A DNA stretch of 64,000 bases from an uncultured Weeksellaceae bacterium (GTDB taxonomy: Bacteria > Bacteroidota > Bacteroidia > Flavobacteriales_D > UBA2798). Shown in pieces: positions 1 to 64,000 of the stretch. The position numbers and the translations under genes are program-made. A model generated the notes under the pieces. That model saw only the letters and a program-made list of their open reading frames with translations. It was not told the DNA's origin and ran no database searches. The stretch lies in the NCBI GenBank assembly GCA_964460845.1, contig CAYWRZ010000005.1, positions 95,644 through 159,643 on the forward strand, in the 5' to 3' direction. The first letter of the stretch is position 1. Each line of letters starts with the position of its first letter.

Positions 1-16
1 CGAGTTACAGGAGGCC

Positions 17-334
17 ATGAGAAAGCGATACCCGTCTGGATTTCACGGGCATACCCAGCGTATCGATACCCCTAAAGAAACGCTGACCGTAGTGAGCTTC
101 GAAACCGACGATTCCATTTATATGGTGAAAGTAAAGCTGACCGATAAAAAGTCGAAAGCGGTGGATGAAGAAGACGAGGAGTTTTTCGGCGACGATGAGT
201 TTTCAGTACCCGACTCTTCCGCTTCCGGCGGATTTGAGAAAGAGAAAGAAGAATTCGGCGACGAAGACGAGGACGACGATTACGGCGACAAGCCCGATGA
301 AGACGGGAATGAGGAAGATGAAGATGAAGATTAA
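17..334 (+). CDS. hypothetical protein with strongly acidic (D/E-rich) C-terminal tail; possibly the 3' end of a longer gene
   Basis: The reading frame stays open to the 5' window edge. The last ~60 aa are dominated by D/E. No family recognised. Confidence 0.4.
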   Translation: MRKRYPSGFHGHTQRIDTPKETLTVVSFETDDSIYMVKVKLTDKKSKAVDEEDEEFFGDDEFSVPDSSASGGFEKEKEEFGDEDEDDDYGDKPDEDGNEEDEDED

Positions 335-371
335 ATCTTCCGGCTCATCTTTTCTTTGAACGCAAACGCTT

Positions 372-1019
372 ATGCAAGTCTATTTCCTTGATAAAAATTC
401 GATCGAAAAGCTGGTCATCCGTTGGGATAAAGGCATGACGAATGTCACATTGGAAAAAGACGATTTTGTGTTAGGACAATTCGGCTCTATTGAGGAACTG
501 ATCGAAGAACAAAAATTTGACCTGCCCGACGGCCGTGTGCTTTCCGTCCGCTTTCACGAAGATACTTCCGATTTCGCCATTAAATTAGATAGCGAATACC
601 TGCCCGGTTCGATACACCATCCCGCCGCAAAGCTCAAGGCTCCTTTTCAGGTATTTCTCCTTTTCGGCACGGCAAACATACTCCTCACCCTCGCACTGGC
701 CTGGTACCACAAGCAGCCGATCTTAGGCAACCCCGTATTATTGGGCGTAGGTATAGGACTGCTCTTTATCGGCATGGGCTGGCTTATCCGTAAAGGCTCG
801 CTTGTAGCCCTCATTCTCTGCACTACCGTGATAGGGCTTAGCGTACTATTGCTACTTTGGATTTGGTACCTCATAGGCACCACCGACGTATCGGCATTGA
901 TACTGCGTAGCACCATGCTCATTTATTGCATTACCTGCTTCCCCAAAGTAAATGCACTGCGTCGCTACGCGCAAAGTAAAGCCGAAAAAACAGCATTGCT
1001 CGACGGCCATAGCTTCTGA
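372..1019 (+). CDS. hypothetical integral membrane protein
   Basis: 215-aa ORF. The C-terminal half has several long hydrophobic segments (LLFGTANILLTLALAWY, LLGVGIGLLFIGMGWL, LVALILCTTVIGLSVLLLLWIWYLIG). Confidence 0.5.
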   Translation: MQVYFLDKNSIEKLVIRWDKGMTNVTLEKDDFVLGQFGSIEELIEEQKFDLPDGRVLSVRFHEDTSDFAIKLDSEYLPGSIHHPAAKLKAPFQVFLLFGTANILLTLALAWYHKQPILGNPVLLGVGIGLLFIGMGWLIRKGSLVALILCTTVIGLSVLLLLWIWYLIGTTDVSALILRSTMLIYCITCFPKVNALRRYAQSKAEKTALLDGHSF

Positions 1020-1024
1020 AAATT

Positions 1025-1450
1025 TTGACTCCGCTTTTTAATATCCGGGTTTACGGACTCCTGCTGCACGAAAAAAAAGTGCTGCTTTCGGACGAAACCT
1101 ATCAGGGCAAGGCATTCACCAAATTTCCCGGCGGGGGACTGGAAAAAAACGAAGGACTACTCGACGCGCTAAAACGTGAACTCTGCGAAGAGCTACATAT
1201 CGAAACCTCGGAATTCGTGCATTTTTACACCACCGATTTTTTTCAGGCTTCCGCATTCAATCCCGAAGAACAACTTATCAGCATGTATTATCAGGTCACT
1301 AAATTCGACCTGGCGAAAATTAATGCGCGCATAGCAATGCACATTCCGGGCGAACGTTTTCGCTGGGCGGAAATAGCCACACTTACCGAAGCGGATCTTA
1401 CTTTTCCGATCGACAAAAAAGTAGCCCTGCTCCTCAAAGCAGCCACCTAA
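1025..1450 (+). CDS. NUDIX hydrolase
   Basis: Nudix box GGGLEKNEGLLDALKRELCEELHIE (GX5EX7REUXEEXGU pattern). TTG start. Confidence 0.8.
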   Translation: MTPLFNIRVYGLLLHEKKVLLSDETYQGKAFTKFPGGGLEKNEGLLDALKRELCEELHIETSEFVHFYTTDFFQASAFNPEEQLISMYYQVTKFDLAKINARIAMHIPGERFRWAEIATLTEADLTFPIDKKVALLLKAAT

Positions 1451-1478
1451 AAAAGCAAGGCGGGTAAAGAAAAACTAC

Positions 1479-1886
1479 TCAGGAAATCGGATTCAGCACC
1501 ACGCTATATACGATAAGCGAGTGGATATCGCGGCCGTAAGTAAGCTTGTCGAGCGCGTCCCACACGTGCTGCGCACGGAAATAAGAAGTATGCAATTCCT
1601 GCTCGCCGCGCAAAGACCATTGTAGGGTATAGCTGCTTTCTTTTTCACGATGCTCCTGCACGTATTCGAGCATTCTTTTTAACACATCTACCTTGTCGTA
1701 CCCTTCGACGGTATGGAAGAGGAACGACTGTCGGTGCCGGGGATTTACCGTTATCAAATCGAGCCGCGTACGGGCCGGATCAGCGCCGGTGTATTCAAAA
1801 ATGAGACTTTCGGAACCCAGTCCGCCGATATATTGCCCTATTTCTTCCTGCAAACGGGCTATTTCAATATGGTCGTCAGTATTCAT
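1479..1886 (-). CDS. hypothetical protein
   Basis: 135-aa ORF filling the gap between flanking genes. No family recognised. Confidence 0.45.
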   Translation of the reverse strand: MNTDDHIEIARLQEEIGQYIGGLGSESLIFEYTGADPARTRLDLITVNPRHRQSFLFHTVEGYDKVDVLKRMLEYVQEHREKESSYTLQWSLRGEQELHTSYFRAQHVWDALDKLTYGRDIHSLIVYSVVLNPIS

Positions 1887-2018
1887 AATACGAAGTTTAG
1901 ACTAAAATAAAAGGGCTGCCTCCTGTAACGAAGATACGTAATTACATGGATTCTCTTCTTTTCGCTTTGCCGTCAAAATGCGCAAAAACATTACCTTTAA
2001 ACCCTAAATCAGTCTTGC

Positions 2019-3290
2019 ATGATACGCGCCAACGATCCCACGCTCTCCTCCTGGGTAGCAGTACCCGCACACAGCGACTTCCCTATTCAGAACCTGCCTT
2101 TCGGCGTGTTCAAAACCGAAAACGACGATCCCCGTGTGGGCGTGGCCATCGGCGAACATATACTCGATCTCAAAGCACTACAGGTATTGGGCTACCTTCC
2201 TAACCAACCTTTTACCCCCGAAACCTTCGATACCGACTCGCTTAACAACCTGATGAAATACGGCAAAAAAGCCATACGCGAGTTTCGCAATCGTCTTTCG
2301 GATCTGCTCCGCAGCGACAACCACGAACTGAGCCAAAATACCCATCACGTAGCGCAGGTGCTGGTACCGGCGAAAGAAGCCATCCTGCTGCTGCCCGTAA
2401 AAATCGGCGACTATACCGATTTCTATTCCAGCATCGAACACGCTACCAACGTAGGTAAAATGTTCCGCGACCCGGCCAATGCGCTGCTGCCCAACTGGAA
2501 GCATATTCCGGTAGGCTACCACGGCCGCGCTTCGTCGGTCATCAATTCGGGCGTACCGGTGTACCGCCCCAAAGGGCAGACCAAACCCGCCGATGCCGAA
2601 AGCCCTGTATTCGGCCCCTGCAAGCTGCTCGATTTCGAGCTCGAAACAGGATTTTTCACTTACGAAGGCAAACCCCTCGGCGAATCCATTTCGACGGCCG
2701 AAGCCAACGATCATATTTTCGGGATGGTGCTGCTCAACGACTGGTCGGCACGCGATATTCAAACCTGGGAGTATGTGCCGCTCGGGCCTTTCCTTGCGAA
2801 AAACTTCGCCACTTCCATTTCGCCCTGGGTAGTGACCCTCGATGCGCTCGAACCCTTCCGTACGCAAGGCCCCACACAGGATCCGCAACCCCTGCCTTAC
2901 CTGCATACCGAAGGCCCGCAGAATTTCGATATACAGCTCGAAGTCTATATCCAAACGCCCGACGGTACCGAAAACCGCATCTCCCGATCCAATTTTAAAT
3001 ACATGTATTGGAGCATGAGCCAGCAATTGGCGCATCACAGTGTAAACGGCTGTAACATTCGTTGCGGCGATCTGATGGGCTCCGGTACCATATCAGGGCC
3101 TACCAAAGATTCTTTCGGCTCCATGCTTGAGCTTACCTGGAAAGGTACCGAACCACTTACCCTGAAAGACGGAACCCAACGTAAATTCATCCAGGATCAG
3201 GACACCATCATCATGCGGGGCTGGTGTGAAAAAGACGGTGTGCGCATCGGCTTCGGAGAAGTACGTAACCTTGTGCTGCCCACGCTTTAA
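2019..3290 (+). CDS. fahA: fumarylacetoacetase
   Basis: N-terminus SWVAVPAHSDFPIQNLPFGVF and ~420-aa length are typical of fumarylacetoacetase. FAH-fold C-terminal region. Confidence 0.9.
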   Translation: MIRANDPTLSSWVAVPAHSDFPIQNLPFGVFKTENDDPRVGVAIGEHILDLKALQVLGYLPNQPFTPETFDTDSLNNLMKYGKKAIREFRNRLSDLLRSDNHELSQNTHHVAQVLVPAKEAILLLPVKIGDYTDFYSSIEHATNVGKMFRDPANALLPNWKHIPVGYHGRASSVINSGVPVYRPKGQTKPADAESPVFGPCKLLDFELETGFFTYEGKPLGESISTAEANDHIFGMVLLNDWSARDIQTWEYVPLGPFLAKNFATSISPWVVTLDALEPFRTQGPTQDPQPLPYLHTEGPQNFDIQLEVYIQTPDGTENRISRSNFKYMYWSMSQQLAHHSVNGCNIRCGDLMGSGTISGPTKDSFGSMLELTWKGTEPLTLKDGTQRKFIQDQDTIIMRGWCEKDGVRIGFGEVRNLVLPTL

Positions 3291-3312
3291 TCCAAACGGT
3301 TTTTATTCCACT

Positions 3313-5520
3313 ATGCAACTTTCGGCCGAAGAAAAAGAAAAACAGGAAATCCTTAATGCCTATCGCGGCTTACTCAGGGCCTGCAAAAATGCGCGCGATA
3401 AAACCGATACACGCATTATCCGCAAAGCCTTCGACATTGCGCTCGAAGCGCATAAAAATATGCGACGCAAATCGGGAGAGCCTTATATCCTGCACCCCAT
3501 AGCCGTAGCGCGTATCTGTGCCGAAGAAATAGGATTGGGTACTACCTCGATCGTGTCGGCACTGTTGCACGATACCGTCGAAGATACCGACCTGACGCTC
3601 GAAGAAGTAGAAGCCATGTTCGGCAAAAAAGTGGCACGTATCATCGACGGACTGACGAAAATTACCGGACTGGTCGATAACACCGATTCCATTCAGGCCG
3701 AAAATTTCAGGAAGGTGCTGCTCACCATGGCCGACGATGTGCGGGTAATCCTTATCAAGTTAGCCGACCGTTTGCACAACATGCGTACGCTCGACTCCAT
3801 GTCGCGCGAAAAACGCCTCAAAATCGCTTCCGAAACCGAATACCTGTACGCACCGGTAGCGCACCGTTTGGGCCTAAACGCTATCAAAACCGAGCTGGAA
3901 GACCTTTCGTTGAAATTCCGCGATCCGCATACTTATAACGAAATCATAGCCCGCCTTCAAAAAACACAAGCCGTACGTAACCGTTTCATCTCGCAGTTTA
4001 TGCTGCCGGTAAAACGTCAGCTTGAAAAAGAAGGATTCAGATTTACCATCAAAGGCCGAACAAAATCCGTGTTTTCCATTTGGAAAAAAATCCACCTGAA
4101 AAACGTGCCTTTTGAAGAAATATACGATCTGTTTGCCCTACGCATCATCCTCGACAGCGATGCGGAAAGAGAAAAATCGGACTGCTGGCGCGCATACAGT
4201 ATCGTCACTGATTTTTACCAGCCTAACCCCGACCGGCTGCGCGACTGGATTTCGACCCCAAAAGCCAACGGCTATGAATCGCTGCATACCACAGTAATGA
4301 GTCCCTCGGGCAAATGGGTCGAAGTACAGATTCGTACCCGCCGTATGGACGAGATAGCCGAACGCGGATATGCCGCCCACTGGAAATACAAAGAAAACAG
4401 TACCCAGGAAAGCGGGCTCGACAGTTGGCTCAACCGGATTCGTGAGCTGCTCGAAAACCCCGAAGCCAACGCCCTCGATTTTATCGACGATTTCAAGCTC
4501 AACCTGTTCAGCGAAGAAATATTCGTCTTTACCCCGCAGGGCGAACTGCGCACCCTGCCTCAAAATGCCACCGCTCTCGATTTTGCCTTCGATATCCACT
4601 CCAAAGTAGGTGAGCAATGTATCGGCGCTAAGGTGAACAACAAGCTGGTGCCGCTGAGCCACGAGCTTAAAAGCGGGGATCAGATCGAGATAATCACTTC
4701 CAAAAAACAGCGTCCGAAAGAAGACTGGCTCAAGTTTGTCATTACAGCCAAAGCCAAGTCGAAGATTAAAAACGCGCTGAAAGACGAGAAAAAACAGATA
4801 GCCCTCGAGGGACGGGAAATTCTCCAGCGCAAGCTCAACCACCTGAACATTCCGTACCACGACCGGAACCTGAAAAAGCTCGAAGATTTTTTCAAAGCGC
4901 CCAATACCACCGATCTGCTGTACCGCATCGCCCGCGAGTATATCGACCTGAACGCCCTGCCCGAATACGAAGTGCGCAATGGCGACCTGATTTTCGTACC
5001 CAAAGCCGGAGAAGAAAAAGCGATACGCCCCGAAGAACGGCTTACACCTGTCAAAGGCAAATCGGAAGACCTGCTCATTATCGGCGACGACCTCAAACAA
5101 ATCGAATACAAGCTCTCGGCCTGCTGCAATCCCATTCCGGGCGATGATGTATTCGGCTTTATTACTGTCGGCGACGGCATCAAGATACACCGTGTAAACT
5201 GTCCGAATGCCGTGCAGCTCATGTCGCATTACGGCTACCGAATTGTGAAGGCACGCTGGAAAAGTCAGGAGCTTATCGAATTCCTCGCCGGCGTACAATT
5301 CAAGGGAATCGACGACGTGGGACTGGTGAACACCATTACCAATATCATTTCGAAAGAGTTGCATATCAATATGCGATCGATCAGCTTCGAAAGCAACGAC
5401 GGAATTTTCGAGGGAAAAGTGTTCCTTTTCGTGCACGACACCAACCACCTCGACAAGCTAATTCACAACCTGCGGCAGATACAGGGCGTGCATACCGTGC
5501 AACGCATCGACACCCAATAA
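3313..5520 (+). CDS. bifunctional (p)ppGpp synthetase/hydrolase, RelA/SpoT family
   Basis: HD-domain motifs (ILHPIAVA, LLHDTVEDT), synthetase core (GYESLHTTV, EVQIRT), TGS and ACT-like C-terminus. Start moved to ATG 3313 (MQLSAEEKE) because the 3226 start overlaps the fahA 3' end. Confidence 0.95.
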   Translation: MQLSAEEKEKQEILNAYRGLLRACKNARDKTDTRIIRKAFDIALEAHKNMRRKSGEPYILHPIAVARICAEEIGLGTTSIVSALLHDTVEDTDLTLEEVEAMFGKKVARIIDGLTKITGLVDNTDSIQAENFRKVLLTMADDVRVILIKLADRLHNMRTLDSMSREKRLKIASETEYLYAPVAHRLGLNAIKTELEDLSLKFRDPHTYNEIIARLQKTQAVRNRFISQFMLPVKRQLEKEGFRFTIKGRTKSVFSIWKKIHLKNVPFEEIYDLFALRIILDSDAEREKSDCWRAYSIVTDFYQPNPDRLRDWISTPKANGYESLHTTVMSPSGKWVEVQIRTRRMDEIAERGYAAHWKYKENSTQESGLDSWLNRIRELLENPEANALDFIDDFKLNLFSEEIFVFTPQGELRTLPQNATALDFAFDIHSKVGEQCIGAKVNNKLVPLSHELKSGDQIEIITSKKQRPKEDWLKFVITAKAKSKIKNALKDEKKQIALEGREILQRKLNHLNIPYHDRNLKKLEDFFKAPNTTDLLYRIAREYIDLNALPEYEVRNGDLIFVPKAGEEKAIRPEERLTPVKGKSEDLLIIGDDLKQIEYKLSACCNPIPGDDVFGFITVGDGIKIHRVNCPNAVQLMSHYGYRIVKARWKSQELIEFLAGVQFKGIDDVGLVNTITNIISKELHINMRSISFESNDGIFEGKVFLFVHDTNHLDKLIHNLRQIQGVHTVQRIDTQ

Positions 5521-5598
5521 AGCGTTTAAAATGAGGAAGGCGGAATAAAGTCTGCCTATCCGTTTTTTTACTAACTTTACCCCTTGTTAGTAAAGCAA

Positions 5599-6069
5599 AT
5601 GGCTATTTCCGACATTAAAGAAACCGTCAAACAGATATTCCAGGGCTACCTCGAACAGCACGGTCACCGAAAAACCCCGGAACGCTTTGCCATACTCAAT
5701 GAAATTTACGACTACGACGGGCATTTTGATATCGAATCGTTGTATATCAAAATGAAAAACAAAAAATACCGCGTAAGTCGCGCCACCCTGTATAATACGA
5801 TTGAGCTGCTGCTGTCCTGCGATTTGGTCAAAAAGCATCAGTTCGGCAAAAACCTGGCGCAGTTTGAAAAATCGTATTCCAAAAAGCAGCACGACCACGT
5901 AATTTGTACCGATACCGGCGAAGTGCTGGAGTTTTGTGACCCGCGTATCCAGCAAATCAAAGAAACGATAGAAGAAATTTTCGGGGTTACCGTACTGCAC
6001 CATTCTCTTTATTTTTACGCACAACGCAATCCTGAGGGCGAAAGCGTCACTCCACAAAAAAAACACTGA
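5599..6069 (+). CDS. Fur-family transcriptional repressor
   Basis: Winged-helix region [14 protein letters not shown]...[13 protein letters not shown] and a C-terminal metal-site-like [21 protein letters not shown] 5599 preferred over TTG 5584. Confidence 0.8.
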
Positions 6070-6073
6070 TCCG

Positions 6074-6424
6074 ATGGACTTCAGTTATACAACCGACACT
6101 TCGGGAACCGTGGTAAAGATTTCGCTTGCGGGCAGGCTGATGGATAAAACCCAGGCCTCGACTTTACTGCAAGGTATAGAAGAACAGGTAAGCACGGGGA
6201 AAAACCGTTTTATCCTTGATCTTTCTCACCTCGACTATATGAACAGCTCCGGCCTTAACGTGCTGGTTAATATCCTCACCAAAGCCCGTGTGGCCGGGGG
6301 TGAAGTAGCCATTGCCAACGTTTCGCCCAAGGTCGAGCAGTTGTTCCTGATCACCAAGCTGCATACCTTATTCACCATTAGCGAGTCGGTCGAAAAAGCC
6401 GAAGCGCATTTAACCGGCAATTAA
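6074..6424 (+). CDS. STAS-domain anti-sigma-factor antagonist
   Basis: 116 aa. LDLSHLDYMNSSGLNVLV is the typical SpoIIAA-like STAS core with a conserved Ser. Confidence 0.8.
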   Translation: MDFSYTTDTSGTVVKISLAGRLMDKTQASTLLQGIEEQVSTGKNRFILDLSHLDYMNSSGLNVLVNILTKARVAGGEVAIANVSPKVEQLFLITKLHTLFTISESVEKAEAHLTGN

Positions 6425-6466
6425 GCCATACAACTCAACCAACCTCTAACCCGTTACCCTTCTCTC

Positions 6467-7735
6467 ATGAAAATTGACGTTTTGCTCGGGCTCCAGTGGG
6501 GCGATGAAGGCAAAGGAAAAATTGTGGACGTGTTTACGCCCCAATACGATATCATAGGTCGTTTTCAGGGCGGCCCCAATGCCGGGCACACCCTCGAATT
6601 TAACGGACTGAAGCATGTGCTGCACACCATTCCCTCGGGTATTTTCCACGAACAGGTGATAAACCTGGTAGGCAATGGCGTAGTGGTCGATCCGATAGTG
6701 CTGAAAAAAGAAATCGATGCGCTCAAAAAACTGGGTGTGGATGTGAAAAAACAATTGCTGCTTTCGCGCAAAGCACACCTTATTCTGCCTACCCACCGCC
6801 TTATCGACGCCGCTTCGGAAGCGTCGAAAGGAAAAGAAAAAATAGGCTCTACGCTCAAGGGCATTGGTCCCACCTACATGGACAAAACCGGGCGTAACGG
6901 ACTTCGCATAGGCGATATTTTCCTGAAAGATTTTCGTAAAAAATACAATGACCTGGTCGAAAAGCACATACGAATACTGTCGTTCCACCAGTTCGATTAC
7001 AAGCTCGAAGAGCTGGAGCCCGCTTTCTTTGAAGGACTCGAAACCTTACGGGAGCTTACCGTAGTGGACAGCGAGCATTACATCAATCAGGCGCTCCGCG
7101 CCGGCAAGCGCATTTTGGCCGAAGGCGCGCAGGGCACCCTGCTCGACATCGATTTCGGCTCCTATCCTTTTGTCACTTCTTCGACCACCACTACCTCGGG
7201 CGCCTGCACGGGTTTGGGAGTGGCTCCCAACCGCATCGGTGAGGTAATCGGTATTTTTAAAGCCTACTGTACCCGCGTAGGCAGCGGTCCCTTCCCCACC
7301 GAGCTGCACGATGCCACCGGCGACGAGCTGCGCAAGCAGGGCAACGAATTCGGTTCTACTACCGGTCGCGCCCGCCGCTGCGGATGGCTCGATCTACCCG
7401 CCTTGCGTTATGCCGTCATGATCAACGGAGTAACCAGCCTCACCATGATGAAAGTGGACGTGCTTGACCATTTTGAAGAAATTAAAGTATGTACCCATTA
7501 CCGGATAAACGGCGAGCTGACTGCCGAACTGCCCTACGATTTATGTCAGGTCGAGGTAGAACCGGTATATCGCACATTTAAAGGCTGGAACCGCAGTCTC
7601 GAAGGCATTACCGAGTTTTCTCAACTGCCCGAAGAATTGCTCGAATACACCCGTTTCCTTGAAAAAGAGCTGGAAATCCCCGTCAATGTGATTTCAGTAG
7701 GCCCCGACAGGCTGCAAACATTGGTGAAAAGATAA
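6467..7735 (+). CDS. purA: adenylosuccinate synthase
   Basis: N-terminal P-loop LGLQWGDEGKGKIVD, GIGPTY and TTGRARRCGWLD motifs. Confidence 0.97.
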   Translation: MKIDVLLGLQWGDEGKGKIVDVFTPQYDIIGRFQGGPNAGHTLEFNGLKHVLHTIPSGIFHEQVINLVGNGVVVDPIVLKKEIDALKKLGVDVKKQLLLSRKAHLILPTHRLIDAASEASKGKEKIGSTLKGIGPTYMDKTGRNGLRIGDIFLKDFRKKYNDLVEKHIRILSFHQFDYKLEELEPAFFEGLETLRELTVVDSEHYINQALRAGKRILAEGAQGTLLDIDFGSYPFVTSSTTTTSGACTGLGVAPNRIGEVIGIFKAYCTRVGSGPFPTELHDATGDELRKQGNEFGSTTGRARRCGWLDLPALRYAVMINGVTSLTMMKVDVLDHFEEIKVCTHYRINGELTAELPYDLCQVEVEPVYRTFKGWNRSLEGITEFSQLPEELLEYTRFLEKELEIPVNVISVGPDRLQTLVKR

Positions 7736-7802
7736 TCTGTTAAATTTTTAGAAAAACATTCTCGTTTTTTGTATATTCGGTTTTAAACTCAAATTTAAAC
7801 GT

Positions 7803-8153
7803 ATGAAACTCGTCAAACCCCTGCTTATCGTTGCGCTTGCTCTTTTCTCCTTCCAGGTGGCACAAGCCCAGGAAAGGGTTTCCGAAAAAGAAGTAAAAGA
7901 AACCATCGAAAAGCTCCGGTCGGCCATAGAATTAACGGACGAGCAGGCCGTTCAGGTAGAGCGCATTTTTCGTGAAGGCATGAGTGAAGTGGAAAAACTG
8001 CGTCAAACTAACGACGGAGCCGCTGCCGAAGCCCAAATCAATGAGATAAAAAAACGCAAAGAAGCCGAAATGCTTCAACTGTTCAGCGAGACGCAAAGGC
8101 AGAAATACGAAGAAGCCAAAGCCGCTGAAGCACGGAGAAAATTGGATCATTAA
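7803..8153 (+). CDS. secreted LTXXQ-motif (Spy/CpxP-like) small periplasmic protein
   Basis: Signal peptide MKLVKPLLIVALALFSFQVAQAQ. LTDEQ motif. Helical, K/E-rich. Confidence 0.5.
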   Translation: MKLVKPLLIVALALFSFQVAQAQERVSEKEVKETIEKLRSAIELTDEQAVQVERIFREGMSEVEKLRQTNDGAAAEAQINEIKKRKEAEMLQLFSETQRQKYEEAKAAEARRKLDH

Positions 8154-8260
8154 TCGCGTTCAATTTGAACGTATATAAAGGTCGGTGAGGTAGATTATAT
8201 AAACCTCATTCAACGCTTTGATTGATGTTATTACATTCATTTCTTTTATAAGCTAAAAAA

Positions 8261-8284
8261 GGAGCCTTTCGGGCTCCTTTTTTG
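8261..8284. terminator. bidirectional intrinsic terminator
   Basis: Hairpin GGAGCC-TTTC-GGGCTCC, flanked by an A-run upstream and a T-run downstream, between convergent genes. Confidence 0.6.
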
Positions 8285-8300
8285 TGTCTTATTCCGTCAC

Positions 8301-8486
8301 TTAACTAACTACGGCAATCAAATCACGGTGAAATTTTCCTTTTATCCACGCTTTTAATTCTCTCGCATCGTCTTCTACCAGCCTCGCCAGGGCTTTGTAA
8401 TATTCTTTGCGGAACAGCTTCGGGTCAAAACTCACTTTTTCAAGAATAAACTTAGTGTACTCCAATGCAGATTTTTTCATGTTCAA
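8301..8486 (-). CDS. small hypothetical protein
   Basis: 61-aa ORF between two terminator-like hairpins. No family recognised. Confidence 0.4.
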   Translation of the reverse strand: MNMKKSALEYTKFILEKVSFDPKLFRKEYYKALARLVEDDARELKAWIKGKFHRDLIAVVS

Positions 8487-8551
8487 GATGTTTTTATGGT
8501 TTACACGGTACTATCAAACGCAAAAGTTCCATTTTTGTTACTCCTAAAACC

Positions 8552-8577
8552 AAAAAAATCCGGGCTAAAAACCCGGA
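8552..8577 (-). terminator. intrinsic terminator of the 8607-9470 gene
   Basis: On the minus strand, hairpin TCCGGGTTTTTAGCCCGGA followed by TTTTTTT, about 30 nt after the stop. Confidence 0.6.
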
Positions 8578-8606
8578 CTTTTCAGCTTAGTCTTGTGAAT
8601 AATTTG

Positions 8607-9470
8607 TTAATCGACCACTACGACCAAATACTTAGAAATGCTCCAAAAAGCCTGTATATCGAGGATTTGCAGCTTTTCCTGCACCTTGTCAGAACCCGTA
8701 ATTTTGTAGGAATCTTTCGGATGCGTAGTCAATATCTCGATCTTTGAACCGCCGAGATGGATTTCTTTAATCCGCGTAATATCAATTTGTGTAAAATAGT
8801 TTCGGTTAAAATCTTCGCGCAGCTTTTTGATCTTACCCATACCGATAAATCCGCCTTCGCGGGTAATCACTCCCTGATCGCGTAATTCGCGCGAGGAACC
8901 GATCACATAATAAGCGGTATTTAGTTCGGCTTCTTTTTCTTCGACGGTAGCCACAGCTTCGTTGAGCGTTGCGGTAAGCTCATCCATCGCGATATCGTAA
9001 CGTGCCAGATCTTCGCGCAAGGAAGTGATCAGCGCCTCCTGCTCATTGACCTTGGCGGTAAGGCTTTCGATACGTTTGTTAAAATCGTCGGCCGCTATGC
9101 CCGCCTGCTTCAACCTTTCCTGCAAAGAAGCAATCTTGTTCCGGTTCTGCTCCATCAATGAGTTGATAAGCTGTATGTCGTTCACAATTCTGTCTTTCTG
9201 ATCGTTGGGAAGCTCAGGCCCAGAAGTACGACTCATGGTGATCAGCTTTTCTTTTTGCGTGATCAGCGAAAGGTTATCTTCGATTTCGTTGAGCAGCCGA
9301 AAGGATTGACTCACGGCCGAATCCTGCTCTACAAGCTCCGCCTTCAGTCTTTCGTTTTCTTTCTTTAATAATTCTACTTCAGGATTCACCGAGGGTGTTT
9401 CTGCAGAAGGTGTCGTACAGGCTGTCAGCGTCAGGCAAAAGATTCCGGTGTAGAAAAACAGCTTTTTCAT
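8607..9470 (-). CDS. coiled-coil lipoprotein, function unknown
   Basis: Lipoprotein signal MKKLFFYTGIFCLTLTAC. Long heptad-like E/K/L-rich middle region. Confidence 0.6.
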   Translation of the reverse strand: MKKLFFYTGIFCLTLTACTTPSAETPSVNPEVELLKKENERLKAELVEQDSAVSQSFRLLNEIEDNLSLITQKEKLITMSRTSGPELPNDQKDRIVNDIQLINSLMEQNRNKIASLQERLKQAGIAADDFNKRIESLTAKVNEQEALITSLREDLARYDIAMDELTATLNEAVATVEEKEAELNTAYYVIGSSRELRDQGVITREGGFIGMGKIKKLREDFNRNYFTQIDITRIKEIHLGGSKIEILTTHPKDSYKITGSDKVQEKLQILDIQAFWSISKYLVVVVD

Positions 9471-9559
9471 CCAATAAAAGGTTTCTACAAAAATAGCAAT
9501 ATTCGGTTATGCGCTTCAAAAGCGCGGAAAGCCTTAACTTTGGACAAAACACATCCGCC

Positions 9560-11323
9560 ATGAAAAAATTTCTGCTTCTACTGCTGCTCGCATTGACAGG
9601 CAATATGCTTGTCGCCCAACAGTCAGTACATTACACCCTGCGAATGGAAAAACCGCATACCCATTATTTTGAGGTAGATATGGCACTCGATGGACTTTCC
9701 GGTAAATCGATCGATCTAAAAATGCCGGTTTGGGCACCGGGCTCGTACCTGGTTCGCGAGTTTCCAGGCAATGTGGACGAATTCAAGGCCGAAAGCAAAG
9801 GAAAAACGCTTCAGTCTTATAAAACCGATAAAAATACATGGCGTATAGTGCTCGAAGGCAACCGCAATATCCGCATTTCTTACAAAGTATATGCCTACGA
9901 ACTGTCGGTACGCACCAGCTTTATCGACGCTTCGCATGCCTACCTCAACGGTACCAGCGTATTTATGTACGTAGCCGGAAAAAAGCACCTGCCCGGTACC
10001 TTACGCGTTGTACCCTTTCCCGAATGGAAAAAAATAAGCACCTCGCTCGAAGCCACCGAACCCTGGCATTACCGCTTTCCGGATTATGACCTGCTGGCCG
10101 ACAGTCCGATAGAAATCGGTAACCACCACTCCTTTTATTTTGAAGCGGCCGGAGTGACCCACGAAATCGCTATGTACGGCGAAGGCAATTACGACAGCAC
10201 GCGTTTGAAACACGATATGGCGCTTATTGCAGAAGAATGTACCCGCGTATTCGGAGAAAATCCGGTCAAAAACTACGTATTTATTATCCATAACCTGAGC
10301 GAAGGCGGGGGTGGACTCGAGCACCTCTACTCGACCACCTTACAGGTAAACCGTTGGAGCTATACCGGCTCGGGATACTACCGTTTTCTGAACCTCGTAG
10401 CGCACGAATATTTCCATTTGTGGCTGGTCAAACGCCTGCGTCCCGATGTGCTGGGGCCTTTCGACTACGATCGCGAAAACTACACCACCCTGCTTTGGGT
10501 GATGGAAGGCTTTACCAGCTATTATGCCGATCTGATCCTGAGACGCGCCGGGTTTTATGACACACCGGCCTACCTGCGTACTTTTTCAAACGTCCTTACA
10601 AATGTGGAAAACCAGCCCGGAAATAAAGTACAATCCGTGACCGAATCGAGCTTCGATGCCTGGATAAAAGCATACCGGCCCCACGACAACAGCGTAAATT
10701 CAAGCATTTCCTATTATTCCAAAGGACAGGTGCTTGGTGCATTACTCGATATCAGCCTGATAGAAGCTACCGGAGGAGAAAAAAAGCTGGACGATCTGCT
10801 GCGCCACCTTTATCAGGAATATTATAAGAAACGTAAACGCGGACTCAGCGAAGCTGAATTCAGGCAGGAAACTGAAAAAATGGCCGGGCGTAAAATGGAT
10901 ACTTTCTTTACGCAATACGTATATGGTACCGCCACACCCGATTACAAAACGCTGTTTACCGCTATCGGATTGAAATTTGAGCAGCTACCACGTCTGCGCA
11001 CCGGTTTGGGCGCTACACTGTCGCTGAAAAACGGCAAATTAATGATTACCCGACTTTTAGCGGGAGAATCGGGCTACGAAGCCGGACTGAATGTGAACGA
11101 TGAGATTATCGCCGTACAGGGCTGGCGGGTAAATCAGGCTGCCGATCTGAACCGGCTGCTGGATGCCTTAACTCCCGGAGATGAAATAGAACTGCTGATT
11201 AACCGTCAGGATCGCATATACACGCTGAACGTGAAACTGTTACCCGGTAATCAACACGACTACCAGGTAACGTTGCACGAAAATCCGCAGCAAAACAGCT
11301 TATGGGAAAAATGGCTGAATTGA
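9560..11323 (+). CDS. M61 family (glycyl aminopeptidase-like) metallopeptidase with C-terminal PDZ domain
   Basis: GGGLEHLYS and HEYFHLW (HExxH) motifs. PDZ-like GLNVNDEIIAVQGWRV. Signal peptide from ATG 9560 (MKKFLLLLLLALTGN). Confidence 0.9.
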   Translation: MKKFLLLLLLALTGNMLVAQQSVHYTLRMEKPHTHYFEVDMALDGLSGKSIDLKMPVWAPGSYLVREFPGNVDEFKAESKGKTLQSYKTDKNTWRIVLEGNRNIRISYKVYAYELSVRTSFIDASHAYLNGTSVFMYVAGKKHLPGTLRVVPFPEWKKISTSLEATEPWHYRFPDYDLLADSPIEIGNHHSFYFEAAGVTHEIAMYGEGNYDSTRLKHDMALIAEECTRVFGENPVKNYVFIIHNLSEGGGGLEHLYSTTLQVNRWSYTGSGYYRFLNLVAHEYFHLWLVKRLRPDVLGPFDYDRENYTTLLWVMEGFTSYYADLILRRAGFYDTPAYLRTFSNVLTNVENQPGNKVQSVTESSFDAWIKAYRPHDNSVNSSISYYSKGQVLGALLDISLIEATGGEKKLDDLLRHLYQEYYKKRKRGLSEAEFRQETEKMAGRKMDTFFTQYVYGTATPDYKTLFTAIGLKFEQLPRLRTGLGATLSLKNGKLMITRLLAGESGYEAGLNVNDEIIAVQGWRVNQAADLNRLLDALTPGDEIELLINRQDRIYTLNVKLLPGNQHDYQVTLHENPQQNSLWEKWLN

Positions 11324-11328
11324 CCGTA

Positions 11329-11514
11329 TTAAAAGCGCTCGTTATCAAGCACATTGTCATTCACCGTGGCAGTCTTATAGTATTTTTTGGCGCCTTTATA
11401 AGCGGGACAGCTCACCCCTCTTTTACCTGCACAGGAAGTCATTAAAAATGCACCGAGAAAAAGAACTGCAGTGGTACGTGCTACGCGGCCAGAGAAAAAA
11501 GAAGTCGCTTTCAT
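11329..11514 (-). CDS. small putative lipoprotein
   Basis: 61-aa ORF with a hydrophobic N-terminus ending LMTSC. Confidence 0.35.
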   Translation of the reverse strand: MKATSFFSGRVARTTAVLFLGAFLMTSCAGKRGVSCPAYKGAKKYYKTATVNDNVLDNERF

Positions 11515-11655
11515 AAGACTGTGTTTTAGGTGTGTGGTTCGGTTTGTTATTCTTATAGGGCGGGTTTCACAAAAATTCCATAAATCTTTTTTATGAAATT
11601 TTAGATTTTTTCTCCCTATCTTAAAAAATCGAAACCGGACATCCTTTTCTGCACC

Positions 11656-12249
11656 TTGCTACTTGGCCTTTTACATACCACAGACCCGCTCAGCGATGAA
11701 AAGCTCATCGAACGTTATAAAGGTTCCGGCAACACCTGGTATGTAGGGGAGCTTTATAAACGTTATTCTACCTCAATAGCAGGAGTTTGCTATAGTTTTT
11801 TTCGCAACAGGGAAGAAACGGAAGACACCGTTATGGAGATTTTTGAGCTGCTGCTCGAAGATCTCAAACGCTACGAAGTGAACGTATTCAAACCCTGGCT
11901 CTTCAGTGTGGTGCGTCATTATTGCCTTCGGAAAAAGGAAAAAGCCACCCGGGAATTTCAAAAACAGGGGGAACTGAAAAAAGATCAAAGCCATTTTATG
12001 GAATTAAGGGAAGAGCTGTCCCTTGATAAAACAGAAGGTATCCGCAAGGAAGAATTGCTCGATGAGCTCGGCAAAGCGATTGCTCAGCTTAAAGAAGAAC
12101 AGCGCATTTGCGTGGAACTGTTTTACCTGCAAGACAAATCGTATCAGGAAATTGCAGCAATCAGCGGTTATCCCTTACAAAAAGTGAAAAGCTACATCCA
12201 AAACGGCAAAAGAAACCTGAAGCTGTATCTCGAAAATACAAATGGCTAA
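11656..12249 (+). CDS. RNA polymerase ECF-type sigma-70 factor
   Basis: Region 2 (FKPWLFSVVRHYCLR) and region 4 HTH (QRICVELFYLQDKSYQEIAAISGYPLQKVKSYIQNGKRNL). TTG start. Confidence 0.85.
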   Translation: MLLGLLHTTDPLSDEKLIERYKGSGNTWYVGELYKRYSTSIAGVCYSFFRNREETEDTVMEIFELLLEDLKRYEVNVFKPWLFSVVRHYCLRKKEKATREFQKQGELKKDQSHFMELREELSLDKTEGIRKEELLDELGKAIAQLKEEQRICVELFYLQDKSYQEIAAISGYPLQKVKSYIQNGKRNLKLYLENTNG

Positions 12250-13321
12250 CTCGCATCCATATCACTTTGGCACGCAGGGAGATCCGAATCCGGCTCACCT
12301 GGATCGGTATTTTTCTACCGTTCCGGACGATGCGGAATCGCTCGCTTTTAGAGAAGCCTTAGAAGCCGACGAGTTTATGAAAGCCGCTTTCGGATCACTT
12401 TCGGCTGCCGAATATGCCGTAGTAAAAGAAATAGCCACCTCGGTCAACACCCGGATAAGCCGGCTTACCGCTCGCCGTCCCTGGTGGAAACGGTATTTTA
12501 TACCCGCCCTGTTGCTACTGCTGGCCTTATTTACGCTTTGGCTGTTCCTGAAGCCCTCGGCCCCTACTACGCCCGAACCTTCTTCTTCTCCCGCACAAGC
12601 TGCCCCTGTAGCGGCACCTCAAAAACCACATTCGCCGGCACCAGCCCAACCCGCCGCGATTCACGAAACCCCTTCCGAAAAACCCGAGCCCACACCGGTA
12701 GCCGCGCCGATACTTCCCGTAGCGGAAAAAGAAGTACCTCCCCTGCCACCAGCCCCTCCCACGCATCCCGAACCGGGAAAAGAACCTAAAGAAGCAGCTC
12801 CCGATCCGGTACCGCAGACCCGCGAAACGGTACTACCCGCCGAAACCTCACGCGAATTTGCAAGCGATCACAATGCGCTGATCCTGCTTCGCGTAGGCAA
12901 TGCCCAGGTTATGTCCAAGCTCAATTTGGCCGAAGCCGAAAGTGTAGCGCCCGATTCCCGCCGCGCGGTGAACGATCCGAATATCGGTAGCCCGACTGTG
13001 AGCAGCACACGGCAGGTACGTTACAAAATAGAAGACATGCCCTCATACACCGGTGGCGACCAGGGGCTTATCGGCTACATTCAACGACAGCTCAGCTCAA
13101 GAATCACCCTGCCTCGTAGTCAGGTCGTGCCTTCGGTGGTAGTACGCTTTGAAGTGAATGGACGCGGAAAAGTGAGCAACGTATCGGTATTAGACAATGT
13201 ACCCGAAGCGATGGAAAAAGAAATCATACAGGTTATTCGCGAAGCACCCGGCTGGCAACCCGGCAAAAAAAGCGGAAAAAAAGGATCGCTTGAATACAGC
13301 GTGTTTATTTCTTTTTACTGA
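12242..13321 (+). CDS. anti-sigma-like membrane protein with proline-rich linker and TonB C-terminal domain
   Basis: Start overlaps the sigma-gene stop by 8 nt. One TM segment (ALLLLLALFTLWLFL). P-rich spacer. C-terminus MPSYTGGDQGLIGYIQRQL...VVVRFEVNGRGKVSNVSVL...PGWQPG matches the TonB_C pattern. Confidence 0.6.
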   Translation: MANSHPYHFGTQGDPNPAHLDRYFSTVPDDAESLAFREALEADEFMKAAFGSLSAAEYAVVKEIATSVNTRISRLTARRPWWKRYFIPALLLLLALFTLWLFLKPSAPTTPEPSSSPAQAAPVAAPQKPHSPAPAQPAAIHETPSEKPEPTPVAAPILPVAEKEVPPLPPAPPTHPEPGKEPKEAAPDPVPQTRETVLPAETSREFASDHNALILLRVGNAQVMSKLNLAEAESVAPDSRRAVNDPNIGSPTVSSTRQVRYKIEDMPSYTGGDQGLIGYIQRQLSSRITLPRSQVVPSVVVRFEVNGRGKVSNVSVLDNVPEAMEKEIIQVIREAPGWQPGKKSGKKGSLEYSVFISFY

Positions 13322-14793
13322 TCCGCAAAGAAACGCGGGTTAAAATTGACCAGAAAAACTTTCTCCGTAGCACGGGTAAAAGCCGTGTACAACCAGCGCA
13401 AATATTCGGCATCGAGCATTTCTTCGGTCAGGTAGCCCTGATCGATAAACACCGCAGGCCACTGTCCGCCCTGCGCTTTATGACAGGTCACCGACCAGGC
13501 GAATTTGACCTGCAAAGCATTGTACCAGGGGTCGTCCATTACCTTTTCGCGGCGTTTACGATTGTCGGGTTCCTCGGCATAATCTTCCGAAACCGCGTCA
13601 AACAAGCGTTTAAGATCTTCGGCCGGAAGATTGGGACCTTCTACCGATAACGTATCGAGCAAGAGCTTGCATTCAAGCGCGGGCGCGTCGGGGTAATCCG
13701 TAAGCCGCAGCTCTGCTTCGGCAAAACGAAAACCGTAACGTTCGGTAACCTGACGTATTTTCTGCACTTCGAGCATATCGCCGTTGGCAATAAAACCCGC
13801 CTCCGATTTATCGTCGAGCCAGTAATAATTGTTTTTCACTACCATCAGTCTGTCGGCTGCATTGATCTCATTTTCAATCCAAAAAATACGCTGCCTTACC
13901 TGCTGGTTAAATAAGTTAGCCCTTTTGTTGGAACGGGTCACAAAAATGACGCCTTCGGAGCCATACTGCGAAAATGCCTGTTCCAGCTCATCCTGCAATT
14001 CAGCGCCATTTACTCTTACTACATCTTCAAAACCTTCGGTAAGCAGCTTCGGAAAATTCGTCTTTTTAGCCGCCAATAGCTTCCTTAACTGTGTGGCATT
14101 ATAAAGTATGCCCGAATCCGCTTCCTGCCTGACCACATCTTTCAGCTCGACCGTATTTACCGCAAGCCGGTAATTTTCTTCTATAAAATTTTTGTCCAGC
14201 GCCGGACTGTCGGCCAATCCTACAGGAGGCAACTGCGCCCCGTCGCCTACAAACAGCGCTACACAATTCTGTCCGCGGTAAATATACCGCAGCAGATCTT
14301 CGAGCAGCCGTCGTTGCTCAAACAGCGAAGCCGAAGCCATTCCCGAATCGTAGCTGATCATAGAGGCTTCGTCAATAATGAATACCGCATTTTTCTGCGG
14401 ATTGTGCATCAGCTCAAAATAAGAAAAACCGTTGCGGCTGCGGCGGCCGTATATTTTTTTGTGAATGGTAAAGGCCCTGCGTCGGGTCATACCGGCCAAC
14501 ACTTTTGCCGCGCGACCGGTGGGTGCCAGCAGGACGGGAGTGAGTCCGATACGCGGCAGCACCTGTACCACAGCCGACATCAGCGTAGTTTTTCCCGTAC
14601 CGGCATAGCCCTTCAAAATAAATACACGGAAACGTTCGCGATCGGTTAGAAAATCAGAGAAAGCCGAAAGAAACTGCTGCTGTCCGCGGGTAGGTTCCCG
14701 TTGCAACGCTTCTTCCAGCAAAGTGCGGAGGGTATGGGCCGAAAAGCTGCTCACGTCCGAAATGTAAGCAACCGCCCCGACTCTACCCAACAC
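13315..14793 (-). CDS. RecD-like ATP-dependent DNA helicase (AAA_30/UvrD_C_2 type)
   Basis: Walker A GYAGTGKTT, Walker B FIIDEASM, C-terminal VTCHKAQGGQW motif. GTG start. Confidence 0.8.
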   Translation of the reverse strand: MLGRVGAVAYISDVSSFSAHTLRTLLEEALQREPTRGQQQFLSAFSDFLTDRERFRVFILKGYAGTGKTTLMSAVVQVLPRIGLTPVLLAPTGRAAKVLAGMTRRRAFTIHKKIYGRRSRNGFSYFELMHNPQKNAVFIIDEASMISYDSGMASASLFEQRRLLEDLLRYIYRGQNCVALFVGDGAQLPPVGLADSPALDKNFIEENYRLAVNTVELKDVVRQEADSGILYNATQLRKLLAAKKTNFPKLLTEGFEDVVRVNGAELQDELEQAFSQYGSEGVIFVTRSNKRANLFNQQVRQRIFWIENEINAADRLMVVKNNYYWLDDKSEAGFIANGDMLEVQKIRQVTERYGFRFAEAELRLTDYPDAPALECKLLLDTLSVEGPNLPAEDLKRLFDAVSEDYAEEPDNRKRREKVMDDPWYNALQVKFAWSVTCHKAQGGQWPAVFIDQGYLTEEMLDAEYLRWLYTAFTRATEKVFLVNFNPRFFADQ

Positions 14794-15002
14794 CTTATTA
14801 AAAAGCGGAGGTAATTTTCACAAAAACTCCGCATTCTGAAACTTCGACCGTACGAAGCCCGAAAAAATGCAATTTTACACCCACAAAGCCATCGTTATGA
14901 ATGTGGTTTTATTGTTCTTCAGAAAATGTGCTTCCCCGAAAAAAGCTAAAAACCGGGGAATATGAGTATTTTCGACCCTAAGAACCTGTTGTTCCAGTAA
15001 GC

Positions 15003-15815
15003 ATGACACATACCTCATCCCTCAGCCACCGGATTACCCACCTTTCTATCGAAGCGGGCGAACATTTCGCCTCGGTGTTGGGTGCCGATCGCAGCCGGAG
15101 GGAATGCGGAGCGGTAGAAGTATTTTCGGTACCCGAGCATGAGCGCGCCAAACTTTTTCCTTACCTGCTACGGCATTCCGTACTAACGGGAGAAAATCCG
15201 GTAAGTGTGGCCTTTAGTGTGGCGCATACACGCTGTACCTTAATTCCCCTGGCCTTGTTCGACAAAGCGGGAGCTTCCGAATACCTTGCCTTAAACGTGG
15301 CATTGACCGCTGCCGACGAGATACGCCATCAAGCCGTGCATTCGCTGCAAGCCGTGGTGGTTTTTGCACTTGACCAGTCGCTGCGGCAAGCGGTAGAGCA
15401 GCGTTTCCCTTCTGCCTCTTTCTCCCATTGCGCTGCCCTTTTTCTGGAACAGGCCGCCCAGTGGGAAAATGCCCAGGCTACCCTTCACCTCTGTTTTTAT
15501 CCGGGTTTTTTCCAGATAGCCGTACTGCAAAACCGAAAGCTGCTTTTCTTTAACGCATTTCCCTGGCGCAGCGCCGAAGACGTGGTGTATTATACCCTTT
15601 ATACTGCCGAGCAGCTCAGGCTGTCGCAAGAAAATGAACTCGTACTTTACGGCGAAACTGCAACGGGCGATGCCGCCTCGAAAAGCCTGAAGCGTTTCTT
15701 CCCCCACCTGCGTTATGCCACGCGCAAATCCGATCTCGCGTATAGTAGCGACTGGGCAAGCATTGCCCCTCAGCGTTTTCTCAACCTTATTCACCAGTTC
15801 CGTTGCGCATTATAG
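15003..15815 (+). CDS. hypothetical protein (resembles the DUF3822 family usually found upstream of rsmD in Bacteroidota)
   Basis: 270-aa ORF whose stop overlaps the rsmD start. The family assignment is from memory of synteny only. Confidence 0.45.
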   Translation: MTHTSSLSHRITHLSIEAGEHFASVLGADRSRRECGAVEVFSVPEHERAKLFPYLLRHSVLTGENPVSVAFSVAHTRCTLIPLALFDKAGASEYLALNVALTAADEIRHQAVHSLQAVVVFALDQSLRQAVEQRFPSASFSHCAALFLEQAAQWENAQATLHLCFYPGFFQIAVLQNRKLLFFNAFPWRSAEDVVYYTLYTAEQLRLSQENELVLYGETATGDAASKSLKRFFPHLRYATRKSDLAYSSDWASIAPQRFLNLIHQFRCAL

Positions 15816-16333
15816 GCGGCATATACAAAGGTCGGAAGCTCAATGCACCTGAGCTTTCAGGCACGCGGCCTACTACCGATTTGGCTCGCGAGAGCCTGTT
15901 TAACATTTTGCAGCACCGCATTGATCTCGAATCGGCGCGGATACTCGACCTGTTTTCGGGCACCGGAAGCATTGCCTTCGAATGCCTGTCAAGAGGCGCA
16001 GCAAGTGCTTGCTGTGTGGATCAGAACGGCAGAGCCCTGCGTTTTATCCGCGAAACGGCCAAGGAATGGAACTGCGAAATTGAAACCGTAAAAAGCGAAG
16101 TAGTTCGTTTTATCGGTTCGGAAACACGCAAGCACCGTCTCATCTTTGCCGATCCTCCTTACCAGTTGAAAAACCTGCGCGAGCTGCCCGGTCTTATCCT
16201 GCAACGCCAACTGTTAGAGCCCGAAGGGCTGCTTGTGCTGGAACACGGAAAAGAAAGCGTTTTCAGCGGTTTTGATAACTTTGTAGAAGAGCGTGTTTAC
16301 GGACACGCCAGGTTTAGCTTTTTCGAACCTTAA
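15803..16333 (+). CDS. rsmD: 16S rRNA (guanine966-N2)-methyltransferase
   Basis: MRIIGGIYKGRKL N-terminus, SAM motif DLFSGTGS, DPPY motif (FADPPYQ). Confidence 0.9.
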   Translation: MRIIGGIYKGRKLNAPELSGTRPTTDLARESLFNILQHRIDLESARILDLFSGTGSIAFECLSRGAASACCVDQNGRALRFIRETAKEWNCEIETVKSEVVRFIGSETRKHRLIFADPPYQLKNLRELPGLILQRQLLEPEGLLVLEHGKESVFSGFDNFVEERVYGHARFSFFEP

Positions 16334-16343
16334 TCTTTTTCGT

Positions 16344-16808
16344 ATGGCTACACGCATCGCCGTTTTTCCGGGCACCTTCGATCCGGTTACCCGTGGGCAC
16401 GAAGCAATTATTCGCCGTGCACTGCCGTTATTTGATAAAATCATCGTAGCCATCGGGGTCAACTCTTCCAAATCGACCCTGTTTACCCTTGCACAGCGGG
16501 AGGATTGGCTCAAAAAAATATTCGAAAACGAACCCAAAGTGGAAATCAGCACGTATGAAGGGCTTACCGTCACGTTCTGCCGTGAAAAGCAGGCGAGTTT
16601 CATTCTGCGCGGGCTACGGAATACCGTCGATTTCGAATACGAAAAAACCATCGGCCAAATGAACCTTGCGCTCGAAAATGGCATAGAAACTGTATTCCTG
16701 ATGACTGATGCTGAATTCGCTTCGGTACAATCGACCCTCGTGCGCGATATTTTTCGCCACGGAGGCGATGTAAGCCGTTTTGTTCCTTCTTCGATACAGA
16801 TCCGATAA
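16344..16808 (+). CDS. coaD: pantetheine-phosphate adenylyltransferase
   Basis: IAVFPGTFDPVTRGH (T/HxGH) motif, ~155 aa. Start set at ATG 16344. Confidence 0.95.
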   Translation: MATRIAVFPGTFDPVTRGHEAIIRRALPLFDKIIVAIGVNSSKSTLFTLAQREDWLKKIFENEPKVEISTYEGLTVTFCREKQASFILRGLRNTVDFEYEKTIGQMNLALENGIETVFLMTDAEFASVQSTLVRDIFRHGGDVSRFVPSSIQIR

Positions 16809-16811
16809 ACC

Positions 16812-18272
16812 ATGAAAAAATACTTGTTTCTGCTCGTAGGATGCCTTTTGGCAGTGTGTACCGCACAAGCCGAAACGGTAGTAATAAAAGGGAAAGCACC
16901 CGATTATAAAGGTAAAAAAATTGCCCTCTACGTATATGGCGATTACATTTCCCTACGACTGATCAAAAAAGCCGAAGCTCCTTTACTCGGAGAAAAAGGC
17001 GAATTTTCGCTCGAAACCGATATCAGCGAAATTACAGAAGCCATACTAAAAATAGACGGCGTACAATCTTTTTTGTACCTCGAACCGGGCAATACCTATC
17101 AGGTTACTTTCCCTGCCATTCCTGAAAAACAAGCCATCTCTCTTTCCCAAAATCAAGTACCCATCCTGTTCGATACTCTTGCCCCGTATGATATCAACAG
17201 TCTGATCCTTGATTTCGACGACAGGCTCGATGCTTTTATCGGGAAATATTACCCTATACTTGGAAGTCCGGTGTTCAAAATGGAGCTCGACTCTTTTCGA
17301 ACCCGTATCGGTCAACTCTACCAATCCATTCAAAAGCCTTTCTTCAGAGATTATGTCTATTATTCTTTTGCTTCGGTAGAACAGATAGGTGGCGTAAAAA
17401 CCGATATGCTCAAATTAAAAGCGCTGCTTTATACGGTTTACCTGGCTCCCGAAAAAGTGCGTTACCACCACGGAAAGTATATGCTTTTCTTTAACGAATT
17501 TTACCACGATATCCTCAAGTTAGCCTCGACCGAAGACGAAAAAATTCTGAATCAGGCTATCAACCGCAGGGCCAGCGCTTCGGAAGTAATGCGCCTGCTT
17601 GAATCGGATAAATTCCTGAAAAACGAAAGAATCAGGGAGATGGTGATGATAAAAGCGCTTTCGCAGGAATACCATTCGGGCAATTATCACCCTACACAGA
17701 TCATTGCGGTACTTGATTCGGTAAAGCAATATTCCAATTACCCGGAAAACCGCCTTATAGCCGACAACATGATCCACGTACTTACCCGTATGGGCGTAGG
17801 TTATGAAGCGCCCGGCTTCGCATTGGAGGACATCCACGGCAACACCGTCGCGCTCTCGGACTTTCAGGGCAAATACATCTATCTGCAATTTTGGGCCACC
17901 TGGAACAATACTTCCCTTTCCGAAATGAAGCTGATGACCGAGCTGCATAAAAAATACGGTAACTATATCGCTTTTGTCAGCATCAACGTGGACGACGACC
18001 CTGCCGAACTGAAAAAATACCTGAAAGCGAGGCCGGAAATAAAATGGACGCAACTGCATTATTCGGCACAGCCCGAAGTACTCGATTTATACCGCGTGAA
18101 AACGGTGAGTCTGTACTATTTCATCGGCCCCGAAGGAAAAATACTGCAATCGCCCGCATACCGCCCTACGCCTAACGGCACTTTCGTTTCTATCGAAAAA
18201 ACGCTGTACGAAATTGCACGCAGGAACGATCCCAATCGCAACCGCCCGAAAGAAGGGAAAAACATTTATTGA
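16812..18272 (+). CDS. TlpA/ResA-like thioredoxin-fold protein lacking the CXXC motif, with a long N-terminal domain
   Basis: Signal peptide. The C-terminal ~150 aa resemble AhpC/TSA-TlpA (FQGKYIYLQFWATW...), but the CXXC position reads WNNTS. Confidence 0.7.
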   Translation: MKKYLFLLVGCLLAVCTAQAETVVIKGKAPDYKGKKIALYVYGDYISLRLIKKAEAPLLGEKGEFSLETDISEITEAILKIDGVQSFLYLEPGNTYQVTFPAIPEKQAISLSQNQVPILFDTLAPYDINSLILDFDDRLDAFIGKYYPILGSPVFKMELDSFRTRIGQLYQSIQKPFFRDYVYYSFASVEQIGGVKTDMLKLKALLYTVYLAPEKVRYHHGKYMLFFNEFYHDILKLASTEDEKILNQAINRRASASEVMRLLESDKFLKNERIREMVMIKALSQEYHSGNYHPTQIIAVLDSVKQYSNYPENRLIADNMIHVLTRMGVGYEAPGFALEDIHGNTVALSDFQGKYIYLQFWATWNNTSLSEMKLMTELHKKYGNYIAFVSINVDDDPAELKKYLKARPEIKWTQLHYSAQPEVLDLYRVKTVSLYYFIGPEGKILQSPAYRPTPNGTFVSIEKTLYEIARRNDPNRNRPKEGKNIY

Positions 18273-18297
18273 CCCTCGATCCTGAAACGGAGCGCTC

Positions 18298-18912
18298 TTA
18301 CTTGTCGGAAGCGGGAATTTCTGCGATAATATCGGTTATGGAGGCAAAGGTATTGGCGCGTATATCGTCAAGATGTGCCTTATCTCTCCATTCTACTGCG
18401 GTAATACCCTCTTCGGTTTGCGGAACCAGGGTCTGTGCGCCCTCATACGCCATAAGATACCAGTAGGTCACCTTAATGGCCCAATGTTCGCGATAAGGAT
18501 ACACATGCCAGGTAGAAGGCAGCTCTTTTACGATGAGGTGACCTTCTATTCCACATTCTTCAGCTACTTCTCTCAGCGCCGCTTCGCGCCGATCCTCATT
18601 TTTCTCCAGCTTGCCTTTGGGAATATCCCATTTACCGTTGCGAAAAATAAAAAGATACGCGCCCTCACGATTACGGACAAGTCCGCCGGCCGCTTCAATA
18701 AAGCTGTAGTCGCCGAAAAACCAATCGAAAAGCTGTTTTTTATCGCCCTGTACCCACACCGGCTGCTGCTGCGAACCCTCGGTATAACGTACAAGCAGCG
18801 CTTTCGCATCGGTTTTCGAAGCGCAGTTGTACAATGCTGCATCTTCAGGATCCTGATTGCCTGAAGAATCGCCGATATACAGCGGAAGGTTGTTCACAAA
18901 AACTTTATACAT
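18298..18912 (-). CDS. NUDIX hydrolase
   Basis: Nudix box GKLEKNEDRREAALREVAEECGIEG. Confidence 0.8.
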   Translation of the reverse strand: MYKVFVNNLPLYIGDSSGNQDPEDAALYNCASKTDAKALLVRYTEGSQQQPVWVQGDKKQLFDWFFGDYSFIEAAGGLVRNREGAYLFIFRNGKWDIPKGKLEKNEDRREAALREVAEECGIEGHLIVKELPSTWHVYPYREHWAIKVTYWYLMAYEGAQTLVPQTEEGITAVEWRDKAHLDDIRANTFASITDIIAEIPASDK

Positions 18913-18921
18913 TTGCGGCCT

Positions 18922-19572
18922 ATGTCAATTGGTAATGAATCGGCTTTAAAGGTAGCTGAATTTTTATTGCAGATAAAAGCGGTAAAATTACAGCCGGCCA
19001 AACCTTTCACCTGGGCTTCAGGTCTGAAATCACCCATCTATTGCGACAATCGGGTTACGCTTTCCTATCCGCATATCCGTACCTACATCCGTCAGGAGTT
19101 TGCGCGTAACATTTCCGCTAATTTCCCCCGTCCCGACGTAATCGTAGGCGTGGCTACCGGTGGAATTGCGCAAGGTGCGCTGGTAGCGCAGGAGCTCGGG
19201 CTTCCATTTGCTTATGTGCGTCCCGAAGCCAAGAGTCACGGATTAGGCAATCAGATAGAAGGAGTGGTAGAAAAAGGCCAGTCGATTGTCCTGATCGAGG
19301 ATTTGGTATCGACCGGAAAAAGTAGCCTTAACGCTGCCGATGCATTGATTGCTGCGGGAGGCGTAATAAAAGGAATGGCTGCCATTTTTACTTACGGGTT
19401 CAGCGATGCGGCAGAAAATTTCAGAAAAAAGAGCATTCCGTTGCTTACGCTCACCGATTTTAATACCTTGCTGGAACAGGCGCTACATTCGGGCTATATC
19501 AACGACAAAGATCTCAGCTCGCTTCGCGAGTGGAGCTTCGACCCGAAAAAATGGAGCGCACAGTTCAACTAA
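18922..19572 (+). CDS. pyrE: orotate phosphoribosyltransferase
   Basis: FTWASGLKSPIYCDNR and PRPP-binding loop VLIEDLVSTGKSS. ATG 18922 preferred. Confidence 0.9.
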   Translation: MSIGNESALKVAEFLLQIKAVKLQPAKPFTWASGLKSPIYCDNRVTLSYPHIRTYIRQEFARNISANFPRPDVIVGVATGGIAQGALVAQELGLPFAYVRPEAKSHGLGNQIEGVVEKGQSIVLIEDLVSTGKSSLNAADALIAAGGVIKGMAAIFTYGFSDAAENFRKKSIPLLTLTDFNTLLEQALHSGYINDKDLSSLREWSFDPKKWSAQFN

Positions 19573-19584
19573 CAAGGTAAAAGC

Positions 19585-19995
19585 ATGACCACCATAGAAA
19601 GCAATACCGTTACGGTAAATCGCAGTGCGAAAGAAGTGTTTGAGTTCCTGCGCGACATGAACAATTTCAAGCAATTGCTACCGCAGGATAAAATTTCGGA
19701 ATGGGACTCTACAGTTACCCAGTGTAGCTTTAGGGTACAAGGCGCCATTACCATCCCTCTGGTCCAAACGGGGTTGGAAGAGTTTTCTAAAATAGCCATT
19801 CGTTCGGGCGAAAAAGCGCCTTTTCCTTTTACGCTCGATATTCATATCCTTGAAAAAGGAGCGCAGGAATGTGAAGGAAAGCTGGTCTTTAACGGCGAAA
19901 TGAACACGTTTGTGCGCATGATGGCCGAGCGTCCTTTGACCAATCTTTTCAATTATATCGCTGCAAAGCTGGTCGAGATCAAAGCTGCCAACTGA
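19585..19995 (+). CDS. SRPBCC-superfamily (polyketide cyclase/START-like) protein
   Basis: 136 aa. The N-terminal pattern VTVNRSAKEVFEFLRDMNNFKQLLP is typical of small SRPBCC proteins. Confidence 0.5.
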   Translation: MTTIESNTVTVNRSAKEVFEFLRDMNNFKQLLPQDKISEWDSTVTQCSFRVQGAITIPLVQTGLEEFSKIAIRSGEKAPFPFTLDIHILEKGAQECEGKLVFNGEMNTFVRMMAERPLTNLFNYIAAKLVEIKAAN

Positions 19996-20728
19996 TTTCC
20001 CGGATAGCGCAGCTTATTTCCTGCCCTTCCCGCGTTCGCAACAGCAGTCGTCCTTCGGGCGATACCCCTGTAATCACCGCATATAAGGGCTTATCCTGAT
20101 AGATGTACGCAGCCTCTACACCGTAATTCAACAGGCGATCGAGGTATTCCTGCCTTATAGAATCCTTCTGTCCGGCGCGGAGCAAGAGGTAATATTTCTC
20201 AAAATTCCTGCAAAAAATACGCAGTACCGCTTCGTTCTCAAAAGTACGGCCTGTCAATGATTGTAAAGAAGCCGCTTTTATCCCTTCGGGAAAATCGAGC
20301 TGATTTACATTGATTCCCACTCCGATAATACTGTGACTGAGCCGGTTTCCCTGCACACCGTTTTCAATAAGAATGCCTGCCAGCTTACATCTGCCGCTAT
20401 ATACATCATTGGGCCATTTGACCAGCGCTTTCAGTCCGGCGTCTTCGAGTGTATGCGCTACTGCCAGTGCGGTAATGCTACTGAGCATAAATTGCTCCGA
20501 AACGGACAAAAAGCGCGGGAACACCACCAGGGAAAAGGTAAGATTCTGTCCTGCCGCAGTATGCCATTGTGCGCCCCGTTGCCCACGACCGGCTGTCTGT
20601 TCGTATGCCAATATTACAGTACCTTCCGGCACATTTGTCGCAGCCAACAGGCTGGCAGCATAATTGTTGGTAGAATCCACACTGGAAAGACGAATCAAAT
20701 GCTGACCGGTAAATAAAGTTTCCATCAC
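19979..20728 (-). CDS. birA: biotin--[acetyl-CoA-carboxylase] ligase (group I, no HTH)
   Basis: GRGQRGAQW (GRGRxGRxW-type) motif and KWPNDV motif. Confidence 0.85.
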   Translation of the reverse strand: MMETLFTGQHLIRLSSVDSTNNYAASLLAATNVPEGTVILAYEQTAGRGQRGAQWHTAAGQNLTFSLVVFPRFLSVSEQFMLSSITALAVAHTLEDAGLKALVKWPNDVYSGRCKLAGILIENGVQGNRLSHSIIGVGINVNQLDFPEGIKAASLQSLTGRTFENEAVLRIFCRNFEKYYLLLRAGQKDSIRQEYLDRLLNYGVEAAYIYQDKPLYAVITGVSPEGRLLLRTREGQEISCAIREISWQL

Positions 20729-20813
20729 AGTGTGGGTTTAATGCCCTGCAAACATTGCAAAATAAGCTGGAATACCTAACTTTACCTACTATTTTGTTAC
20801 CTTGAAAACTAAT

Positions 20814-21188
20814 ATGGCGAAAAAAAAGCAGAATCAGACCGATACACTTGTCAAACAGATTGTAGAAGGTATCCGTGAAAAAAAAGGAAAAGACATCGTG
20901 TGCTTGGATATGCGGGAGCTTAAAAATGCCGTGAGCGACTTTTTCATTGTCTGTCATGGCGACAGTGACCGGCAGACCAAAGCCATTGCCGATTCGATAG
21001 AAGAGTTTGCGCTGAAGCAGGCCGGAGAAAAACCCTGGCACGTAGAAGGCACGCAAACCGGTTCATGGATTCTGCTCGACTATGTCAACGTAGTCGCCCA
21101 TGTGTTCACCGGAGAAGCCCGTGAGTTTTATCACCTCGAAAAGCTTTGGGCCGATGCCGTGCGAACCGAATATGAAACTATCTATTAA
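20814..21188 (+). CDS. rsfS: ribosome silencing factor
   Basis: ~125 aa. DYFIVCHGDSDRQTKAIADSI and WILLDYVNVVAHVF are typical RsfS/iojap motifs. Confidence 0.9.
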   Translation: MAKKKQNQTDTLVKQIVEGIREKKGKDIVCLDMRELKNAVSDFFIVCHGDSDRQTKAIADSIEEFALKQAGEKPWHVEGTQTGSWILLDYVNVVAHVFTGEAREFYHLEKLWADAVRTEYETIY

Positions 21189-21202
21189 TAACACTTGCCC
21201 AC

Positions 21203-23248
21203 ATGGCTGAGAACACTCCGAACCCTAAGAATAACAAGAAAAGCAATAAGCCCCAGTTTAATTTTTACTGGATCTATGCCATCATCGGAATCCTGCTGAT
21301 CTCGCTCAACCTGTTTTCCTGGAACAACAGTACACAAAATGCCAGCATCGAGGAATTTAAAAAGATGGTGCGCAAAGGCGACGTGGAAAAGCTGGTGATT
21401 GTAAACAAGGAACTCGGCGAGGTCTATATCAAGCACGACAGCCTGACGAATTCCCTACACGAAAAGCATTTCAAAGGCAAAAAGCCGGCAGGGCCGCATT
21501 ACGTATTTAACACCGGTCCCGAAGAAGAATTCGGCAAAGACCTGCGCGTACTCCAGGAAGAAGCGCGTAGGCTCGACATCGAAAATCCCGGTAAAGAATA
21601 CCTGTTCACCTACAATTACGAAAAACGCGAATATTGGGGTCGTGAAGTGCTGAGCTGGGTGCTGCCCATCGTGATCATGGTGGCGCTTTGGATCTTTATC
21701 ATGCGCCGTATCAGCGGCGGACCGGCCGGAGGCGGACAAATCTTCAACATCGGGAAATCGCGTGCGCAACTGTTCGACAAGGAAAAAAGCACCAACATTA
21801 CGTTCAACGATGTAGCCGGGCTCGAAGGTGCCAAAGAAGAAATTCAGGAGATTGTAGAATTCCTTAAAAGTCCGAAAAAATACACCGAGCTTGGTGCCAA
21901 AATCCCGAAAGGTGCGCTGCTGGTAGGCCCTCCGGGAACCGGAAAAACTCTTTTGGCCAAAGCCGTAGCCGGCGAAGCACAGGTGCCGTTCTTCTCGCTG
22001 TCGGGGTCCGACTTTGTAGAAATGTTTGTCGGTGTAGGTGCGTCGAGAGTGCGCGATCTTTTCCGTCAGGCCAAAGAAAAAGCACCCTGTATTATTTTTA
22101 TCGACGAGATAGACGCTATCGGTCGTGCAAGGGGTAAAAGCCCTAATATGGGAGCCAACGACGAGCGCGAAAATACGCTTAACCAACTGCTCACCGAAAT
22201 GGACGGTTTCGGAACCAACAGCGGAGTCATTATTTTGGCTGCCACCAACCGTGCCGATATTCTCGACCGCGCGTTAATGCGCCCCGGACGATTCGACCGC
22301 CTTATCTATGTCGATCTTCCCGACCTGAACGAACGGAAAAAAATCTTCGCCGTACACCTGCGCCCCATCCGCGTAGCCGATGGACTGGACATCGATTTCC
22401 TCGCCCGGCAAACTCCCGGATTTTCAGGTGCCGATATCGCCAATATCTGTAACGAAGCCGCGCTGATTGCCGCGCGTAAAAAGAAAAAACACGTCGAGAA
22501 ACAGGATTTCCTCGATGCAGTCGATCGCGTAATTGGCGGTTTGGAAAAGAAAAACAAAATCGTTTCGACCGAAGAGAAAAAGGTAATCGCCTACCACGAA
22601 GCGGGGCACGCCACTATCAGTTGGTTGCTGGAACACGCTTCTCCGCTGATAAAAGTGACCATCGTTCCGCGCGGCCAGTCGCTGGGCGCAGCCTGGTACC
22701 TGCCCGAAGAAAGACAGATTACCCGTACCGAACAGATGCTCGATGAGATGTGCGCCATATTAGGCGGACGCGCTTCCGAAAAAGTGATTTTTGATAAAAT
22801 TTCGACCGGAGCACTGAGTGACCTGGAACGAGTCACCAAGATGGCTTATGCCATGGTCACTATTTACGGTCTTAACGATAAAATCGGGAACATCAGCTAT
22901 TACGACCCGCAGGGTGCCGAATTTGCATTTAGCAAACCCTACAGCGAAAGACGTGCCGAGCAAATCGACGAAGAGGTGAGCAAAATTGTGGAATCACAGT
23001 TTCACAGAGCCGTACAACTGCTTACCGAAAACAAGGAAAGGCTGTCTAAGCTGGCGCAACTGCTGCTCGACAAGGAAGTAATTTTCAAAGAAGATTTGGA
23101 AACCATTTTCGGGAAACGCCCTTACGACAAAGAAGAGCTTCCTGCCAGTCCCGATCATACCCGTCTTTCGGACAACACCATTGAGTGGGACACCAACAAC
23201 TCTGCCACGGGTTCAGACCCGCAGGGCGAAGAGCCGAAAATACTTTAA
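21203..23248 (+). CDS. ftsH: ATP-dependent zinc metalloprotease FtsH
   Basis: Two TM segments, AAA+ Walker A GPPGTGKT, Walker [12 protein letters not shown], protease motif HEAGHA. Confidence 0.97.
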
Positions 23249-23288
23249 TTTTCCAGGGGCTTGGCGCGCCTGACAATCGTTTGTAAAG

Positions 23289-24104
23289 GTGAAAAGTAAC
23301 CTGCTTATACGTACGCTTACCGGTATCGTATTTGTGTTGCTTTTGGTAGGCAGCATCACTACTTCGGCATACAGCGTAGCGACTCTCTTTGCTGCAGTTA
23401 CCATACTGGGCGCGGTCGAATTTGCGCAGCTTCGGCGCAATATTGCCGGTTCGGTCACCGCCTTTTCGATGGTGCTTACCGCCTGTCTCGTGTACCTGCT
23501 CTTCACACTGCTCATGTTAGACGTGATACCCGGCAAAGCCATCAGCTTGCTGCTGCTGCTTGTCCCGGCGCTGGTTATTGCCGACCTCTTTTCAGGCAAA
23601 CACGAAGTATTTTCCCATACCGTCAACGGACTTTTAACTACAGGCTACATCGCCATCCCTTTCGCCCTGCTCAACGCACTGGTAATTGATACCGGCGAAA
23701 GCTACGAATACTGGCTGCTACTCGGCTTTTTCATCCTGCTTTGGAGCAACGATACCTTCGCTTATATCTGCGGACGACTTTTTGGACGACACAAACTTTG
23801 GGAACGTATCTCTCCCAATAAAACCATTGAAGGATTCATCGGAGGAATTGCTTTTTCGCTGCTGGCCGCCTGGATCATTTCACTTTATGTGCCACTGCTT
23901 AGCACCTTAGAATGGCTGTGCTATGCCCTGCTGATTTCGCTGGCCGGTACGGCGGGCGACCTTTCCGAATCGCTGCTCAAACGCAGAGCCGGGGTCAAAG
24001 ATTCGGGCAATCTATTACCCGGACACGGCGGTGTGCTCGACCGTTTCGACGGAGTACTGCTGGCCGCTCCGGTTTGTGCGGTATTTATCTGGATCACGCA
24101 ATAA
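23289..24104 (+). CDS. cdsA: phosphatidate cytidylyltransferase
   Basis: Multi-TM protein with the C-terminal signature SLLKRRAGVKDSGNLLPGHGGVLDRFD. GTG start. Confidence 0.9.
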   Translation: MKSNLLIRTLTGIVFVLLLVGSITTSAYSVATLFAAVTILGAVEFAQLRRNIAGSVTAFSMVLTACLVYLLFTLLMLDVIPGKAISLLLLLVPALVIADLFSGKHEVFSHTVNGLLTTGYIAIPFALLNALVIDTGESYEYWLLLGFFILLWSNDTFAYICGRLFGRHKLWERISPNKTIEGFIGGIAFSLLAAWIISLYVPLLSTLEWLCYALLISLAGTAGDLSESLLKRRAGVKDSGNLLPGHGGVLDRFDGVLLAAPVCAVFIWITQ

Positions 24105-24568
24105 TGACTACCACAAAAATACTAATGGTGTGCCTCGGTAATATTTGCCGCTCACCTATGGCCGAAGGCATACTCCGGCACAAAACGCAATCGCGTACTC
24201 CTGCATTTGAAATTGACTCGGCAGGTACTTCCCGTTTTCATACGGGCGAAGCGCCCGACAAGCGCGCTATCGAAAAAATGCGGAAATACGGAATTGATAT
24301 TTCAGGCTTACGCGCCCGGCAATTCGTAAAAGAAGATTTCGAGCGCTTTGATCTGATTTTGGCAATGGACGAAAACAATTACGCCGATATTCTCCAATTA
24401 GCGCGCCATCCGGAAGACGCACAAAAAGTAAAACTGATTCTCGATTACGCTTTCCCCGAACAGCGTATGTCGGTTCCCGACCCTTACTACGGTGGTGATT
24501 CGGGCTTTGAAAACGTATATTCCTTACTCGATAAAGCCTGCGATCAGGTAATCCTTTCGCACGCATGA
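24104..24568 (+). CDS. low-molecular-weight protein-tyrosine phosphatase
   Basis: Active-site loop CLGNICRSP near the N-terminus and DPYYG motif. The ATG overlaps the cdsA stop (TAATG). Confidence 0.9.
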   Translation: MTTTKILMVCLGNICRSPMAEGILRHKTQSRTPAFEIDSAGTSRFHTGEAPDKRAIEKMRKYGIDISGLRARQFVKEDFERFDLILAMDENNYADILQLARHPEDAQKVKLILDYAFPEQRMSVPDPYYGGDSGFENVYSLLDKACDQVILSHA

Positions 24569-25278
24569 AAAACGGGACCCTTTACCTGATTCCGAACCTG
24601 CTCGGTGAAGAAGCTCCGCTCGAAACGCTGGGCATACAAACCGAAGCGTTGATAAACCGGCTTGACCATTATTTCGTGGAAAACGAAAAACAAGCCCGTC
24701 GTTTTCTGAAAAAAGCAGGCTTACAAAAACCTTTACCCGAAATTACCCTGTATCCGCTTAACGAGCATAGCGATACCCGTAACCTGAGCAGCTACATACA
24801 GGTTCTGAAACAGGGGCATTCGGCCGGTGTGCTATCGGATGCGGGTTGTCCGGGTATAGCCGACCCTGGAGCCGAACTGGTCAGGGCTGCGCACAAAGCG
24901 GGCATCAGAGTGGTACCGATAGCAGGTCCTTCCTCTATTCTGCTGGCATTGATGGCATCGGGCATCGGCGGACAGCAGTTTACTTTTCACGGTTACCTGC
25001 CCCGCGAACAGGCTTTGCGTATAAAGCGCATCAAAGAAATGGAAAAAGAAGCGACAGGCGGTTATTCGCAATTGTGTATGGACACGCCTTACCGCAATAT
25101 GCACGTGTTTGAAGACATCCTTCAACACGGAGACGATTCCACCCTGCTTTGTATTGCAGCCGAAATTACCTTACCCGGCGAATTTATCCTTACCGATACG
25201 ATAGCCGGATGGAAAAAAAGGAAGAAGCCCGACCTGCACAAAAAACCCTGTATTTTTATAGTGGGGCGCCCGGTTTGA
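24565..25278 (+). CDS. SAM-dependent methyltransferase, tetrapyrrole-methylase (RsmI-like) fold
   Basis: VLSDAGCPGIADPGAELV and GPSSILLALMASG motifs. Confidence 0.7.
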   Translation: MKNGTLYLIPNLLGEEAPLETLGIQTEALINRLDHYFVENEKQARRFLKKAGLQKPLPEITLYPLNEHSDTRNLSSYIQVLKQGHSAGVLSDAGCPGIADPGAELVRAAHKAGIRVVPIAGPSSILLALMASGIGGQQFTFHGYLPREQALRIKRIKEMEKEATGGYSQLCMDTPYRNMHVFEDILQHGDDSTLLCIAAEITLPGEFILTDTIAGWKKRKKPDLHKKPCIFIVGRPV

Positions 25279-26302
25279 CAAAAGCAGGCTCGTCGAGTTG
25301 AGAAAATTTCTTACGTTTTTTTAGAAAAAAATCGAAGGTAATGGAACGCCGGTAGAGGCCCGCGAGATTAGAATTGACGCTTGTATTACGAAGTGTACGA
25401 CGTTGCCTAAGCAAACGCGGCAAAGCGCAGTAAAAAGAAAAATGGGCTTTCAGGATGGCAAAAAAATGGGCGAATTTTCCGGCAAAAAGAAATTTCAGAC
25501 CTGCCACACCATCGAGGCTTAGTCGCCGAAAAAGCTTCAGGAACAACCCTGAGCTATAATAATTCTTATAAATCAGAAAAAGATTATTGCGGAAATTGAG
25601 ATACGTTTTGCGTGGATTTCCATAGGCCAGCGTACCTCCTCCGAGGTGATACACTTTTGAATCGGCGCAATACATCACCTTATAACCCCGATTTTTGAAT
25701 CGCCAGCAGAGATCAATTTCTTCCATGTGTGCAAAAAAACCGGCATCGAAACCTTCTACTTCACGAAAAGCAGACATTCTGACGAGCATACAGGCTCCGG
25801 TCGCCCAAAAAATTTCGCTGTCGGAGGCGTACTGGTTCCGGTCTTCTTCGAGTTCATCAAAAATCCGTCCGCGACAAAAAGGGAACAAATCTTTATCAAG
25901 AAAACCACCGGCGGCACCGGCGTATTCGAACAAATGCGGCTGACTATATGCCCTTATCCGAGGCTGTACGGCGGCTACAGATGCGTCCCTTTCCATAAGC
26001 TGCAACATGGGTTCGAGCCATCCTTCACTTACTTCGACATCCGAATTGAGCAGCACTGCATAGTTGGCCTCAATCTTTGCCAAGCCTTCGTTATAGCCGC
26101 CTGCAAAACCCGAATTGGAGTCGTTTTTCACGATGGTAACGGAAGGAAAATGCGATTGGAGAAAGGCTACGGAATCGTCGGTCGAGGCGTTGTCAATCAC
26201 TACTATCCGGGCATCTTGCGAATGGCGCAGCACCGAGGGAAGAAACGTTTCGAGATGGGATCTGCCGTTCCAGTTAAGTATGGCTACAACTACTTCTCCC
26301 AT
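25256..26302 (-). CDS. family 2 glycosyltransferase
   Basis: VVAILNWNG...VIDNASTDDS...LNSDV (DxD-type) and EEIDLCWR motifs. Confidence 0.85.
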   Translation of the reverse strand: MGEVVVAILNWNGRSHLETFLPSVLRHSQDARIVVIDNASTDDSVAFLQSHFPSVTIVKNDSNSGFAGGYNEGLAKIEANYAVLLNSDVEVSEGWLEPMLQLMERDASVAAVQPRIRAYSQPHLFEYAGAAGGFLDKDLFPFCRGRIFDELEEDRNQYASDSEIFWATGACMLVRMSAFREVEGFDAGFFAHMEEIDLCWRFKNRGYKVMYCADSKVYHLGGGTLAYGNPRKTYLNFRNNLFLIYKNYYSSGLFLKLFRRLSLDGVAGLKFLFAGKFAHFFAILKAHFSFYCALPRLLRQRRTLRNTSVNSNLAGLYRRSITFDFFLKKRKKFSQLDEPAFVKPGAPL

Positions 26303-26307
26303 CAGTA

Positions 26308-27765
26308 TTAACGGGGATTCCGAAAAAATTCTTCGCGTTGGGAACCGTAATGATCAAATTCACCGCGACCGGGCTCATCGACACTTTGGTTGGGATTGTT
26401 ACGGCTATTGAGCACATAAGACCAACGCGGATTCCGGATTTCGCCGGGCATATCCGAGTGCAGCACTATATAATCGTTAGATATCAGATCGGGTAGATAA
26501 AACACAAAACGCTTGTTGTTAAAACGCCCAATTTTGTAGTAATGCCAAATTTGGTAAGGATAAGAGCTGGGTTCGTTCGGACGATCAGTCACACTGTCGG
26601 GCGCACCGTAACGCAGGAAAATAGCTCCACGATCGGTCTCATAGCCTTTGCGCACGCGGGTACTGAACATTTTATTCACATTATCGACTGCGCGTTTGTA
26701 GGTTAGCCAGGCTTCTTCAGGCTTAGCCGGATTACGGCTTTTCCAAAAAGCGAAAAAGAAGCGTTTGCTTTCGAGAATTTCGCCGCTACGCACCAGCTTA
26801 TCAATGAGTGCGATTTCACTTTCACCGGCTATAGGCCGAAGGCAGGCTACGTATTCGACCAAAGTGTCGCGGTTATCGATTTTATCGACGAAGGTGGCGG
26901 TAATATCAAGCTTGAGAAAATCGTCGGGCGAGATGGCTTCGGGCAGGTTGAAACGCTGGAAAGCCTGTGCGGTACGTGCCACTTCTTCATTTTGCGCATT
27001 GCGCAGCTCAAACACAAGATTGTATTTGCCGGAGGGGAGCTTACGAATATCGAAGGAACCGAGCACCGGAATAACCGATTTGGCATTTTGGCGCACAAAA
27101 CGGCTGAAGCCTTCTACCGGCTGCCCCGTTTCGTCCTGTATATACTGGTAGAGCACAAAACGACTTTCTTCGCCCAGCGAGAGTGTATTGTACAGCTCTG
27201 TATAATAGGCGATTTTATCAATGTCTTCGTGGAAAAAATTAGAAACATAAGGCCACATATCGTATCCCGACTTGGTGAGCACGCCGGGTGTTTCGGATTT
27301 ACGGAAGCCTTCGAGCAGTTGTACGTCGGAGAATCCGGGTGTGGAAAGCTGGGGGATAACGTCAAAATCGACCGTTTGCGTGATCGGTTTGGGCGATTCA
27401 GCCAGCAGATCGGTAACCTGTACTTCAAGCTGGTACATTCCGGGTTCGAGCACAAAGCGTTGCTGGTCGGTAAAGTCGTTCAGTGAGGAATCGGGCTGCT
27501 GGGTATTTTGAATAAGATGCTTGCGGAAATCGATGATTTGATCATCTTTTTTGATCAGTTCCAGCACTTCGACGCTGGCGTGAGGCTGCTGCTGCTCGTT
27601 AGCCTTGAGGGTAAGCGAAGCTACGCTAAACTGCAGATAGACTTCGAACACGCCTTTACCTTCGGGCGTATAGAAGCGTTTATAGTCGAGGTACACTTCG
27701 GGCGATTGCGCTTTGGCCGTTGCCATACCGAGACTGCAACACAGGAGGAACACAAAAACTCTCAT
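26308..27765 (-). CDS. GWxTD domain-containing secreted protein
   Basis: Signal peptide. The C-terminal GYETDRGAIFLRYGAPDSV...YQIWHY pattern is characteristic of the GWxTD domain. Confidence 0.8.
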   Translation of the reverse strand: MRVFVFLLCCSLGMATAKAQSPEVYLDYKRFYTPEGKGVFEVYLQFSVASLTLKANEQQQPHASVEVLELIKKDDQIIDFRKHLIQNTQQPDSSLNDFTDQQRFVLEPGMYQLEVQVTDLLAESPKPITQTVDFDVIPQLSTPGFSDVQLLEGFRKSETPGVLTKSGYDMWPYVSNFFHEDIDKIAYYTELYNTLSLGEESRFVLYQYIQDETGQPVEGFSRFVRQNAKSVIPVLGSFDIRKLPSGKYNLVFELRNAQNEEVARTAQAFQRFNLPEAISPDDFLKLDITATFVDKIDNRDTLVEYVACLRPIAGESEIALIDKLVRSGEILESKRFFFAFWKSRNPAKPEEAWLTYKRAVDNVNKMFSTRVRKGYETDRGAIFLRYGAPDSVTDRPNEPSSYPYQIWHYYKIGRFNNKRFVFYLPDLISNDYIVLHSDMPGEIRNPRWSYVLNSRNNPNQSVDEPGRGEFDHYGSQREEFFRNPR

Positions 27766-27895
27766 ACGCTAAAATTCAGTCTGTTGAGGGTGTAAGTCAA
27801 AACGTTATAGCGATCTCTGCACCCTGAATTTATAAAAATAAGGATTTTTTGCGTACAGCCATTGGGAATACCGAATCAATTTCTATTTTTGCGGC

Positions 27896-27980
27896 GGAGG
27901 AATGGCAGAGTGGTCGATCGCGGCGGTCTTGAAAACCGTTAGGTGTAACAGCCTCGGGGGTTCGAATCCCTCTTCCTCCG
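27896..27980 (+). tRNA. tRNA-Ser (anticodon UGA)
   Basis: Hand fold. Acceptor GGAGGAA/TTCCTCC, anticodon stem GCGGT/ACCGT with loop CTTGAAA, long variable arm (AGGTGTAACAGCCT), T-arm GGGGG-TTCGAAT-CCCTC, discriminator G, no encoded CCA. One A-C mismatch in the short D-stem by my fold. Confidence 0.88.
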
Positions 27981-27987
27981 CAACTCA

Positions 27988-28020
27988 GAAAATCCTGACG
28001 CAAAGCGTCGGGATTTTTTG
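27988..28020. terminator. hairpin terminator after tRNA-Ser (bidirectional geometry)
   Basis: AAAATCCTGACGC-AAA-GCGTCGGGATTTTTT. A 10-11 bp stem with an A-run before it and a T-run after it. Confidence 0.6.
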
Positions 28021-28053
28021 TTTTAGACAGGTGCCAAACTTGTTTGTGCGCAT

Positions 28054-28148
28054 GTAGAAAACAAAAAATCCACCTTTGGAAGCGCCAAAGAGGATTTCCT
28101 GAGTTGAAGCCTTCCCCTCAGGGATCAGCCGCCGGAGGCGGGTAATCC
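28054..28148 (-). ncRNA. candidate small RNA, copy A (about 90 nt, own intrinsic terminator)
   Basis: Minus strand reads GGATTACCCGCCTCCGGCGGCTGATCCCTGAGGGGAAGGCTTCAACTCAGGAAATCC, then hairpin TCTTTGG-CGCTT-CCAAAGG, then GGATTTTTTGTTTT. Paralogous to copy B. Confidence 0.4.
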
Positions 28149-28199
28149 ATCCTTTTTCTAACGTTTCTTTTCGAGTGCTCCCAAATTGTGTGTACACCG

Positions 28200-28290
28200 G
28201 CAGAAAAACAAAAAACACGCTGCGCAGCAGCGGGATTTTGAAGATGCAGCCCTCCCCTTTTAGGGATCACCCGCCAAAGGCGCGTAATCC
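28200..28290 (-). ncRNA. candidate small RNA, copy B (about 90 nt, own intrinsic terminator)
   Basis: Minus strand reads GGATTACGCGCCTTTGGCGGGTGATCCCTAAAAGGGGAGGGCTGCATCTTCAAAATCC, then hairpin CGCTGC-TGC-GCAGCG, then TGTTTTTTGTTTTT. Confidence 0.4.
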
Positions 28291-28462
28291 TTGTATATTT
28301 TTTATCTTAATTAAAAACAGGAACCGCTATCCGATATTTACATTATTTTAGTATTTTCACTATACAAACCTGACTGGTATTCAGGGTGTTTTTGTAGTTT
28401 TATTTATATAAGCAGTTGGTGGCAATACTGAGAAAACCCTTCCAAATTTATAAGACTATTAC

Positions 28463-28939
28463 ATGTATAAATTACTGAAAAAACTTCTTCAATTAAAGGT
28501 TGAACGCTTAACAGCACCACCTACTGACACATCTGTTGACCGGTTATTTAGTTGCATTAAGTCCATTGAAGAAGGCTCAAACAAAATTTCAACCTGGTCT
28601 TTAAGCACTATAGGTGGTTCTTTACTGGCAATTTTGAGTAACGAATATTCACATCCATTGACACCGAAATTGAAACTGATTTACTTACTATTTGTTTTAG
28701 GTTGGGGGTTTATTGGCATTTCATTTTATAATGGTAAAAACATCACAAGCCGGTCAATTGCTTCGGAATTAAATAAAAATGATACGGAATTATTGAAAAC
28801 AATTTTTACTGACTGCAACACATTTTATTCAAGACAACTGCGTTTTTTTAATTTAGCACTTTTGATTTTTGGTATTTGGCTATTACTGTTTCTTTTGTGG
28901 TGGGTATTTGGTGATTCAATTATTAATATTTGTAAATAA
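28463..28939 (+). CDS. hypothetical membrane protein (3-4 predicted TM segments)
   Basis: 158-aa ORF in about 30% GC DNA. Hydrophobic segments WSLSTIGGSLLAIL, LIYLLFVLGWGFIGISF, LALLIFGIWLLLFLLWWVF. Confidence 0.55.
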   Translation: MYKLLKKLLQLKVERLTAPPTDTSVDRLFSCIKSIEEGSNKISTWSLSTIGGSLLAILSNEYSHPLTPKLKLIYLLFVLGWGFIGISFYNGKNITSRSIASELNKNDTELLKTIFTDCNTFYSRQLRFFNLALLIFGIWLLLFLLWWVFGDSIINICK

Positions 28940-28950
28940 AATAACTTATT

Positions 28951-29325
28951 ATGAGTGACTGCGACTACAACAAAGACTGTTCAAAAGTGCCTATCAGAGG
29001 AAAATGTGTATCATTCTGTTTAGAGCGTATATTACGAACTGCAACAATAGAAGAAAAGCAATTAATTCTTGGACTTGATAGAACTTTGTCTTTAGCAATC
29101 CATAATGCTTATAATGAACTTAAAGACATAAATTCGTTTGAAGATTTAAGTACACAATTAACACAAGAACAAGGGCAAACCCTGTTGACTAAGTTTAAGC
29201 AAATAAATCAATATCAATTAAATTATTTTAGAAAAAATAGACAAAAAAGAGACTTTATTATCAATAAAATCAAAAACTTAGGATTAGACTCTGATGAGGA
29301 GTCTCTTTTATCAAACAACCATTAG
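28951..29325 (+). CDS. hypothetical small protein with N-terminal Cys cluster
   Basis: Starts 11 nt after the previous stop. C-x5-C-x9-C-x3-C at the N-terminus (CDYNKDCSKVPIRGKCVSFC). No family recognised. Confidence 0.5.
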   Translation: MSDCDYNKDCSKVPIRGKCVSFCLERILRTATIEEKQLILGLDRTLSLAIHNAYNELKDINSFEDLSTQLTQEQGQTLLTKFKQINQYQLNYFRKNRQKRDFIINKIKNLGLDSDEESLLSNNH

Positions 29326-29735
29326 ACAAAATACTACCACAACAAGGTATTGCCCAAAGCGGGGCTGAACAGCTTCGTATCAACAAAAGTGCAGAATTCA
29401 ACTTCTGTTCTTCTGGAACTCAATGACAGAAAAAGAAATCACCTGGATAGCAGAATGAAAGAGGCACGAACCGCTAACACGGTTTTTGTACCTGCCCGTA
29501 GGCATATAGATTAGACATAATTACCTGAAAAAAAATTATGATTGCCGATAATAATATTCAATAATTATTGATAAATTCTACTCCGGTCAGCGATAGCTGA
29601 TCGGAACCACCCGAACCTACCGAAAGCAGCCAAGCAAAAAAAACCAATCCATTACCCCCACCAAAAAAGCAAACGAAAAATTACCAGGCACAGCATTACC
29701 TTTGTTGTCGTGAATACACAATCCAAAAGATCGCT

Positions 29736-30377
29736 ATGAAACGCTCTTCAAAAGCAGCCCACATTCTGAATCAACTCAATAGCCAAACCAAGCTGGGTGA
29801 CTTACGGAAAATTGCGAAGGATATCAAAAAAGACCACGAATTAGCGATAGAATTATGGTCAAGCGGGAATTTTTTACCCAGGCAACTCGCCATCCTGATT
29901 ATGGACAACAAGCTTCTTTCGCAGGATTTGATTAATCAGCTTGACAAGGACATGCAGACTCACCCGTTGAACGAGCGAAACCAACTCATAGATTGGCTGA
30001 TGGCTAACCAGCTTGCGAAAGACAAGAAAACCATTACACTGATGGAATCGTGGAAAAACAGCCCTTCTCCACTTCAAAGACGAATTTTTTGGTATTACCA
30101 GGCTCGTTTGCGTTGGCTGGGAAAAACACCTCCTCCCAACACGGAAGAATTGTTGGCGGCCATCGAAACACAACTAGAAAGCGAAGAACCCGAAGTACAA
30201 TGGGCCATGAATTTCACCGCAGGATGGATTGGCGTTTTTGATAAAAAGTATCGGACACGCTGTATCGAAGTGGGGCAGAAAACGGGACTTTACAAAGGCA
30301 AAATGGTCTCAAAAGGCTGTACTCCCGATTATTTACCGGAGTTCATTGCGATAGAAAGTCAGAAAAGAAATTTATAA
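29736..30377 (+). CDS. DNA alkylation repair protein (AlkD-like HEAT-repeat family)
   Basis: 213 aa. LRKIAKDIKKDHELAIELWSSGNFLPRQLAILIMD and later W-rich helical repeats resemble the DNA-alkylation-repair family. Recognition by eye only. Confidence 0.6.
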   Translation: MKRSSKAAHILNQLNSQTKLGDLRKIAKDIKKDHELAIELWSSGNFLPRQLAILIMDNKLLSQDLINQLDKDMQTHPLNERNQLIDWLMANQLAKDKKTITLMESWKNSPSPLQRRIFWYYQARLRWLGKTPPPNTEELLAAIETQLESEEPEVQWAMNFTAGWIGVFDKKYRTRCIEVGQKTGLYKGKMVSKGCTPDYLPEFIAIESQKRNL

Positions 30378-30381
30378 AAGT

Positions 30382-30836
30382 GTGCGCAGGGCCACAGAAA
30401 AAAGCAAAGACGAAATAAACAGACAAGGTGCTACACCTTTTGCGCAAACGTATTTTCACGGCACAAAAGCCGACTTAAAAATAGGCGACCGGATTGAAGC
30501 TGGCTTCCACTCCAACTATGGACAAAAAACACACACAAAATATAGTTTCCTGTCGGCCACATTAGACGCTGCCATTTGGGGGCTAAACTTGCCTTGTGTG
30601 AAGGCCGGGAAAGAATTTATTTGGTAGAGCCTACAGTACCAATTGAAGATGATCCGGACCCGACAGACAAAAAGTTTCCCGGCAATCCGACAAAATCGTA
30701 TCGTTCGACAGCGTCGTTCAGAGTGGTGGGAGAAGTAACTGTGTGGCAAGCATACCCGGCAGCACAAGTGCAAGCCATGAAAGCACACCTCGAAAAACTT
30801 AAAGCACAAGGAATTAACTCCTTAAATGAGGAATAA
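30382..30836 (+). pseudogene. arr: NAD(+)--rifampin ADP-ribosyltransferase (Arr), split by a 1-nt frameshift in a G5 run
   Basis: The two ORFs (30382-30627, 30576-30836) together read YFHGTKADLKIGD...YSFLSATLDAAIWG / AKLALCEGRERIYLVEPTVPIEDDPDPTDKKFPGNPTKSYRS, which is colinear with Arr. The frames join at TGGGGG (30577-30582). Confidence 0.8.
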
Positions 30837-30883
30837 GCCAAATGAGAGTCTTTTTATACTTTCAATTCGGAAAGCCTGATAAT

Positions 30884-30915
30884 CAAAACACTTTATAATT
30901 ACTTGCAGTGTTTTG
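30884..30915 (+). terminator. possible terminator hairpin downstream of arr
   Basis: CAAAACACT-(14 nt)-AGTGTTTTG, followed within 15 nt by T-rich sequence. The loop is large, so the call is weak. Confidence 0.3.
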
Positions 30916-31001
30916 TCGGAGCGATTTTATTTTTATATATTTTTAGCATAGTTATTCGATTATCGACTTATAAGTCGTGCTAATTTTAATGTAGTAAGGC
31001 G

Positions 31002-32543
31002 ATGAAACGCCCTTTTATACTGATTTTCGGCGTATTGTGCATAGAGGCTTTCGGTCAATATCCTGTAAAGCCGCAACCTGCTACCCCTCAGGCTTCCACG
31101 TTTAGCCCTATGGGCGAAAACGGGCATTACCGTTTTACCCTTACACCCGCACGGCCTGTTCAGCCTTCTACCTCCTATGTTCCGCCGATGGGCATGACAG
31201 GAGATGCAATCAAAGAGCAGGTTAATAGAAACGCATCTCATGGCGGAATACCCATACTTCATCCTAATGCCACGCAAAAAGAAAGACAACAAGCCTCAGA
31301 AGCATACATCCGTCAGCGCATGGCCAATGACCCGATGTATCAGTATCCGAATACAGCCAACGGTTTTACTCAAACTCATTTATCCCCAAGTCAGCAGCAG
31401 ATAATAAACCTGTTGAACGAGGTTCATGCTTCGGAATCTCCCCGCCGTAGTTCAGCTTCCTATTACCAGTCTTCGGAATTTACAGCTCTTACGAAGCCTT
31501 ATACCGATGCGTTACAGGAACTTAAAATGCAGCTTGCAGGACTTCGCCCGCTTTCGGTAGCCGATGCCTATTTCGCAGTCGAAAATGCCTTTGGCAATGC
31601 CTATTTGTCGAAAAATGAGTACGACCGTACAATAGAGGAATCGGTTGTATTTATCCGGCGGTGGCTTTCACAGCATGGATATAATCTTCAGGACAACGAA
31701 GCCCTGCACATAGGCTTGCAGCGTTTCCTGAGCGATACGCTCACTATCCGGTTGCCCGCCTCGGCAGACCGACCCGGAGCTTCCACGCTTAAAACGCACT
31801 TGCCTTTCTTTTACGATTATGAAGACTATACTGGCACGAAAGATTACCGCAACTATTTTCTGACCAAATGCCTGGCTACCGGCAGCGGACAATGCAATAG
31901 CCTTCCCACCGTGTACAATGCCCTTGCCCAAAAACTGGGAGCCGTATCGTACCTTTCTTTTGCGCCCCAACATTCCCTTATTAAATACCCCGGCAAAGAC
32001 GGAAGACTGCACAACTACGAAGCTACTACCAACTGGAAAATAAGCGATAAATGGTATAGGGATAATCTTTTTGTCAAGCAGGAAGCCCTGCGTAATCACA
32101 TGTACCTCGATACGCTCAACTATACGCAGATGGTAGCTAATGCTGTTATCGACCTTGCCACAGGGTATATCCAAAAGCACGGCGCAGCCGATGGGCGTTT
32201 TGTGGACGAGTGCCTGAATCTTGCCGCACCTTATTTCCCCAAACGAAATAACATTTACCTGTATTTTGTGCGCAGCCTAAAGCTGGCTTATCTACTGGAG
32301 AGAGAACTCCATACAAATGGTATAGAAGATGTTAAAGACATTGAACGTTTTCCGCATCTGAAAAGTCTCTATGAAGCCTTGGAAGAAAACGAAAGGCTTA
32401 TTACCGGAAAGGGGTATCAGGGAATGCCCCCGGAGCTGTATAATCAAATGATGGAAGAGCACCAGTACAAGAACCGCCAGCAGTCGGCAAAGTCCATCAA
32501 CGGCAAGCAAAAAAGAAACCTGTTTATTACCCAACCCCGATAA
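31002..32543 (+). CDS. secreted transglutaminase-like (Cys-His-Asn/Asp core) protein, paralog of the N-terminal region of the next gene
   Basis: Signal peptide MKRPFILIFGVLCIEAFGQ. Core GSGQCNSLPTVYNALAQKLGAVSYLSFAPQHSLIKYPGKDGRLHNYE aligns with GQGNCFAMVSLFRILSERLGSDAFISTVPGHIYIRHADKNGIVHNVE in 32553-34748. Confidence 0.6.
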   Translation: MKRPFILIFGVLCIEAFGQYPVKPQPATPQASTFSPMGENGHYRFTLTPARPVQPSTSYVPPMGMTGDAIKEQVNRNASHGGIPILHPNATQKERQQASEAYIRQRMANDPMYQYPNTANGFTQTHLSPSQQQIINLLNEVHASESPRRSSASYYQSSEFTALTKPYTDALQELKMQLAGLRPLSVADAYFAVENAFGNAYLSKNEYDRTIEESVVFIRRWLSQHGYNLQDNEALHIGLQRFLSDTLTIRLPASADRPGASTLKTHLPFFYDYEDYTGTKDYRNYFLTKCLATGSGQCNSLPTVYNALAQKLGAVSYLSFAPQHSLIKYPGKDGRLHNYEATTNWKISDKWYRDNLFVKQEALRNHMYLDTLNYTQMVANAVIDLATGYIQKHGAADGRFVDECLNLAAPYFPKRNNIYLYFVRSLKLAYLLERELHTNGIEDVKDIERFPHLKSLYEALEENERLITGKGYQGMPPELYNQMMEEHQYKNRQQSAKSINGKQKRNLFITQPR

Positions 32544-32552
32544 TACTTCCCT

Positions 32553-34748
32553 ATGAAAACCGCAGGAATTTTAATGATTATGGTCGTAGTGTGTGGTTTC
32601 ACTCCGGTAAAGGCATCGCAAGACAGCACCGCAAAGGCAGCCTTTTATACCGCCCAACAAGCCCTTGTAGAAATGCTCGAAGGGAATAAGCCATTAAGCT
32701 ATGAAAAGGCTATTTACCATATCGAAAACGCATGGTACGGAGGCGGTATAAGCGAAGCGACCTTTACCCGTATGCTTGACTTTCACACAGAAAACGTCCG
32801 GCAGCTCATCGCTACCCGTTATGAAAAACAAAATTTCACCACCACCTTGAGAGCTACGGCAGCACAGCAACAAGAGCGTTACGAAAAGGCATTAGCTAAC
32901 TGGGCAATTTACACCTACCTGACCGATACCATCTTGTTTGTAAGCCCCGAAGGGTTAATGTTGCACCTGCCTTATACCTACTCCTACCGCGACCCGCTGG
33001 CTACTGCCGACTGGACAAATACACAAGTGATAAACTTGTTGTTAAAAGGACAGGGTAACTGCTTTGCGATGGTATCGCTGTTCAGGATTCTTTCTGAGCG
33101 ATTGGGTTCGGATGCGTTTATCTCGACCGTACCGGGGCATATCTATATCCGTCATGCCGATAAAAACGGTATTGTGCACAATGTAGAACCCTCCACCCGC
33201 TCTTTTCCCGGAACCGGAACCTTACAGGTCTTGACATACAGCAGCGATGAGGCGGTAAGAAGCGGAATTTCTATGCGCAATTTAGATACCCGACAGTCCG
33301 TAGCCCTTTGTTTGGTATATTTAGCGAAAGGTTTTGAGTACAAATTCGGAATCCGTACCGATGATTTTCTGCTTGAATGTGCCGACATTGCCTTACAGCA
33401 CGATAGCCTGAACCTGAACGCCCTGCTATTGAAAGCCGGAATACTGGAAGAACGGTTATTAGTCAGAGGTTCAAGCGTGGAGGACTTACAGCGGTACACC
33501 GACTTTAACGAATACGAAAGCCTGATACGTGAGCTACACCGCCTCCATTACCGTGAAATGCCTTTGGAAATGAAGAACCTGATTATGGCCATGCACAAAA
33601 AGGAACGGTTTCCCGGCATCGTGGAAGACAAGACACCACAGCCTTCTAAACATTTAGGAATAACCCAAGACCGCTACGTTACTCTTTCGGGCGGACTGTT
33701 TGAGGAGTTTGATTACGATAAGCCCGTAGAGCAATACGGCCGTACCCTGTTCGACAGCGAAACCAAAAAGATAAGCGGATTTCTGACCGAAACACCCCAG
33801 CTTTACAACTACTACCAGTTCGACCCGGTCGTCTTCGCCTGGTCGATTGACCCGCTGGCAGCGAAGTACCCCTATATGTCGCCGTATGCCGCCTTTGCAG
33901 GGAATCCGATTTATTACAGAGACCCCGATGGAGCTGATGTGGAAGGATTTATGGCTTTACTTAAAGCCTCCATATATGGATCAGCAATTCAAACATTAAG
34001 TGATGCAAGCGAAACTTTCAATGCTACTATTAATCACTTTGTGTCCGTAAATGGTGGAGAGAATCCCAACTCTGCTAAAACCGATGGAAAGTGGAGTAAC
34101 GTTAACATTAGTTTTGGAACATTTAACGAAACTCCCGGTTCTGACGGAAATGAATTATTGGGTCGTAATATTTTTCAAATAAAAATAAACGGGAAGTGGC
34201 AAGATATTACGTCCGTAGATGATAATGTTCTTGATGGACTGGAATCCTCAAGCGGTAATCTTAGAATTTTAATAGAATTTAATACTGCAACAGGTAGTGA
34301 TTATTTTAAAAACATAGTGGTCGGTGCACATGAAGTCGGTTTACACCTTATTGCATTAGGTCAACTGGCAAACGATGTCTTAGCAGGTGCTAAAAGTTTA
34401 CGAAACGTAAAAGATGAAATATATGCTGGAGGGGACGAAAGTAAACAAATGGCTACAAAACATCATATAGGTGTTGCAAATGGAAGCCCGGTAGCTACGG
34501 TATATAATCAAATTTTAAACGAAGTAGAAAATCATTTAAGAGCAAATCGAAGAACTTTAAATGCTAAAGGAGAAAGCTATGCAAATATCAAATTATTAGG
34601 CAACCAAATGGATAACGACCCCGGTGAGGAGTTTCAAAATTCAAAAGGAAACTATACCGCAAGGCAAGGAGTGAGAGTGGCAAGGATGGCTTCTCAAAAT
34701 CATTATAGAAGTGAAACGGGAAAATTCAAACAAATCCAAGAGAAATAA
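32553..34748 (+). CDS. polymorphic-toxin-type protein: signal peptide, transglutaminase-like scaffold, RHS-core-type DPDG junction, variable C-terminal toxin domain
   Basis: Signal peptide. Cys170/His196 TGase-like core. Junction YMSPYAAFAGNPIYYRDPDG at aa 441-460 (DPDG = nt 33921-33932). A 271-aa AT-rich C-terminal domain containing AHEVGLH. Confidence 0.7.
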   Translation: MKTAGILMIMVVVCGFTPVKASQDSTAKAAFYTAQQALVEMLEGNKPLSYEKAIYHIENAWYGGGISEATFTRMLDFHTENVRQLIATRYEKQNFTTTLRATAAQQQERYEKALANWAIYTYLTDTILFVSPEGLMLHLPYTYSYRDPLATADWTNTQVINLLLKGQGNCFAMVSLFRILSERLGSDAFISTVPGHIYIRHADKNGIVHNVEPSTRSFPGTGTLQVLTYSSDEAVRSGISMRNLDTRQSVALCLVYLAKGFEYKFGIRTDDFLLECADIALQHDSLNLNALLLKAGILEERLLVRGSSVEDLQRYTDFNEYESLIRELHRLHYREMPLEMKNLIMAMHKKERFPGIVEDKTPQPSKHLGITQDRYVTLSGGLFEEFDYDKPVEQYGRTLFDSETKKISGFLTETPQLYNYYQFDPVVFAWSIDPLAAKYPYMSPYAAFAGNPIYYRDPDGADVEGFMALLKASIYGSAIQTLSDASETFNATINHFVSVNGGENPNSAKTDGKWSNVNISFGTFNETPGSDGNELLGRNIFQIKINGKWQDITSVDDNVLDGLESSSGNLRILIEFNTATGSDYFKNIVVGAHEVGLHLIALGQLANDVLAGAKSLRNVKDEIYAGGDESKQMATKHHIGVANGSPVATVYNQILNEVENHLRANRRTLNAKGESYANIKLLGNQMDNDPGEEFQNSKGNYTARQGVRVARMASQNHYRSETGKFKQIQEK

Positions 34749-34752
34749 AATC

Positions 34753-35535
34753 ATGATTAGAATTAAAAGTTTTTATTTTCTCCTTTTAGCAATAACAGCA
34801 GTTACTCAAAGCTGCATTAGCTCTGATAAAGTTTATTATGAATACGAATACGCAATAACATACACAAAAAAAAACTACATCTCCTATACTGAGGAAAAAA
34901 TAATTGAGAAAACACACAGCGCCTTTATGGGTAAAGACACTCTGTTTTTCCTTCACGCACAAGACACAGCAAACTTTCTGATACAAGGAACTTTAGACAC
35001 AATTACCCAAGAGGTAGTACAATGGGATACCCTTTTTGATATAATACCTGAAAAAGCAAACGGCCCTTACTTACTTAACAGAGAAAAAGGAATCATCGAA
35101 TATTCTGACAGAAACCATCAAAAAAGAACGTTAAAGTGGTTCGATTACAAAGATACCGTAGATTATTATTCTATCGAAACATGTAATCTTCTGAAAGAGA
35201 ATTCTCTATGCCGGGTTTTTTATAGTGGAAAAGAAGGGATTTGTATCGTAAATAACAAAGAATACAAATGTGATATATTCATTGCATTTTGCCCACAAAG
35301 AGGGCTACACGGAAAAAACACCTTTTCATTTATCTTTTTGGACAAAAAAACAAAAATGATTTTAAGAAAAGATTTTTATGTAATGGAGGACTTATCGCTG
35401 AGATTTCACAATATGAATGAGGGAATATTTGTTCCGGACATTTCCAATTATACAGGCTCAACTTATGTAACGAACATTAAGAAAAGTGCCTTAACACCCT
35501 CAAAAGTAAAATACTGGGATGAATGCTATCCTTAG
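34753..35535 (+). CDS. putative cognate immunity lipoprotein
   Basis: The ATG lies 4 nt after the toxin stop. Signal/lipobox-like LLLAITAVTQSC. Paralogous to 35772-36596. The immunity role is inferred from position only. Confidence 0.55.
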   Translation: MIRIKSFYFLLLAITAVTQSCISSDKVYYEYEYAITYTKKNYISYTEEKIIEKTHSAFMGKDTLFFLHAQDTANFLIQGTLDTITQEVVQWDTLFDIIPEKANGPYLLNREKGIIEYSDRNHQKRTLKWFDYKDTVDYYSIETCNLLKENSLCRVFYSGKEGICIVNNKEYKCDIFIAFCPQRGLHGKNTFSFIFLDKKTKMILRKDFYVMEDLSLRFHNMNEGIFVPDISNYTGSTYVTNIKKSALTPSKVKYWDECYP

Positions 35536-35755
35536 ATGCAGGGGTACTCTCACACGTTTTCACAACACAAACCATGATTTCGGCGCTCATGGCACATTAA
35601 AACATTTTCCTGACCAAACCGGAAATACACGGATGGAAAAAGCAAAATCTAAAGGTCTGCATACTGCAAGACAGGGACTAAGAGGAGCAAGAATCGCAGA
35701 ACAAGTTGCTCATAAATTGAAAACCGGGAGTTTTACACCAGTAGATGCAAAATAA
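35519..35755 (+). pseudogene. orphan toxin C-terminal tip remnant
   Basis: Its C-terminal half SKGLHTARQGLRGARIAEQVAHKLKTGSF aligns with the last ~45 aa of the 32553-34748 protein (SKGNYTARQGVRVARMASQNHYRSETGKF). There is no upstream toxin body. Confidence 0.5.
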
Positions 35756-35771
35756 TTGATTAGATTTTAAC

Positions 35772-36596
35772 ATGAAGCACAAAACGCTTTTTATACTTAT
35801 TTCTATTGTTATTGCTTCATCATGCAGCGAGAATAAAAATTTATTCTATTATGAGTATAATTACATTACGGAATTTAGAAAACTCTCTATTCAATTCCCT
35901 GAAAATATTGATATGGATTCAGTTACAGTAGATGATGCAATAGTCAGTATTGAAACCATTATTAATCCTTCCCGTTCCGTTTTATATAAAAATAAAGACT
36001 CTATATTTATTATTAATTATAGTGATACAGTAAACTATTTAATAGCCTATACGATAGATTCCGTAACCAACGAAATAATTGAAGCAGATACTTCATTCAA
36101 TATTCATGTTGGATACTCAAAAGGGCCTTTTAAATACAATCCTTCAAATTCAACAATACAGCAAGATTCGTTAACCTTTCAATGGTTAAGTAAAACAGAT
36201 ACCCTTGAATATAAAGGACTATACGGCATTAGCGCATTTTGCAAAAAAAATCCGCACTCCCAACAAGGAAGGATATTTTTTTCCGGTCGCCGGGAAATAT
36301 TCAGAATGGGAAATGAAATTTTCAACTGTGATATTTATATTGGTTACTTCCCTCAGAAAGGAATGCACTCTGAGGCTTATTTTGAACTTTTTTTTATTGA
36401 GGTAAATTCGGGAATTATCCTTAAAAGTGAAACGTATAAAGTAAACTCGCAAAAATATACGTATAGTTTTGAGGGAATGGAATACGAGAGCTACAAAACC
36501 AGTGAGGAAAATTTCATTGGAAGAACTTACCTTAAAAGCATTACCCCAAGCGACCTCACGCCTGCAAAAGTTAGTAACTGGGAAAATTGTCCTTAA
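35772..36596 (+). CDS. second putative immunity lipoprotein (paralog of 34753-35535)
   Basis: Lipobox IVIASSC. Shared blocks YYEY.Y, CDI.I...PQ.G.H and LTP.KV..W..C with the first copy. Confidence 0.55.
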   Translation: MKHKTLFILISIVIASSCSENKNLFYYEYNYITEFRKLSIQFPENIDMDSVTVDDAIVSIETIINPSRSVLYKNKDSIFIINYSDTVNYLIAYTIDSVTNEIIEADTSFNIHVGYSKGPFKYNPSNSTIQQDSLTFQWLSKTDTLEYKGLYGISAFCKKNPHSQQGRIFFSGRREIFRMGNEIFNCDIYIGYFPQKGMHSEAYFELFFIEVNSGIILKSETYKVNSQKYTYSFEGMEYESYKTSEENFIGRTYLKSITPSDLTPAKVSNWENCP

Positions 36597-36710
36597 CGCT
36601 GTTATCCGGTTGTATGAGGTTCAGAATGTGTAATATGCTAAATATTTTTTTGTTTAAAACCAGTTAAATTTTTAGGAGGGGTTACAGTTACACTGGTCTT
36701 CTGTCTTTCG

Positions 36711-36926
36711 TCATCCTACTTGGTTTTCTGAGTATTGTCCTTTAATGTGAGCCAAGAAGAACTTTCCTACTGAATCACTTCCAATAAATTCATAATAGGT
36801 GCTTTCAGGAACGTCATAATACTGCCATATTGCACCATTTTTTTTGAATTCAATTTCAAGAGTCAAAGTATCAGAATCAAATCCAATACTTGCTATCATT
36901 GATGATTCTACATATTGTCTGTCCAT
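36711..36926 (-). CDS. stand-alone KTSC-domain protein, third gene of the SIR2-HerA operon
   Basis: 71 aa. SSMIASIGFDSDTLTLEIEFKKNGAIWQYYDVPESTYYEFIGSDSVGKFFLAHIKGQY matches the KTSC domain pattern along its full length. The start is 2 nt after the herA-like stop. Confidence 0.85.
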   Translation of the reverse strand: MDRQYVESSMIASIGFDSDTLTLEIEFKKNGAIWQYYDVPESTYYEFIGSDSVGKFFLAHIKGQYSENQVG

Positions 36927-36928
36927 AT

Positions 36929-38698
36929 TTAAAATTTTTGTTGTCTTATTCTCGTAACAACGGTTTTATAATTTTCTTCATCAGTTGGGTGTTCGTGTTG
37001 CCATTTTTCAACAAGTTTTGGGTCATCACTTGTTGGTCTTGGAACATTAAGTTTAAGTCTTACTCTTGATGGAATTTTAATTGCTTCTCCAACAATTATG
37101 GCTTCACCTGTCCGTAATGACGGAAGTAGGTCAATTAAACTGTTTAAGTTGTCGGGGGCTGAGGATTTAACTATTGATTGGTCGCCTGAATTAGTTAGTC
37201 GTAATGCAATAAAAGTTCCCACTTGAGCTAAAATAGTTTCTGAAATTTCTGATGGTCTTTGGGAAATAACTAAAGCTCCTAAACCAAACTTTCTTCCTTC
37301 TTTGAATACCCTTTCTACCGCTGCCTTTGAATAACTGTTATTGTCATTTTTGTTAAGATAGTTGTGTGCTTCTTCATAAGCCAAAAGGAGTGGTCTATTC
37401 TTACCAGTATATGGTTCATTCCGACCCCAAAACATACTATCATAAACAAATCTTGTTATCAATCCAACTGTAATATCAAGGACTTCAAAAGGAACTCCGC
37501 TTAAATCTAAGATTGAGAGTTTACTGTCGCTACCAATCCATTCATTTAAAAGATGATGTAAATCTTTATCTGAATCGGCATCTTTGAAGTCTCCTGGATT
37601 AAAAAGGAAATCAAATCTTGAATCTTTGAGCCTTGATAAAATTTTCTTCTCGTATGAGTAAAATTCTTGGTGCTGTGATTTATATGGTGGTTTGGTGTTA
37701 TCCGTTGATAGATGTGATTTAAATTTTGCTCCAATTAAATTTTCTGCCTCTCCATCATCTACTTTGATTGCAGTAGATAAAATTTGTTCATCCTTTTTAG
37801 TTGTATTAAAACTTGCATTTAACCACCAATTCATTTCATACCATAGTTTTCTCACGCTAAAAGGAATTGGTGAATCACTTGTAACAAAATTTGGATTAAC
37901 TATACCCGCTTTTAGATTGCAATTTTCCTTTTTGAGATTTGTAACTAATTCCCGAAATAAACGATAATCTGGTTTTTGGTCATCTGTTGGTTTTGCTCCT
38001 ACTAAAAAGTATGCAAGTTCGTCAAAGGACATCAACCAAAATGGAATGAATAATGGATTGGCAGGGTCATTAATTTTTAGAACTTTGGCTTCAGGGAAAG
38101 CTGAAGAATATTCTCCGTGAGGGTCAACAAGAATAATTCTTGAACCTTGATAACCACTCAAAATTGCTTTGAGAATACTAACTGTTGTATTAGACTTACC
38201 ACTACCTGTTGAACCCAAAATTGCACAATGTCTCAAAACCAATCTGTGCAAATCTGCATAAACGCTTAAATTTTCAGATGAGGAGTGTTTGCCAATTTCA
38301 ATAGAGCCTGCATCTTTTTTACCATAAATATCAAACAGGTCTTTTTCAATAACTATGTGAACTTCATCATTGATTGTTGGATAAGTCCCAATACCTTTTT
38401 CAAAATCATCTTCTCCAACTTTTTCGCCAACAAGTTGAACAGTTAAAAACCTTGAGCCAAAACTATATTTTAGAAGCGTTTCATCTGTTTTGCTTGGCGT
38501 ATTACTTACTGATGAAACAATACCGTAAATTGTAATATTGCCAATCGGTATTTTTACGAATGTTCCGATTTGTCCAATTTTATAAAGCCGACCATTGATA
38601 ATAGGAGCTGCTGATGGTATTTCGTTTGAAACTTCCACTTCAACTGTCCCAGAGTCAACCCGTATAATATGACCTAAATATGTTATCTCGGTTTTCAT
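36929..38698 (-). CDS. herA: HerA-like ATPase (DUF87/FtsK-HerA superfamily) of a SIR2-HerA defence system
   Basis: N-terminal HAS-barrel-like region, Walker A GSTGSGKSN, Walker B LLLAYEEAHNYL, LVISQRPSE motif. ATGA overlap with the upstream SIR2 gene. Confidence 0.9.
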   Translation of the reverse strand: MKTEITYLGHIIRVDSGTVEVEVSNEIPSAAPIINGRLYKIGQIGTFVKIPIGNITIYGIVSSVSNTPSKTDETLLKYSFGSRFLTVQLVGEKVGEDDFEKGIGTYPTINDEVHIVIEKDLFDIYGKKDAGSIEIGKHSSSENLSVYADLHRLVLRHCAILGSTGSGKSNTTVSILKAILSGYQGSRIILVDPHGEYSSAFPEAKVLKINDPANPLFIPFWLMSFDELAYFLVGAKPTDDQKPDYRLFRELVTNLKKENCNLKAGIVNPNFVTSDSPIPFSVRKLWYEMNWWLNASFNTTKKDEQILSTAIKVDDGEAENLIGAKFKSHLSTDNTKPPYKSQHQEFYSYEKKILSRLKDSRFDFLFNPGDFKDADSDKDLHHLLNEWIGSDSKLSILDLSGVPFEVLDITVGLITRFVYDSMFWGRNEPYTGKNRPLLLAYEEAHNYLNKNDNNSYSKAAVERVFKEGRKFGLGALVISQRPSEISETILAQVGTFIALRLTNSGDQSIVKSSAPDNLNSLIDLLPSLRTGEAIIVGEAIKIPSRVRLKLNVPRPTSDDPKLVEKWQHEHPTDEENYKTVVTRIRQQKF

Positions 38699-39888
38699 TT
38701 AGTAAGGTTTTCAATTGCTTCTCTTTTTCCTGAATTGGAAATTAAAAAGTTTACAAGTTCATTGAAGTCTCCAAGTTTGAATCTATTTGTTGTAGAATCC
38801 CAATAGGTTTCTGATTTTTCATTTGGCTTTAAATCATCCGCTAAATAATGCCACTCTCCCAGATTGCCGTTTACAATAGCCTTTGTTGGTCCAAAGACTA
38901 TGAGATTCATATATGAAGATGTTAGTTTGTGTAAATTCTCTACTTCAGCATCTTGGAAAAAGAAAACCAATGCAGTTAGTCTATTGTTTTGTCGTAAACA
39001 GTTGAATATTATTTCATTGATATGTTGGTCGGAGAATGAATATCCTGAAAAAATGAAAAGAAGTTCTCCACTGAGCAAATAATTTTTCAGTCTGTCGAAA
39101 TATGCTATGAAGGGTTGTTTCTTTGATGAATCGTATTTTTCTTTTGAAGGATAAATTACTAATTCATTCTTTTCATCTTCTATTTTTTCAATTTTTCCTT
39201 GTCGTATGATTTTTTGTGATTTTGTTGCTGGGTCAATTTTCCAAAACCAACTTAATGAGCCGTGAATTTTCCAAAGTCTAATCCAATTTTGAGTCAGGTC
39301 ATTTTTGGAGACAAATTGGTCAATACTTTCCTGCCAAAAGAATGGCTCAAATGAGCCAACAAATCCGTCAAAGTAGGGGATTTGGCTAGCTTCTAAAGAT
39401 TTTTCAATTATTAGGTCATAATTTGTTGTGAATATTTCTTTTGAAAAATCTCTATTTAGCATACTTAGCCAAGCAAAGAATTTTTTTGTTTGACTGATAT
39501 CAGCTAATGATTCTTTTGCGGCAATGATTTGATAAATTATTTTACATATTTCTATATCTAAGGTTTTTGCAGATTCTCCTGTGATTCCTTGATAACTTTT
39601 AGTATTGACTTCTCCAGTAATCTCTCTAATTCTTCTAATGTGATTTAGGATGTCTTCAATATTGACATTTCGATCCGTTATGATGGTTTTTAAGTCTTCC
39701 TTAATAGCTATAAAGTTGGCTTTATTCTCGTCTTTTAATTCCTCTTCAATCCCTATTGTCAATTGTTCAACATTCGGAATTTTTAATGCACAAGAAGTTC
39801 CTGCACCAAAAAAGAATCCTATGTTTTTTGAATAGGATAAATGTGTTTTCAGCTCTCTTACTTCTCTTATTAAGTTTATTTTTTCCAT
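38695..39888 (-). CDS. SIR2-family (SIR2_2-type) NAD-binding/NADase protein of a SIR2-HerA defence system
   Basis: FFFGAGTSCALKIP (GAGxS), TTNYDLIIE, KIHGS (catalytic His context), about 400 aa. Confidence 0.88.
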   Translation of the reverse strand: MEKINLIREVRELKTHLSYSKNIGFFFGAGTSCALKIPNVEQLTIGIEEELKDENKANFIAIKEDLKTIITDRNVNIEDILNHIRRIREITGEVNTKSYQGITGESAKTLDIEICKIIYQIIAAKESLADISQTKKFFAWLSMLNRDFSKEIFTTNYDLIIEKSLEASQIPYFDGFVGSFEPFFWQESIDQFVSKNDLTQNWIRLWKIHGSLSWFWKIDPATKSQKIIRQGKIEKIEDEKNELVIYPSKEKYDSSKKQPFIAYFDRLKNYLLSGELLFIFSGYSFSDQHINEIIFNCLRQNNRLTALVFFFQDAEVENLHKLTSSYMNLIVFGPTKAIVNGNLGEWHYLADDLKPNEKSETYWDSTTNRFKLGDFNELVNFLISNSGKREAIENLTK

Positions 39889-40007
39889 CTCATTCGATTT
39901 GTCAATCTGGTCTCAGGTCGTTCTTTAGGCTTGCACCCAATATTTTTTAGACTTAGCGTTCGGGAAGATTTCGGAGCACAAAGCTTCAATTTATACTAAT
40001 GACATTA

Positions 40008-40041
40008 GAAACAAAAAGCTCCGTCCCTAAAGCTTTCGGGA
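40008..40041 (-). terminator. possible intrinsic terminator of the 40088-40960 gene
   Basis: Minus strand shows near-palindrome TCCCGAAAGCTTTAGGGA followed by CGGAGCTTTTTGTTT. The U-run is offset by 5 nt, so confidence is moderate to low. Confidence 0.35.
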
Positions 40042-40087
40042 TTGTACGTTAGCCCGCATGACGCAAAACCCGTGTTATAAGCTGCCA

Positions 40088-40960
40088 TTACAAGAATCTT
40101 TTTGCTAATTGTTTTAGAATTCTGATTCCATGAATAGTAAAAGTCCCATCTTCATTTATTATTCTGAGATTAAGCATTCCTATAAGTTCTTGTTTGCTTA
40201 ATTCTTCTAAATTAATTCTGAATTTTCTACTTAAAACTGAATTCGGGTATTTCATTATTGCTTCAAAAGGCATATTCTGCTTTCTGATCAAATCAATAAG
40301 TCGCCTTATAATGCTTTCTGGAATTTCTTCTAAAATAATGTCGTCATTTTCACTTTCATGGTATAAACGATTTCTTAAAAAATTTAATTCTCGATTTTGT
40401 TTCGAAATCTCTACTTCTTTTTCCTTTAACTGTTTTCGTATTTGCTCTTTTTCATGTTGTTCCAATTGAGCCTTTTCAATCAATGAGTTTAAAATTTCGT
40501 TTCTTTCTTGAATTTCTTGCTTTAACTTTATTTTTTCCTTTTCTATTTCTTCTTTTGTCTCTTTAATGTTTTTGTCATTGAACCCATTATCGAACTTATT
40601 AACTAAACCACTATATCCTTCGTCCAAATGCCTCAGTCTTTCTCCAAAACCAGCTTCTATTCTTCCAAGAATTTCTGATATTTCTTTAGTAAATTTATAT
40701 GTGTTATCATAAAACAAGTTACTTGTATCGGTAGCTTTAAAATAAAATGCTACTGATAATGCAATTGCAAAAAGTGAAAGTAAAAGAGCAAGTAGTGCAT
40801 TGAAATCGAACTTTGAAAAATCAAATGTCCAATCTGATACTGCAAGCTTGTATATTATCAAAGCAACTATTAGAATTCCTGAAATAAGTTTAAACCAGTC
40901 AAATAATGTTGCTTTTGACGATTCCTGCTTTGATTTTTTATTTTTTTCTTCTTTTTCCAT
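40088..40960 (-). CDS. hypothetical protein: K-rich N-terminus, 2 TM helices, long coiled coil, about 90-aa C-terminal domain
   Basis: 290 aa in about 28% GC DNA. TM segments LISGILIVALIIYKLAV and LLALLLSLFAIALSVAFYF. E/K heptad region aa 130-200. Confidence 0.6.
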   Translation of the reverse strand: MEKEEKNKKSKQESSKATLFDWFKLISGILIVALIIYKLAVSDWTFDFSKFDFNALLALLLSLFAIALSVAFYFKATDTSNLFYDNTYKFTKEISEILGRIEAGFGERLRHLDEGYSGLVNKFDNGFNDKNIKETKEEIEKEKIKLKQEIQERNEILNSLIEKAQLEQHEKEQIRKQLKEKEVEISKQNRELNFLRNRLYHESENDDIILEEIPESIIRRLIDLIRKQNMPFEAIMKYPNSVLSRKFRINLEELSKQELIGMLNLRIINEDGTFTIHGIRILKQLAKRFL

Positions 40961-41354
40961 GTCTGAGGTCTAATATGGTTGCTTATAACTCTTAAATATG
41001 CGCAAAATGATTGCGTATATCCTTTCAATTTCAGAAAATAAATGCAATAAAGATACTTCACACAAGAATAATTACTTTTTTATTACGTAAAAAATCGAAA
41101 GAACTATTTTATCAAAGGAGCTTGGTTTTTCACTATTTCGCCTCACACCTCCCCTTTCACAACCTAAATATCTGAAAAATATTCATTTACAAGCCATTCC
41201 ACCTCTTCAAAACCCTCCCAGGAAGGGTTAGAAACCTGTCTCCTACTCTCCCACAGCAACCGAGCACCTACCCCATGCCTCAACATATTTCCGGAATATT
41301 TACGTAATTTTAGGGTCTCTATTTCAACTGTTCTACAGACCAAACGACAACGCT

Positions 41355-42740
41355 ATGAAAAAAGCGCTTTTATTGCTTACCACCCTATTTATGGCCAGCT
41401 TCACTTTCGGACAGGAATCAAAAGCTGAATTATTAGACAGCTTATTTACCGCACTGCACCATAAAAAAATGTTTAACGGTAACGTGCTCATCGCAGAAAA
41501 AGGAACGGTAATTTTTGAAAAAAGCTACGGCTTAGCCGATGAAGAAAAAAAACGGCCGCTCAATGCCCAAACTATTTTTGAACTGGCCTCCGTGTCCAAA
41601 CAATTTACCGCAATGGGAATTGTGCTGCTGCAAAAGCAGGGAAAGCTGAACTACGACGATCCCCTTTCGAAGTACATCCCCGAGCTGGATTTTTACGGTC
41701 CTATCAGCATCCGGAACTTGCTGATCCATACGAGCGGACTCCCCGACTACATGGAGCTTCTTGATGCGCATTGGGATAAAACAAGATTTGCTACCAACCA
41801 GGATATTGTCAACGAATTTGTAAAACACAAGCCCGAAGCGGCTTTCCAGGCGGGCGAAAAATTTGAATACAGCAACACCGGCTATGCCTTACTGGGCCTG
41901 ATTATCGAAAAAGTTTCAAAAAAATCGTTCGGAGATTTTCTGGCCGCTGCCATTTTTAAGCCGCTGAACATGAAAAACACGTTGGTGTACAGAAGCCGTT
42001 ACGCACCAAAAAAAATAAAAAACTATGCGCAAGGCTATGTAAATGACGGCCTGGGAAATAAAGTGCTTCCCAACAGTTTCGGAAAAGGATTTTACAGCTA
42101 TTACCTCGACGGAATCGTGGGCGACGGAATGGTCAACTCCACTACCGAAGATCTGCTCAAATGGGACCGTGCGCTTTACACCGACAAGCTGGTCAATACC
42201 GAAGATAAATCACTTATTTTCAACTCTGTCCGAACCAATAACGGCAAAGAAACCCGCTACGGATTCGGGTGGGTCATCGACCAAACGGAGAAATACGGGA
42301 AAATCGTGAACCACGGAGGAGGCTGGGCCGGTTATGTCACCTTTATCGAACGACACCTCGACAACGACAAAACCATTATTATTCTTCAGAACAATTCGCA
42401 CGAGCTCACCGCTTTACCCGTAAAAGACGCCAGAAAAATACTGTACGATGAACCTTTGAGTAAAGAAAATCTTAAGGCCGTTACCCTGAATGACGAAGCG
42501 CTCGACAAGTACGTGGGCACCTACACAAACGAAGAAATTCAGCTTACCATTTACATCGTGAAAAAAGACAATGTACTAATGGCTCAAGCCGAAGGGCAAA
42601 ACGCCTTTCCGTTGGATGCTTTTGAAAATCACACTTTTAAATTCGAACCTGCGCAGATTAAGATGATTTTTCATCCCGAAGCACAACGCATGGATTTCTT
42701 TCAGGACGACTTCAGTTTTACGTTCCGGAAAATCGAATAA
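41355..42740 (+). CDS. serine hydrolase, beta-lactamase (class C/PBP4*-like) family
   Basis: Signal peptide, SxxK motif (SVSKQF), YxN motif (YSNTGY), HGG near the C-terminal part of the catalytic domain. Confidence 0.85.
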   Translation: MKKALLLLTTLFMASFTFGQESKAELLDSLFTALHHKKMFNGNVLIAEKGTVIFEKSYGLADEEKKRPLNAQTIFELASVSKQFTAMGIVLLQKQGKLNYDDPLSKYIPELDFYGPISIRNLLIHTSGLPDYMELLDAHWDKTRFATNQDIVNEFVKHKPEAAFQAGEKFEYSNTGYALLGLIIEKVSKKSFGDFLAAAIFKPLNMKNTLVYRSRYAPKKIKNYAQGYVNDGLGNKVLPNSFGKGFYSYYLDGIVGDGMVNSTTEDLLKWDRALYTDKLVNTEDKSLIFNSVRTNNGKETRYGFGWVIDQTEKYGKIVNHGGGWAGYVTFIERHLDNDKTIIILQNNSHELTALPVKDARKILYDEPLSKENLKAVTLNDEALDKYVGTYTNEEIQLTIYIVKKDNVLMAQAEGQNAFPLDAFENHTFKFEPAQIKMIFHPEAQRMDFFQDDFSFTFRKIE

Positions 42741-42920
42741 AATTGTACTGTGTCCGTGCCTAAATCAGGTGTAAGCGGCACACATAAATTTAAAATCCGG
42801 AGCAAAAGTTTGCCTCTCAGGCTGTAATCAACTTATTCTGCAGCTATCGATGGCCAATACCCACTCTGATTTACAGCAAATTTCATCTCTTTCAGCCCAA
42901 TAATTGGAAAGATTTATTGT

Positions 42921-45656
42921 TTACTTATTCTTCCTCTCAGAAGCCTCAAAATCTACCTGATCATCAAGACCGGTAATTACACCGGTCATCGTATCAAATG
43001 TAGTTGTATCGACCCCTAGCTTTTGCAAAGATTCTTTTCTTGCTGCGGTGGGGTCTTCGACTGCGGATATCTCAAGTACGTGCTTTAATTCTTGCAGTAG
43101 CGCTACAAGTTGCTGCATAGTATCTTGAATCAACAAGGTAGAAGTCTCAGATAAATTCAAATCCCGAATCTTTTGAAAGATCGTTAAGGTTTCGGAAATA
43201 TCGATCCCATCGATAGAATCCAGGCTTTCATATTTTTCTCCGTACCATTCATTATTAAATTTGAAATCATTTAGTAATACTTGTAGGGTGTGTTTTTTGT
43301 CTGAGTGCTCTTCTAGCTGATCAAAATGATTTACAAGGAATTGAGTTTGGCTTATGAAATTATTTATTCCGTTCGATAATTGTGTGCCCTTATGAATATT
43401 ATCCCCTTGCCAACCCTTCTTTACAATGTCCTGATGAGCCTTCACGTCATTAAGGTATGCTTCGTAGATTTTGTGAGCGATTCCAGCATTTTCCTTTTTG
43501 TGAATCTGCAGGGCTATCCCAATATCCATGTGGTTCATATCCGGAGAAAACAGACGCTCATGATCGATTTTCAAATCTGGCGACAAGCCATGGCGAGCAC
43601 TGTTTATATTAATGGCATGTTGCTCTCCATGAAGACTCCATTCATGCGTAAGGGTCTCGATCAGGCTACCCATTGAATCCATTGATGTACCATTATGATA
43701 GTACTGAGAGTTTAATTCAATTTCTATCGTGTACTGATCAAATGCTGTTTCTGGTTTTATATATTCAGAGGCTATAACAGCTACCCCATTAGCTTTCAGA
43801 CGTGTTATACCATAACAATCGACCAAAGGTTTGAAGGAAATATTCAGGTCTATTCCATCCTGACCCTGCACAAGATCGATATTACCTAAACTGGAAACTA
43901 GTTGTGTAAGGGTTTTTCCATTGGCCAGGGGCTGTCCACTTTCATTAATTTGTCTTTGGATTGGGGCACGCCTTAATTGGGACACATGTGATTCATTTAC
44001 AGTATGCTGAACGGAAGAAAGTTGCTGAACATTTTCTGTTCCGTCCCCCTCATTTGAAATTTCCTCATCTGAACTAAAGTTCAGGTCTATATCCCACCCA
44101 TCTCCTGGCTGAGGCTGAAGCTCTGGCTCATTCTCCTTCTCTATATCTGCTTTTAGTGGTGCAATCCATTCTTCTTCCTTATCTTGTAATAACAGGTCAT
44201 ATCCTTCCACTGAAATCTTCTTTCCAGTCTTAACCGCTTCCAGCCACCTCTCAAATTCTTGTTTAAAGTCCAGCGCTCTTTTCTTATGGGTATTTGTTTC
44301 GGAGGCTAAAAATTGTAATTCATTTATTTTTCGTTTTAATTTTTTAAATAACTCTAATCTGGGTAAATAGTCGCTATCCATTTTCTCCCGGATAGCCATT
44401 ACCGTTTCATAGCGAGCTTCGAGATACCTTCTATCTTCTCGTAATTCCTCCTCGATTTCGGCATAAGAGTCTCTGAAATAATCTACGTCCTCTCGACAGA
44501 CATCTAATTGCAAGAAGTCGTATAACTGAGTTTTTCCTTTTGTAATAGCTTGAACCAGCTTATCGTAGGTAATCTTATTGGGGACATAGGTTTGCCATCC
44601 TTCTGACTCTCCTTGCAAAATACTCCTCAGCTCATCTTTTGAATTGATATACTGAAAATTCACTTTAGAATTCGGGTTTTGAACTGTAGGTACTCCCTGA
44701 CTATTTATTCTTACTGTACCTTTAGCTAAGTGAACACGAGCGCCTAATAAATCGGCAAGAGCTTGTCCTTTAGACACCAGAAATTCATCCATGAGAGTCG
44801 CTCCCGAACAAGTAATAAATACAATATCAGAATCCGGTTTCGGTGTATAATTGCGTTTTTTGAGAAAATCGAACAGTATGGAGGCTGTCCATTTAGCCAT
44901 TGTTCCACCATGCATAAAGATGGTAATCGGAGAGGTCGCTATACTTAAATCAATCTCATCTACCTTGTATTGATGAAGTGACTTACCGACAAGTTCATCG
45001 TTCATCAATTCACTATATTTTTCAGGATCCGTCTGATGAAATTCTGGTCCTTCACTTGCAATTTTATAGGTAGTCCTTTGTATTGAACTAGCTAACGTGT
45101 GTAAGGGTTGCTTTTTTCCTCCAGCCTGAGCCTGAGCTTGATCCAATCCCTTACCCAGTGCGTTTTCTCCCATTACATCGGCCTCTTTTTCCAACCCTGC
45201 ATCGTCATTTATATTCACTCCTTTATGCATCTGAACCGTAGGTTTTACCCTGCCTTCTTTCTGTTGAACCACATGCCATGCCTCATGAGGCAAGTGTTTT
45301 TCCTGTCCAGAGGCCAAATGGATATCCGTTCCCTGTGCATATGCGTGCGCTTGTAATTGAGCCGGTTTATCAGAATTGTAATGCACTTTCACATCATCCA
45401 TCGAGTAGCCCGATAGGGTTTCTATTCCTGTCTTTAAATTATCAGGCAGTCCTGTGTTATTTTCTTTTTTCTGGATGGGTTGTAGCTGTTTATTCGCATA
45501 ATTATTAGCCATTGATTGCAGCTTCCGTTGCGCAACTGCCTCAGGTCGATTATCCACAAACTGAAAATTGAACTCAGCACCTCTTTGAATCAGCGATTCT
45601 CCATTCGAAACCGATTGACTTTTATCTTCTTGTGTTTTGTCAGCGTGTGTATGCAT
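42921..45656 (-). CDS. 911-aa DUF4157 (zincin-like) domain-containing putative toxin
   Basis: LSGYSMDDVKVHYNSDKPAQLQAHAYAQGTDIHLASGQEKHLPHEAWHVVQQ matches the DUF4157 signature, including HExxH-VVQQ (HEAWH = nt 45273-45287). A long unrecognised C-terminal region follows. Confidence 0.8.
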   Translation of the reverse strand: MHTHADKTQEDKSQSVSNGESLIQRGAEFNFQFVDNRPEAVAQRKLQSMANNYANKQLQPIQKKENNTGLPDNLKTGIETLSGYSMDDVKVHYNSDKPAQLQAHAYAQGTDIHLASGQEKHLPHEAWHVVQQKEGRVKPTVQMHKGVNINDDAGLEKEADVMGENALGKGLDQAQAQAGGKKQPLHTLASSIQRTTYKIASEGPEFHQTDPEKYSELMNDELVGKSLHQYKVDEIDLSIATSPITIFMHGGTMAKWTASILFDFLKKRNYTPKPDSDIVFITCSGATLMDEFLVSKGQALADLLGARVHLAKGTVRINSQGVPTVQNPNSKVNFQYINSKDELRSILQGESEGWQTYVPNKITYDKLVQAITKGKTQLYDFLQLDVCREDVDYFRDSYAEIEEELREDRRYLEARYETVMAIREKMDSDYLPRLELFKKLKRKINELQFLASETNTHKKRALDFKQEFERWLEAVKTGKKISVEGYDLLLQDKEEEWIAPLKADIEKENEPELQPQPGDGWDIDLNFSSDEEISNEGDGTENVQQLSSVQHTVNESHVSQLRRAPIQRQINESGQPLANGKTLTQLVSSLGNIDLVQGQDGIDLNISFKPLVDCYGITRLKANGVAVIASEYIKPETAFDQYTIEIELNSQYYHNGTSMDSMGSLIETLTHEWSLHGEQHAININSARHGLSPDLKIDHERLFSPDMNHMDIGIALQIHKKENAGIAHKIYEAYLNDVKAHQDIVKKGWQGDNIHKGTQLSNGINNFISQTQFLVNHFDQLEEHSDKKHTLQVLLNDFKFNNEWYGEKYESLDSIDGIDISETLTIFQKIRDLNLSETSTLLIQDTMQQLVALLQELKHVLEISAVEDPTAARKESLQKLGVDTTTFDTMTGVITGLDDQVDFEASERKNK

Positions 45657-46144
45657 AGCTTCCCGATTTGAGGCTTCTAAAGTGTCCTATAACGCATTTA
45701 TATATAGGTAATAAAACTACAAAATATCCTGAAAACGGATTGGATTAGGATATAGCAGAAAAATTGAGAATGGCTAAAATAGCCCGTTATACTTTAAAAT
45801 CAACTGGTTTTCCGCTTATCAATCGCCAGCGAACGGAAGGCCACTTCGAGCAGAAAGAAAAAGAGCTTATCGCCAGGCCATACTTTTTTCCCATTCCAAA
45901 ATTGTATCCATACAGGTCGTATAAAAACGCCTGCTTCTCTTCCTGCCTTTTACAAAAACATGGAAATCAGCTAAAACAAGACCTTAAAACCTTTTGCTTA
46001 TCAGATTGAAATTGAAATATGCTATCCCATCTTATGTGTAAAAGCGATACCTTTTTTGGAAAAAGCACAATTACCCTTACCTTCCTGTATCGATTTCTGT
46101 GACAAAAGAGAAGCGTACATTTCCACTCTTCTTCCCATTTAATA

Positions 46145-47152
46145 ATGAAATACATCTCTATTCTCTTGCCGTTGCTGTGGCTCACCGCCTGCAAAACACC
46201 GGAGCTTGCCATAGTCAAAGTGAACGAGCAGTTCGGCTGTATCGACAAAAAAGGAAATATGAGTATCGCTCCGGTATGGGATTATATTCTTCAGGACGAC
46301 AAGCAACTGCTGGTGCAAAAAGACAGCCTATACGGATTTATTGACCGGAAAGGGCGGGTGCTCATTCCAGCTCAATATACGGATGCGTACGGGTTCTATG
46401 AAGGACTTGCCGCCGTAAGCAACGGAGAAAAATACGGTTTTATTAACCTGCAAGGCGACACCGTCATTCCCTTTATTTACGACGATATTTTCGGGGGCTT
46501 TAGCTACGGACTCTGCCATGTGCTGCGCAACGACAGTTGTGGCTATATCAACCGGAAGGGAGAGCTGCACATCCCCTTACAGTATGCGGTATGTTATCCC
46601 TTTACGGAATCTTATGCCCGGGTACAAGCATTCGAAGGAGAAAGTGTGCTGTTAGACAAAAGCGGAAAAATATACCGATATCACGAAATAAATAAGCGCG
46701 ATAAAGCCACTATAGAACCGCCCTTAGATCCTTATCCGGGAAGCTTTGCTACGCCTGCCGGACAAGGCCGTGTAAACGCCAGGGGCGATACGCTTATTCC
46801 CCCAATCTATAAAGCCACTGGAAACCTTTCGGACGGCATGTACATTGTGCAGGATCAGCAAGGGAAATGGGGGGCTTATACCGAAAAAGGAGCGTTGATT
46901 ATCGCTCCGCAATTTGATAAGATGGCACATTTTCAGGAAGGTTTGGCTCAGGTTAAACAAAATGGTAAATGGGGCTACGTAAGTAAAAAAGGTGAGCTCC
47001 GCATAGCACCTGTTTTTGACTACGCCGGTCCTTTTAAAAAAGGAATAGCCTACGCAGAATACGAAGGCAAGGCAGGATTCATCAACAAGAAGGGGAAGTT
47101 TATCATTGCGCCTACCTTCCAGCCTAATGATTGGAAAAGCAACTTTGAATAA
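46145..47152 (+). CDS. WG-repeat (KWG) lipoprotein
   Basis: Lipobox LLWLTAC. Repeated units of the type G(K)WGY(V/I)..KG...I.P.F/Y. Confidence 0.8.
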   Translation: MKYISILLPLLWLTACKTPELAIVKVNEQFGCIDKKGNMSIAPVWDYILQDDKQLLVQKDSLYGFIDRKGRVLIPAQYTDAYGFYEGLAAVSNGEKYGFINLQGDTVIPFIYDDIFGGFSYGLCHVLRNDSCGYINRKGELHIPLQYAVCYPFTESYARVQAFEGESVLLDKSGKIYRYHEINKRDKATIEPPLDPYPGSFATPAGQGRVNARGDTLIPPIYKATGNLSDGMYIVQDQQGKWGAYTEKGALIIAPQFDKMAHFQEGLAQVKQNGKWGYVSKKGELRIAPVFDYAGPFKKGIAYAEYEGKAGFINKKGKFIIAPTFQPNDWKSNFE

Positions 47153-47249
47153 CGCCTCGTGTATTCCGGGTTTCATCGCATCGCCACTCCAAACGAACAT
47201 TCAGAATACACGAAAAAAAGCTAATTACAGGTAGAAAACAAAGCCACAG

Positions 47250-47408
47250 ATGAATCGTACCAACCTTCTGTTATTCGGACAGGAAAGCGAACGACTGCTC
47301 TTCAGAACTCTTGTGGAATCCGACTTCGAAGAATGGCTTATTTTCTGTGCCGATGAAAGTTCGCTCAGGTACATCGGTCTTGCCGAAAAACGGAATGGAA
47401 AATGCTAA
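47250..47408 (+). pseudogene. N-terminal fragment of a GNAT (RimJ/RimL-like) acetyltransferase
   Basis: A 52-codon ORF MNRTNLLLFGQESERLLFRTLVESDFEEWLIFCADESSLRYIG resembles GNAT N-termini, then stops. No intact continuation before the cupin gene. Confidence 0.35.
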
Positions 47409-47559
47409 AGGCGAGCTCCGCCAAAAATCGCGTATCCTAAAGCTTCGCTCCGCATAAAGGATTGATGGCGTATATTTACCCAAAAAACGGGCGAAAAAAT
47501 TCCGTGAAACCGACTCCACGATCGCTAATTGAACTATATACTCTGAAATACCTTTTCGT

Positions 47560-47967
47560 ATGCCACACACACATACCGTAAATGACAGCCTGATTCTGGC
47601 TCCAGGAGCAGGGCGCACTTATCAGTGCGGCACAATGACAGCCGTCTTTAAAGCCGACGAAAACGAAACGGACGAGCGATACAGCATCTCAGAATGGTGG
47701 CTAAAACCCTTATCCGGCGGACCCGGTGCCCATCAACATGAGGCGAACGACGAGGTATTCTATGTCCTCGAAGGAACCGTATCTATTCTGATCGGTGATA
47801 AATGGATAGCTGCCGAAAAAGGCGCATTTATACGGATACCCGCAAAAACCATCCACGATTTTGAGAACCGTACGGACAAAAAAGCAGGATTGCTTAACTT
47901 CTTCATTCCGGGTGGATTCGAGCGAAATATGCCTTCGATCGTAAAATGGTTCGAAGACAATAAATAA
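47560..47967 (+). CDS. cupin-domain protein
   Basis: GPGAHQHEANDEVFYVLEGTVSILIGD...IPAKTIHDFEN fits the two-motif cupin_2 pattern. Confidence 0.75.
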   Translation: MPHTHTVNDSLILAPGAGRTYQCGTMTAVFKADENETDERYSISEWWLKPLSGGPGAHQHEANDEVFYVLEGTVSILIGDKWIAAEKGAFIRIPAKTIHDFENRTDKKAGLLNFFIPGGFERNMPSIVKWFEDNK

Positions 47968-48052
47968 TCTATTTTCACGATTTGTGAACGACAGTCCGAC
48001 AAACAGGTGTAAAACTTAGACGGCAAAAAATACCGAATCACATAAAAAAACA

Positions 48053-48604
48053 ATGCATTTCAGTATCCGTCCCGTATTGGAAAACGAAAAAGCTATCCTG
48101 TATCCGTTACAGGAAGACGATTTCGAAAGTCTGTATGCCGTAGCCTCCGATCCTGCGATATGGGCACAGCATCCCAATCCCGATCGCTGGAAAAAAGAGG
48201 TATTTCGCATTTTTTTTGAAGGCGCAATACAAAGTGGCGGAGCATTTAAAATCGTGGATAAAGCCAGTGGCCGAATAGCCGGAAGCACAAGAATATACGG
48301 GTATGACCCCACCCGAAAAAGCATCCTCGTAGGTTATACGTTTTTAGCTACCGCCTATTGGGGTACCGGAATAAACCTCGCCGTAAAAGGAACCCTGCTC
48401 GATTATCTTTTTCAGTTTGTCGCACAGGTCTGTTTCCATATCGGGGCAGAAAATAAACGCTCACAAATAGCTATCGGCCGGCTCGGCGCACAGAAAACAG
48501 CCGAAGAAGAGATTGCTTATTTCGGTGAAACACCGAAGCTGAATTTTGTGTACTGCATACACAAAGAGGGATGGAAAAGCTGGAAAACCTCACAAAAGAG
48601 CTAA
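48053..48604 (+). CDS. GNAT family N-acetyltransferase
   Basis: ILYPLQEDDFESLYAVASDP...IAGSTRIYGYD...VGYTFLATAYWGTGINLAVKGTLLDYLF is a typical GNAT core. Confidence 0.8.
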   Translation: MHFSIRPVLENEKAILYPLQEDDFESLYAVASDPAIWAQHPNPDRWKKEVFRIFFEGAIQSGGAFKIVDKASGRIAGSTRIYGYDPTRKSILVGYTFLATAYWGTGINLAVKGTLLDYLFQFVAQVCFHIGAENKRSQIAIGRLGAQKTAEEEIAYFGETPKLNFVYCIHKEGWKSWKTSQKS

Positions 48605-49299
48605 TCCTTTTTCGTTTTGCAATTTTCATACCTATTGGATACTTTTTTATTCCTCACATTGTTATTTTTCGCAGAAATTACGGAATTGAGTATTATCCGA
48701 TACATACCAAAAACGCTGCACACCTCGATATTCATACACAGATAAGAGAAACCCTAACTACGCTTATTCACGTATCAGTATAAGTAATTAAACGGAAAAA
48801 AGAGCCGATGAATCTGTAAATAAAGTGCCTTTTATATCTCCCAGATTCCTAACCCTAACTCTTTATCACCTACGTAATCGATATTTTCAGCAATACACAC
48901 AGATAGATTCCACTAATTTATTACCAATAAAAAATAAAACATCTACTCACTATTTTTTATAGTAAAATAAAACTTACATTTGAAAAGTATATAAATATCT
49001 TTGTCCAGATTAAAGGAATGAATCGTTTTTTTGTCGCTGCTGCTTATTGCTTTATTATTGAAATTTAGCCTCATTAGAAATAAAACAGGATTTAGTCGGT
49101 TAATCTCAGTTAGAATACTTCCTGTTTGCATTGCACAAAAAAGAAGCCTTGTGAAAGTAAATACTTCCATACCTGAAGAACGACTTATTCACGCAGTTTA
49201 TCTTCTATCCGGCTCATACCGCGCCCAAAAGTGTGGTCATTTATCGTATCCTAATCCTTTCCAACTATCGACTCGTTTTATAATTAAATCAATTGATGT

Positions 49300-50082
49300 A
49301 TGAAAGCGCTTGTACTCTGTATTACCTGCTTCTTCTGTGTAGCTCTCAATCCCGTCGGAGCACAGACAAAAATCAAAGACGGAACCGTCTCCAGTCCTGC
49401 ATTGCCCGACGCAGATGCGCTTCTTGAGCTGGAAAGCATGAACAAAGGACTGCTCATGCCACGCGTAGAGCTCGAAAGTACGCTGCTCCCCAACCCGCTT
49501 TCGGCACACACAGCCGGTATGACCGTCTATAACACCAAAGACACGAACGATGTAAAACCGGGTATTTATTACAACGACGGTACGCGTTGGAATGCCCTGC
49601 TTACCTCCAAATCGCCCGGTACAGGCACTGACCCGGAAGTAAACCTCAATGTAGGCGAAAGCTACATCTATTACAAAAAAGACGTAGCGCTGAGTTCGGG
49701 CAATCCGCTGCTTACAAATCACTTCACCGATGTACCGGTATTGGAAGGCCTCCGACTCGAAGCCTCTTATTACAATACTACGTATTATATACCGAGATGG
49801 TACAATACCACAGGCTCTTCAATGACCTACACCTATACCTGTATCTCTACAGTGACCACCAATTACGATGAAGTGAACAGCACACTGGCTCCGGGCGCTT
49901 TCGAAAATGTGGACGGAGATAACATCGTGTATTGCACCGCCACGCACGCCGAAACCGTAACTGCCGACCTCCTGATCAACGATAAATGGTACCGGATTCT
50001 TTGGTACGTATTCATAGACAGGAGCACAAACCCCGCTAACACCGCTTATACCGTTCGTATCTGGGTTACCCGCCTGCATTAA
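49300..50082 (+). CDS. secreted hypothetical protein
   Basis: Signal peptide MKALVLCITCFFCVALNPVGAQ. T/Y/N-rich. No family recognised. Confidence 0.5.
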   Translation: MKALVLCITCFFCVALNPVGAQTKIKDGTVSSPALPDADALLELESMNKGLLMPRVELESTLLPNPLSAHTAGMTVYNTKDTNDVKPGIYYNDGTRWNALLTSKSPGTGTDPEVNLNVGESYIYYKKDVALSSGNPLLTNHFTDVPVLEGLRLEASYYNTTYYIPRWYNTTGSSMTYTYTCISTVTTNYDEVNSTLAPGAFENVDGDNIVYCTATHAETVTADLLINDKWYRILWYVFIDRSTNPANTAYTVRIWVTRLH

Positions 50083-50136
50083 AATTAACGAACGCTCGGT
50101 ACAACAAGGTGATTTTATGTATTAAACCCGTATCCT

Positions 50137-51726
50137 ATGTGTAACTTTACACGCTTTAGAAAAATATCCGTAGTCGGCCTGTGTATGCTGTTAAGCTACG
50201 GACTATCGTCTGCCCAAACAGGTGCAGGCAGCAGTATCATCGATAACGGATACCGCAGTACCTCCGCCTCCGACACCACCTTCGAGTACGCCGAAACGAT
50301 CTACATCGGCCCCAATGCCGTTTGGTCGATCAACGGAGTGCATACCCTGTTCTGCAAAACTATCTGGATAGCCCCCCAGGCCAGTATCACCGGCTCTGGT
50401 AAGCTGATTATCGCCAACCCGGATCTCAATCCGGTGTATCCCGATATGCCTTCGGGAACTACGCAAATCGATGCGAATAACAACGGAAACGGTGTTACCG
50501 GACAGGCCATCGGGCTGCGCATTGAGCTACATACCCCTTATAACCTCGTGCTCGAAGATATCAGCGACCCGGGCTTCGGCACCGTAAACCCGTCCGATTC
50601 GTTAGCCGCTGCGCTAAACCTGAGCGATCTCTACCTGATGGTGAATGATGGCGATGTACTCCTCAACGGATATAACCTCCGCTTCGATCCGGGCTACTGG
50701 ATACACGGCTTTAGCGCCAACCGCATGGTCGTAACGGGCAACAGCATCAGAGGGCACCTCGTACATACAGGCAACGGAAGCCGTACAGCCCCCATTGGTA
50801 TTGCCGAAGGAGATTATACGCCTGTAGAGTTTGAAACGCTATCGTCCGGAAACGCTTATTTCAGTGTAACCGATTACGCGACCGCATCTGCCACCATTAC
50901 CGCGCCGCAGGAAGGCATGAACCGCGCCTGGCATATCTATGCCGACGCACCGTTTTCAGGAAACCTGACCTTACATCACAATGTCGCCAGCGACGGTTTA
51001 GACTACGACGACGCCAACGCTTTTATTACCCAATACCAGGGCGGCGATACATGGAGCTCTTCTGCATTGGCCGACTACGTGGGTCCCGGAACACATTCTT
51101 CTGCGACCATAGCCGCGCTGATTCCGGCTATCGGTTCGGCCGATGGATCCTGGTTCAGCAAAAGCAGCGAAGCTGAAACCCCTCTCCCGGTTACGCTTAT
51201 CAGTTTTGAAGCCTATAAATACGGTAACTCGGCTATACTGGAGTGGGCCACCGCATCCGAACATCACAACAGCGGATTCGATATAGAACGCAGCGCCGAC
51301 GGACATACATGGATACCGATCGGATGGGTTCCCTCTCTTTCCGGCAGCGGTTACAGTACCCGCCGACTGGATTACAAGTTTACCGATGCCGAATTGCACT
51401 TCGGCCCCAATTATTACCGGCTCAAACAGATCGACTTTGACGGTAAATACGAATACAGCACGCTAAGAGTGGTTTATCACACACCCTTTTCTAATGGCAT
51501 CAGCCTGTACCCCAACCCGAGTGAAAACAGAGTATTCATCGACGGACTGGAAGGGGGAGAAACCATTTCGCTGTATAACAACGTCGGGCAACTCTTGCAA
51601 CGTTTTCAGACAAACGAAGAAAAACAGATGCTTCACCTTGATCAGCTCCCGGCCGATACTTACCATATTACCGTAACCGATCGACGTGGAACTATACGAA
51701 GCACGCATCAGGTGGTAAAGCTGTAA
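50137..51726 (+). CDS. secreted protein with T9SS type A C-terminal sorting domain
   Basis: N-terminal signal. The last ~80 aa (ISLYPNPSENRVFIDGLEGGETISLYNNVGQLL...LPADTYHITVTD) match the Por/T9SS CTD pattern. Confidence 0.75.
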   Translation: MCNFTRFRKISVVGLCMLLSYGLSSAQTGAGSSIIDNGYRSTSASDTTFEYAETIYIGPNAVWSINGVHTLFCKTIWIAPQASITGSGKLIIANPDLNPVYPDMPSGTTQIDANNNGNGVTGQAIGLRIELHTPYNLVLEDISDPGFGTVNPSDSLAAALNLSDLYLMVNDGDVLLNGYNLRFDPGYWIHGFSANRMVVTGNSIRGHLVHTGNGSRTAPIGIAEGDYTPVEFETLSSGNAYFSVTDYATASATITAPQEGMNRAWHIYADAPFSGNLTLHHNVASDGLDYDDANAFITQYQGGDTWSSSALADYVGPGTHSSATIAALIPAIGSADGSWFSKSSEAETPLPVTLISFEAYKYGNSAILEWATASEHHNSGFDIERSADGHTWIPIGWVPSLSGSGYSTRRLDYKFTDAELHFGPNYYRLKQIDFDGKYEYSTLRVVYHTPFSNGISLYPNPSENRVFIDGLEGGETISLYNNVGQLLQRFQTNEEKQMLHLDQLPADTYHITVTDRRGTIRSTHQVVKL

Positions 51727-51813
51727 GCATTTCTTGACAACCCTTTTCATTAACACGCAGGTGCTGCGACACATTGTTCTTGCTGTGTCGTAAATAAAAG
51801 ATAGTGCAACCGA

Positions 51814-53061
51814 TTAGCTACTCTCTTGCTCCGGATGGATAGCTTTAGGGTAGCCCAGTTTTATAATCTCAGGAATAAAAAACGAGACTATTCCGATAAG
51901 TACTATGGCGCTTCCAAGTATCACAAACGTATGCGTAATGCCGATATAATCGGCCAGGAAACCGGTAGAAAGGAGTCCGAGCATAGAGGGCAATACCGAA
52001 GCGCTCATGAACATGGAAAAGACCCTTCCGAGCTTGGCGGCATCCACTCTTTCCTGAATAATAGCCGTAAAGCAGGAGTTGTACAGGGCAAAAAACAAGC
52101 CTTCTATAGCGGTAAGCACGACAAAAAGCAGGAATCCGTTAACCGGTAAAATTCCCGAAGCCGCTAATGCCGCGCCGATAATCACATACGTGAGGTTAAT
52201 CGCCTTTACCTTGTGATAACGCATCCGGAAAATACCGAGCAGCACGCCACCCACCAGCATACCTACTCCCCAGGCCATTTCCACGATGCTAATCTGAAAC
52301 TCGTTGCCGTTAAAATGCTTCAGGGTCATCAGCGGAAACAGTACACTAAGCGGCATAATGCAAAAGGTCACCATAATAGAAAAGAAAAAAAGCAATTTCA
52401 GCCCTTTCTGCCGGGTCACTTCCCATACGCCTTCTTTTACTTCCTGCCACACCTGAGCCATTCCTTTTTCTTTCTCTTTGTCTTGCTCCGGATTCGGGAT
52501 TTTAACCAGCAGCAACGAAACGATTCCCAGCACGGCACCCGCCACGTCGAACAGCAGCACATAGCTGATATCCATCAGACTTATCAATAAGGCGCCTAAT
52601 ACAGGGCCCGCAATAGTAGAAACCGAAAGAATCGCCTGATTTACTCCGGCAATCCGCACCAGCTCACTTTCGGGAGCCAACAAGGGCACCGAAGCCTGCA
52701 TGGCCGGCATGTGAAAAGCGGAACCCGTAGAACGCAGCGCAAGCAGCAGATAGATGTACCAAAGCTCTACGGTATCGAAATAAAACAAGAGCGAAATCAC
52801 CATCGTACAGGCCGCAATAAACAGGTCGGCATAAATCATGGTCTTTTTGCGATCCCAGCGATCGATGAACACGCCGGCAAACAAGCCCAGCACCGATTGA
52901 GGCAGCAGGGCGGCAATAGCCGCATAAGCCAGCACCTCGGCCGATTCAGTTTCGATGCTCATCCAAATAATAAGGGCAAAGCCCACGAGTCCACTGCTCA
53001 GTATCGAAAAAAGTTGGCCGGTCCACAGCACGGCAAACGTTCTTTTCCAGTCGGTTTTCAT
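51814..53061 (-). CDS. MFS transporter
   Basis: About 12 hydrophobic segments. FIDRWDRKK loop between TM2 and TM3 (MFS signature-like). Confidence 0.85.
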   Translation of the reverse strand: MKTDWKRTFAVLWTGQLFSILSSGLVGFALIIWMSIETESAEVLAYAAIAALLPQSVLGLFAGVFIDRWDRKKTMIYADLFIAACTMVISLLFYFDTVELWYIYLLLALRSTGSAFHMPAMQASVPLLAPESELVRIAGVNQAILSVSTIAGPVLGALLISLMDISYVLLFDVAGAVLGIVSLLLVKIPNPEQDKEKEKGMAQVWQEVKEGVWEVTRQKGLKLLFFFSIMVTFCIMPLSVLFPLMTLKHFNGNEFQISIVEMAWGVGMLVGGVLLGIFRMRYHKVKAINLTYVIIGAALAASGILPVNGFLLFVVLTAIEGLFFALYNSCFTAIIQERVDAAKLGRVFSMFMSASVLPSMLGLLSTGFLADYIGITHTFVILGSAIVLIGIVSFFIPEIIKLGYPKAIHPEQESS

Positions 53062-53435
53062 AAAAAATAAGGGTTAGAAGCTGTAAAAAAAGGGGAATAA
53101 ATCCGGGCAAAGCAGGCATAGTCTCTCAGGTTCGCACCGGAATAATGAGGACGGACTATACAAAAAACAGCTTCATGGGAGTCTGAGATTTAACAGGTAC
53201 AAAGGTAAAATAAGTAAACGGAATGACGTTAAAGGATTTGTTTTTTATTTATTACCGATGTTTTAAAAAGAGTACCCATCGAATAAAATTTCTTTATAAA
53301 AACCGGATTTTCAGAACTACTTGTGCAAAAGCGCGAAAAAATTTATTTTTAAATACGTTAAACCCTGCTTCCAGCAAAGCACTTTTCGCTGCGAACACTG
53401 ATTTAATCCAAAAAAATTCGGCCTCCCGGCTTGCT

Positions 53436-53720
53436 ATGTGGTTACTCTTTTTGTCGGTTGCGGTACTACAAATAGGCAGTTATTTGCTGCTGAATAAGCT
53501 TGGCTGGCCAAAGGCAAAATGGCTTGTGCTACTTATCTTGCTGCTGCTGCATTACCGGGTCTTCCCTCCCCTTTTCATGCCGGCCTTACCTGAAGGAGAA
53601 GCTTGCGGAATGCCCGTATTAGGCGTTATACTCGGTTTTTGGGTTATCGGCGGGATAAGCGCGCTGCTTATTCATTTCAGCTTTCTGGTATTGACCCGAA
53701 AACACGAAGCGCAGCGTTAA
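53436..53720 (+). CDS. small hypothetical membrane protein
   Basis: The hydrophobic part of ORF 53223-53720 begins at MWLLFLSVAVLQ. The start choice is uncertain. Confidence 0.35.
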   Translation: MWLLFLSVAVLQIGSYLLLNKLGWPKAKWLVLLILLLLHYRVFPPLFMPALPEGEACGMPVLGVILGFWVIGGISALLIHFSFLVLTRKHEAQR

Positions 53721-53777
53721 AGAATAGTTACCCAAGGCTACTCATAGTTTACGCCTCCCCCGGTACGCTCCTGAAAG

Positions 53778-55205
53778 TTACCTGCTGCGCTTTATCTGTC
53801 CGCGCGAAAGGTAATACACCGGAATACCGGTCAGCACTATGAGCAGTCCCCAGCCACAGGTATCGGTCTTATAAAGTATCAGTCCCACGCAGATGCTCAA
53901 CGCCGCCAGTATATACAAAGCGGGAATTACCGGATAACCGAAAGCCCGATAAGGCCGCTCGGCCTCGGGACGACGGATACGCAAGATAAATACCGCGGCT
54001 ATGGTCAGGATATAAAACAAGAGCACCACAAAAATCACGTAATCGAGCAAAGCCCCGTATTTACCTGTAAGGCACAAGGCCGAAGCCCAGATGCACTGTG
54101 CCCACAAGCCCCAGGCCGGTACTTCAAAACGGTTAAGCCGCGCCGCCTGCTTAAAAAAGAGTCCGTCTTGCGCCATGGTGTAATACACGCGTGCCCCCGA
54201 AAGGATGAGTCCGTTGTTGCAACCGAAGGTCGATACCATAATCATCAGCGCGATGATCAAAGCTCCCAGGGCCCCGAAAATATACTGCGAAGCCGCCACG
54301 GTAACCCGATCAGAGGGCGCAAAAGCGATCTCGTTCATGGGCAGCACCGCTATATACACGATGTTCATCAGCACATAAAGCAGGGTCACGATCAGCGTGC
54401 CTAAAAACAAGCTAAGTCCGATGTTACGCTGCGGATTTCGAATTTCTCCGGCGATAAACGTCACATTGTTCCAGGCATCGCTCGAAAACAGCGAGCCTAC
54501 CATCGCGGCAGTAATACCGGCAAAAAGCACGGCACCCGAAATATCGGCGCTCAGGCCCGTATCAAGCGACCACTGCATGGCCCGGAACGGCTCGGTCCAG
54601 TTGGCGTTCCACACCTCGCTGCGAAAAGCGATAAAACCCGCTACGATAAGCCCTAACAAGGAAAGAATTTTGATAAGCGTAAGCGTGGTTTGTATGATTT
54701 TCCCGTTTTTCACCCCGCGACTATTGATCCAGGTAAGCAGCACTATAGTGGCAATGGCCAGCACCTGCGAAGCATTTATCGCCAACCCGAACAGCGTAAA
54801 CAGCACATTCTCTTCGCCCAAAGGTTCGTACAGGTAAGCGGCAAATTTGGCAAAAGCAACACCTACAGCTGCAATGGTACCCGTTTGTATTACCGTAAAA
54901 AAAGACCAGCCGTATAAAAAGGCTATCAATCTGTTATACGATTCGCGCAGGTAAACATATTGCCCGCCCGCACGCGGAAACATGGCCGACAATTCGCCGT
55001 AGCTAAGGGCCGCCATGAGCGTAATCACTCCGGTAAGCAACCAAATCAGGATGAGCCATCCGGCGCTTCCCACATTACGGGTAATATCGGCGCTTACGAT
55101 AAAAATACCCGAACCTATCATCGATCCAACCACCAGCATAGTGGCATCGAGCAGTCCCAGTTCGCGTTTCATAGATGCGTTTCCGTTGGGAAGAGAGGGT
55201 TCCAT
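53778..55205 (-). CDS. APC-superfamily amino acid permease
   Basis: 475 aa, 12 TM pattern. N-terminal GLLDATMLVVGSMIGSGIF is typical of amino acid/polyamine permeases. Confidence 0.9.
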   Translation of the reverse strand: MEPSLPNGNASMKRELGLLDATMLVVGSMIGSGIFIVSADITRNVGSAGWLILIWLLTGVITLMAALSYGELSAMFPRAGGQYVYLRESYNRLIAFLYGWSFFTVIQTGTIAAVGVAFAKFAAYLYEPLGEENVLFTLFGLAINASQVLAIATIVLLTWINSRGVKNGKIIQTTLTLIKILSLLGLIVAGFIAFRSEVWNANWTEPFRAMQWSLDTGLSADISGAVLFAGITAAMVGSLFSSDAWNNVTFIAGEIRNPQRNIGLSLFLGTLIVTLLYVLMNIVYIAVLPMNEIAFAPSDRVTVAASQYIFGALGALIIALMIMVSTFGCNNGLILSGARVYYTMAQDGLFFKQAARLNRFEVPAWGLWAQCIWASALCLTGKYGALLDYVIFVVLLFYILTIAAVFILRIRRPEAERPYRAFGYPVIPALYILAALSICVGLILYKTDTCGWGLLIVLTGIPVYYLSRGQIKRSR

Positions 55206-55281
55206 ATACTTGGGTTAAGGGCAGAAAGATAAGAGATTTTTAGCCCCTTTAATTTTTAAATTCGTAGATAAGATAAATTCT

Positions 55282-55782
55282 ATGACTATGAAACACAAGC
55301 ACGTAAAATCGCTGGGTGAGCTGAAAGCGCTTCCTTCTCCCGTCGATACCAATGCCGCGTACAGAGAAAATCTCTCGCGGCTCGATCATATTGCGTTGTG
55401 GATTACCGTTAACGTAGGCAGCATGAAATTCTTCCTCCTCATTTTTGGCTGGACAATAGGCTGGTTAGCCTGGAATACCCTGGCTCCCGATGAGCTGCGC
55501 TTTGACCCTTTTCCGGCTTTTGTGCTTTGGCTGTTTATTTCCAACATGATCCAAATTTTCCTCATGCCCCTGATTATGATCGGCCAAAACCTGCAATCGA
55601 ACCACGCCGAGCTGCGAGCGCAATCAGACTTTGAAATCAATATTAAAGCGGAACTCGAAATCGAAACCATACTCAAGCATCTCGAAAACCAAAACGAGCT
55701 GATTCTTAAAATTCTGACACGAATTGAGCAGTTAGAAAAGCAGAGGCCACCCGAAACGGATACGGATCATTCTCCCGCCTAA
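55282..55782 (+). CDS. DUF1003 domain-containing membrane protein
   Basis: FDPFPAFVLWLFISNMIQIFLMPLIMIGQN...RAQSDFEINIKAELEIE matches the DUF1003 pattern. Confidence 0.7.
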   Translation: MTMKHKHVKSLGELKALPSPVDTNAAYRENLSRLDHIALWITVNVGSMKFFLLIFGWTIGWLAWNTLAPDELRFDPFPAFVLWLFISNMIQIFLMPLIMIGQNLQSNHAELRAQSDFEINIKAELEIETILKHLENQNELILKILTRIEQLEKQRPPETDTDHSPA

Positions 55783-55917
55783 CGATCTTTTCCAGGTCGC
55801 CTGACTTCTTTCGCCTTTTCCACTTATCTACCTCTTTTTAAAGCTTCTATTCATTGAGCGACCGAAAATAAAAGGACTTCTCTTTCCTTACTATGAGAAA
55901 AATGTGCTTTTTATTTT

Positions 55918-55945
55918 GTTAGATTAATCTAACATATTACTTTTG
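55918..55945 (+). promoter_or_regulatory. perfect 16-bp palindrome (candidate operator) abutting a TAnnTTTG -7 promoter box upstream of the TonB-dependent receptor
   Basis: GTTAGATTAATCTAAC at 55918-55933. TACTTTTG at 55938-55945, about 28 nt before ATG 55973. Confidence 0.35.
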
Positions 55946-55972
55946 TCAAACAAATTACAAAGTTTAGACAAA

Positions 55973-58240
55973 ATGAAAGGTCTTTTACTGTTCGGAATTC
56001 TACTACTAAGCAGCTACGCGCAACGCGCAGAAGCGCAATACGGCAGCCTTAGCGGTAAAGTACGCAGCGAAGGCCGAGGCGTGGAATACGCCAACGTAGG
56101 CATCCTGAAGCTCGGCTTAGGCACCTCGACCGATACGGCCGGAAATTTCCGCATAGAAAAAATCCCTTACGGCACCTACAGCCTCAAAATAAGCTGCGTG
56201 GGATACCTGCCCTATCGCCGCGAAATTACGATCAGCAGTAGCGAACCTTTACAATTGACTATAAATCTCCAGGCTGCCGAATCTTCGCTCGGAGAAGTGG
56301 TGGTTACCGGCACCTTAAAAGAGGTAAGCCGTGCCGATAGCCCGGTGCCGGTCGAAATTATTACCCCGCAACTGTTTCGAAAAAATCCTACGCCCAGCCT
56401 GTTCGAAGCGGTGGGCATGGTCAATGGCGTACAACCGCAAATTAACTGCAACGTATGCAATACCGGCGATATTCACATCAACGGAATGGAAGGTCCCTAT
56501 ACGATGATACTGATCGACGGAATGCCGATTGTGAGCGGCCTCTCGACGGTATATGGACTGAGCGGTATTCCGAACAGCTTAGTAGAACGTATCGAAGTGG
56601 TAAAAGGGCCCGCTTCTTCTCTTTACGGTTCGGAAGCCATGGGTGGAATTATCAATGTGATTACCAAAAATCCGTTGCGGGCACCGCTCGTAAGTGCCGA
56701 TGTCTTTGCCACCGGATGGGGCGAATACAATGCCGATGCCTCGGTAAAGTTCAAAGCAGGAAAAGCCGTTTCGTTGCTGGGTGTAAACTACTTTACGTAT
56801 CAAAATCGGCACGATAAGAACCACGACGGATTTACGGATTTGCCTTTGCAAAATCGGGTTTCGGTCTTTCAGAAATGGAATTTTGAGCGAAAAAACGATC
56901 GTGTGGCGAGCCTGGCCGCAAGGTATGTCTATGAAGATCGCTGGGGCGGCGAAACGCGCTGGAATCAACGTTGGCGAGGCAGCGATAGCATTTACGGCGA
57001 AAGCATTTTCACCAACCGCGCCGAAATAATCGGACAATACCAGCTTCCGGTAAAGGAAAAAATCATGGCGCAGCTTTCGTACAACTACCACCTGCAGGAT
57101 TCGTGGTACGGCAATACACCCTATTACGCACAGCAGCAGGTCGCCTTCGGACAGCTCTATTGGGATAAAAAGCTGAACGAAGCGCACAGTATGCTACTCG
57201 GCACTTCGTTCCGTTATACGTATTACGACGACAATACGCCGGGTACCGCCTCGGCCGACAGCCTGCATCCGCAAAACGCACCCATGCGCACGCCCCTGCC
57301 CGGACTTTTTGTGCAAGACGAATGGGCTTTCCATCCGAAACAAGTCCTGCTGGCCGGGTACCGCTACGATTACGACCGAAACCACGGCAGCATTCATTCG
57401 CCACGACTGGCTTACAAGCTCTCGCCCAACGAGCGCAATACGATACGCGCCAGCGCAGGAACCGGCTTCAGGGTAGTCAACCTCTTTACCGAAGACCATG
57501 CCGCATTGAGCGGAGCCCGTGAAGTGGTCATCACCGAAAAGCTCAATCCTGAACGTTCGTTCAACAGCAACCTGAACTACACTCTTTCGGTACCGACCGA
57601 AAAAGTATTGCTTCATTTCGACCTTACGGGATTTTATTCGTATTTCAGCAATAAAATAGTAGGCGATTTCGACACCGATCCGCGAAAAATTATTTACGAT
57701 AATCTTCGCGGGCATGCCATCTCGCAGGGCGTATCGCTGAACACGGATCTAACTTTTCGTTTTCCACTAAAAATAAGCACAGGCATTACCTATATGGACG
57801 TATGGCTGAACGAAGAAAACGAAGCGGGAAACCTGGAGCGGATACAGCAACTACACGCTCCCCGCTGGTCGGGCACCTTTGTGATCAGCTATGCCCTACC
57901 CGCCAATTTCACCGTCGATTTTACCGGGCGTTGGACAGGCCCCATGCGATTACCCGTGCTCCCCGACGATTACCGCCCCGAATATTCACCCTGGTTTTGC
58001 ATAGCGAACATTCAGCTTACCAAAAAATTAGCCGGAGGCTGGGAATTTTACGGGGGTGTAAAAAACCTGCTTAATTTCGTACCCCGCAACCCGATCATGC
58101 GCCCCTTCGATCCCTTCGACAAGCTGGCCAACGACCCGATTGCTAATCCTTACGGCTATACTTTCGATCCCAGCTACAATTATACTTCCCTGCAAGGCAC
58201 ACGCATGTTTGTAGGGGTACGGTATAATTTGTCGAGGTGA
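55973..58240 (+). CDS. TonB-dependent receptor with N-terminal carboxypeptidase-regulatory-like domain
   Basis: Signal peptide. GSLSGKVRSEG...YSLKISCVGY (CarboxypepD_reg-like). Plug motifs IEVVKGPASSLYGSEAMGGIINVITK. C-terminal beta-barrel ending in an aromatic-rich strand. Confidence 0.9.
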   Translation: MKGLLLFGILLLSSYAQRAEAQYGSLSGKVRSEGRGVEYANVGILKLGLGTSTDTAGNFRIEKIPYGTYSLKISCVGYLPYRREITISSSEPLQLTINLQAAESSLGEVVVTGTLKEVSRADSPVPVEIITPQLFRKNPTPSLFEAVGMVNGVQPQINCNVCNTGDIHINGMEGPYTMILIDGMPIVSGLSTVYGLSGIPNSLVERIEVVKGPASSLYGSEAMGGIINVITKNPLRAPLVSADVFATGWGEYNADASVKFKAGKAVSLLGVNYFTYQNRHDKNHDGFTDLPLQNRVSVFQKWNFERKNDRVASLAARYVYEDRWGGETRWNQRWRGSDSIYGESIFTNRAEIIGQYQLPVKEKIMAQLSYNYHLQDSWYGNTPYYAQQQVAFGQLYWDKKLNEAHSMLLGTSFRYTYYDDNTPGTASADSLHPQNAPMRTPLPGLFVQDEWAFHPKQVLLAGYRYDYDRNHGSIHSPRLAYKLSPNERNTIRASAGTGFRVVNLFTEDHAALSGAREVVITEKLNPERSFNSNLNYTLSVPTEKVLLHFDLTGFYSYFSNKIVGDFDTDPRKIIYDNLRGHAISQGVSLNTDLTFRFPLKISTGITYMDVWLNEENEAGNLERIQQLHAPRWSGTFVISYALPANFTVDFTGRWTGPMRLPVLPDDYRPEYSPWFCIANIQLTKKLAGGWEFYGGVKNLLNFVPRNPIMRPFDPFDKLANDPIANPYGYTFDPSYNYTSLQGTRMFVGVRYNLSR

Positions 58241-58296
58241 AGCCTGATGCCGCTATCGAGCAAAGTCAATTAGGTTTCTTCTACGCTAAAAACAGG

Positions 58297-59352
58297 TTAA
58301 ATCCCCAAAAAACGGAAAGGTTCGGCCTTCACAAAGCGAGCAGAAGTTTCACCGGAGTGAATTTCGGTCAATCCTACTTTGAGCATACGAACCCCGCTTT
58401 TAGTGGCGAAATCAATTTTTTTCAAATCGACCCAAAACGTATTGGGTGTAACGGCTGTTTCGAAATAATACACCAGGTTTTTCTGATCAGCTACCACACG
58501 CCACTGAGTAGTCGAAAGATTGGGAAATCCTTCTATCGAAATGCCGTAGGGCACCGACACGTTGCGCACCACGCTAAGCACTGCCGCCACCGCAATCTTA
58601 ATATTATCGGTTTGGGGAATGGCATTGATGTAATAATGCGCGCGCACATAGCGATCAGAAGCATTATTGGTACCCGGTAAAAATATCTTTCCGGGAATGC
58701 CCTGCCAATAACGGTTAATTGCCAATTGCTCCTCGTAAGACGGATCATTGGTCATGACAGTATAAGAAGGATCATGATGAATTACCAGCTTACCGCCTAT
58801 GTATTCAAAAATGGCATTGTCGCCCGAGGCATCAGAGAGCGAGAGGTGTACGGTGGTAAATTTATCCGTTCCGGGAATAAAATCAGAAACAATTACAAAT
58901 TCTTCGCGCCCTAATGTTTCTACCGCTTCGGCCACAGTGGCAAAATTATCGAGCGCGTACTGCGCCCAGGCAGCAATGGTAAGTCCTTTTTTACTCCCTT
59001 CTTTCTCAAATGTCGGATACTCCGATTGCACCAGCCAAAGCAGGTTAGCGACCAGGCCTTTTTCATTCATACCGTCGGGCGTGGCAATATCCCACGAACT
59101 GGCGGCCACACTGCCGTAACGGGAAGTCCACTCGATAGAGTTGGGCCCTACTTCGCCGTGGCGTTTCATCCCTCTTGGAAAAACCCAAAGGTTAGCGGGA
59201 ATATCGATCGAAAAATCCATACTGCGCCCCGTGATAATGGTCTGACCGGGACCTTTATATACTACACGGGTACAAGCTTCTGCTTCGACAGAAAAAGTAC
59301 TGAAAACACATACCGCAAGGGCTGTGTATAGAAGTGCATTAAATGATTTCAT
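58297..59352 (-). CDS. linear amide C-N hydrolase, choloylglycine hydrolase (Ntn, penicillin V acylase/BSH) family
   Basis: Signal peptide followed by the nucleophile context EACTRVVYKG. About 330-aa mature length. Confidence 0.8.
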   Translation of the reverse strand: MKSFNALLYTALAVCVFSTFSVEAEACTRVVYKGPGQTIITGRSMDFSIDIPANLWVFPRGMKRHGEVGPNSIEWTSRYGSVAASSWDIATPDGMNEKGLVANLLWLVQSEYPTFEKEGSKKGLTIAAWAQYALDNFATVAEAVETLGREEFVIVSDFIPGTDKFTTVHLSLSDASGDNAIFEYIGGKLVIHHDPSYTVMTNDPSYEEQLAINRYWQGIPGKIFLPGTNNASDRYVRAHYYINAIPQTDNIKIAVAAVLSVVRNVSVPYGISIEGFPNLSTTQWRVVADQKNLVYYFETAVTPNTFWVDLKKIDFATKSGVRMLKVGLTEIHSGETSARFVKAEPFRFLGI

Positions 59353-59490
59353 ACTGAATACGTTTTTAGTTATTACTCCGATATTTTACCTCTATTTTTG
59401 GCTTTGCTATACAGCCTGAATCTACAGCCGAGACACTATTTATATAGCTGTATTTCAATATTAAAACTAAATATAGTACGAAAAAGGCAT

Positions 59491-59515
59491 AAAAAAAATG
59501 CGCCGGTGGCGCATT
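59491..59515 (-). terminator. intrinsic terminator of the SOD gene
   Basis: Minus strand shows AATGCGCC-ACC-GGCGCATT followed by TTTTTTTT, about 25 nt after the stop. Confidence 0.6.
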
Positions 59516-59540
59516 TTCTATAAAAGTTCAGGAAAGAAAA

Positions 59541-60317
59541 TCAGCGGGAAAGCGCTTTGCTGTAATTTTCACCGACCACGTTCCAATCGAGTACTTCAAA
59601 AAACGCGTTGATATAGTCGGGGCGTTTGTTCTGATAGCGTAGGTAATACGCGTGTTCCCACACGTCGATACCGAGAATGGGCGTACCGGCAATGTCGAGT
59701 CCGGGCATGAGCGGATTATCCTGATTGGCCGTGCTGCCTACGGCAAGCTGACCGTTAGAGGTCACCACCAGCCAGGCCCAGCCCGATCCAAAACGTTTGG
59801 AAGCCGCTTCGGAAAGCTTATCTTTCAAGGCTTCGAACGAGCCAAACTCTTTGTGGATCGCTTCGGCCAGCGTTCCTGAAGGTTGCCCGCCGCCCTGAGG
59901 ACTCAGGATTGCAAAATACAACCTATGGTTGTAGTAGCCGCCTCCGTTGTTGCGCAGGGTAGCATTGCTCATATCGAGCCCTTTCAAAATTTCTTCGATC
60001 GACTGAGAAGCCTGAGCTTTGCCCTGTATCTCTTTGTTCAGGTTATTGGTGTACCCGAGGTAATGCTTAGAATAATGCACTTCCATGGTTTTCGCATCGA
60101 TCGCTTTTTCCAAATCGGCATAACCGTAGTGAAGCGGTTCGAGCTGAAAAGGGCCGCTGTCGGTTTTCACATCGGCTGGATTGCCAACAGGTTCTGCGGT
60201 GCTTGCTTCCTGCTTATTGATATTGGGCTGTGGAGTGGGATCCTTCGCTGATTGCTGACAGGATTGTATGCCGAAAACCAGCACAAAAGCACTTAGTATG
60301 TACGTTATCTTTTTCAT
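59541..60317 (-). CDS. Fe/Mn superoxide dismutase with N-terminal lipoprotein-type signal and linker
   Basis: LEPLHYGYADLEKAIDAKTMEVHYSKHY and DVWEHAYYL motifs. N-terminal MKKITYILSAFVLVFGIQSC plus a ~35-aa low-complexity linker. Confidence 0.93.
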   Translation of the reverse strand: MKKITYILSAFVLVFGIQSCQQSAKDPTPQPNINKQEASTAEPVGNPADVKTDSGPFQLEPLHYGYADLEKAIDAKTMEVHYSKHYLGYTNNLNKEIQGKAQASQSIEEILKGLDMSNATLRNNGGGYYNHRLYFAILSPQGGGQPSGTLAEAIHKEFGSFEALKDKLSEAASKRFGSGWAWLVVTSNGQLAVGSTANQDNPLMPGLDIAGTPILGIDVWEHAYYLRYQNKRPDYINAFFEVLDWNVVGENYSKALSR

Positions 60318-60432
60318 GGTAATGACAATTTGGATTTCTTCAAAGTTAAAGGAAATACGCGGGTAATCCTATCTAAATGCGGGTGCTTTCAAGGCTATAC
60401 ACAAGGCTTTTTCGCCTTCCGAACGTACGCAC

Positions 60433-60900
60433 TCAATTATAATCATTCCACCTTACATAAGGCGCCGGTTCATCGAGGTAATCCCATTGAAGAAACAGGG
60501 TGTCTTTGGTTACAGAAGTAATTTTACCTTGTTTCACCTTGTCGGGACAGAGCACCGTGAGCTGATCGCCGATAAGTAAATAGAGCATGTTGCCATCACC
60601 ATCATAATCAACTATGCGGAAGGATTGCCTTGAAATCACAAAATCGGCATGAGGCGCTTCAATATCGTACACCCATATATCAAAAAGCAGGCTGGTATCG
60701 AGGTCGGTCTCTATCACCGAACGTAATTCCCTCTTGTCCGCCTCAGCGAAGAACTCCCGCTCGAAGGCATCCGGATCGTTCTCGTCAACCTGCGTTAACG
60801 TATCGGGCTTCTCATTACCGGAATACACCTGCTCAGGATTCGTATTACAGGCCGTTATCAGCAACACGGCAAGCAAACTTGCAGGAAATAACAATTTCAT
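60433..60900 (-). CDS. hypothetical lipoprotein
   Basis: Lipobox LLITAC. No family recognised. Confidence 0.5.
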   Translation of the reverse strand: MKLLFPASLLAVLLITACNTNPEQVYSGNEKPDTLTQVDENDPDAFEREFFAEADKRELRSVIETDLDTSLLFDIWVYDIEAPHADFVISRQSFRIVDYDGDGNMLYLLIGDQLTVLCPDKVKQGKITSVTKDTLFLQWDYLDEPAPYVRWNDYN

Positions 60901-61222
60901 ACAGACGATCGTTTTTTAGGAAAAAAGAATGTTGATTTTTTCGAAAATACTGTTTTTTTACCAGTAAGAAATAAGTAATCTTTTTTTGTACGAAGCGGCA
61001 AATAACGCTCCTTTTTTTCTACCGGCTTACAAAATAGATTTCGGATTTTACACTTTTTTTGACTTCACCCTTCCAAAACATCCGTATAATAAGGATTACA
61101 GGCCGTATTCATTTTTTTCACCGGAATTTTATGTAACTTGAAACATCCGCGATCAGAGAGAAAAAAGAAGCTTCGGCAGGCATTTCGGAAAAAAATATCG
61201 TATCCATTTATCATTCAAACAG

Positions 61223-61729
61223 ATGAAAACTCTTTTATCTAGCATACCTGCAATTTTATTCCTGAGCTTCTTAAGCGCCTGCGGCACTTCTGTATCTGAG
61301 ACGGAACCGGAATTACAGCCCGTCCAGGAGCAGACTACGCCCACCGACAGTGTGGAAGTTTCTGAAGAAACCATAGCCATAACCACATTCGAAGATTTAC
61401 CACTTGAATTTATCGACTGCACCTGCGTTTTTGCGCACCACACCGACGAGTTGAAAAAAGGCAGGTACATCTATGTAAGCAATTTCAATGAAACTGCTTA
61501 TATGATTATCAACGGCGAACGGGTAAAATTCACGCAAACCTTTTACGAAGAATCGGAAGGAAAAACCACGGAAAAGTCCGACAGTGAACTTTACACGCTC
61601 ACTGTCGAAACGCTGCAACAAGAAAGTACAGGCAAAGGATCGCTGCTTCACACAAGCGGCAGCCTGACCCTCACCAACAAAAAGGGCGAAAGCATGACCT
61701 GGCCTTTTTACGGAGAATGCGGTTGCTAA
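61223..61729 (+). CDS. hypothetical lipoprotein
   Basis: Lipobox FLSAC. Ends in CGC. No family recognised. Confidence 0.5.
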   Translation: MKTLLSSIPAILFLSFLSACGTSVSETEPELQPVQEQTTPTDSVEVSEETIAITTFEDLPLEFIDCTCVFAHHTDELKKGRYIYVSNFNETAYMIINGERVKFTQTFYEESEGKTTEKSDSELYTLTVETLQQESTGKGSLLHTSGSLTLTNKKGESMTWPFYGECGC

Positions 61730-61888
61730 TCTGTACGATTCTGAAGCATTCTCTTGATTCGGCATTCGCAGTCGAAGCGCTACCTTATCTCGGTTTTCCC
61801 TGTAACGCGAGCGGGTTAACACCAGCATCCATACGGCGATCAATCACAACTGCGCGATCGCGTCGGGCAGGATAAAGACCGCCTGCCT

Positions 61889-63970
61889 TTAGCTAAACTT
61901 CATGCGCTGTATGCGTACGGCGTTGAGAATGGCCAGCAGCGCCACGCCCACGTCGGCAAACACGGCTTCCCACATGGTAGCCAGTCCGCCGGCGCCCAGC
62001 ACCAGCACTACCGCTTTTACTCCGAATGCCAGCGCGATATTCTGCCAAACTATTTTTTTGGTTTCTTTCCCGATGCGAATGGCCATGGGTATTTTGACGG
62101 GGCGATCGTCCTGAATAACCACATCGGCCGTTTCGATGGTGGCATCGCTGCCCAGTCCGCCCATTGCGATCCCCACATCGCTCAAGGCCACTACCGGCGC
62201 ATCGTTTACCCCATCGCCCACAAAAGCCACCGTCTCGTTTCGGGCTTTTATTTCTTTTACCTTGTTGACCTTATCTTCGGGAAGCAATTCGCCAAAAGCA
62301 TCAGCTATACCGAGCTGCAGAGCCACCTGCTTCACCACCGTCGATTTGTCGCCGCTCAGCATAGTGACCTTTACGCCCATGCGCTGCAAGCGGCTTACCG
62401 CTTCTTTCGAATCTTCTTTGATACGATCGGCAATGGTAATGTAACCCGCAAATTTCTGATCGTAGGCAATGGCAATGACCGTATCCACAATAGCACCCGG
62501 ATCCAGCTCATACGCTACCGAAAATTTATCGAGCAATTTAAAATTGCCGGCCAGCAGCTCTTTCCCCTGCACTTCCGCTTTTAAACCGTGGCCTGCAATT
62601 TCTTCGATCTTATTCAGCCCTATCGTAGCATCCACTTCGCCTACGTACTGATGTATAGCCGTGGCTATAGGGTGCGTGCTGTGGCTTTCAAGGGCATTGA
62701 CCATCGCCAGCATTTGGGCTTTATCTACACCGGGTTGCAGCAGCACCTCCTGCACGCTAAATACGCCTTCGGTGAGGGTTCCGGTCTTGTCGGTCACCAC
62801 ATTTTGTATAGCGGCCAGGCGATCCAAAAAGTTACTGCCTTTGCACAAAATTCCGTTTCGCCCTGCGGCGCCTATGCCTCCGAAATAGCCCAGCGGAATA
62901 CTGATAACCAATGCACAGGGACAAGAAATAACCAAAAATATCAAAGCCCTGTACAGCCATTCGCTAAAGACATACTCAGGCACGAAGAAATAAGGCAGCG
63001 TACAAATCAGCAGGGCCAACACCACGACTATCGGGGTATAGACCTTTGCGAATTTGCGGATAAACAGCTCAGTAGGTGCTTTTTGCGTACTTGCCTCCTG
63101 CACTAATTCCAGAATCCGGGAAAGCTTACTGTCGGTATAGGCGCGGGTTACTTTTACCTGCGCTACCGTTTGCAGGTTGATCATGCCGGCCAGCACCGTT
63201 TCGCCTTTGTATTTGGTATCGGGCTTGCTTTCGCCGGTAAGCGCAGCGGTATTGAACGAAGCGGAGTCAGAGAGCAGCGCTCCGTCGAGTCCTACTTTTT
63301 CGCCGGGTTTTAAGTGGATGATATCGCCAATTTGCGCCTCTTCGGCCCGGATAGTTTCGGCCCGGTTGTTTTTCCATACCGTAACCTGATCGGGACGTTG
63401 GTCGAGTAAGGTTTTGATATTGTGCCTGGCTCTTCTCACGGCCAGGGTTTGAAATACCTCACCTACTGCATAAAACAGCATCACGGCTACCCCTTCAGGA
63501 TATTCTCCGATAGCAAAAGCACCTATCGTAGCGATACTCATCAGAAAAAATTCGGAGAAAATTTCGCCTTTCGCGATACTTCTCACGGCATCTTTTATCA
63601 CGGGAAAGCCTACCGGGACATAAGCTGCTATATACCATACTACCCTAATCCAATCTTTAAACCAGGGCGCGGTAAGCCAATTGTCTATCGCAATAGCCGC
63701 AAGCAGCAATAGCAACGAAATTCCGGCCGGGATAAACAGTTTCCACGCAGCGTTTCCGGGATCGGAATGCGAATGTTCGTCGTGGTCGTGCGTATGCCCA
63801 TCGTGATCCGCTTTCTTTTTTCGGGGAGTAGCGCCCGCCAGTTCTTCGGCATTGGCATAAATTTTCTCTTCCTGTGTACAGCAGAGCTGCCTGCCCTGTG
63901 CGTCATAGCTATGCGTATGATCCATTTTTTCTTTATTATGAACGTTCGACCTTCTAATGGGCGTGTCCAC
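61889..63970 (-). CDS. heavy-metal translocating P1B-type ATPase (Zn/Cd/Co-like) with His-rich N-terminus
   Basis: CPC motif (SCPCALVISIP), DKTGTLT, GDGVNDAP, TGES. N-terminal HDGHTHDHDEHSH. GTG 63970 or ATG 63925 are possible starts. Confidence 0.93.
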   Translation of the reverse strand: MDTPIRRSNVHNKEKMDHTHSYDAQGRQLCCTQEEKIYANAEELAGATPRKKKADHDGHTHDHDEHSHSDPGNAAWKLFIPAGISLLLLLAAIAIDNWLTAPWFKDWIRVVWYIAAYVPVGFPVIKDAVRSIAKGEIFSEFFLMSIATIGAFAIGEYPEGVAVMLFYAVGEVFQTLAVRRARHNIKTLLDQRPDQVTVWKNNRAETIRAEEAQIGDIIHLKPGEKVGLDGALLSDSASFNTAALTGESKPDTKYKGETVLAGMINLQTVAQVKVTRAYTDSKLSRILELVQEASTQKAPTELFIRKFAKVYTPIVVVLALLICTLPYFFVPEYVFSEWLYRALIFLVISCPCALVISIPLGYFGGIGAAGRNGILCKGSNFLDRLAAIQNVVTDKTGTLTEGVFSVQEVLLQPGVDKAQMLAMVNALESHSTHPIATAIHQYVGEVDATIGLNKIEEIAGHGLKAEVQGKELLAGNFKLLDKFSVAYELDPGAIVDTVIAIAYDQKFAGYITIADRIKEDSKEAVSRLQRMGVKVTMLSGDKSTVVKQVALQLGIADAFGELLPEDKVNKVKEIKARNETVAFVGDGVNDAPVVALSDVGIAMGGLGSDATIETADVVIQDDRPVKIPMAIRIGKETKKIVWQNIALAFGVKAVVLVLGAGGLATMWEAVFADVGVALLAILNAVRIQRMKFS

Positions 63971-64000
63971 CGCCTTGATTATTCATTCGGGCCAGCACAA

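Follow-up and report, generated by a model that had tools for sequence, protein, structure and literature searches.

The 64-kb stretch of DNA analysed here (the window) carries a tRNA-Ser(UGA) gene, followed on the opposite strand by two paralogous units of ~90 nt (28290-28204 and 28148-28057) and then by an accessory region. Each unit is laid out as a 5' hairpin (P1), a G-rich box (GGGGA.GGCU.CA) and a hairpin of its own with a U-tract. The features of the locus are given below, where the units were recognised by sequence, folding, a consensus terminator scan, pattern search and a covariance model.

27896..27981, plus strand: tRNA-Ser(UGA) gene (ARAGORN; 51.9 bits with the Rfam tRNA model)
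27986..28024, plus strand: tRNA-Ser terminator, a terminator-like site (inverted repeat I4) with an A-tract, the hairpin CCTGACGC-AAA-GCGTCGGG and then ATTTTTTGTTTT
27981-27996 and 28091-28106: arms of the outer inverted repeat (I3), 16 nt, 94% complementary
28011..28071: inner inverted repeat (I2), arms 28011-28034 and 28048-28071, 24 nt, 83% complementary
28057..28148, minus strand: unit A
28148-28122, minus strand: P1 hairpin of unit A, GGAUUAC-CCGCC-UCC-GGCGG-C-UGAUCC
28121-28105, minus strand: G-rich box of unit A, CUGAGGGGAAGGCUUCA
28104-28092, minus strand: outer arm A of unit A
28091-28073, minus strand: terminator stem of unit A, with its U-tract at 28069-28057
28204..28290, minus strand: unit B
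28290-28264, minus strand: P1 hairpin of unit B
28263-28245, minus strand: box of unit B, CUAAAAGGGGAGGGCUGCA, a divergent form
28232-28218, minus strand: terminator stem of unit B, with its U-tract at 28216-28204
28463..49000 (far boundary approximate): accessory, partly low-GC region ("island"), from the GC profile and Pfam scans

Pairwise alignment of units A and B gave a mean column identity of 79%, and a search of the 64 kb with the 29-nt pattern GGATTACNCGCCNNNGGCGGNTGATCCCT gave exactly two matches against 0.00 expected. With a covariance model built from relatives, unit A scored 41.6 bits (E = 1e-11) and unit B 33.1 bits (E = 6.5e-9), while the same model with its filters off found neither a third copy in the window nor a unit at the far side of the island. 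The sequence, pattern and covariance-model searches thus bear out the earlier note, which had placed two paralogous minus-strand units here. Folding recovered P1 in both copies (z-score −3.2 for unit A, only −1.4 for unit B), and the consensus scan called an intrinsic terminator, i.e., a G+C-rich hairpin followed by a U-run, at both stems, each with its T-run and the two of unrelated sequence, as had been described. A "closing" GGAUU/AAUCC pairing, also proposed in the note, was unsupported, as the folds pair GGAUUAC with UGAUCC within P1 and the AAAUCC segment is unconserved in relatives. Further candidates fared no better: a hairpin enclosing the G-rich box (linker against downstream segment) was rejected, with a longest Watson-Crick run of 3.43 on average versus 3.33 in cross-unit controls, and the CUGAG/CUCAG stem of unit A was judged incidental. 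An origin of the box from the tRNA-Ser(UGA) variable arm is regarded as unproven, being a near match by eye (in loci L029 and L046) whose local-alignment score of 19.0 equals the 18.4 ± 2.4 seen after shuffling.

The entire spacer between the tRNA-Ser 3' end and the start of unit A (123 nt) is a nested inverted repeat. In the window the tRNA gene ends in ...CCTCC-G-CAA, with CCA not encoded, and the outer arm A' (27981-27996, the tRNA trailer) begins at the CAA that replaces CCA. The ATTTTTTGTTTT tract at 28013-28024 on the plus strand, within the tRNA-Ser terminator, is the U-tract common to both units, and this terminator shares its cassette design with those of units A and B. An apex palindrome, CAAACAAGTTTG, lies within the inner inverted repeat at 28046-28035 (minus strand) and recurs at the equivalent position in eight related loci (L015, L021, L024, L029, L038, L039, L045 and L047). 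No target-site duplication, as would be expected of a MITE or foldback transposon, was visible. The first account of the locus missed both the plus-strand tRNA-Ser terminator tract and the nested inverted repeat.

Beyond the units, the accessory region (28463..49000) encodes small unknown ORFs, a DNA-alkylation-repair-like gene, a transglutaminase-like gene, a SIR2 and HerA pair, a beta-lactamase/DUF3471 gene, an eCIS-core protein, a WG-repeat protein, a cupin and a GNAT protein. Pfam scans found no integrase in this region, and no recombinase or Phage_integrase match among the scanned ORFs of the window.

A Bacteroidota-wide family

Pattern and covariance-model searches retrieved ~190 matches in ~85 loci of Bacteroidota, where the units frequently form tandem arrays that reach 5-8 copies. 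Cultured carriers include Pedobacter antarcticus ATCC 51969, P. cryoconitis DSM 14825, Sphingobacterium alkalisoli Y3L14 and S. olei HAL-9. The units belong to an unannotated family that spans the phylum. In Rfam 15, the gathering score was reached by tRNA only, both in the window and in six related loci, and at E ≤ 10 no credible overlap with the units was seen over 27950-28450; literature searches yielded no relevant account of a repeat or sRNA linked to tRNA-Ser in Bacteroidetes.

The conserved part of a unit amounts to only ~48 nt, in which some 30 invariant positions and one covarying pair are kept across the ~190 matches. The box sequence is conserved across Sphingobacteriia, Bacteroidales, Flavobacteriales, Cytophagales and Saprospiraceae, and the box together with an invariant U.G in P1 is kept across orders (57/57 and 81/82), persisting even at one syntenic locus where the proteins of the genomes are only ~50% identical. 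Units are present at a syntenic GWxTD/tRNA-Ser locus in the window and in three relatives (L006, L007 and L109). One P1 pair occurs in all four Watson-Crick types (GC 21, CG 19, UA 12, AU 4), and the same pair does so in an independent metagenome set (GC 38, CG 33, AU 7, UA 2); such variation is seen at this pair only, the remaining pairs being fixed by the search pattern. The P1 tip ranges from a 3-nt loop to ~20 nt, and in many members a hairpin of unrelated sequence lies 3' of the box. The family-wide view agrees in part with what had been proposed from the window: the units form a real, structured, non-coding family, the family is indeed unrecognised at both gathering and permissive Rfam thresholds, and structure is kept while sequence changes, as the P1 pair shows in both sets.

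Linkage to tRNA-Ser genes and inter-unit cassettes

A convergent tRNA-Ser gene, with anticodon TGA, GCT, GGA or CGA, accompanies the units in ~29 of the 34 loci from genomes and in the majority of those from metagenomes, and among the recovered loci copies were seen at tRNA-Ser genes only. Across 55 distinct modules the array lies 109-148 nt from the tRNA-Ser 3' end, on the opposite strand, and the window likewise has the feature expected of an attR-type site, namely that the units adjoin the 3' end of a tRNA gene (27896-27981). The outer stem of the spacer is a family trait, averaging 11.04 of 12 Watson-Crick pairs in 55 distinct relatives versus 5.11 ± 1.98 for arms taken across loci. It begins at the tRNA CCA and has inverted termini ACC...GGT of 11-18 bp. 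In every lineage the 11-18 nt that directly follow GGCUUCA equal the tRNA trailer that directly follows CCA, and these sequences are unrelated between lineages. The outer stem is nearly pure Watson-Crick (12 G.U versus 8 A.C, no strand bias), which fits a DNA-level repeat or a two-way terminator.

Fusion of units to tRNA sequence was also observed. In 20 of 120 distinct units, a tRNA-Ser 3' end in reverse complement (a match to TGGCGGAG with ≤1 mismatch) lies immediately next to the unit, against 0.29 expected, and exact direct repeats starting at AATCCC were found in L011, L013 and L033. In L013 the identity of the tRNA-end copies falls with distance from the tRNA (100%, 95% and 90%). Three loci (L096, L098 and L060) keep a tRNA 3' remnant, the spacer and a unit while the tRNA 5' part is absent; the break coincides with the T-loop/T-stem boundary or falls a few bases from it, and the foreign side in L096 and L098 carries a T-stem-5'-like GGGG plus 6 nt. 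In the window, both units are free of a recognisable acceptor remnant, and no second copy of GAATCCCTCTTCCTCCG was found within 3 mismatches. That the units are tied to tRNA-Ser genes, a sixth of them being fused to a tRNA 3'-end copy, points to a DNA recombination junction.

Accessory genes lie between units in several arrays, and foreign DNA is bounded by repeats in L013 (a three-gene HTH cassette), L009 (an alpha/beta hydrolase), L075/L080 (AraC plus beta-lactamase/DUF3471 in L075) and L060 (a YhcG nuclease). The cassette genes run in both orientations, many units are without any gene, and the tRNA-proximal slot is nearly always a cargo-less module. Two related arrays, L029 and L046, join a constant P1-plus-box to three unrelated 3' parts in differing order, with the formerly tRNA-proximal module truncated in L046.

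No tyrosine or serine recombinase was among the Pfam families listed for ~250 ORFs around the ~85 loci, where the families in three large batches were judged among the 25 most frequent, so that a lone match could be hidden; two DDE "rve" transposases were the only transposase-type matches in the listed neighbour families. A link to an integrase was set aside on the listed families from these three batches and several targeted Pfam scans, and a phage, plasmid or viral origin because the unit motif had no match in viral contigs, phage genomes or plasmids.

Insertion junctions, small RNAs and other readings

With the tRNA-Ser linkage, the junction position, the tRNA-end duplications, the split tRNAs, the inter-unit cassettes and the stem covariation in hand, we tentatively favour, at somewhat less than even confidence, a reading of the units as attR-like recombination junctions of small, integrase-less modules that insert into the tRNA-Ser T-loop across Bacteroidota. 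The units may then be read as combining an insertion junction with a terminator, with P1 standing in for the T-arm; they could possibly be transcribed, although this would not be their defining property. On the tRNA strand, a unit would comprise the G-rich box (GTTGAAGCC.CCCC), a short linker and a surrogate T-arm (GGGATCA-variable tip-TAATCCC), followed in fresh copies by the T-stem 3' strand, the acceptor 3' strand and the CCA of the tRNA itself. Incoming DNA is proposed to cross over at the T-loop/T-stem boundary, bringing a new tRNA 3' end followed by trailer and terminator, and to displace the old tRNA 3' end with its junction outward; repeated insertion would yield tandem arrays with accessory cassettes trapped between units. 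The nested inverted repeat between the tRNA and the first unit would hold two convergent terminators that insulate the tRNA from neighbouring transcription, and units A and B would represent two old junctions with decayed acceptor remnants, between tRNA-Ser and the accessory region. A tyrosine-type recombinase acting in trans would carry out the recombination, for which P1 would be the core site and the box a putative accessory protein-binding site.

Several observations count against this junction reading, namely the lack of a recombinase gene near the loci in the families listed, the motif being unmatched in viral, phage and plasmid collections, and a P1 tip of variable length, where the core site of a tyrosine recombinase has a fixed overlap of 6-8 bp. 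A cargo-less tRNA-proximal module is not what simple serial insertion would predict, and the movement of cargo-less modules is hard to account for, a circle of ~175 bp being an implausibly small substrate for recombination. The window units are without an acceptor remnant, and the far side of the island is without a unit. Conservation of the box and the P1 U.G throughout the phylum, including at a syntenic locus, might alternatively stem from selection acting on an RNA of the minus strand.

A precedent for the junction reading is offered by elements that integrate into the 3' ends of tRNA genes, such as NBU2 and MTnBf8, mobilizable transposons of Bacteroides whose target is the tRNA-Ser 3' end (PMC6692515, PMC13597742). 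The attL/attR junctions of such elements resemble the units in using the tRNA-Ser 3' part as target, in the tRNA 3'-end copy at the junction, in the foreign DNA between repeats and in the tandem build-up beside the tRNA. In contrast to these elements, no integrase or mobilisation gene was seen within or beside the DNA that the units flank, most of their "elements" consist of no more than a nested inverted repeat of ~110-150 bp, a phylum-wide hairpin plus G-rich box takes the place of an element-specific junction sequence, and the units are unmatched in phage, plasmid and viral collections. An extension of the junction reading that we consider distinctly unlikely is a phylum-wide, integrase-less recombination system docking at tRNA-Ser, with the hairpin and box as its site and a recombinase encoded elsewhere that captures, stacks and reorders small cassettes next to the tRNA. 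In such a system the T-arm would be replaced by the folded hairpin, whose stem is constant but for one fixed T.G mismatch and whose tip varies, RNA from the same units might take part, and the integron-like docking logic would be one not described for Bacteroidota.

The earlier note had called the units "independently terminated small RNA genes" or "RNA-element remnants" at an island junction, and the evidence on transcription speaks against the former wording, while the latter stands closer to a recombination junction. Of 124 units, only 1 is preceded by TAnnTTTG, the −7 promoter motif of Bacteroidota, many array units are too close together to fit a promoter, and 28 of 46 distinct units lack a U-tract on either strand; in the window, a scan found no sigma-70-type site adjoining the units, and the one promoter candidate, TTTG-N19-ACAATTTG at 28212-28182, is weak and was read by eye. 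Counts of G.U against A.C gave no usable bias for assigning a strand in either outer stems or hairpins: the family hairpins have 13 versus 25, with A.C inflated by spurious low-quality stems, and clean hairpins are about even by reading of the listing. It is fairly unlikely, on our estimate, that the units are true ~90-nt small RNA genes on the motif strand (minus in the window), tandemly duplicated and composed of a 5' hairpin, a single-stranded G-rich seed (GGGGAGGCUUCAAC) and a terminator, where the linkage would arise from a gene born from, or travelling with, the tRNA-Ser 3' flank. The canonical minus-strand terminators of both window units speak for such genes, as do the U-tracts found 3' of the hairpin, on the motif strand in 16 of the 46 units and on the other strand in 4, the invariant U.G of P1 (an A.C mismatch if the other strand were transcribed), the P1 pair that covaries through four Watson-Crick types, the box conserved from Sphingobacteriia to Saprospiraceae and the retention of units at the GWxTD/tRNA-Ser locus. 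Tandemly duplicated bacterial sRNA genes such as PrrF1/PrrF2 and OmrA/OmrB are likewise ~90 nt long, with their own terminator (as in the window), an apparently single-stranded conserved stretch and a 5' hairpin, but the units differ from them in having no promoter motif and mostly no U-tract, and in being tRNA-Ser-linked and fused to tRNA 3' ends. Small RNA genes leave the linkage to four tRNA-Ser isoacceptors, the fused 3' ends and the split tRNAs unexplained; moreover, hairpins and long stems show no G.U enrichment, the hairpin proposed around the box does no better than its cross-unit controls, and unit B folds no better than its shuffles. Should the units nevertheless be RNAs, they would constitute a new, widespread Bacteroidota RNA family absent from Rfam.

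The mosaic arrays resemble integrons, where the structured attC site combines a conserved stem and a fixed mismatch with a terminal part that varies, a variable segment follows it, and the recombinase gene is absent from the cassettes. The units could be single-strand-folded sites of integron-like cassette capture, with the T-arm as primary site and the recombinase elsewhere, in line with arrays that repeat a conserved site and a variable segment with or without genes, with the constant P1 stem, its fixed T.G, single covarying pair and very variable tip, and with the differing order of module types in L029 and L046. We hold this to be improbable, as no conserved recombinase adjoins the arrays in the families listed, and the arrays differ from integrons in having no adjacent intI/attI and, by eye, no RYYYAAC/GTTRRRY core sites (the R/L box consensus GTTRRRY is absent), in being anchored at a tRNA, in their many geneless units and in cassette genes that run both ways. 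The identity of the 11-18 nt after GGCUUCA to the lineage-specific post-CCA trailer would also suit guide RNAs, with P1 plus box as a scaffold, a ~12-16 nt 3' guide matching the site directly after the tRNA-Ser CCA, and an effector encoded elsewhere. Bacteroidetes do encode tandem sgRNAs of 85-105 nt with a conserved 5' and a variable 3' part, those of dCas12f-sigmaE, which lie directly downstream of dcas12f, have no tRNA link and target susCD or regulator promoters (PMC13472631). For the units, though, the complementarity extends into another long stem, with as many as 25 perfectly matched bp, which marks the feature as a palindrome, the "guide" being one arm of it, and not as a guide-target pair; the conserved part is also short (~48 nt), and no Cas12f, TnpB or IscB-like gene is among the families listed for any locus. 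Given the full nested palindrome and no effector gene nearby, the guide-RNA reading is unsupported and seems to us very improbable. Hardly credible at all is that the units are merely degenerate duplicated junction DNA free of constraint: the decayed acceptor remnants of the window and the divergent unit B (33.1 bits) would fit, but neutral intergenic DNA would have diverged further, and conservation of the invariant positions and the covarying pair over ~190 matches in many orders already contradicts it.

tRNA genes are classic landing sites of islands, where the usual junctions are element-specific and come with an integrase, whereas here a single hairpin-plus-box signature of ~48 nt marks the tRNA-Ser flank across several Bacteroidota orders. 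Recognising it would show annotators where variable regions truly begin and end, among them the defence and accessory region of the window, and offers a search target for a co-occurring recombinase or RNA partner. It would also account for the assembly breaks that are frequent at unit sites, which suggest repeated or variable DNA.

Two paralogous units beside tRNA-Ser

Between tRNA-Ser(UGA) and the first ORF of the island, we found two paralogous units, A and B, on the minus strand, each composed of a 5′ hairpin (P1; GGAUUAC..CGCC-NNN-GGCG..UGAUCC), a G-rich box (C-linker-GGGGA.GGCU.CA) and a canonical minus-strand terminator.

Features of the tRNA-Ser/unit locus (window coordinates)
27896-27981, plus: tRNA-Ser(UGA)
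28290-28264, minus: unit B P1 hairpin
28263-28245, minus: unit B G-rich box
28232-28218, minus: unit B terminator stem
ends near 28204, minus: unit B U-tract
28148-28122, minus: unit A P1 hairpin
28121-28105, minus: unit A G-rich box
28091-28073, minus: unit A terminator stem
ends near 28057, minus: unit A U-tract

The paralogy, claimed in an earlier note, was borne out by a mean column identity of 79% in the alignment and by a 29-nt pattern common to both units that occurs twice in the window (0.00 expected), and a comparison of the terminators confirmed that the two stems are unrelated in sequence. The closing GGAUU/AAUCC pairing proposed in the same note is not used by the folds, whose z-scores were −3.2 (unit A) and −1.4 (unit B). 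An Rfam search, one of the checks suggested in that note, returned no match to either unit. The ATTTTTTGTTTT tract is common to both units and to the terminator of the window tRNA-Ser.

A repeat family across Bacteroidota

Units A and B belong to an unannotated, Bacteroidota-wide repeat family that is linked to tRNA-Ser. The search pattern GGATTA-N3-17-TGATCCC-N4-12-GGCTTCAAC matched 58 metagenome loci and 39 loci in GTDB species genomes, ~34 of the latter in Bacteroidota (Pedobacter, Sphingobacterium, Parapedobacter, Bacteroidales, Rikenellaceae, Lentimicrobiaceae, Saprospiraceae, Cyclobacteriaceae and Flavobacteriales) and the remainder in a number consistent with chance; no viral contig matched this pattern, and no plasmid or phage matched the consensus unit. 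A covariance model of P1 plus box (R1, built from alignment A3) gave 102 and 109 matches in two locus sets, weak ones counted, and the window units scored 41.6 and 33.1 bits, which places them among the most divergent full-length members. The longest runs comprise five copies in a row (L046, L053; L-numbers denote comparison loci and contigs), and L057 holds eight copies split over two arrays.

Six pairs of P1 are fixed by the search pattern and are uninformative on covariation. The pair next to them takes all four Watson-Crick types (GC 21, CG 19, UA 12, AU 4, other 1), and the covarying pair was distributed as GC 38, CG 33, AU 7, UA 2 and other 1 in an independent set. A U.G pair, present in 57/57 and 81/82 units of the two sets, was called invariant. 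The P1 tip may be as short as a 3-nt loop or as long as ~20 nt; pairing enclosing the box was tested and none was found. Loops of 11 nt with a sequence of the type UCGCUNCGCUC occur repeatedly in L009, L010, L012, L013, L020, L022, L034, L035 and L040, located at the P1 tip (Sphingobacteriia, L013) and in the hairpin that follows the box.

Linkage to tRNA-Ser and the nature of the units

In nearly every locus reaching far enough, the units converge with a tRNA-Ser gene (anticodon TGA, GCT, GGA or CGA), from whose end the box is separated by a spacer of 109-148 nt (55 distinct modules) built as a nested inverted repeat. The outer stem runs from the base after GGCUUCA to the base before the reverse complement of CCA and has a mean of 11.04 Watson-Crick pairs out of 12, vs 5.11 ± 1.98 for arms combined across loci, with sequences that are wholly different from lineage to lineage. 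Its mismatches are balanced between G.U (12) and A.C (8), which points to a strand-symmetric feature, i.e., a DNA repeat or a two-way terminator. In some Bacteroidales the second stem extends to ~25 base pairs without a mismatch; its apex is frequently CAAACAAGTTTG or CAAGCAAGCTTG. The rest of the module consists of two unrelated side hairpins, and the window spacer has exactly this layout. At 27979-27983, CAA follows the discriminator G, so that CCA is not encoded by the window tRNA-Ser gene and the CAA already lies within the outer inverted repeat; CCA is encoded in nearly all related loci.

On the tRNA strand, P1 reads GGGATCA-tip-TAATCCC, where AATCCC matches the 3′ side of the tRNA T-loop/T-stem, and in 20 of 120 distinct units (0.29 by chance) the hairpin leads directly into the acceptor 3′ strand and CCA. 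The local tRNA end is repeated exactly in L011, L030, L013 and L033; the L013 copies decay increasingly with distance from the tRNA, and this locus holds a 1.7-kb three-gene cassette between two 90-nt repeats. L096, L098 and L060 retain a tRNA 3′ remnant, spacer and unit and lack the tRNA 5′ part, the foreign DNA beginning at the T-loop/T-stem boundary or no more than a few bases from it, with a T-stem-5′-like GGGG plus 6 nt on the foreign side in L096 and L098. Inter-unit cassettes carry accessory genes, namely AraC with beta-lactamase/DUF3471, short-chain dehydrogenase, YhcG nuclease and alpha/beta hydrolase, and no recombinase was among the families listed for them. In L029 and L046, which are related arrays, an unchanging P1-plus-box is attached to three unrelated 3′ parts whose order differs between the two; the module nearest the tRNA in L029 has an internal position in L046, where it is truncated. 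Units A and B adjoin no recognisable acceptor remnant, and the covariance model search found no unit closing the far side of the island. In L030, compared with L011, two trailer-terminator copies differ by a compensatory pair (CCCAACTTTGCAGTTGGG vs CCCAGCTTTGCAGCTGGG), and the hairpin of the displaced copy thus appears to be still maintained.

The tRNA-Ser linkage, nested spacer, tRNA-end copies, split tRNAs, inter-unit cassettes and mosaic arrays together support what we tentatively regard as the best reading, that the units may be a recombination junction in which P1 takes the place of the T-arm, combined with terminators. The tRNA-Ser 3′ end is also a published integration site of Bacteroides mobilizable transposons (PMC6692515; PMC13597742), which we counted in its favour. 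The recombinase would be trans-acting; none was present among the families listed for ~250 ORFs neighbouring unit loci or among the scanned window ORFs. This absence counts against a junction, and so do several other points: mobile-element collections gave no match to the units, most 'elements' are the spacer alone (~110-150 bp), the slot next to the tRNA almost never carries cargo, the P1 tip varies in a way that a fixed overlap region would not, and our idea of a descent of the box from the tRNA-Ser variable arm was statistically unsupported. The main rival, a true minus-strand small RNA family, is supported by the canonical window terminators, a terminator orientation of 16 to 4 in favour of the motif strand, the invariant U.G, the conserved box and the persistence of units at the syntenic locus; however, we consider it unlikely, as the Bacteroidota −7 motif TAnnTTTG lies upstream of just 1/124 units, 28/46 lack a U-tract, many array units lack promoter space, G.U pairs give no usable strand bias and the tRNA-Ser linkage is left unexplained. 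An integron-like system of folded sites is improbable, and guide RNAs (cf. PMC13472631) are more improbable still. Unconstrained junk DNA is excluded by the family's conservation.

Genomic neighbourhood and cargo

The genes adjoining the window locus are housekeeping (GWxTD protein, glycosyltransferase, methyltransferase, FtsH). The closest homologues carry Bacteroidota annotations, and identity to the nearest relatives is only ~50%. L007 (GWxTD identity 47%) shares the tRNA-Ser synteny and carries at least three tandem units with the window core, GGGATTAT-TTC-ATGATCCC-TTTAGGGAGGAGGCTTCAAC, and a short hairpin tip; two of its tandem units are 261 bp long, and each holds an identical putative 33-aa ORF (MIFDWIEAKNTGITLVTASIFAEEPSEKKQIIG) between box and terminator (4140-4241 and 4401-4502). 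L109 has divergent units (box GCCTTGCA); in this complete genome, the spacer apex (2166-2215) bears a sense-orientation T-arm-like GGGTTCGAATCCC flanked by a 10-bp stem (GCGTTCAGTC / GACTGAACGC), so that the motif strand has a second tRNA-like fragment distinct from the first. In the more distant L108 (1494-2405) and L110 (1561-2475), where tRNA-Ser is missing from this position, a XerC/XerD-like tyrosine recombinase gene is the immediate upstream neighbour of the GWxTD gene; it is probably housekeeping and is the sole recombinase seen at this syntenic spot.

Public assemblies of the window's organism are interrupted at tRNA-Ser or just past it. The L006 contig terminates within the box. Metagenome and Logan contigs (L001-L003, L006, many of L048-L105) often stop at tRNA-Ser or within a unit, which suggests that repeats or strain variation disrupt assembly there.

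Within the window island, at 36929-39888 on the minus strand, the gene of a HerA-like helicase (DUF87/HerA_C, 589 aa) lies next to that of a SIR2_2-domain protein (397 aa), a pairing typical of SIR2-HerA anti-phage systems. Both are in the part of the window with the lowest GC (33-36%). Three further genes are listed below.

Further genes of the window
41355-42740: beta-lactamase/DUF3471 gene
42921-45656: eCIS-core-domain protein (911 aa)
46145-47152: WG-repeat protein

Among the cargo and neighbour ORFs of the metagenome set (L048-L105), short-chain dehydrogenases (6 members) and AraC-type regulators (5-6 members) were the commonest families. Window families also recur as cargo or neighbours at other tRNA-Ser/unit loci, namely beta-lactamase/DUF3471 at L075 and L080, eCIS_core at L109 and WG_beta_rep at L096.

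Follow-up and report, generated by a model that had tools for sequence, protein, structure and literature searches.

The window (the whole stretch of DNA that was analysed, 64,000 nucleotides long) contains two adjacent open reading frames, A and B, on the same strand with 9 nt between them, followed by two candidate immunity genes and a toxin remnant (Table 1). Both reading frames are present where the first-pass annotation had placed them, and the motifs quoted there are found in A (GSGQC298NSL, APQH324SLIKY and LHN338YE) as well as in B (GQGNC170FAM, VPGH196IYIRH and VHN210VE). The colinear similarity, put at about 330 aa, is slightly longer by BLASTP, which aligns 374 residues at 25% identity (E = 3e-25), and the two family profiles align with an hhalign probability of 100%. 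As described, B alone runs on into ...YMSPYAAFAGNPIYYRDPDG (ending at G460) and then into exactly 271 residues (aa 461-731). Both A and B start with a hydrophobic stretch that would fit a Sec signal peptide, as judged from sequence reading and a crude hydropathy check, and the same type of test finds a hydrophobic N-terminal segment in 73/85 B orthologues. Shortly before the locus there is an arr gene with a frameshift.

Table 1. Features of the A-B locus, with nucleotide positions in the window
Feature	Coordinates	Strand	Description
Gene A	31002..32543	+	ORF, 513 aa; paralogue of the B body with no toxin domain; predicted to be exported
A N-terminus			Signal-peptide-like; Q19 comes after the hydrophobic stretch (sequence reading)
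A variable region			About aa 19-155; P/Q-rich
A core			aa 157-513; transglutaminase-like core and helical domain
A putative catalytic triad	31893..32015	+	C298 (31893-31895), H324 (31971-31973), N338 (32013-32015)
Gene B	32553..34748	+	ORF, 731 aa
B N-terminus	32553..32618	+	Signal-peptide-like, MKTAGILMIMVVVCGFTPVKAS, then Q (sequence reading)
B body	32619..33677	+	aa 23-375; transglutaminase-like core and alpha-helical repeat domain
B triad positions	33060-33062, 33138-33140, 33180-33182	+	Cys170, His196 and Asn210, respectively
B connector	33678..33818	+	aa 376-422; three short beta-strands, lower model confidence
B junction, RHS-core-derived	33819..33932	+	aa 423-460; FDPVVFAWSID433PLAAKYPYMSPYAAFAGNPIYYRD457PDG
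B variable C-terminal domain	33933..34748	+	aa 461-731, 271 aa; predicted toxin
Candidate immunity protein 1	34753..35535	+	260 aa; lipoprotein-type N-terminus (LLLAITAVTQSC); starts 4 nt past the B stop
Remnant of displaced toxin 3' end	35519..35755	+	Similar to the C-terminal end of the B tail over its last 56 codons (35585-35752)
Candidate immunity protein 2	35772..36596	+	274 aa; lipoprotein-type paralogue (SIVIASSC)

The body and its putative triad

The residues C170, H196 and N210 of B are invariant columns across 48 tail-distinct relatives and are still invariant when A is added. Therefore, the match between the A and B motifs goes far beyond chance. Among the A orthologues, C298 and H324 are each kept in 72/72, N338 in 65/72 and E340 in 71/72. 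The Pfam model Transglut_core2 (PF13369) is matched by 44/59 A orthologues at E<0.01 (best E = 1.9e-8). The A protein of the window matches it at E = 4.6e-4 with 20.1 bits, under the cut-off of 23.5, and B has no direct match to PF13369 and reaches no Pfam threshold.

The AF2 model of B (pLDDT 85.4, pTM 0.85) is mostly helical with a small sheet. Cys170 is placed at the N-terminus of helix 170-184, with His196 and Asn210 on strands 196-202 and 208-212, so that both the order of the triad and its secondary-structure placement are of the canonical transglutaminase type. In the connector, the model has strands at 392-395, 398-401 and 406-410, and the B family consensus holds a conserved EQYGRT.FD segment in this region. 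The best PDB match of the model is menin (E = 2e-3, TM about 0.3, 340-410 aligned columns), in which a transglutaminase-like domain is combined with TPR-like repeats; solved structures support the body fold weakly, with E values at or above 2e-3. Altogether, the Pfam matches of the A orthologues, the profile alignment of A with B, the invariant triad and the predicted position of the cysteine at a helix start support a transglutaminase-like fold for both bodies, as the first-pass annotation had proposed, with a putative catalytic triad.

The junction and the tails behind it

We compared the junction of B (aa 423-460) with genuine RHS-core ends and obtained an hhalign probability of 95.6% (E = 1.1e-8); at the level of profiles, the segment is a homologue of the RHS-core end. 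Against the model of the RHS repeat-associated core (TIGR03696), B scores 13.6 bits where the cut-off is 32.5, covering model positions 35-75 only, and 24/48 relatives match at E<0.1 (best 1.7e-4), all below threshold. No RHS_repeat match, and hence no YD/RHS repeat array, was found in B or the 48 relatives, and the AF2 model of B is mostly helical. The suggestion that an RHS-derived junction is grafted onto a non-RHS body is upheld by these results.

The junction motif is kept in all 120 proteins examined (B and 119 relatives, the best 120 of 294 matches). Across the 48 tail-distinct relatives, its invariant residues are D433, P434, S443, P444, Y445, D457 and G460. It contains two Asp-Pro motifs 19 residues apart, D433PLAA-(19 aa)-D457PDGA, with both Asp residues invariant, and has a variant form of the two DPxGL-type motifs that stand directly ahead of variable toxins, an aspartyl autoprotease signature for which cleavage in B is putative. 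In Rhs proteins, cleavage takes place after two DPLGL motifs with a spacing of 17 residues, the catalytic Asp being in the second (PMC8636562). The Rhs aspartyl site acts inside a beta-cocoon; B has no such cocoon.

Conservation across the B relatives stops at G460. Among the best 120 of the 294 matches, the bodies are 41-59% identical, and the 119 relatives that share the body and the junction carry 48 unrelated tail clusters. Profile-level kinship was detected in only 2/325 tail-cluster pairs. The exchangeable tails are about 220-270 aa long, and some contain the Pfam toxin domains Ntox10 (in one relative), Ntox44, CDI_toxin_EC869_like, Peptidase_M91 and Tox-MPTase3. The first-pass annotation had read B as a polymorphic toxin, to be abandoned if the body always carried the same C-terminus. 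Since the tails vary in this way, the polymorphism stands. The proteins themselves are of uniform length (660-735 aa), with hundreds of intact relatives and, in some cases, several intact copies within one genome.

Evidence of exchange is also found within the window. The GC content falls from 0.481 in the B body to 0.365 in the tail, 0.328 in candidate immunity gene 1 and 0.321 in candidate immunity gene 2, and the break lies at the junction, at G460. The remnant, which sits between the two immunity paralogues, is 37% identical over 57 aa to residues 215-271 of the B tail (E = 3e-8). In the relatives, orphan fragments consisting of the 3' end of a body and a tail occur at five loci (L008, L025, L049, L066 and L082). 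These orphan cassettes are placed as starting in the connector; the fragments of L025, L049, L066 and L082 start at body positions 301-327. Together, the 48 tails, the drop in GC at G460, the remnant and the orphan cassettes show, by sequence comparison, that recombination at the junction exchanges cassettes of predicted toxin and immunity genes.

No Pfam, PDB or fold match was obtained for the tail of B in the window (aa 461-731). It belongs to a rare family: a search of 1.84 billion representatives gave only five distant relatives, each sitting behind an RHS-type junction, and the family also occurs on RHS orphan modules adjoining integrases. The tail signature is an HExxxH...H arrangement (H593-E594-x3-H598, 34329-34346; H638, 34464-34466), whose H, E, H and H are invariant across the tail family. 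The canonical zincin motif is HExxH, and the HExxxH of the tail is one residue longer. In the weak AF2 model of the tail (pLDDT 62), the motif lies on a long helix (124-150) after a four-stranded sheet. HExxxH is also present in three other tail clusters, and HExxH or HExxxH occurs in 47/119 tails (about 40%), compared with 0.75 expected. Given the HExxxH motif, this family-wide excess and immunity candidates that look exported, the window tail probably works in the cell envelope as a metal-dependent hydrolase or peptidase. Some tails in the family are nuclease-type; these would need entry to the target cytoplasm, and no route is evident.

The two candidate immunity proteins share 29% identity (E = 7e-38) and both have a lipobox; candidate 1 has no family match in Pfam or NCBIfam, and candidate 2 is presumed to be the cognate of the displaced toxin remnant. 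Homology between the immunity candidates of the window and those of the RHS-borne tail relatives is not demonstrable (BLAST E = 1e-3, hhalign probability 0.2%), and the genes downstream of these RHS-borne relatives also start in a signal-peptide-like manner. A hydrophobic N-terminus is found in 53/64 ORFs downstream of relatives versus 19/40 background genes (Fisher p = 2e-4), signal peptides being judged by eye and by a crude hydropathy rule with a background rate of 48%. By this measure, the downstream genes in the family mostly look exported.

The A-B pair, a proposed mechanism and its alternatives

In 70/78 loci, the gene immediately upstream of B is of the A type, mostly with a gap of -4 to +38 nt between the A stop and the B start, and B stands without A in a few loci (L069, L075 and L079). 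No other conserved neighbour was found across the 78 loci. The toxin-less paralog that the first-pass annotation had noted ahead of B is, judging from this gene order, a conserved partner of B, a finding that is new in this analysis. A-A and B-B distances are correlated (Mantel r = 0.88, p = 0.001), which could simply mirror shared genome phylogeny. Profile searches detected no T6SS domains in A, B or the 48 relatives, and the NCBIfam and Pfam models of the T9SS C-terminal sorting domain (type A or B) match none of these proteins either, in line with the earlier statement that no such signal is visible. The C-terminus of B, where a T9SS domain would sit, is the variable toxin.

With a probability of roughly 70%, we explain the locus as a whole as the A-B-immunity cassette of a large, unannotated Bacteroidota polymorphic toxin family, with the following proposed mechanism. 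B would consist, in order, of a signal peptide, a transglutaminase-like core with a helical domain, a connector, the 38-residue RHS-derived junction (DPLA...DPDG) and an exchangeable toxin, and A would be a co-transcribed paralogue of the body alone, with its own signal peptide, inherited together with B. Judging from their N-termini, both would reach the periplasm via Sec. A may then be a dedicated partner that helps B to reach or leave the cell surface, a role suggested by the Neisseria MafA/MafB model and by A being the only conserved neighbour. The toxin would be cut just after DPDG, either by the RHS-type Asp pair or by the Cys-His-Asn site of B or A. Once freed, the window tail, as a divergent HExxxH...H metal-dependent hydrolase, would act in the envelope or periplasm of competitors, and the two lipoprotein paralogues would neutralise it in the producer. 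Toxin/immunity cassettes are swapped by recombination at the junction, as the sequence comparison shows.

The predicted metallopeptidase character of many tails is also compatible with a different role, in which the B proteins are secreted degradative or host-directed enzymes rather than interbacterial toxins, the body is a pro-domain or secretion chaperone, and the downstream proteins are periplasmic protease inhibitors. For some secreted metalloproteases, periplasmic inhibitors guard the producer against premature activity, and the roughly 40% of tails with metallopeptidase motifs, the exported appearance of most downstream proteins and the lack of a linked delivery apparatus would all fit. 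However, the 48 unrelated tails include the nuclease-type CDI_toxin_EC869_like, Ntox10 and Ntox44, orphan cassettes and toxin remnants exist, immunity genes are duplicated, and the window tail family is found on RHS orphan modules beside integrases. Diverse toxin tails, orphan cassettes or remnants, duplicated immunity and the sharing of RHS modules are hallmarks of polymorphic toxin-immunity systems, and we regard the enzyme role as quite improbable. A decaying locus, with B a degenerate, non-functional Rhs protein stripped of its YD-repeat shell, could account for the RHS-derived junction, the frameshifted arr gene and the toxin remnant downstream, but is contradicted by family-wide conservation and was rejected as scarcely credible. 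Hundreds of intact relatives of 660-735 aa keep invariant body residues at 45-59% identity, several intact copies can occur per genome, the tails are diverse yet uninterrupted, and the A-B arrangement is conserved, all of which argues for purifying selection rather than decay.

Within the polymorphic toxin reading, a further alternative concerns the route of export. B may use an export pathway general to Bacteroidota, either T9SS, with a signal in the body that has escaped recognition, or passive release in outer-membrane vesicles; A would then be a regulator, decoy or trans-acting releasing protease rather than a secretion partner. The Cys-His-Asn triad is kept in both A and B, which suggests enzymatic rather than structural roles for the two proteins; for A, the prediction is an alpha-helical protein built on a transglutaminase core rather than a beta-barrel; and MafB has been found inside outer-membrane vesicles without MafA (PMC7738311). 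We nevertheless consider such a route unlikely, given that the T9SS C-terminal domain models match 0/48 relatives, in which the C-terminus is the variable toxin, and that A is tightly coupled to B and is its only conserved neighbour.

Comparison with known systems

The Maf system of Neisseria (MafA-MafB-MafI; PMC7738311, PMC4287609) is similar in comprising a Sec-exported polymorphic toxin whose N-terminal domain is conserved and whose C-terminus varies, with a conserved gene dedicated to it directly upstream, immunity genes and orphan cassettes downstream, and no linked classical secretion system. MafB needs MafA to pass through the outer membrane (PMC7738311). However, A is a transglutaminase-like paralogue of the toxin body and MafA an outer-membrane protein, and neither DUF1020/MafB-N nor MafA has a Pfam or NCBIfam match in A, B or their relatives. 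The likeness is limited to gene organisation, and any role of A in secretion is proposed purely by analogy with MafA.

With Rhs/YD-repeat toxins, such as the T6SS Rhs1 of Photorhabdus laumondii (PMC8636562), B shares the homologous terminal junction with two Asp-Pro motifs before the toxin, toxin domains (the window tail family stands behind genuine RHS ends) and orphan cassettes. In contrast, B has a putative Sec signal peptide in place of the YD-repeat shell, PAAR, VgrG or DUF6443-type N-terminus, the spacing of its motifs is 19 rather than 17, these read DPLA/DPDG rather than DPLGL, and the TIGR03696 cut-off is never reached. Transglut_core2/menin-type proteins resemble A and B in the PF13369 matches of the A orthologues, the likeness of the B model to menin and the layout of the triad, whereas A and B of the window fall under the Pfam cut-off, are paired as paralogues, are predicted to be exported and toxin-fused, and have a weak likeness to solved structures. 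The TANFOR toxins of Bacteroidetes (Jana, Salomon and Bosis 2020; PMC7073777) are likewise Bacteroidota-specific, with a conserved N-terminal domain and variable C-termini. They are large proteins with an N-terminal TANFOR domain, and transglutaminase is not mentioned in that paper, whereas A and B show only weak transglutaminase and RHS-core matches.

The closest precedent bears on the claim of the first-pass annotation that the architecture cannot be placed in a described class. Zhang, de Souza, Anantharaman, Iyer and Aravind 2012 (Biol Direct 7:18; PMC3482391) had already listed polymorphic toxins that depend on Sec and carry an inactive transglutaminase domain at the N-terminus. This domain has lost one or more triad residues and is "always" followed by an RHS array; their Ntox10 row reads Bacteroidetes, T2SS, "Transglutaminase". 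The claim was therefore overstated. B shares with these toxins a signal peptide, putative in B, with a transglutaminase-superfamily domain directly behind it and variable C-terminal toxins, and Ntox10 is also present in one B relative. B lacks both their triad loss and their RHS arrays: the triad does not vary among the B relatives and varies little in A, and of the RHS core B retains just the final ~38 residues. In addition, a paralogous partner is conserved upstream here, of which the passages of PMC3482391 on these toxins make no mention. In the general sense of Zhang et al. 2012, the family has the conserved N-terminus with variable tails and the orphan cassettes of polymorphic toxins, with candidate immunity genes in a lipoprotein-like ORF of 260 aa 4 nt past B and its paralogue past the remnant. 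Altogether, the locus reads as an exported toxin with a swappable tip, set between a conserved toxin-less sister and candidate immunity genes, in a family that is large, unannotated and found in Bacteroidota.

Genes A and B and their shared body

The two adjacent genes described in the first-pass annotation as a toxin-less paralogue (A) and a toxin protein (B) lie where they were placed, on the same strand and with 9 nt between them (see table). BLASTP bears out the claimed similarity, with 25% identity across 374 residues (E=3e-25), and pairs A 157-513 with B 22-374. Therefore, A corresponds to the body of B (its conserved N-terminal part) but stops ~85 residues before the body ends and lacks the tail; relative to this body it has an extra P/Q-rich N-terminal extension of ~155 residues. 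The hydrophobic N-terminus is present in A too, with a near-invariant Gln directly behind it. The Cys/His/Asn motifs reported for both proteins are found at C298/H324/N338 in A and C170/H196/N210 in B, and B only, not A, runs on to ...SPYAAFAGNPIYYRDPDG (G460) and then 271 more residues.

Features of the window and of related genome loci
Feature	Position	Strand	Product	GC	Remarks
Second low-GC stretch	28000-30400			about 0.37	upstream of A
ORF	28463..28939				small, unannotated; predicted membrane protein
ORF	28951..29325				small, unannotated
ORF	29736..30377				DNA_alkylation repair-like
Rifampin ADP-ribosyltransferase (Arr) gene	30382-30836	+			overlapping ORFs 30382..30627 and 30576..30836; directly upstream of A
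A	31002..32543	+	513 aa	0.475	toxin-less paralogue
B	32553..34748	+	731 aa	0.481 (body)	toxin protein
Junction	B aa 423-460
Tail	33933-34745 (B aa 461-731)	+	271 aa	0.365
Candidate immunity 1	34753..35535		260 aa	0.328	lipobox ORF
Toxin remnant ORF	35519..35755		78 codons
Candidate immunity 2	35772..36596		274 aa	0.321	lipobox ORF
Apparent acquired island	about 34000-41000			about 0.33
SIR2-HerA-type genes	36711-39888	-			KTSC-domain gene, HerA-like DUF87 ATPase, SIR2_2 protein
eCIS_core/DUF4157 gene	42921-45656	-	911 aa
B-type genes, MAG nzgw115	L069:6001-10129; L075:6001-7470; L079:2821-7410				no upstream A-type gene; some B-B tandems
Orphan RHS-end-plus-toxin modules	L083:6787-9640; L084:6783-9631				adjoin phage-type integrase genes

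The body is without a dedicated Pfam or NCBIfam model in A, B, and the relatives scanned, and its profile has no match among PDB sequences. In Pfam, A matches Transglut_core2 (PF13369) just under the cut-off (E=4.6e-4), and B has no direct match to this model; among A orthologues, PF13369 is matched by 44 of 59 at E<0.01 (best 1.9e-8), and hhalign pairs the family profiles of A and B at a probability of 100% (E=1.5e-60, 334 columns). C170, H196, and N210 are invariant across 48 B relatives picked for their differing tails, and they are still invariant when A is included. In 72 A orthologues, the Cys and His are found in 72/72, the Asn in 65/72, and the next Glu in 71/72. The AF2 model of B 1-460, built from 49 sequences, is confident (pLDDT 85.4, pTM 0.85), and in it helix 170-184 opens with Cys170, with His196 and Asn210 on the following two strands. 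A Cys that opens a helix, followed by His and Asn on consecutive strands, is the canonical papain/transglutaminase arrangement. The body is thus predicted to combine a transglutaminase-superfamily domain with a helical domain; the transglutaminase link is clear at the family level.

The junction and its exchangeable tails

Searching with B gave 294 proteins, of which the 120 top-ranked are nearly all 660-735 aa long, with body identities of 41-59%, and have in common the motif YN.Y.FDPVVFAW.IDPLA.KYP..SPY.AF.NNPI...DPDG[RK], directly after which the alignment breaks down. TIGR03696 (Rhs_assc_core) positions 35-75 match B 420-460 at E=0.07 (13.6 bits for the window protein versus a 32.5-bit cut-off), and the same model is found at E<0.1 in 24 of 48 relatives (best 1.7e-4). 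A profile of B 376-460 aligns through its last 38 columns with the ends of genuine RHS-type proteins (probability 95.6%, E=1.1e-8). Two Asp-Pro motifs, 19 residues apart, contain the invariant D433 and D457; in the T6SS protein Rhs1, two DPLGL motifs 17 residues apart precede the cleavage site, the second of them supplying the catalytic aspartate (PMC8636562). By profile and motif, the junction is recognizable as the terminal part of an RHS core. No RHS_repeat match, and hence no YD-repeat array, was found by Pfam in B or the relatives scanned, and the AF2 model, helical overall, shows just three short strands in region 392-410. One could read B as a degenerate Rhs pseudogene; we rejected this reading because the conservation is family-wide.

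The C-terminus is not constant on this body, in line with the polymorphism first proposed. Taking the region after DPDG in the best 120 of the 294 proteins gave 119 tails, which fall into 48 BLAST-unrelated clusters, with a profile-level relation in only 2 of 325 cluster pairs. Domains in these tails include Peptidase_M91, Ntox10, Ntox44, CDI_toxin_EC869_like, Tox-MPTase3, and a HINT-containing variant. A search of the species-genome collection yielded 79 loci, almost all in Bacteroidota, spanning Chitinophagaceae (Taibaiella, Chitinophaga, Flavipsychrobacter), Flavobacteriales, Paludibacteraceae, Cytophagales, and Chryseolinea/Chryseosolibacter, with up to four copies per genome; every member with a source name is annotated as a hypothetical protein.

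Two properties cut across these clusters. The cargo is unusually uniform in size (190-250 aa in 113/119 tails, interquartile range 214-233), which points to a size constraint on the cargo. A hidden shared sub-domain was considered as its source and rejected, with just 8 partial BLAST matches and the 2 related profile pairs. In addition, HExxH or HExxxH occurs in 47/119 tails (18/48 clusters), where shuffling gives an expectation of 0.75 and a maximum of 4. Judged by these motifs, the scaffold is strongly biased to metallopeptidase-type toxins.

The tail in the window is a singleton in the family: hhalign relates it to none of the remaining 47 tail clusters, and it has no match in Pfam, PDB sequences, or PDB folds. 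Only five distant relatives (E=2e-6 to 5e-4) turned up when 1.84 billion representatives were scanned exhaustively with HMMER, and a trimmed-tail profile search found only the retrieved protein P0125. A word-index search that used just the tail gave no hits at all, a weak negative because even the identical full-length protein was missed. A full RHS-type end (...YGARMYDPQ[IV]GRW...SPY.Y..NNPV.F.D.DG) precedes four of the five relatives, and the fifth (P0124) retains just the last part of such a junction; therefore, one toxin domain would serve both scaffolds. Two of these relatives belong to the orphan modules at L083 and L084, each of which is followed by a 205-206-aa protein with a signal-peptide-like start. 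H593, E594, H598, and H638 (B numbering) are invariant in the six sequences, the tail and its five relatives, giving HExxxH...H, a spacing also seen in three other tail clusters, and a weak AF2 model (pLDDT 62) puts the motif on a long helix behind a four-stranded sheet. Given this motif and the excess of HExxH/HExxxH in the family, we take the tail, with low confidence, to be a divergent metal-dependent hydrolase or peptidase.

Partner gene, immunity candidates, and surroundings

For 78 B-type genes, the sequence reaches at least 1.6 kb upstream; an A-type gene, 32-63% identical to A, immediately precedes 70 of them, mostly with -4 to +38 nt separating the A stop from the B start. The remainder comprise second B copies in tandem arrays together with three loci of a single MAG, nzgw115; the B-type genes of this MAG, which are the main exceptions, are listed in the table. 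Toxin-less paralogue A is a conserved partner of B. A-A distances correlate with B-B distances across 61 loci (Mantel r=0.88, p=0.001), a pattern to which shared genome phylogeny would also lead. When all flanking ORFs of the 78 loci were clustered, no conserved third gene, such as a secretion component, was found.

A 260-aa ORF with a lipobox (LLLAITAVTQSC) starts 4 nt past the B stop. It is followed by a short ORF that ends in 57 residues with 37% identity to the extreme end of the B tail (E=3e-8), and then by a lipobox ORF that is a paralogue of the first (29% identity, E=7e-38). The break in GC content coincides with the junction. Most simply, a tail-plus-immunity cassette would have entered by recombination at the junction and displaced an older related tail, leaving behind only that tail's 3' end and immunity gene. 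Related loci (L008, L025, L049, L066, L082) display this process too, with downstream orphan modules that start in the last third of the body and bear a new tail. The window's immunity candidates, compared with genes 3' of the tail's RHS-borne relatives, give a BLAST E=1e-3 and an hhalign probability of 0.2%.

A hydrophobic N-terminal segment is found in 53 of 64 distinct downstream ORFs of relatives versus 19 of 40 ordinary window genes (Fisher p=2e-4), by a rule that is crude and has a high background rate, and 17 of the 64 have a lipobox-like motif. Downstream ORFs thus tend to be exported, as far as such signals predict; the direction is clear and agrees with the metallopeptidase-motif excess. 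At a minority of loci, the downstream genes look cytoplasmic; one of these is L011, where the match ends at body residue 453 and the downstream ORF is without a hydrophobic N-terminus.

Several further features surround the locus. Each ORF of the split Arr gene matches half of PF12120/NF033144, and the same split occurs in two independent assemblies; therefore, it is probably a genuine frameshifted pseudogene. The SIR2-HerA-type genes together make up an anti-phage pair of that type, and since low GC is common to them, the tail, and the immunity genes, these appear to form one acquired island. The eCIS_core/DUF4157 domain of the 911-aa protein is N-terminal (PF13699, E=3e-9); as described by Zhang et al. 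2012 (PMC3482391), proteins with such a metallopeptidase-type N-terminal domain bear variable C-terminal toxins.

A possible export route and its relation to known systems

Comparison of the loci establishes, at the level of sequence, a conserved A-B unit with a conserved body and junction, exchangeable tails, and adjacent candidate immunity proteins that are mostly predicted to be exported; no secretion apparatus is linked to A-B across the loci compared. In the mechanism we propose, A and B would be exported by Sec, and A may help surface exposure or release of B, by analogy with MafA, on which the passage of MafB through the outer membrane depends (PMC7738311). The toxin would then be released past DPDG, through either the RHS-type aspartates or the Cys-His-Asn site, and the window's tail would hit an envelope target, with the lipoproteins blocking its action. 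A and B may constitute a self-contained, hitherto unrecognised Bacteroidota delivery route for polymorphic toxins, in which two transglutaminase-like, putatively catalytically competent Sec-exported paralogues cooperate to carry a ~220-aa cargo across the outer membrane, release occurs at a shell-less RHS-derived junction, the arsenal is specialised in envelope-acting, largely metallopeptidase toxins, and the narrow range of tail sizes reflects the limit of the route. We regard this full reading as tentative, with a probability of 0.3.

Bacteroidota are dominant in soils, waters, and guts, and the interbacterial weapons known in this phylum comprise T6SS effectors, TANFOR toxins, and a small number of secreted proteins. 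Should the model hold, it would provide a new scaffold and partner protein for toxin export without T6SS, T9SS, or T5SS signals, and a test case for an RHS aspartyl junction acting without the RHS shell. It would also yield a catalogue of ~48 or more toxin domains, in which metallopeptidase motifs are over-represented and which come with exported immunity proteins, as well as a cargo-size constraint to explain.

The profile, conservation, and tail-diversity evidence supports interpreting the A-B locus as a polymorphic toxin system with a transglutaminase-like scaffold and an RHS-derived junction, as the first-pass annotation had it, and with a conserved paralogous partner. Later literature, as far as its incomplete coverage extends, gave no description of the family, and the TANFOR class, as described (PMC7073777), is unrelated. 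A close likeness is in Zhang et al. 2012 (PMC3482391), where one N-terminal domain type given for Sec-dependent polymorphic toxins is an 'inactive transglutaminase' and the Ntox10 row reads Bacteroidetes, T2SS, transglutaminase. As described there, these domains lie directly behind the signal peptide, are without catalytic residues, and are always followed by RHS arrays, and a peptide-binding, surface-anchoring role is proposed for them. Relative to that type as so described, the A-B family is set apart by an invariant triad, the lack of an RHS array, and a paralogous partner.

Follow-up and report, generated by a model that had tools for sequence, protein, structure and literature searches.

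SIR2-HerA is presented in defence papers as a system of two genes, and the locus described here raises the question of whether a third, small gene that encodes a stand-alone KTSC domain is a working part of such a system or simply its neighbour. The locus lies in a stretch of 64,000 nucleotides from an uncultured Weeksellaceae bacterium (GenBank assembly GCA_964460845.1, contig CAYWRZ010000005.1), which was analysed as a whole and is called the window below; positions are counted from its first letter.

Genes, junctions and family of the locus

Three minus-strand open reading frames make up the locus. The first (38695..39888) encodes a putative NADase of the SIR2_2 type with 397 aa, the second (36929..38698) a predicted HerA-like hexameric ATPase of 589 aa, and the third (36711..36926) an acidic KTSC protein of 71 aa. 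The start of herA lies within the SIR2 stop, both codons being contained in a 4-nt ATGA overlap, while the herA TAA and the ATG of the KTSC gene are separated by a gap of only 2 nt ('AT'). The G+C content of the cassette is 33.1% (31% for SIR2, 34% for HerA and 33% for KTSC), and that of the flanking genome ~48%.

Profile searches assigned the first protein to Pfam SIR2_2 (1.2e-19) and to the PADLOC model PDLC04093 (8e-135), and the second to Pfam DUF87/HerA (1.1e-39), together with HerA_C, and to the PADLOC model PDLC04105 (1.9e-158). Adjacent and co-directional, the SIR2_2-type and DUF87 genes correspond to the two-gene definition of SIR2-HerA (PADLOC; Gao 2020). The motifs of both proteins are intact, namely GAGTS (residues 28-32), TTNYD (154-158) and KIHGS (207-211) in SIR2, and Walker A GSTGSGKSN (162-170) and Walker B LLAYEEAH (438-445) in HerA. 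The putative catalytic residues of SIR2, N156 and D158 of TTNYD and H209 of KIHGS, align to identical residues of the Paenibacillus protein, N163, D165 and H212, which are catalytic according to Liao et al. (2024).

Among solved structures, the closest relatives of both proteins come from Paenibacillus sp. 453MF: 8w9l for SIR2 (6.9e-48, others at best 2.6e-12) and 8wiv for HerA (7.4e-123, others at best 1.5e-68). Both proteins thereby fall in the Paenibacillus-453MF-type clade and not with the Nezha, S. aureus or DUF4297-type HerA proteins. Structures of the DUF4297-type HerA are second-tier matches to the HerA of the window, and an identity as DUF4297-HerA, the nuclease-HerA system, was rejected because the partner gene encodes SIR2 and no DUF4297/Cap4-like nuclease. 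Scores against the NCBIfam models SIR2_antiphage (NF042942) and HerA_antiphage (NF042943 and NF042944) were below the equivalog cutoffs (74 bits vs 500, 169 vs 800 and 317 vs 850, respectively), which places the window proteins in another subfamily than those models. The sequence-only reading had given the three minus-strand frames and both junctions exactly as we find them, all the SIR2 and HerA motifs that it named are present in the translations, and its call of a SIR2-HerA system is borne out by the Pfam and PADLOC profiles; its G+C range of 28-32% needs a small correction, to the value measured for the cassette.

The KTSC protein and the arm domain of Paenibacillus HerA

The KTSC protein matches Pfam KTSC along the full model (positions 1-58 of 58, 2.5e-23), with 82 bits against a gathering cutoff of 25, and its AF2 model (pLDDT 97) adopts the beta3-alpha2-beta fold of the family, so that the domain first read from the sequence is confirmed; a PADLOC search with this protein gave zero matches. 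In Foldseek the model reached TM 0.95 to both 4rgi and 7x8c. These structures, from Y. pestis YPO2434 (4RGI) and Methanolobus vulcani (7X8C), represent Pfam PF13619 proteins of the same size and fold as the window KTSC, and the turn that links the two helices, S-x-G-[KR]-[FY]-F, is conserved in stand-alone KTSC proteins and here. Neither a partner nor a function is known for these two proteins, and a literature search found no paper on either structure, whereas the KTSC protein of the window is tied to HerA.

That tie is seen most directly in the Paenibacillus HerA chain. Residues 5-588 of the window HerA align to residues 11-604 of 8wiv_A (E=7.4e-123), and residues 2-66 of the KTSC protein match residues 629-692 of the same chain (phmmer E=1.6e-14), directly beyond the end of the HerA alignment. 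Likewise, the KTSC model superimposes on the HerA chains 8wld, 8wof, 8wiv and 8wj3 with TM 0.82-0.90 and an rmsd of 1.1-2.5 A over 70 columns. By homology and model superposition, the 71-aa protein is the counterpart, encoded by a gene of its own, of the KTSC module fused to the C-terminus of Paenibacillus HerA.

In the system of Paenibacillus sp. 453MF, a ring of 12 or 14 SIR2 subunits sits on the N-terminal beta-barrels of a HerA hexamer. This assembly activates the NADase, nuclease, ATPase and helicase functions, and phage replication is aborted as NAD+ is depleted (Garb 2022; Liao 2024). Residues 576-696 of this HerA were described as a 'C-terminal arm domain', which embraces the RecA-like domain of the adjacent subunit and stabilises a split spiral, the split-spiral hexamer being a low-activity resting state stabilised by the C-terminal extension (Liao 2024). 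The trans contact of the arm was assigned to 'alpha19-20 and their linker', and the text on the arm domain nowhere uses the name KTSC (Liao 2024). No arm deletion in Paenibacillus HerA is reported in the literature. Modelling is suggestive as to alpha19-20, which may be the KTSC helices or else two tail helices retained by the window HerA; the helix count fits the first option only when two short helices are added, and it was taken from an AF2 model of the window HerA of poor quality (pLDDT 61, with residues 1-169 below 50). The name KTSC can now be given to the 'arm domain' left unnamed in the cryo-EM structures, which places this widespread domain in a structural context inside a complex for the first time.

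The Paenibacillus system (8WIV, 8WLD, 8WOF, 8W9L) and the locus of the window share the SIR2 N/D/H residues, the Walker motifs, the KTSC fold and the gene order, SIR2 then HerA. They differ in that Paenibacillus HerA, with 696 aa, carries KTSC covalently at its C-terminus via a linker of ~24 residues, while the window HerA ends at the position that matches residue ~604 and is followed by KTSC as a separate gene. Judged by phmmer E-values the two pairs are clearly related yet diverged, the KTSC domains being ~40-45% identical. A search with a Paenibacillus HerA query rebuilt from an alignment fragment found nothing beyond partial sequences, none more than 64% identical.

More distant systems resemble the locus in part. 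E. coli SIR2-HerA, or Nezha (Gao 2020; 8J4U), and the types I-III of Zhang et al. (2026) act by abortive infection and place a ring of SIR2 NADase on hexameric HerA, a plan that sequence predicts for the window as well. Nezha is however distant (HerA 1.8e-31, SIR2 1.2e-11), and its solved chains have no fused KTSC; Zhang et al. (2026) leave KTSC unmentioned, and the distant SIR2-HerA loci in our samples almost never carried KTSC. The 'brace' of Sulfolobus HerA (4D2I) and of S. aureus HerA is also a C-terminal element that extends onto the next protomer and keeps the hexamer together, but it consists of a short helical tail and lacks KTSC; the window HerA retains such a tail (~560-589), to which KTSC is additional. 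Closest in arrangement are conflict systems noted as an unpublished observation by Iyer (2022), in which a HerA-like ATPase is coupled to a small KTSC gene, as in the window, and to an endoDNase; there the endoDNase replaces the sirtuin, whereas the clade loci analysed here carry SIR2. The earlier suggestion that KTSC stands outside the described SIR2-HerA system thus holds for the catalogues, since PADLOC has no model for it and defence papers count two genes, and fails for the structures, since the domain lies within the Paenibacillus 'arm' of 8WIV, 8WLD and 8WOF. Its companion claim, that of an undescribed third component, is for the same reason only partly right: a conserved third gene that the catalogues omit does exist, but what it encodes is a HerA domain split off from a known machine.

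Conservation and mobility of the three genes

We defined the clade as those HerA-seeded loci whose full-length HerA scored 600 bits or more against the clade profile. KTSC was found in 146/146 of these loci, as a separate gene just downstream in 140 and fused to HerA in 6, with 0 loci lacking it, while only 1/6 of the loci with a HerA below 600 bits had it. In genome loci with downstream DNA the KTSC gene followed herA directly in 77 of 77, across many phyla and with HerA proteins 66-97% identical, and the gap from herA stop to KTSC start never exceeded 22 nt in 64 intact loci. Wherever a clade locus included DNA upstream of herA, the partner there was SIR2. Clade members alignable with the window HerA show ~41% identity to it.

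Natural HerA-KTSC fusions occurred in the metagenomic and viral loci L106, L107, L109, L110, L113 and L172, and the fragments P0292 and P0307 likewise hold Pfam HerA_C and KTSC on one chain. In the neighbour-joining (NJ) order five of the fusions clustered together and one stood apart. On this comparison the fused forms are derived and the split form is the rule.

The KTSC gene is under purifying selection, with a dN/dS of ~0.20 vs 0.07 for HerA and SIR2, a roughly three-fold difference, and KTSC identity follows HerA identity (Spearman 0.58). Covariation between HerA and KTSC, calculated as APC-corrected mutual information over 146 pairs (effective number 70), gave a signal of 0.356 vs at most 0.237 in pairing shuffles. 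This signal was driven by KTSC positions 34 and 10 and was spread across all HerA domains, a distribution that points to phylogeny, so it was discarded as evidence for a HerA-KTSC interface. The conservation of KTSC beside homologous SIR2-HerA genes indicates that the gene is no passenger, and, together with the overlap and the short gap at the two junctions, upholds the view of the three genes as one tightly coupled unit.

The boundaries of the cassette enclose all three genes. Similarity in blastn to the closest loci, L001 (91%), L002, L004 and L017, extended from 36693 to 39940-39985, that is, from 18 nt past the KTSC stop (36693..36710, minus strand) to about 97 nt ahead of SIR2, and the flanks outside 36500-40000 matched no related locus. 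The non-coding stretch 5' of SIR2 (39889..39985, minus strand), which moves with the cassette by blastn extent, is presumably the promoter region. A lone sigma-70-like consensus match near the SIR2 5' end (39905-39878) is weak evidence for this, and a promoter and terminator scan gave counts no higher than in shuffles. Further upstream, a 290-aa membrane/coiled-coil gene (40088-40960) was excluded from the system, since the DNA homology stops short of it and no related locus has a homologue there. The Kluyvera version of the window-type cassette matched none of 5,426 complete E. coli genomes by megablast or blastn; another clade member was found in 1 complete E. coli genome, borne on a plasmid.

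Taken by sequence, then, the three-gene SIR2-HerA cassette is real and horizontally mobile, and belongs to the abortive-infection family in its Paenibacillus sp. 453MF-type clade. What is new here is the three-gene split variant, a KTSC-bearing SIR2-HerA machine being already known in Paenibacillus. SIR2-HerA has been catalogued as two genes, but selection and horizontal transfer keep three together in this large, cross-phylum clade, of which Paenibacillus, the sole member studied in detail, is a rare fused exception. Cloning only SIR2 and HerA from a typical member hence omits part of HerA, and KTSC could serve detection models as a marker of the clade.

Possible roles of the separate KTSC subunit

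The explanation that we favour, and hold to be probable, is that the KTSC gene is a split-off HerA module in a mobile three-gene cassette and that its product binds HerA as a structural or regulatory subunit. The 2-nt gap would allow KTSC to be made in step with HerA through termination-reinitiation. By analogy with Paenibacillus, the free protein would bind the HerA ring non-covalently at the site of the fused domain, form part of the arm that reaches the RecA-like domain of the neighbouring protomer, and so help to set the conformation of the hexamer, as in the split-spiral resting state. A KTSC docked in this way would be neither an independent enzyme nor, probably, a nucleic-acid binder, and a HerA-bound structural or regulatory subunit is its most likely identity. 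Its role may exceed that of a passive brace, given its faster dN/dS and the unrelated contexts in which the domain appears. The natural split offers, in one small gene, a handle on the role of the arm in hexamer state and NADase gating.

A more dynamic version, which we consider unlikely on balance, is that KTSC acts as a dissociable gate or sensor, the free subunit keeping HerA inactive until it is displaced, titrated or modified by some phage cue, for instance a protein or DNA ends, and the ATPase and NADase are thereby released; the split-gene form would then exist because reversibility matters. The prevalence of that form, with fusions derived from it, agrees with such a gate, as does the stabilisation of a low-activity hexamer by the C-terminal extension, and the faster evolution of KTSC is that expected at a host-phage interface, although small peripheral subunits typically evolve faster too. 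Free phage KTSC proteins, which could be mimics, are plentiful: 29/30 viral KTSC loci were without HerA, and fold searches of BFVD gave 33 matches. No trigger is known, however, and in Paenibacillus, where KTSC is permanently tethered to HerA, defence is reportedly good (Garb 2022), so that dissociation is unnecessary in at least one member.

A broader conjecture, to which we give little credence, makes KTSC a portable docking or gating module for ring-shaped translocases, in which the free subunit would clamp HerA reversibly as a checkpoint released by infection, KTSC-tagged effectors would be recruited, and phage KTSC proteins would serve as decoys. If this were true, the fusion of KTSC to an Mrr-like nuclease that adjoins the cassette of L036, the sole nuclease link observed, could be recruited to the same HerA site, and phage KTSC proteins, some of them encoded next to portal or terminase genes, could be decoys or counter-defence mimics.

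It is very unlikely that KTSC instead binds nucleic acids and delivers phage DNA or RNA, or DNA ends, to the translocase HerA. The domain occurs at the C-terminus of some lysyl-tRNA synthetases (LysRS), according to its Pfam description, and the nuclease fusion beside the cassette of L036 would suit such a function. Iyer et al. name KTSC as DNA-binding in one paper and as an RNA-binding LysRS domain in another, of 2021, but experimental support is found in neither. The HerA-linked KTSC family is, moreover, strongly acidic, with a median pI of 4.6 and a median net charge of -4.5, as would suit a role in protein-protein contacts, and Foldseek with the KTSC model gave no relatives with nucleic-acid-binding folds above noise. 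Finally, that the KTSC frame is an unrelated or spurious small gene beside a two-gene system can be dismissed, for although stand-alone KTSC genes are common, the comparative data refute this reading by the presence of KTSC throughout the clade, its tight spacing, purifying selection, natural fusions and a cassette boundary that encloses it.

The surroundings in which stand-alone KTSC genes are often found elsewhere are diverse and unrelated to SIR2-HerA. Besides the nuclease fusion, the domain appeared in an E2-E1/JAB operon and in phage portal/terminase neighbourhoods, where the neighbours of phage KTSC genes were mostly unmatched in PHROGs and two were terminase large subunits.

The cassette and the extent of the transferred unit

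ORF calling located the three minus-strand genes at the positions proposed by the sequence-only reading, namely SIR2 (38695-39888, 397 aa), herA (36929-38698, 589 aa) and KTSC (36711-36926, 71 aa). The family assignments made there were all backed by Pfam profiles (SIR2_2, 1.2e-19; DUF87/HerA central domain, 1.1e-39, plus HerA_C; KTSC, 2.5e-23, with the entire 58-position model covered), as well as by PADLOC models for SIR2 (PDLC04093, 8e-135) and HerA (PDLC04105, 1.9e-158), and the SIR2 and HerA motifs that it quoted were found in the sequence; no PADLOC model matches the KTSC protein. At the SIR2/herA junction, read on the minus strand (...AAATGAAAA...), the two genes share 4 nt that hold both the herA ATG and the SIR2 TGA, and at the next junction only AT separates the herA TAA from the KTSC ATG. 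Cassette G+C content was 33.1%, slightly higher than the 28-32% first estimated, versus ~48% in the flanking genome.

Within the SIR2-HerA family, the window system falls in the Paenibacillus-type clade and is not of the Nezha type known from E. coli; scores of its proteins with the NCBIfam SIR2-HerA equivalogs were far under the cutoffs. The best solved relative of both proteins is the pair from Paenibacillus sp. 453MF: HerA residues 5-588 align with residues 11-604 of 8wiv (7.4e-123), and SIR2 aligns with 8w9l (6.9e-48) with the catalytic N/D/H residues kept.

When the window was compared by blastn with all loci, similarity to the closest relatives spanned 36693 to 39940-39985, the nearest being an Algoriphagus MAG (91%), and no locus matched outside 36500-40000. 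These limits indicate that the transferred unit is exactly SIR2-herA-KTSC, with ~100 nt ahead of SIR2 and 18 nt past KTSC. A 290-aa protein gene on the same strand (40088-40960), 200 nt upstream of SIR2, was ruled out as a cassette member, since it has no counterpart in any related locus and the blastn similarity stops earlier. Its product has predicted N-terminal membrane segments followed by a long lysine/glutamate-rich coiled-coil region, and its family matches were all sub-threshold.

Linkage of KTSC to HerA of the clade

A HerA protein scan, with one genome per species, recovered 78 loci whose HerA is 66-97% identical to that of the window and which span Bacteroidota, Bacillota, Gamma- and Betaproteobacteria, Desulfobacterota, Ignavibacteriota, Spirochaetia and others. 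The frequency of a KTSC ORF directly downstream, a check proposed with the sequence-only reading, was 77/77 among the genome loci with DNA beyond herA, the contig of the one left out stopping inside this gene. In the 64 loci with all three genes intact, the distance from herA stop to KTSC start ranged from -46 to +22 nt (commonest, 3 nt), negative values arising in part from first-start ORF calling.

A wider HerA alignment, which included 41%-identical plasmid homologues, was used to scan metagenomes (80 HerA loci, 32-79% identity) and viral contigs (49 loci). Among the 71 metagenomic loci with downstream room, 59 carried a separate KTSC gene, five a KTSC-HerA fusion (ORFs of about 680 aa) and seven no KTSC, HerA identity being <=37% in all seven. 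On viral or prophage contigs KTSC accompanied 12/12 clade-type HerA genes (11 split, 1 fused) and 0/35 more distant ones with downstream room, 18 of which have a SIR2-like gene upstream. Pooling full-length HerA proteins that score >=600 bits on the clade profile built here gave 140 split, 6 fused and 0 absent, some of these loci being near-identical copies and hence not fully independent; as four split loci had been found via KTSC itself, the unbiased figure is 142/142. Below 600 bits KTSC was present in 1/6. Its distribution is bimodal and holds across phyla. RefSeq annotates the trio on plasmids of Citrobacter, Enterobacter, E. coli strain C5, Mesorhizobium, Pseudoalteromonas and Sulfitobacter. 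Two plasmid HerA genes with 31-33% identity showed neither a recognisable SIR2 nor a KTSC at the locus, and the window-type cassette, searched for in its Kluyvera version at megablast and blastn sensitivity, found no match in 5,426 complete E. coli genomes, one of which bears a different clade member on a plasmid.

As judged from the coding sequences, purifying selection acts on KTSC; median dN/dS was 0.20 for KTSC, 0.075 for HerA and 0.066 for SIR2, with most pairs near synonymous saturation. Between loci, KTSC identity follows HerA identity (Spearman 0.58).

KTSC and the arm domain of HerA

A PDB-wide sequence search with the 71-aa protein returned three real matches. Two of them, 4RGI and 7X8C, are crystal structures of stand-alone KTSC; the best (E=1.6e-14) covers residues 629-692 of the 8WIV chain, a 696-aa "Helicase HerA central domain-containing protein" from the Paenibacillus sp. 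453MF SIR2-HerA system (Liao et al. 2024, PMC11472057). Since the HerA alignment reaches residue 604 of this chain, the window HerA stops where the Paenibacillus protein enters a linker of ~24 residues and then KTSC. The AlphaFold2 model of the window KTSC (pLDDT 97, 72-sequence alignment; order beta-beta-beta-alpha-alpha-beta) matched 7X8C and 4RGI with TM 0.95, and the HerA chains 8WLD, 8WOF, 8WIV and 8WJ3 with TM 0.82-0.90 and rmsd 1.1-2.5 A over ~70 columns, which places a KTSC domain in the cryo-EM models of both HerA alone and the SIR2-HerA complex. Liao et al. named HerA residues 576-696 the "C-terminal arm domain", and neither the name KTSC nor an arm deletion appears in their paper. 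The arm domain of Paenibacillus HerA thus contains a KTSC domain. It is plausible that alpha19-20, to which these authors assign the contact of the arm with the neighbouring HerA subunit, are both KTSC helices; no further helix follows these two in the protein, and they are joined by a turn bearing the invariant S52-x-G54. The predicted model of the window HerA was poor, and helix numbering from it is unreliable.

In the neighbour-joining order of HerA cores, five fused forms lie together and the sixth apart, with split forms all around. From this scatter, the split arrangement seems to be the ancestral and typical state, fusion being derived.

Iyer et al. 2022 devoted one sentence, given as an unpublished observation, to a link between KTSC and HerA-like ATPases. 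Both relevant papers retrieved that name KTSC together with HerA come from that group, and KTSC goes unmentioned in the recent typing of Sir2-HerA systems of E. coli. The initial view of KTSC as an undescribed third component holds, therefore, as regards a conserved separate gene, but not as regards novelty of the association, given that mention and the same domain fused in Paenibacillus HerA. The new elements are modest yet concrete: the identification of the arm domain as KTSC, its occurrence as a separate, translationally coupled gene in ~96% of the sampled clade members, and a cassette boundary that takes in KTSC.

Possible role of KTSC and its other contexts

In Paenibacillus and other SIR2-HerA systems, the HerA hexamer holds the SIR2 ring via N-terminal barrels, and assembly turns on NADase and ATPase activities, infection being aborted by NAD+ loss; later papers cite protection by the Paenibacillus sp. 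453MF system via NAD+ depletion. We propose that termination-reinitiation would yield KTSC in step with HerA, and that free KTSC would dock non-covalently on the HerA ring at the place of the fused domain, adding to the inter-protomer arm that sets hexamer conformation. A protein-protein role is favoured because the HerA-linked KTSC family is acidic (median pI 4.6) and a fold search with the KTSC model retrieved no nucleic-acid-binding relatives. The signal of a HerA-KTSC covariation analysis was dominated by phylogeny, and a homologue search for Paenibacillus HerA with a fragment query returned fragments only.

The most interesting alternative is a KTSC acting as a dissociable gate or sensor of HerA. 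It agrees with split loci being by far the commoner, with KTSC evolving faster than its partners and with the statement that the C-terminal extension stabilises a low-activity spiral; however, the Paenibacillus version, with KTSC permanently tethered, still defends as cited in those papers. A nucleic-acid-binding function derives solely from unreferenced labels ("DNA-binding" and "RNA-binding"), and the acidity of the family speaks against it. That KTSC is a chance neighbour of a two-gene system is excluded by the comparative data.

The cassette lies inside a variable region of low and mixed G+C (~28000-46000), where scanning of ORFs turned up no integrase; a tRNA-Ser(TGA) (27896-27981) sits at the drop in G+C from ~49% to ~36%. 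Paralogue comparisons on the plus strand (31002-36596) revealed two transglutaminase-core-like proteins of 513 and 731 aa (26% identity across 374 aa), the latter followed by a lipoprotein-like 274-aa ORF, a 78-aa ORF (35519-35755) that ends in a stretch sharing 37% identity with the C-terminal 57 aa of the 731-aa protein, and a second 274-aa paralogue (29% identity with the first), neither 274-aa protein having a Pfam or PADLOC match. This stretch looks like a polymorphic-toxin array, and may comprise a toxin, an immunity gene and an orphan C-terminal tip/immunity pair. On the minus strand, a 911-aa protein (42921-45656) carries an N-terminal eCIS_core (DUF4157) domain (3.2e-9), of the kind borne by cargo toxins of extracellular contractile injection systems.

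Phages commonly encode KTSC domains, either free or fused (IMG/VR viral contigs, loci L219-L247; BFVD). HerA and SIR2 were absent nearby in 29/30 viral loci found through KTSC, and two viral loci have a terminase large subunit gene just downstream of it; fold matches in BFVD include a PBSX-family portal protein, a 1030-aa 2'-5' RNA-ligase-superfamily protein and a 'structural protein' of phage PA5oct. These neighbourhoods are uninformative for function. In the MAG 'bacterium BRH_c32' (L036, 1939-3114), a 391-aa protein combines an N-terminal KTSC (9.4e-22) with a borderline Mrr_cat-like restriction-endonuclease region (21.8 bits, cutoff 21). Its gene precedes a complete SIR2-HerA-KTSC cassette by 140 nt, the sole such case in ~200 HerA-seeded loci. 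On a plasmid of Pseudoalteromonas sp. HL-AS2 (L083, 5218-5772), a SLATT-domain (2TM effector) gene, with Pfam scores under the gathering cutoffs, starts 11 nt past the KTSC stop of a SIR2-HerA-KTSC cassette, of which it may be an added fourth gene. A Halorubrum plasmid (L087, 2181-5213) carries an E2/UBC gene followed by a JAB plus ThiF (E1-like) gene whose end KTSC overlaps by 4 nt, with similar matches on Haloarcula and Halorarius plasmids; hence KTSC also closes a ubiquitin-like conjugation operon in haloarchaea.
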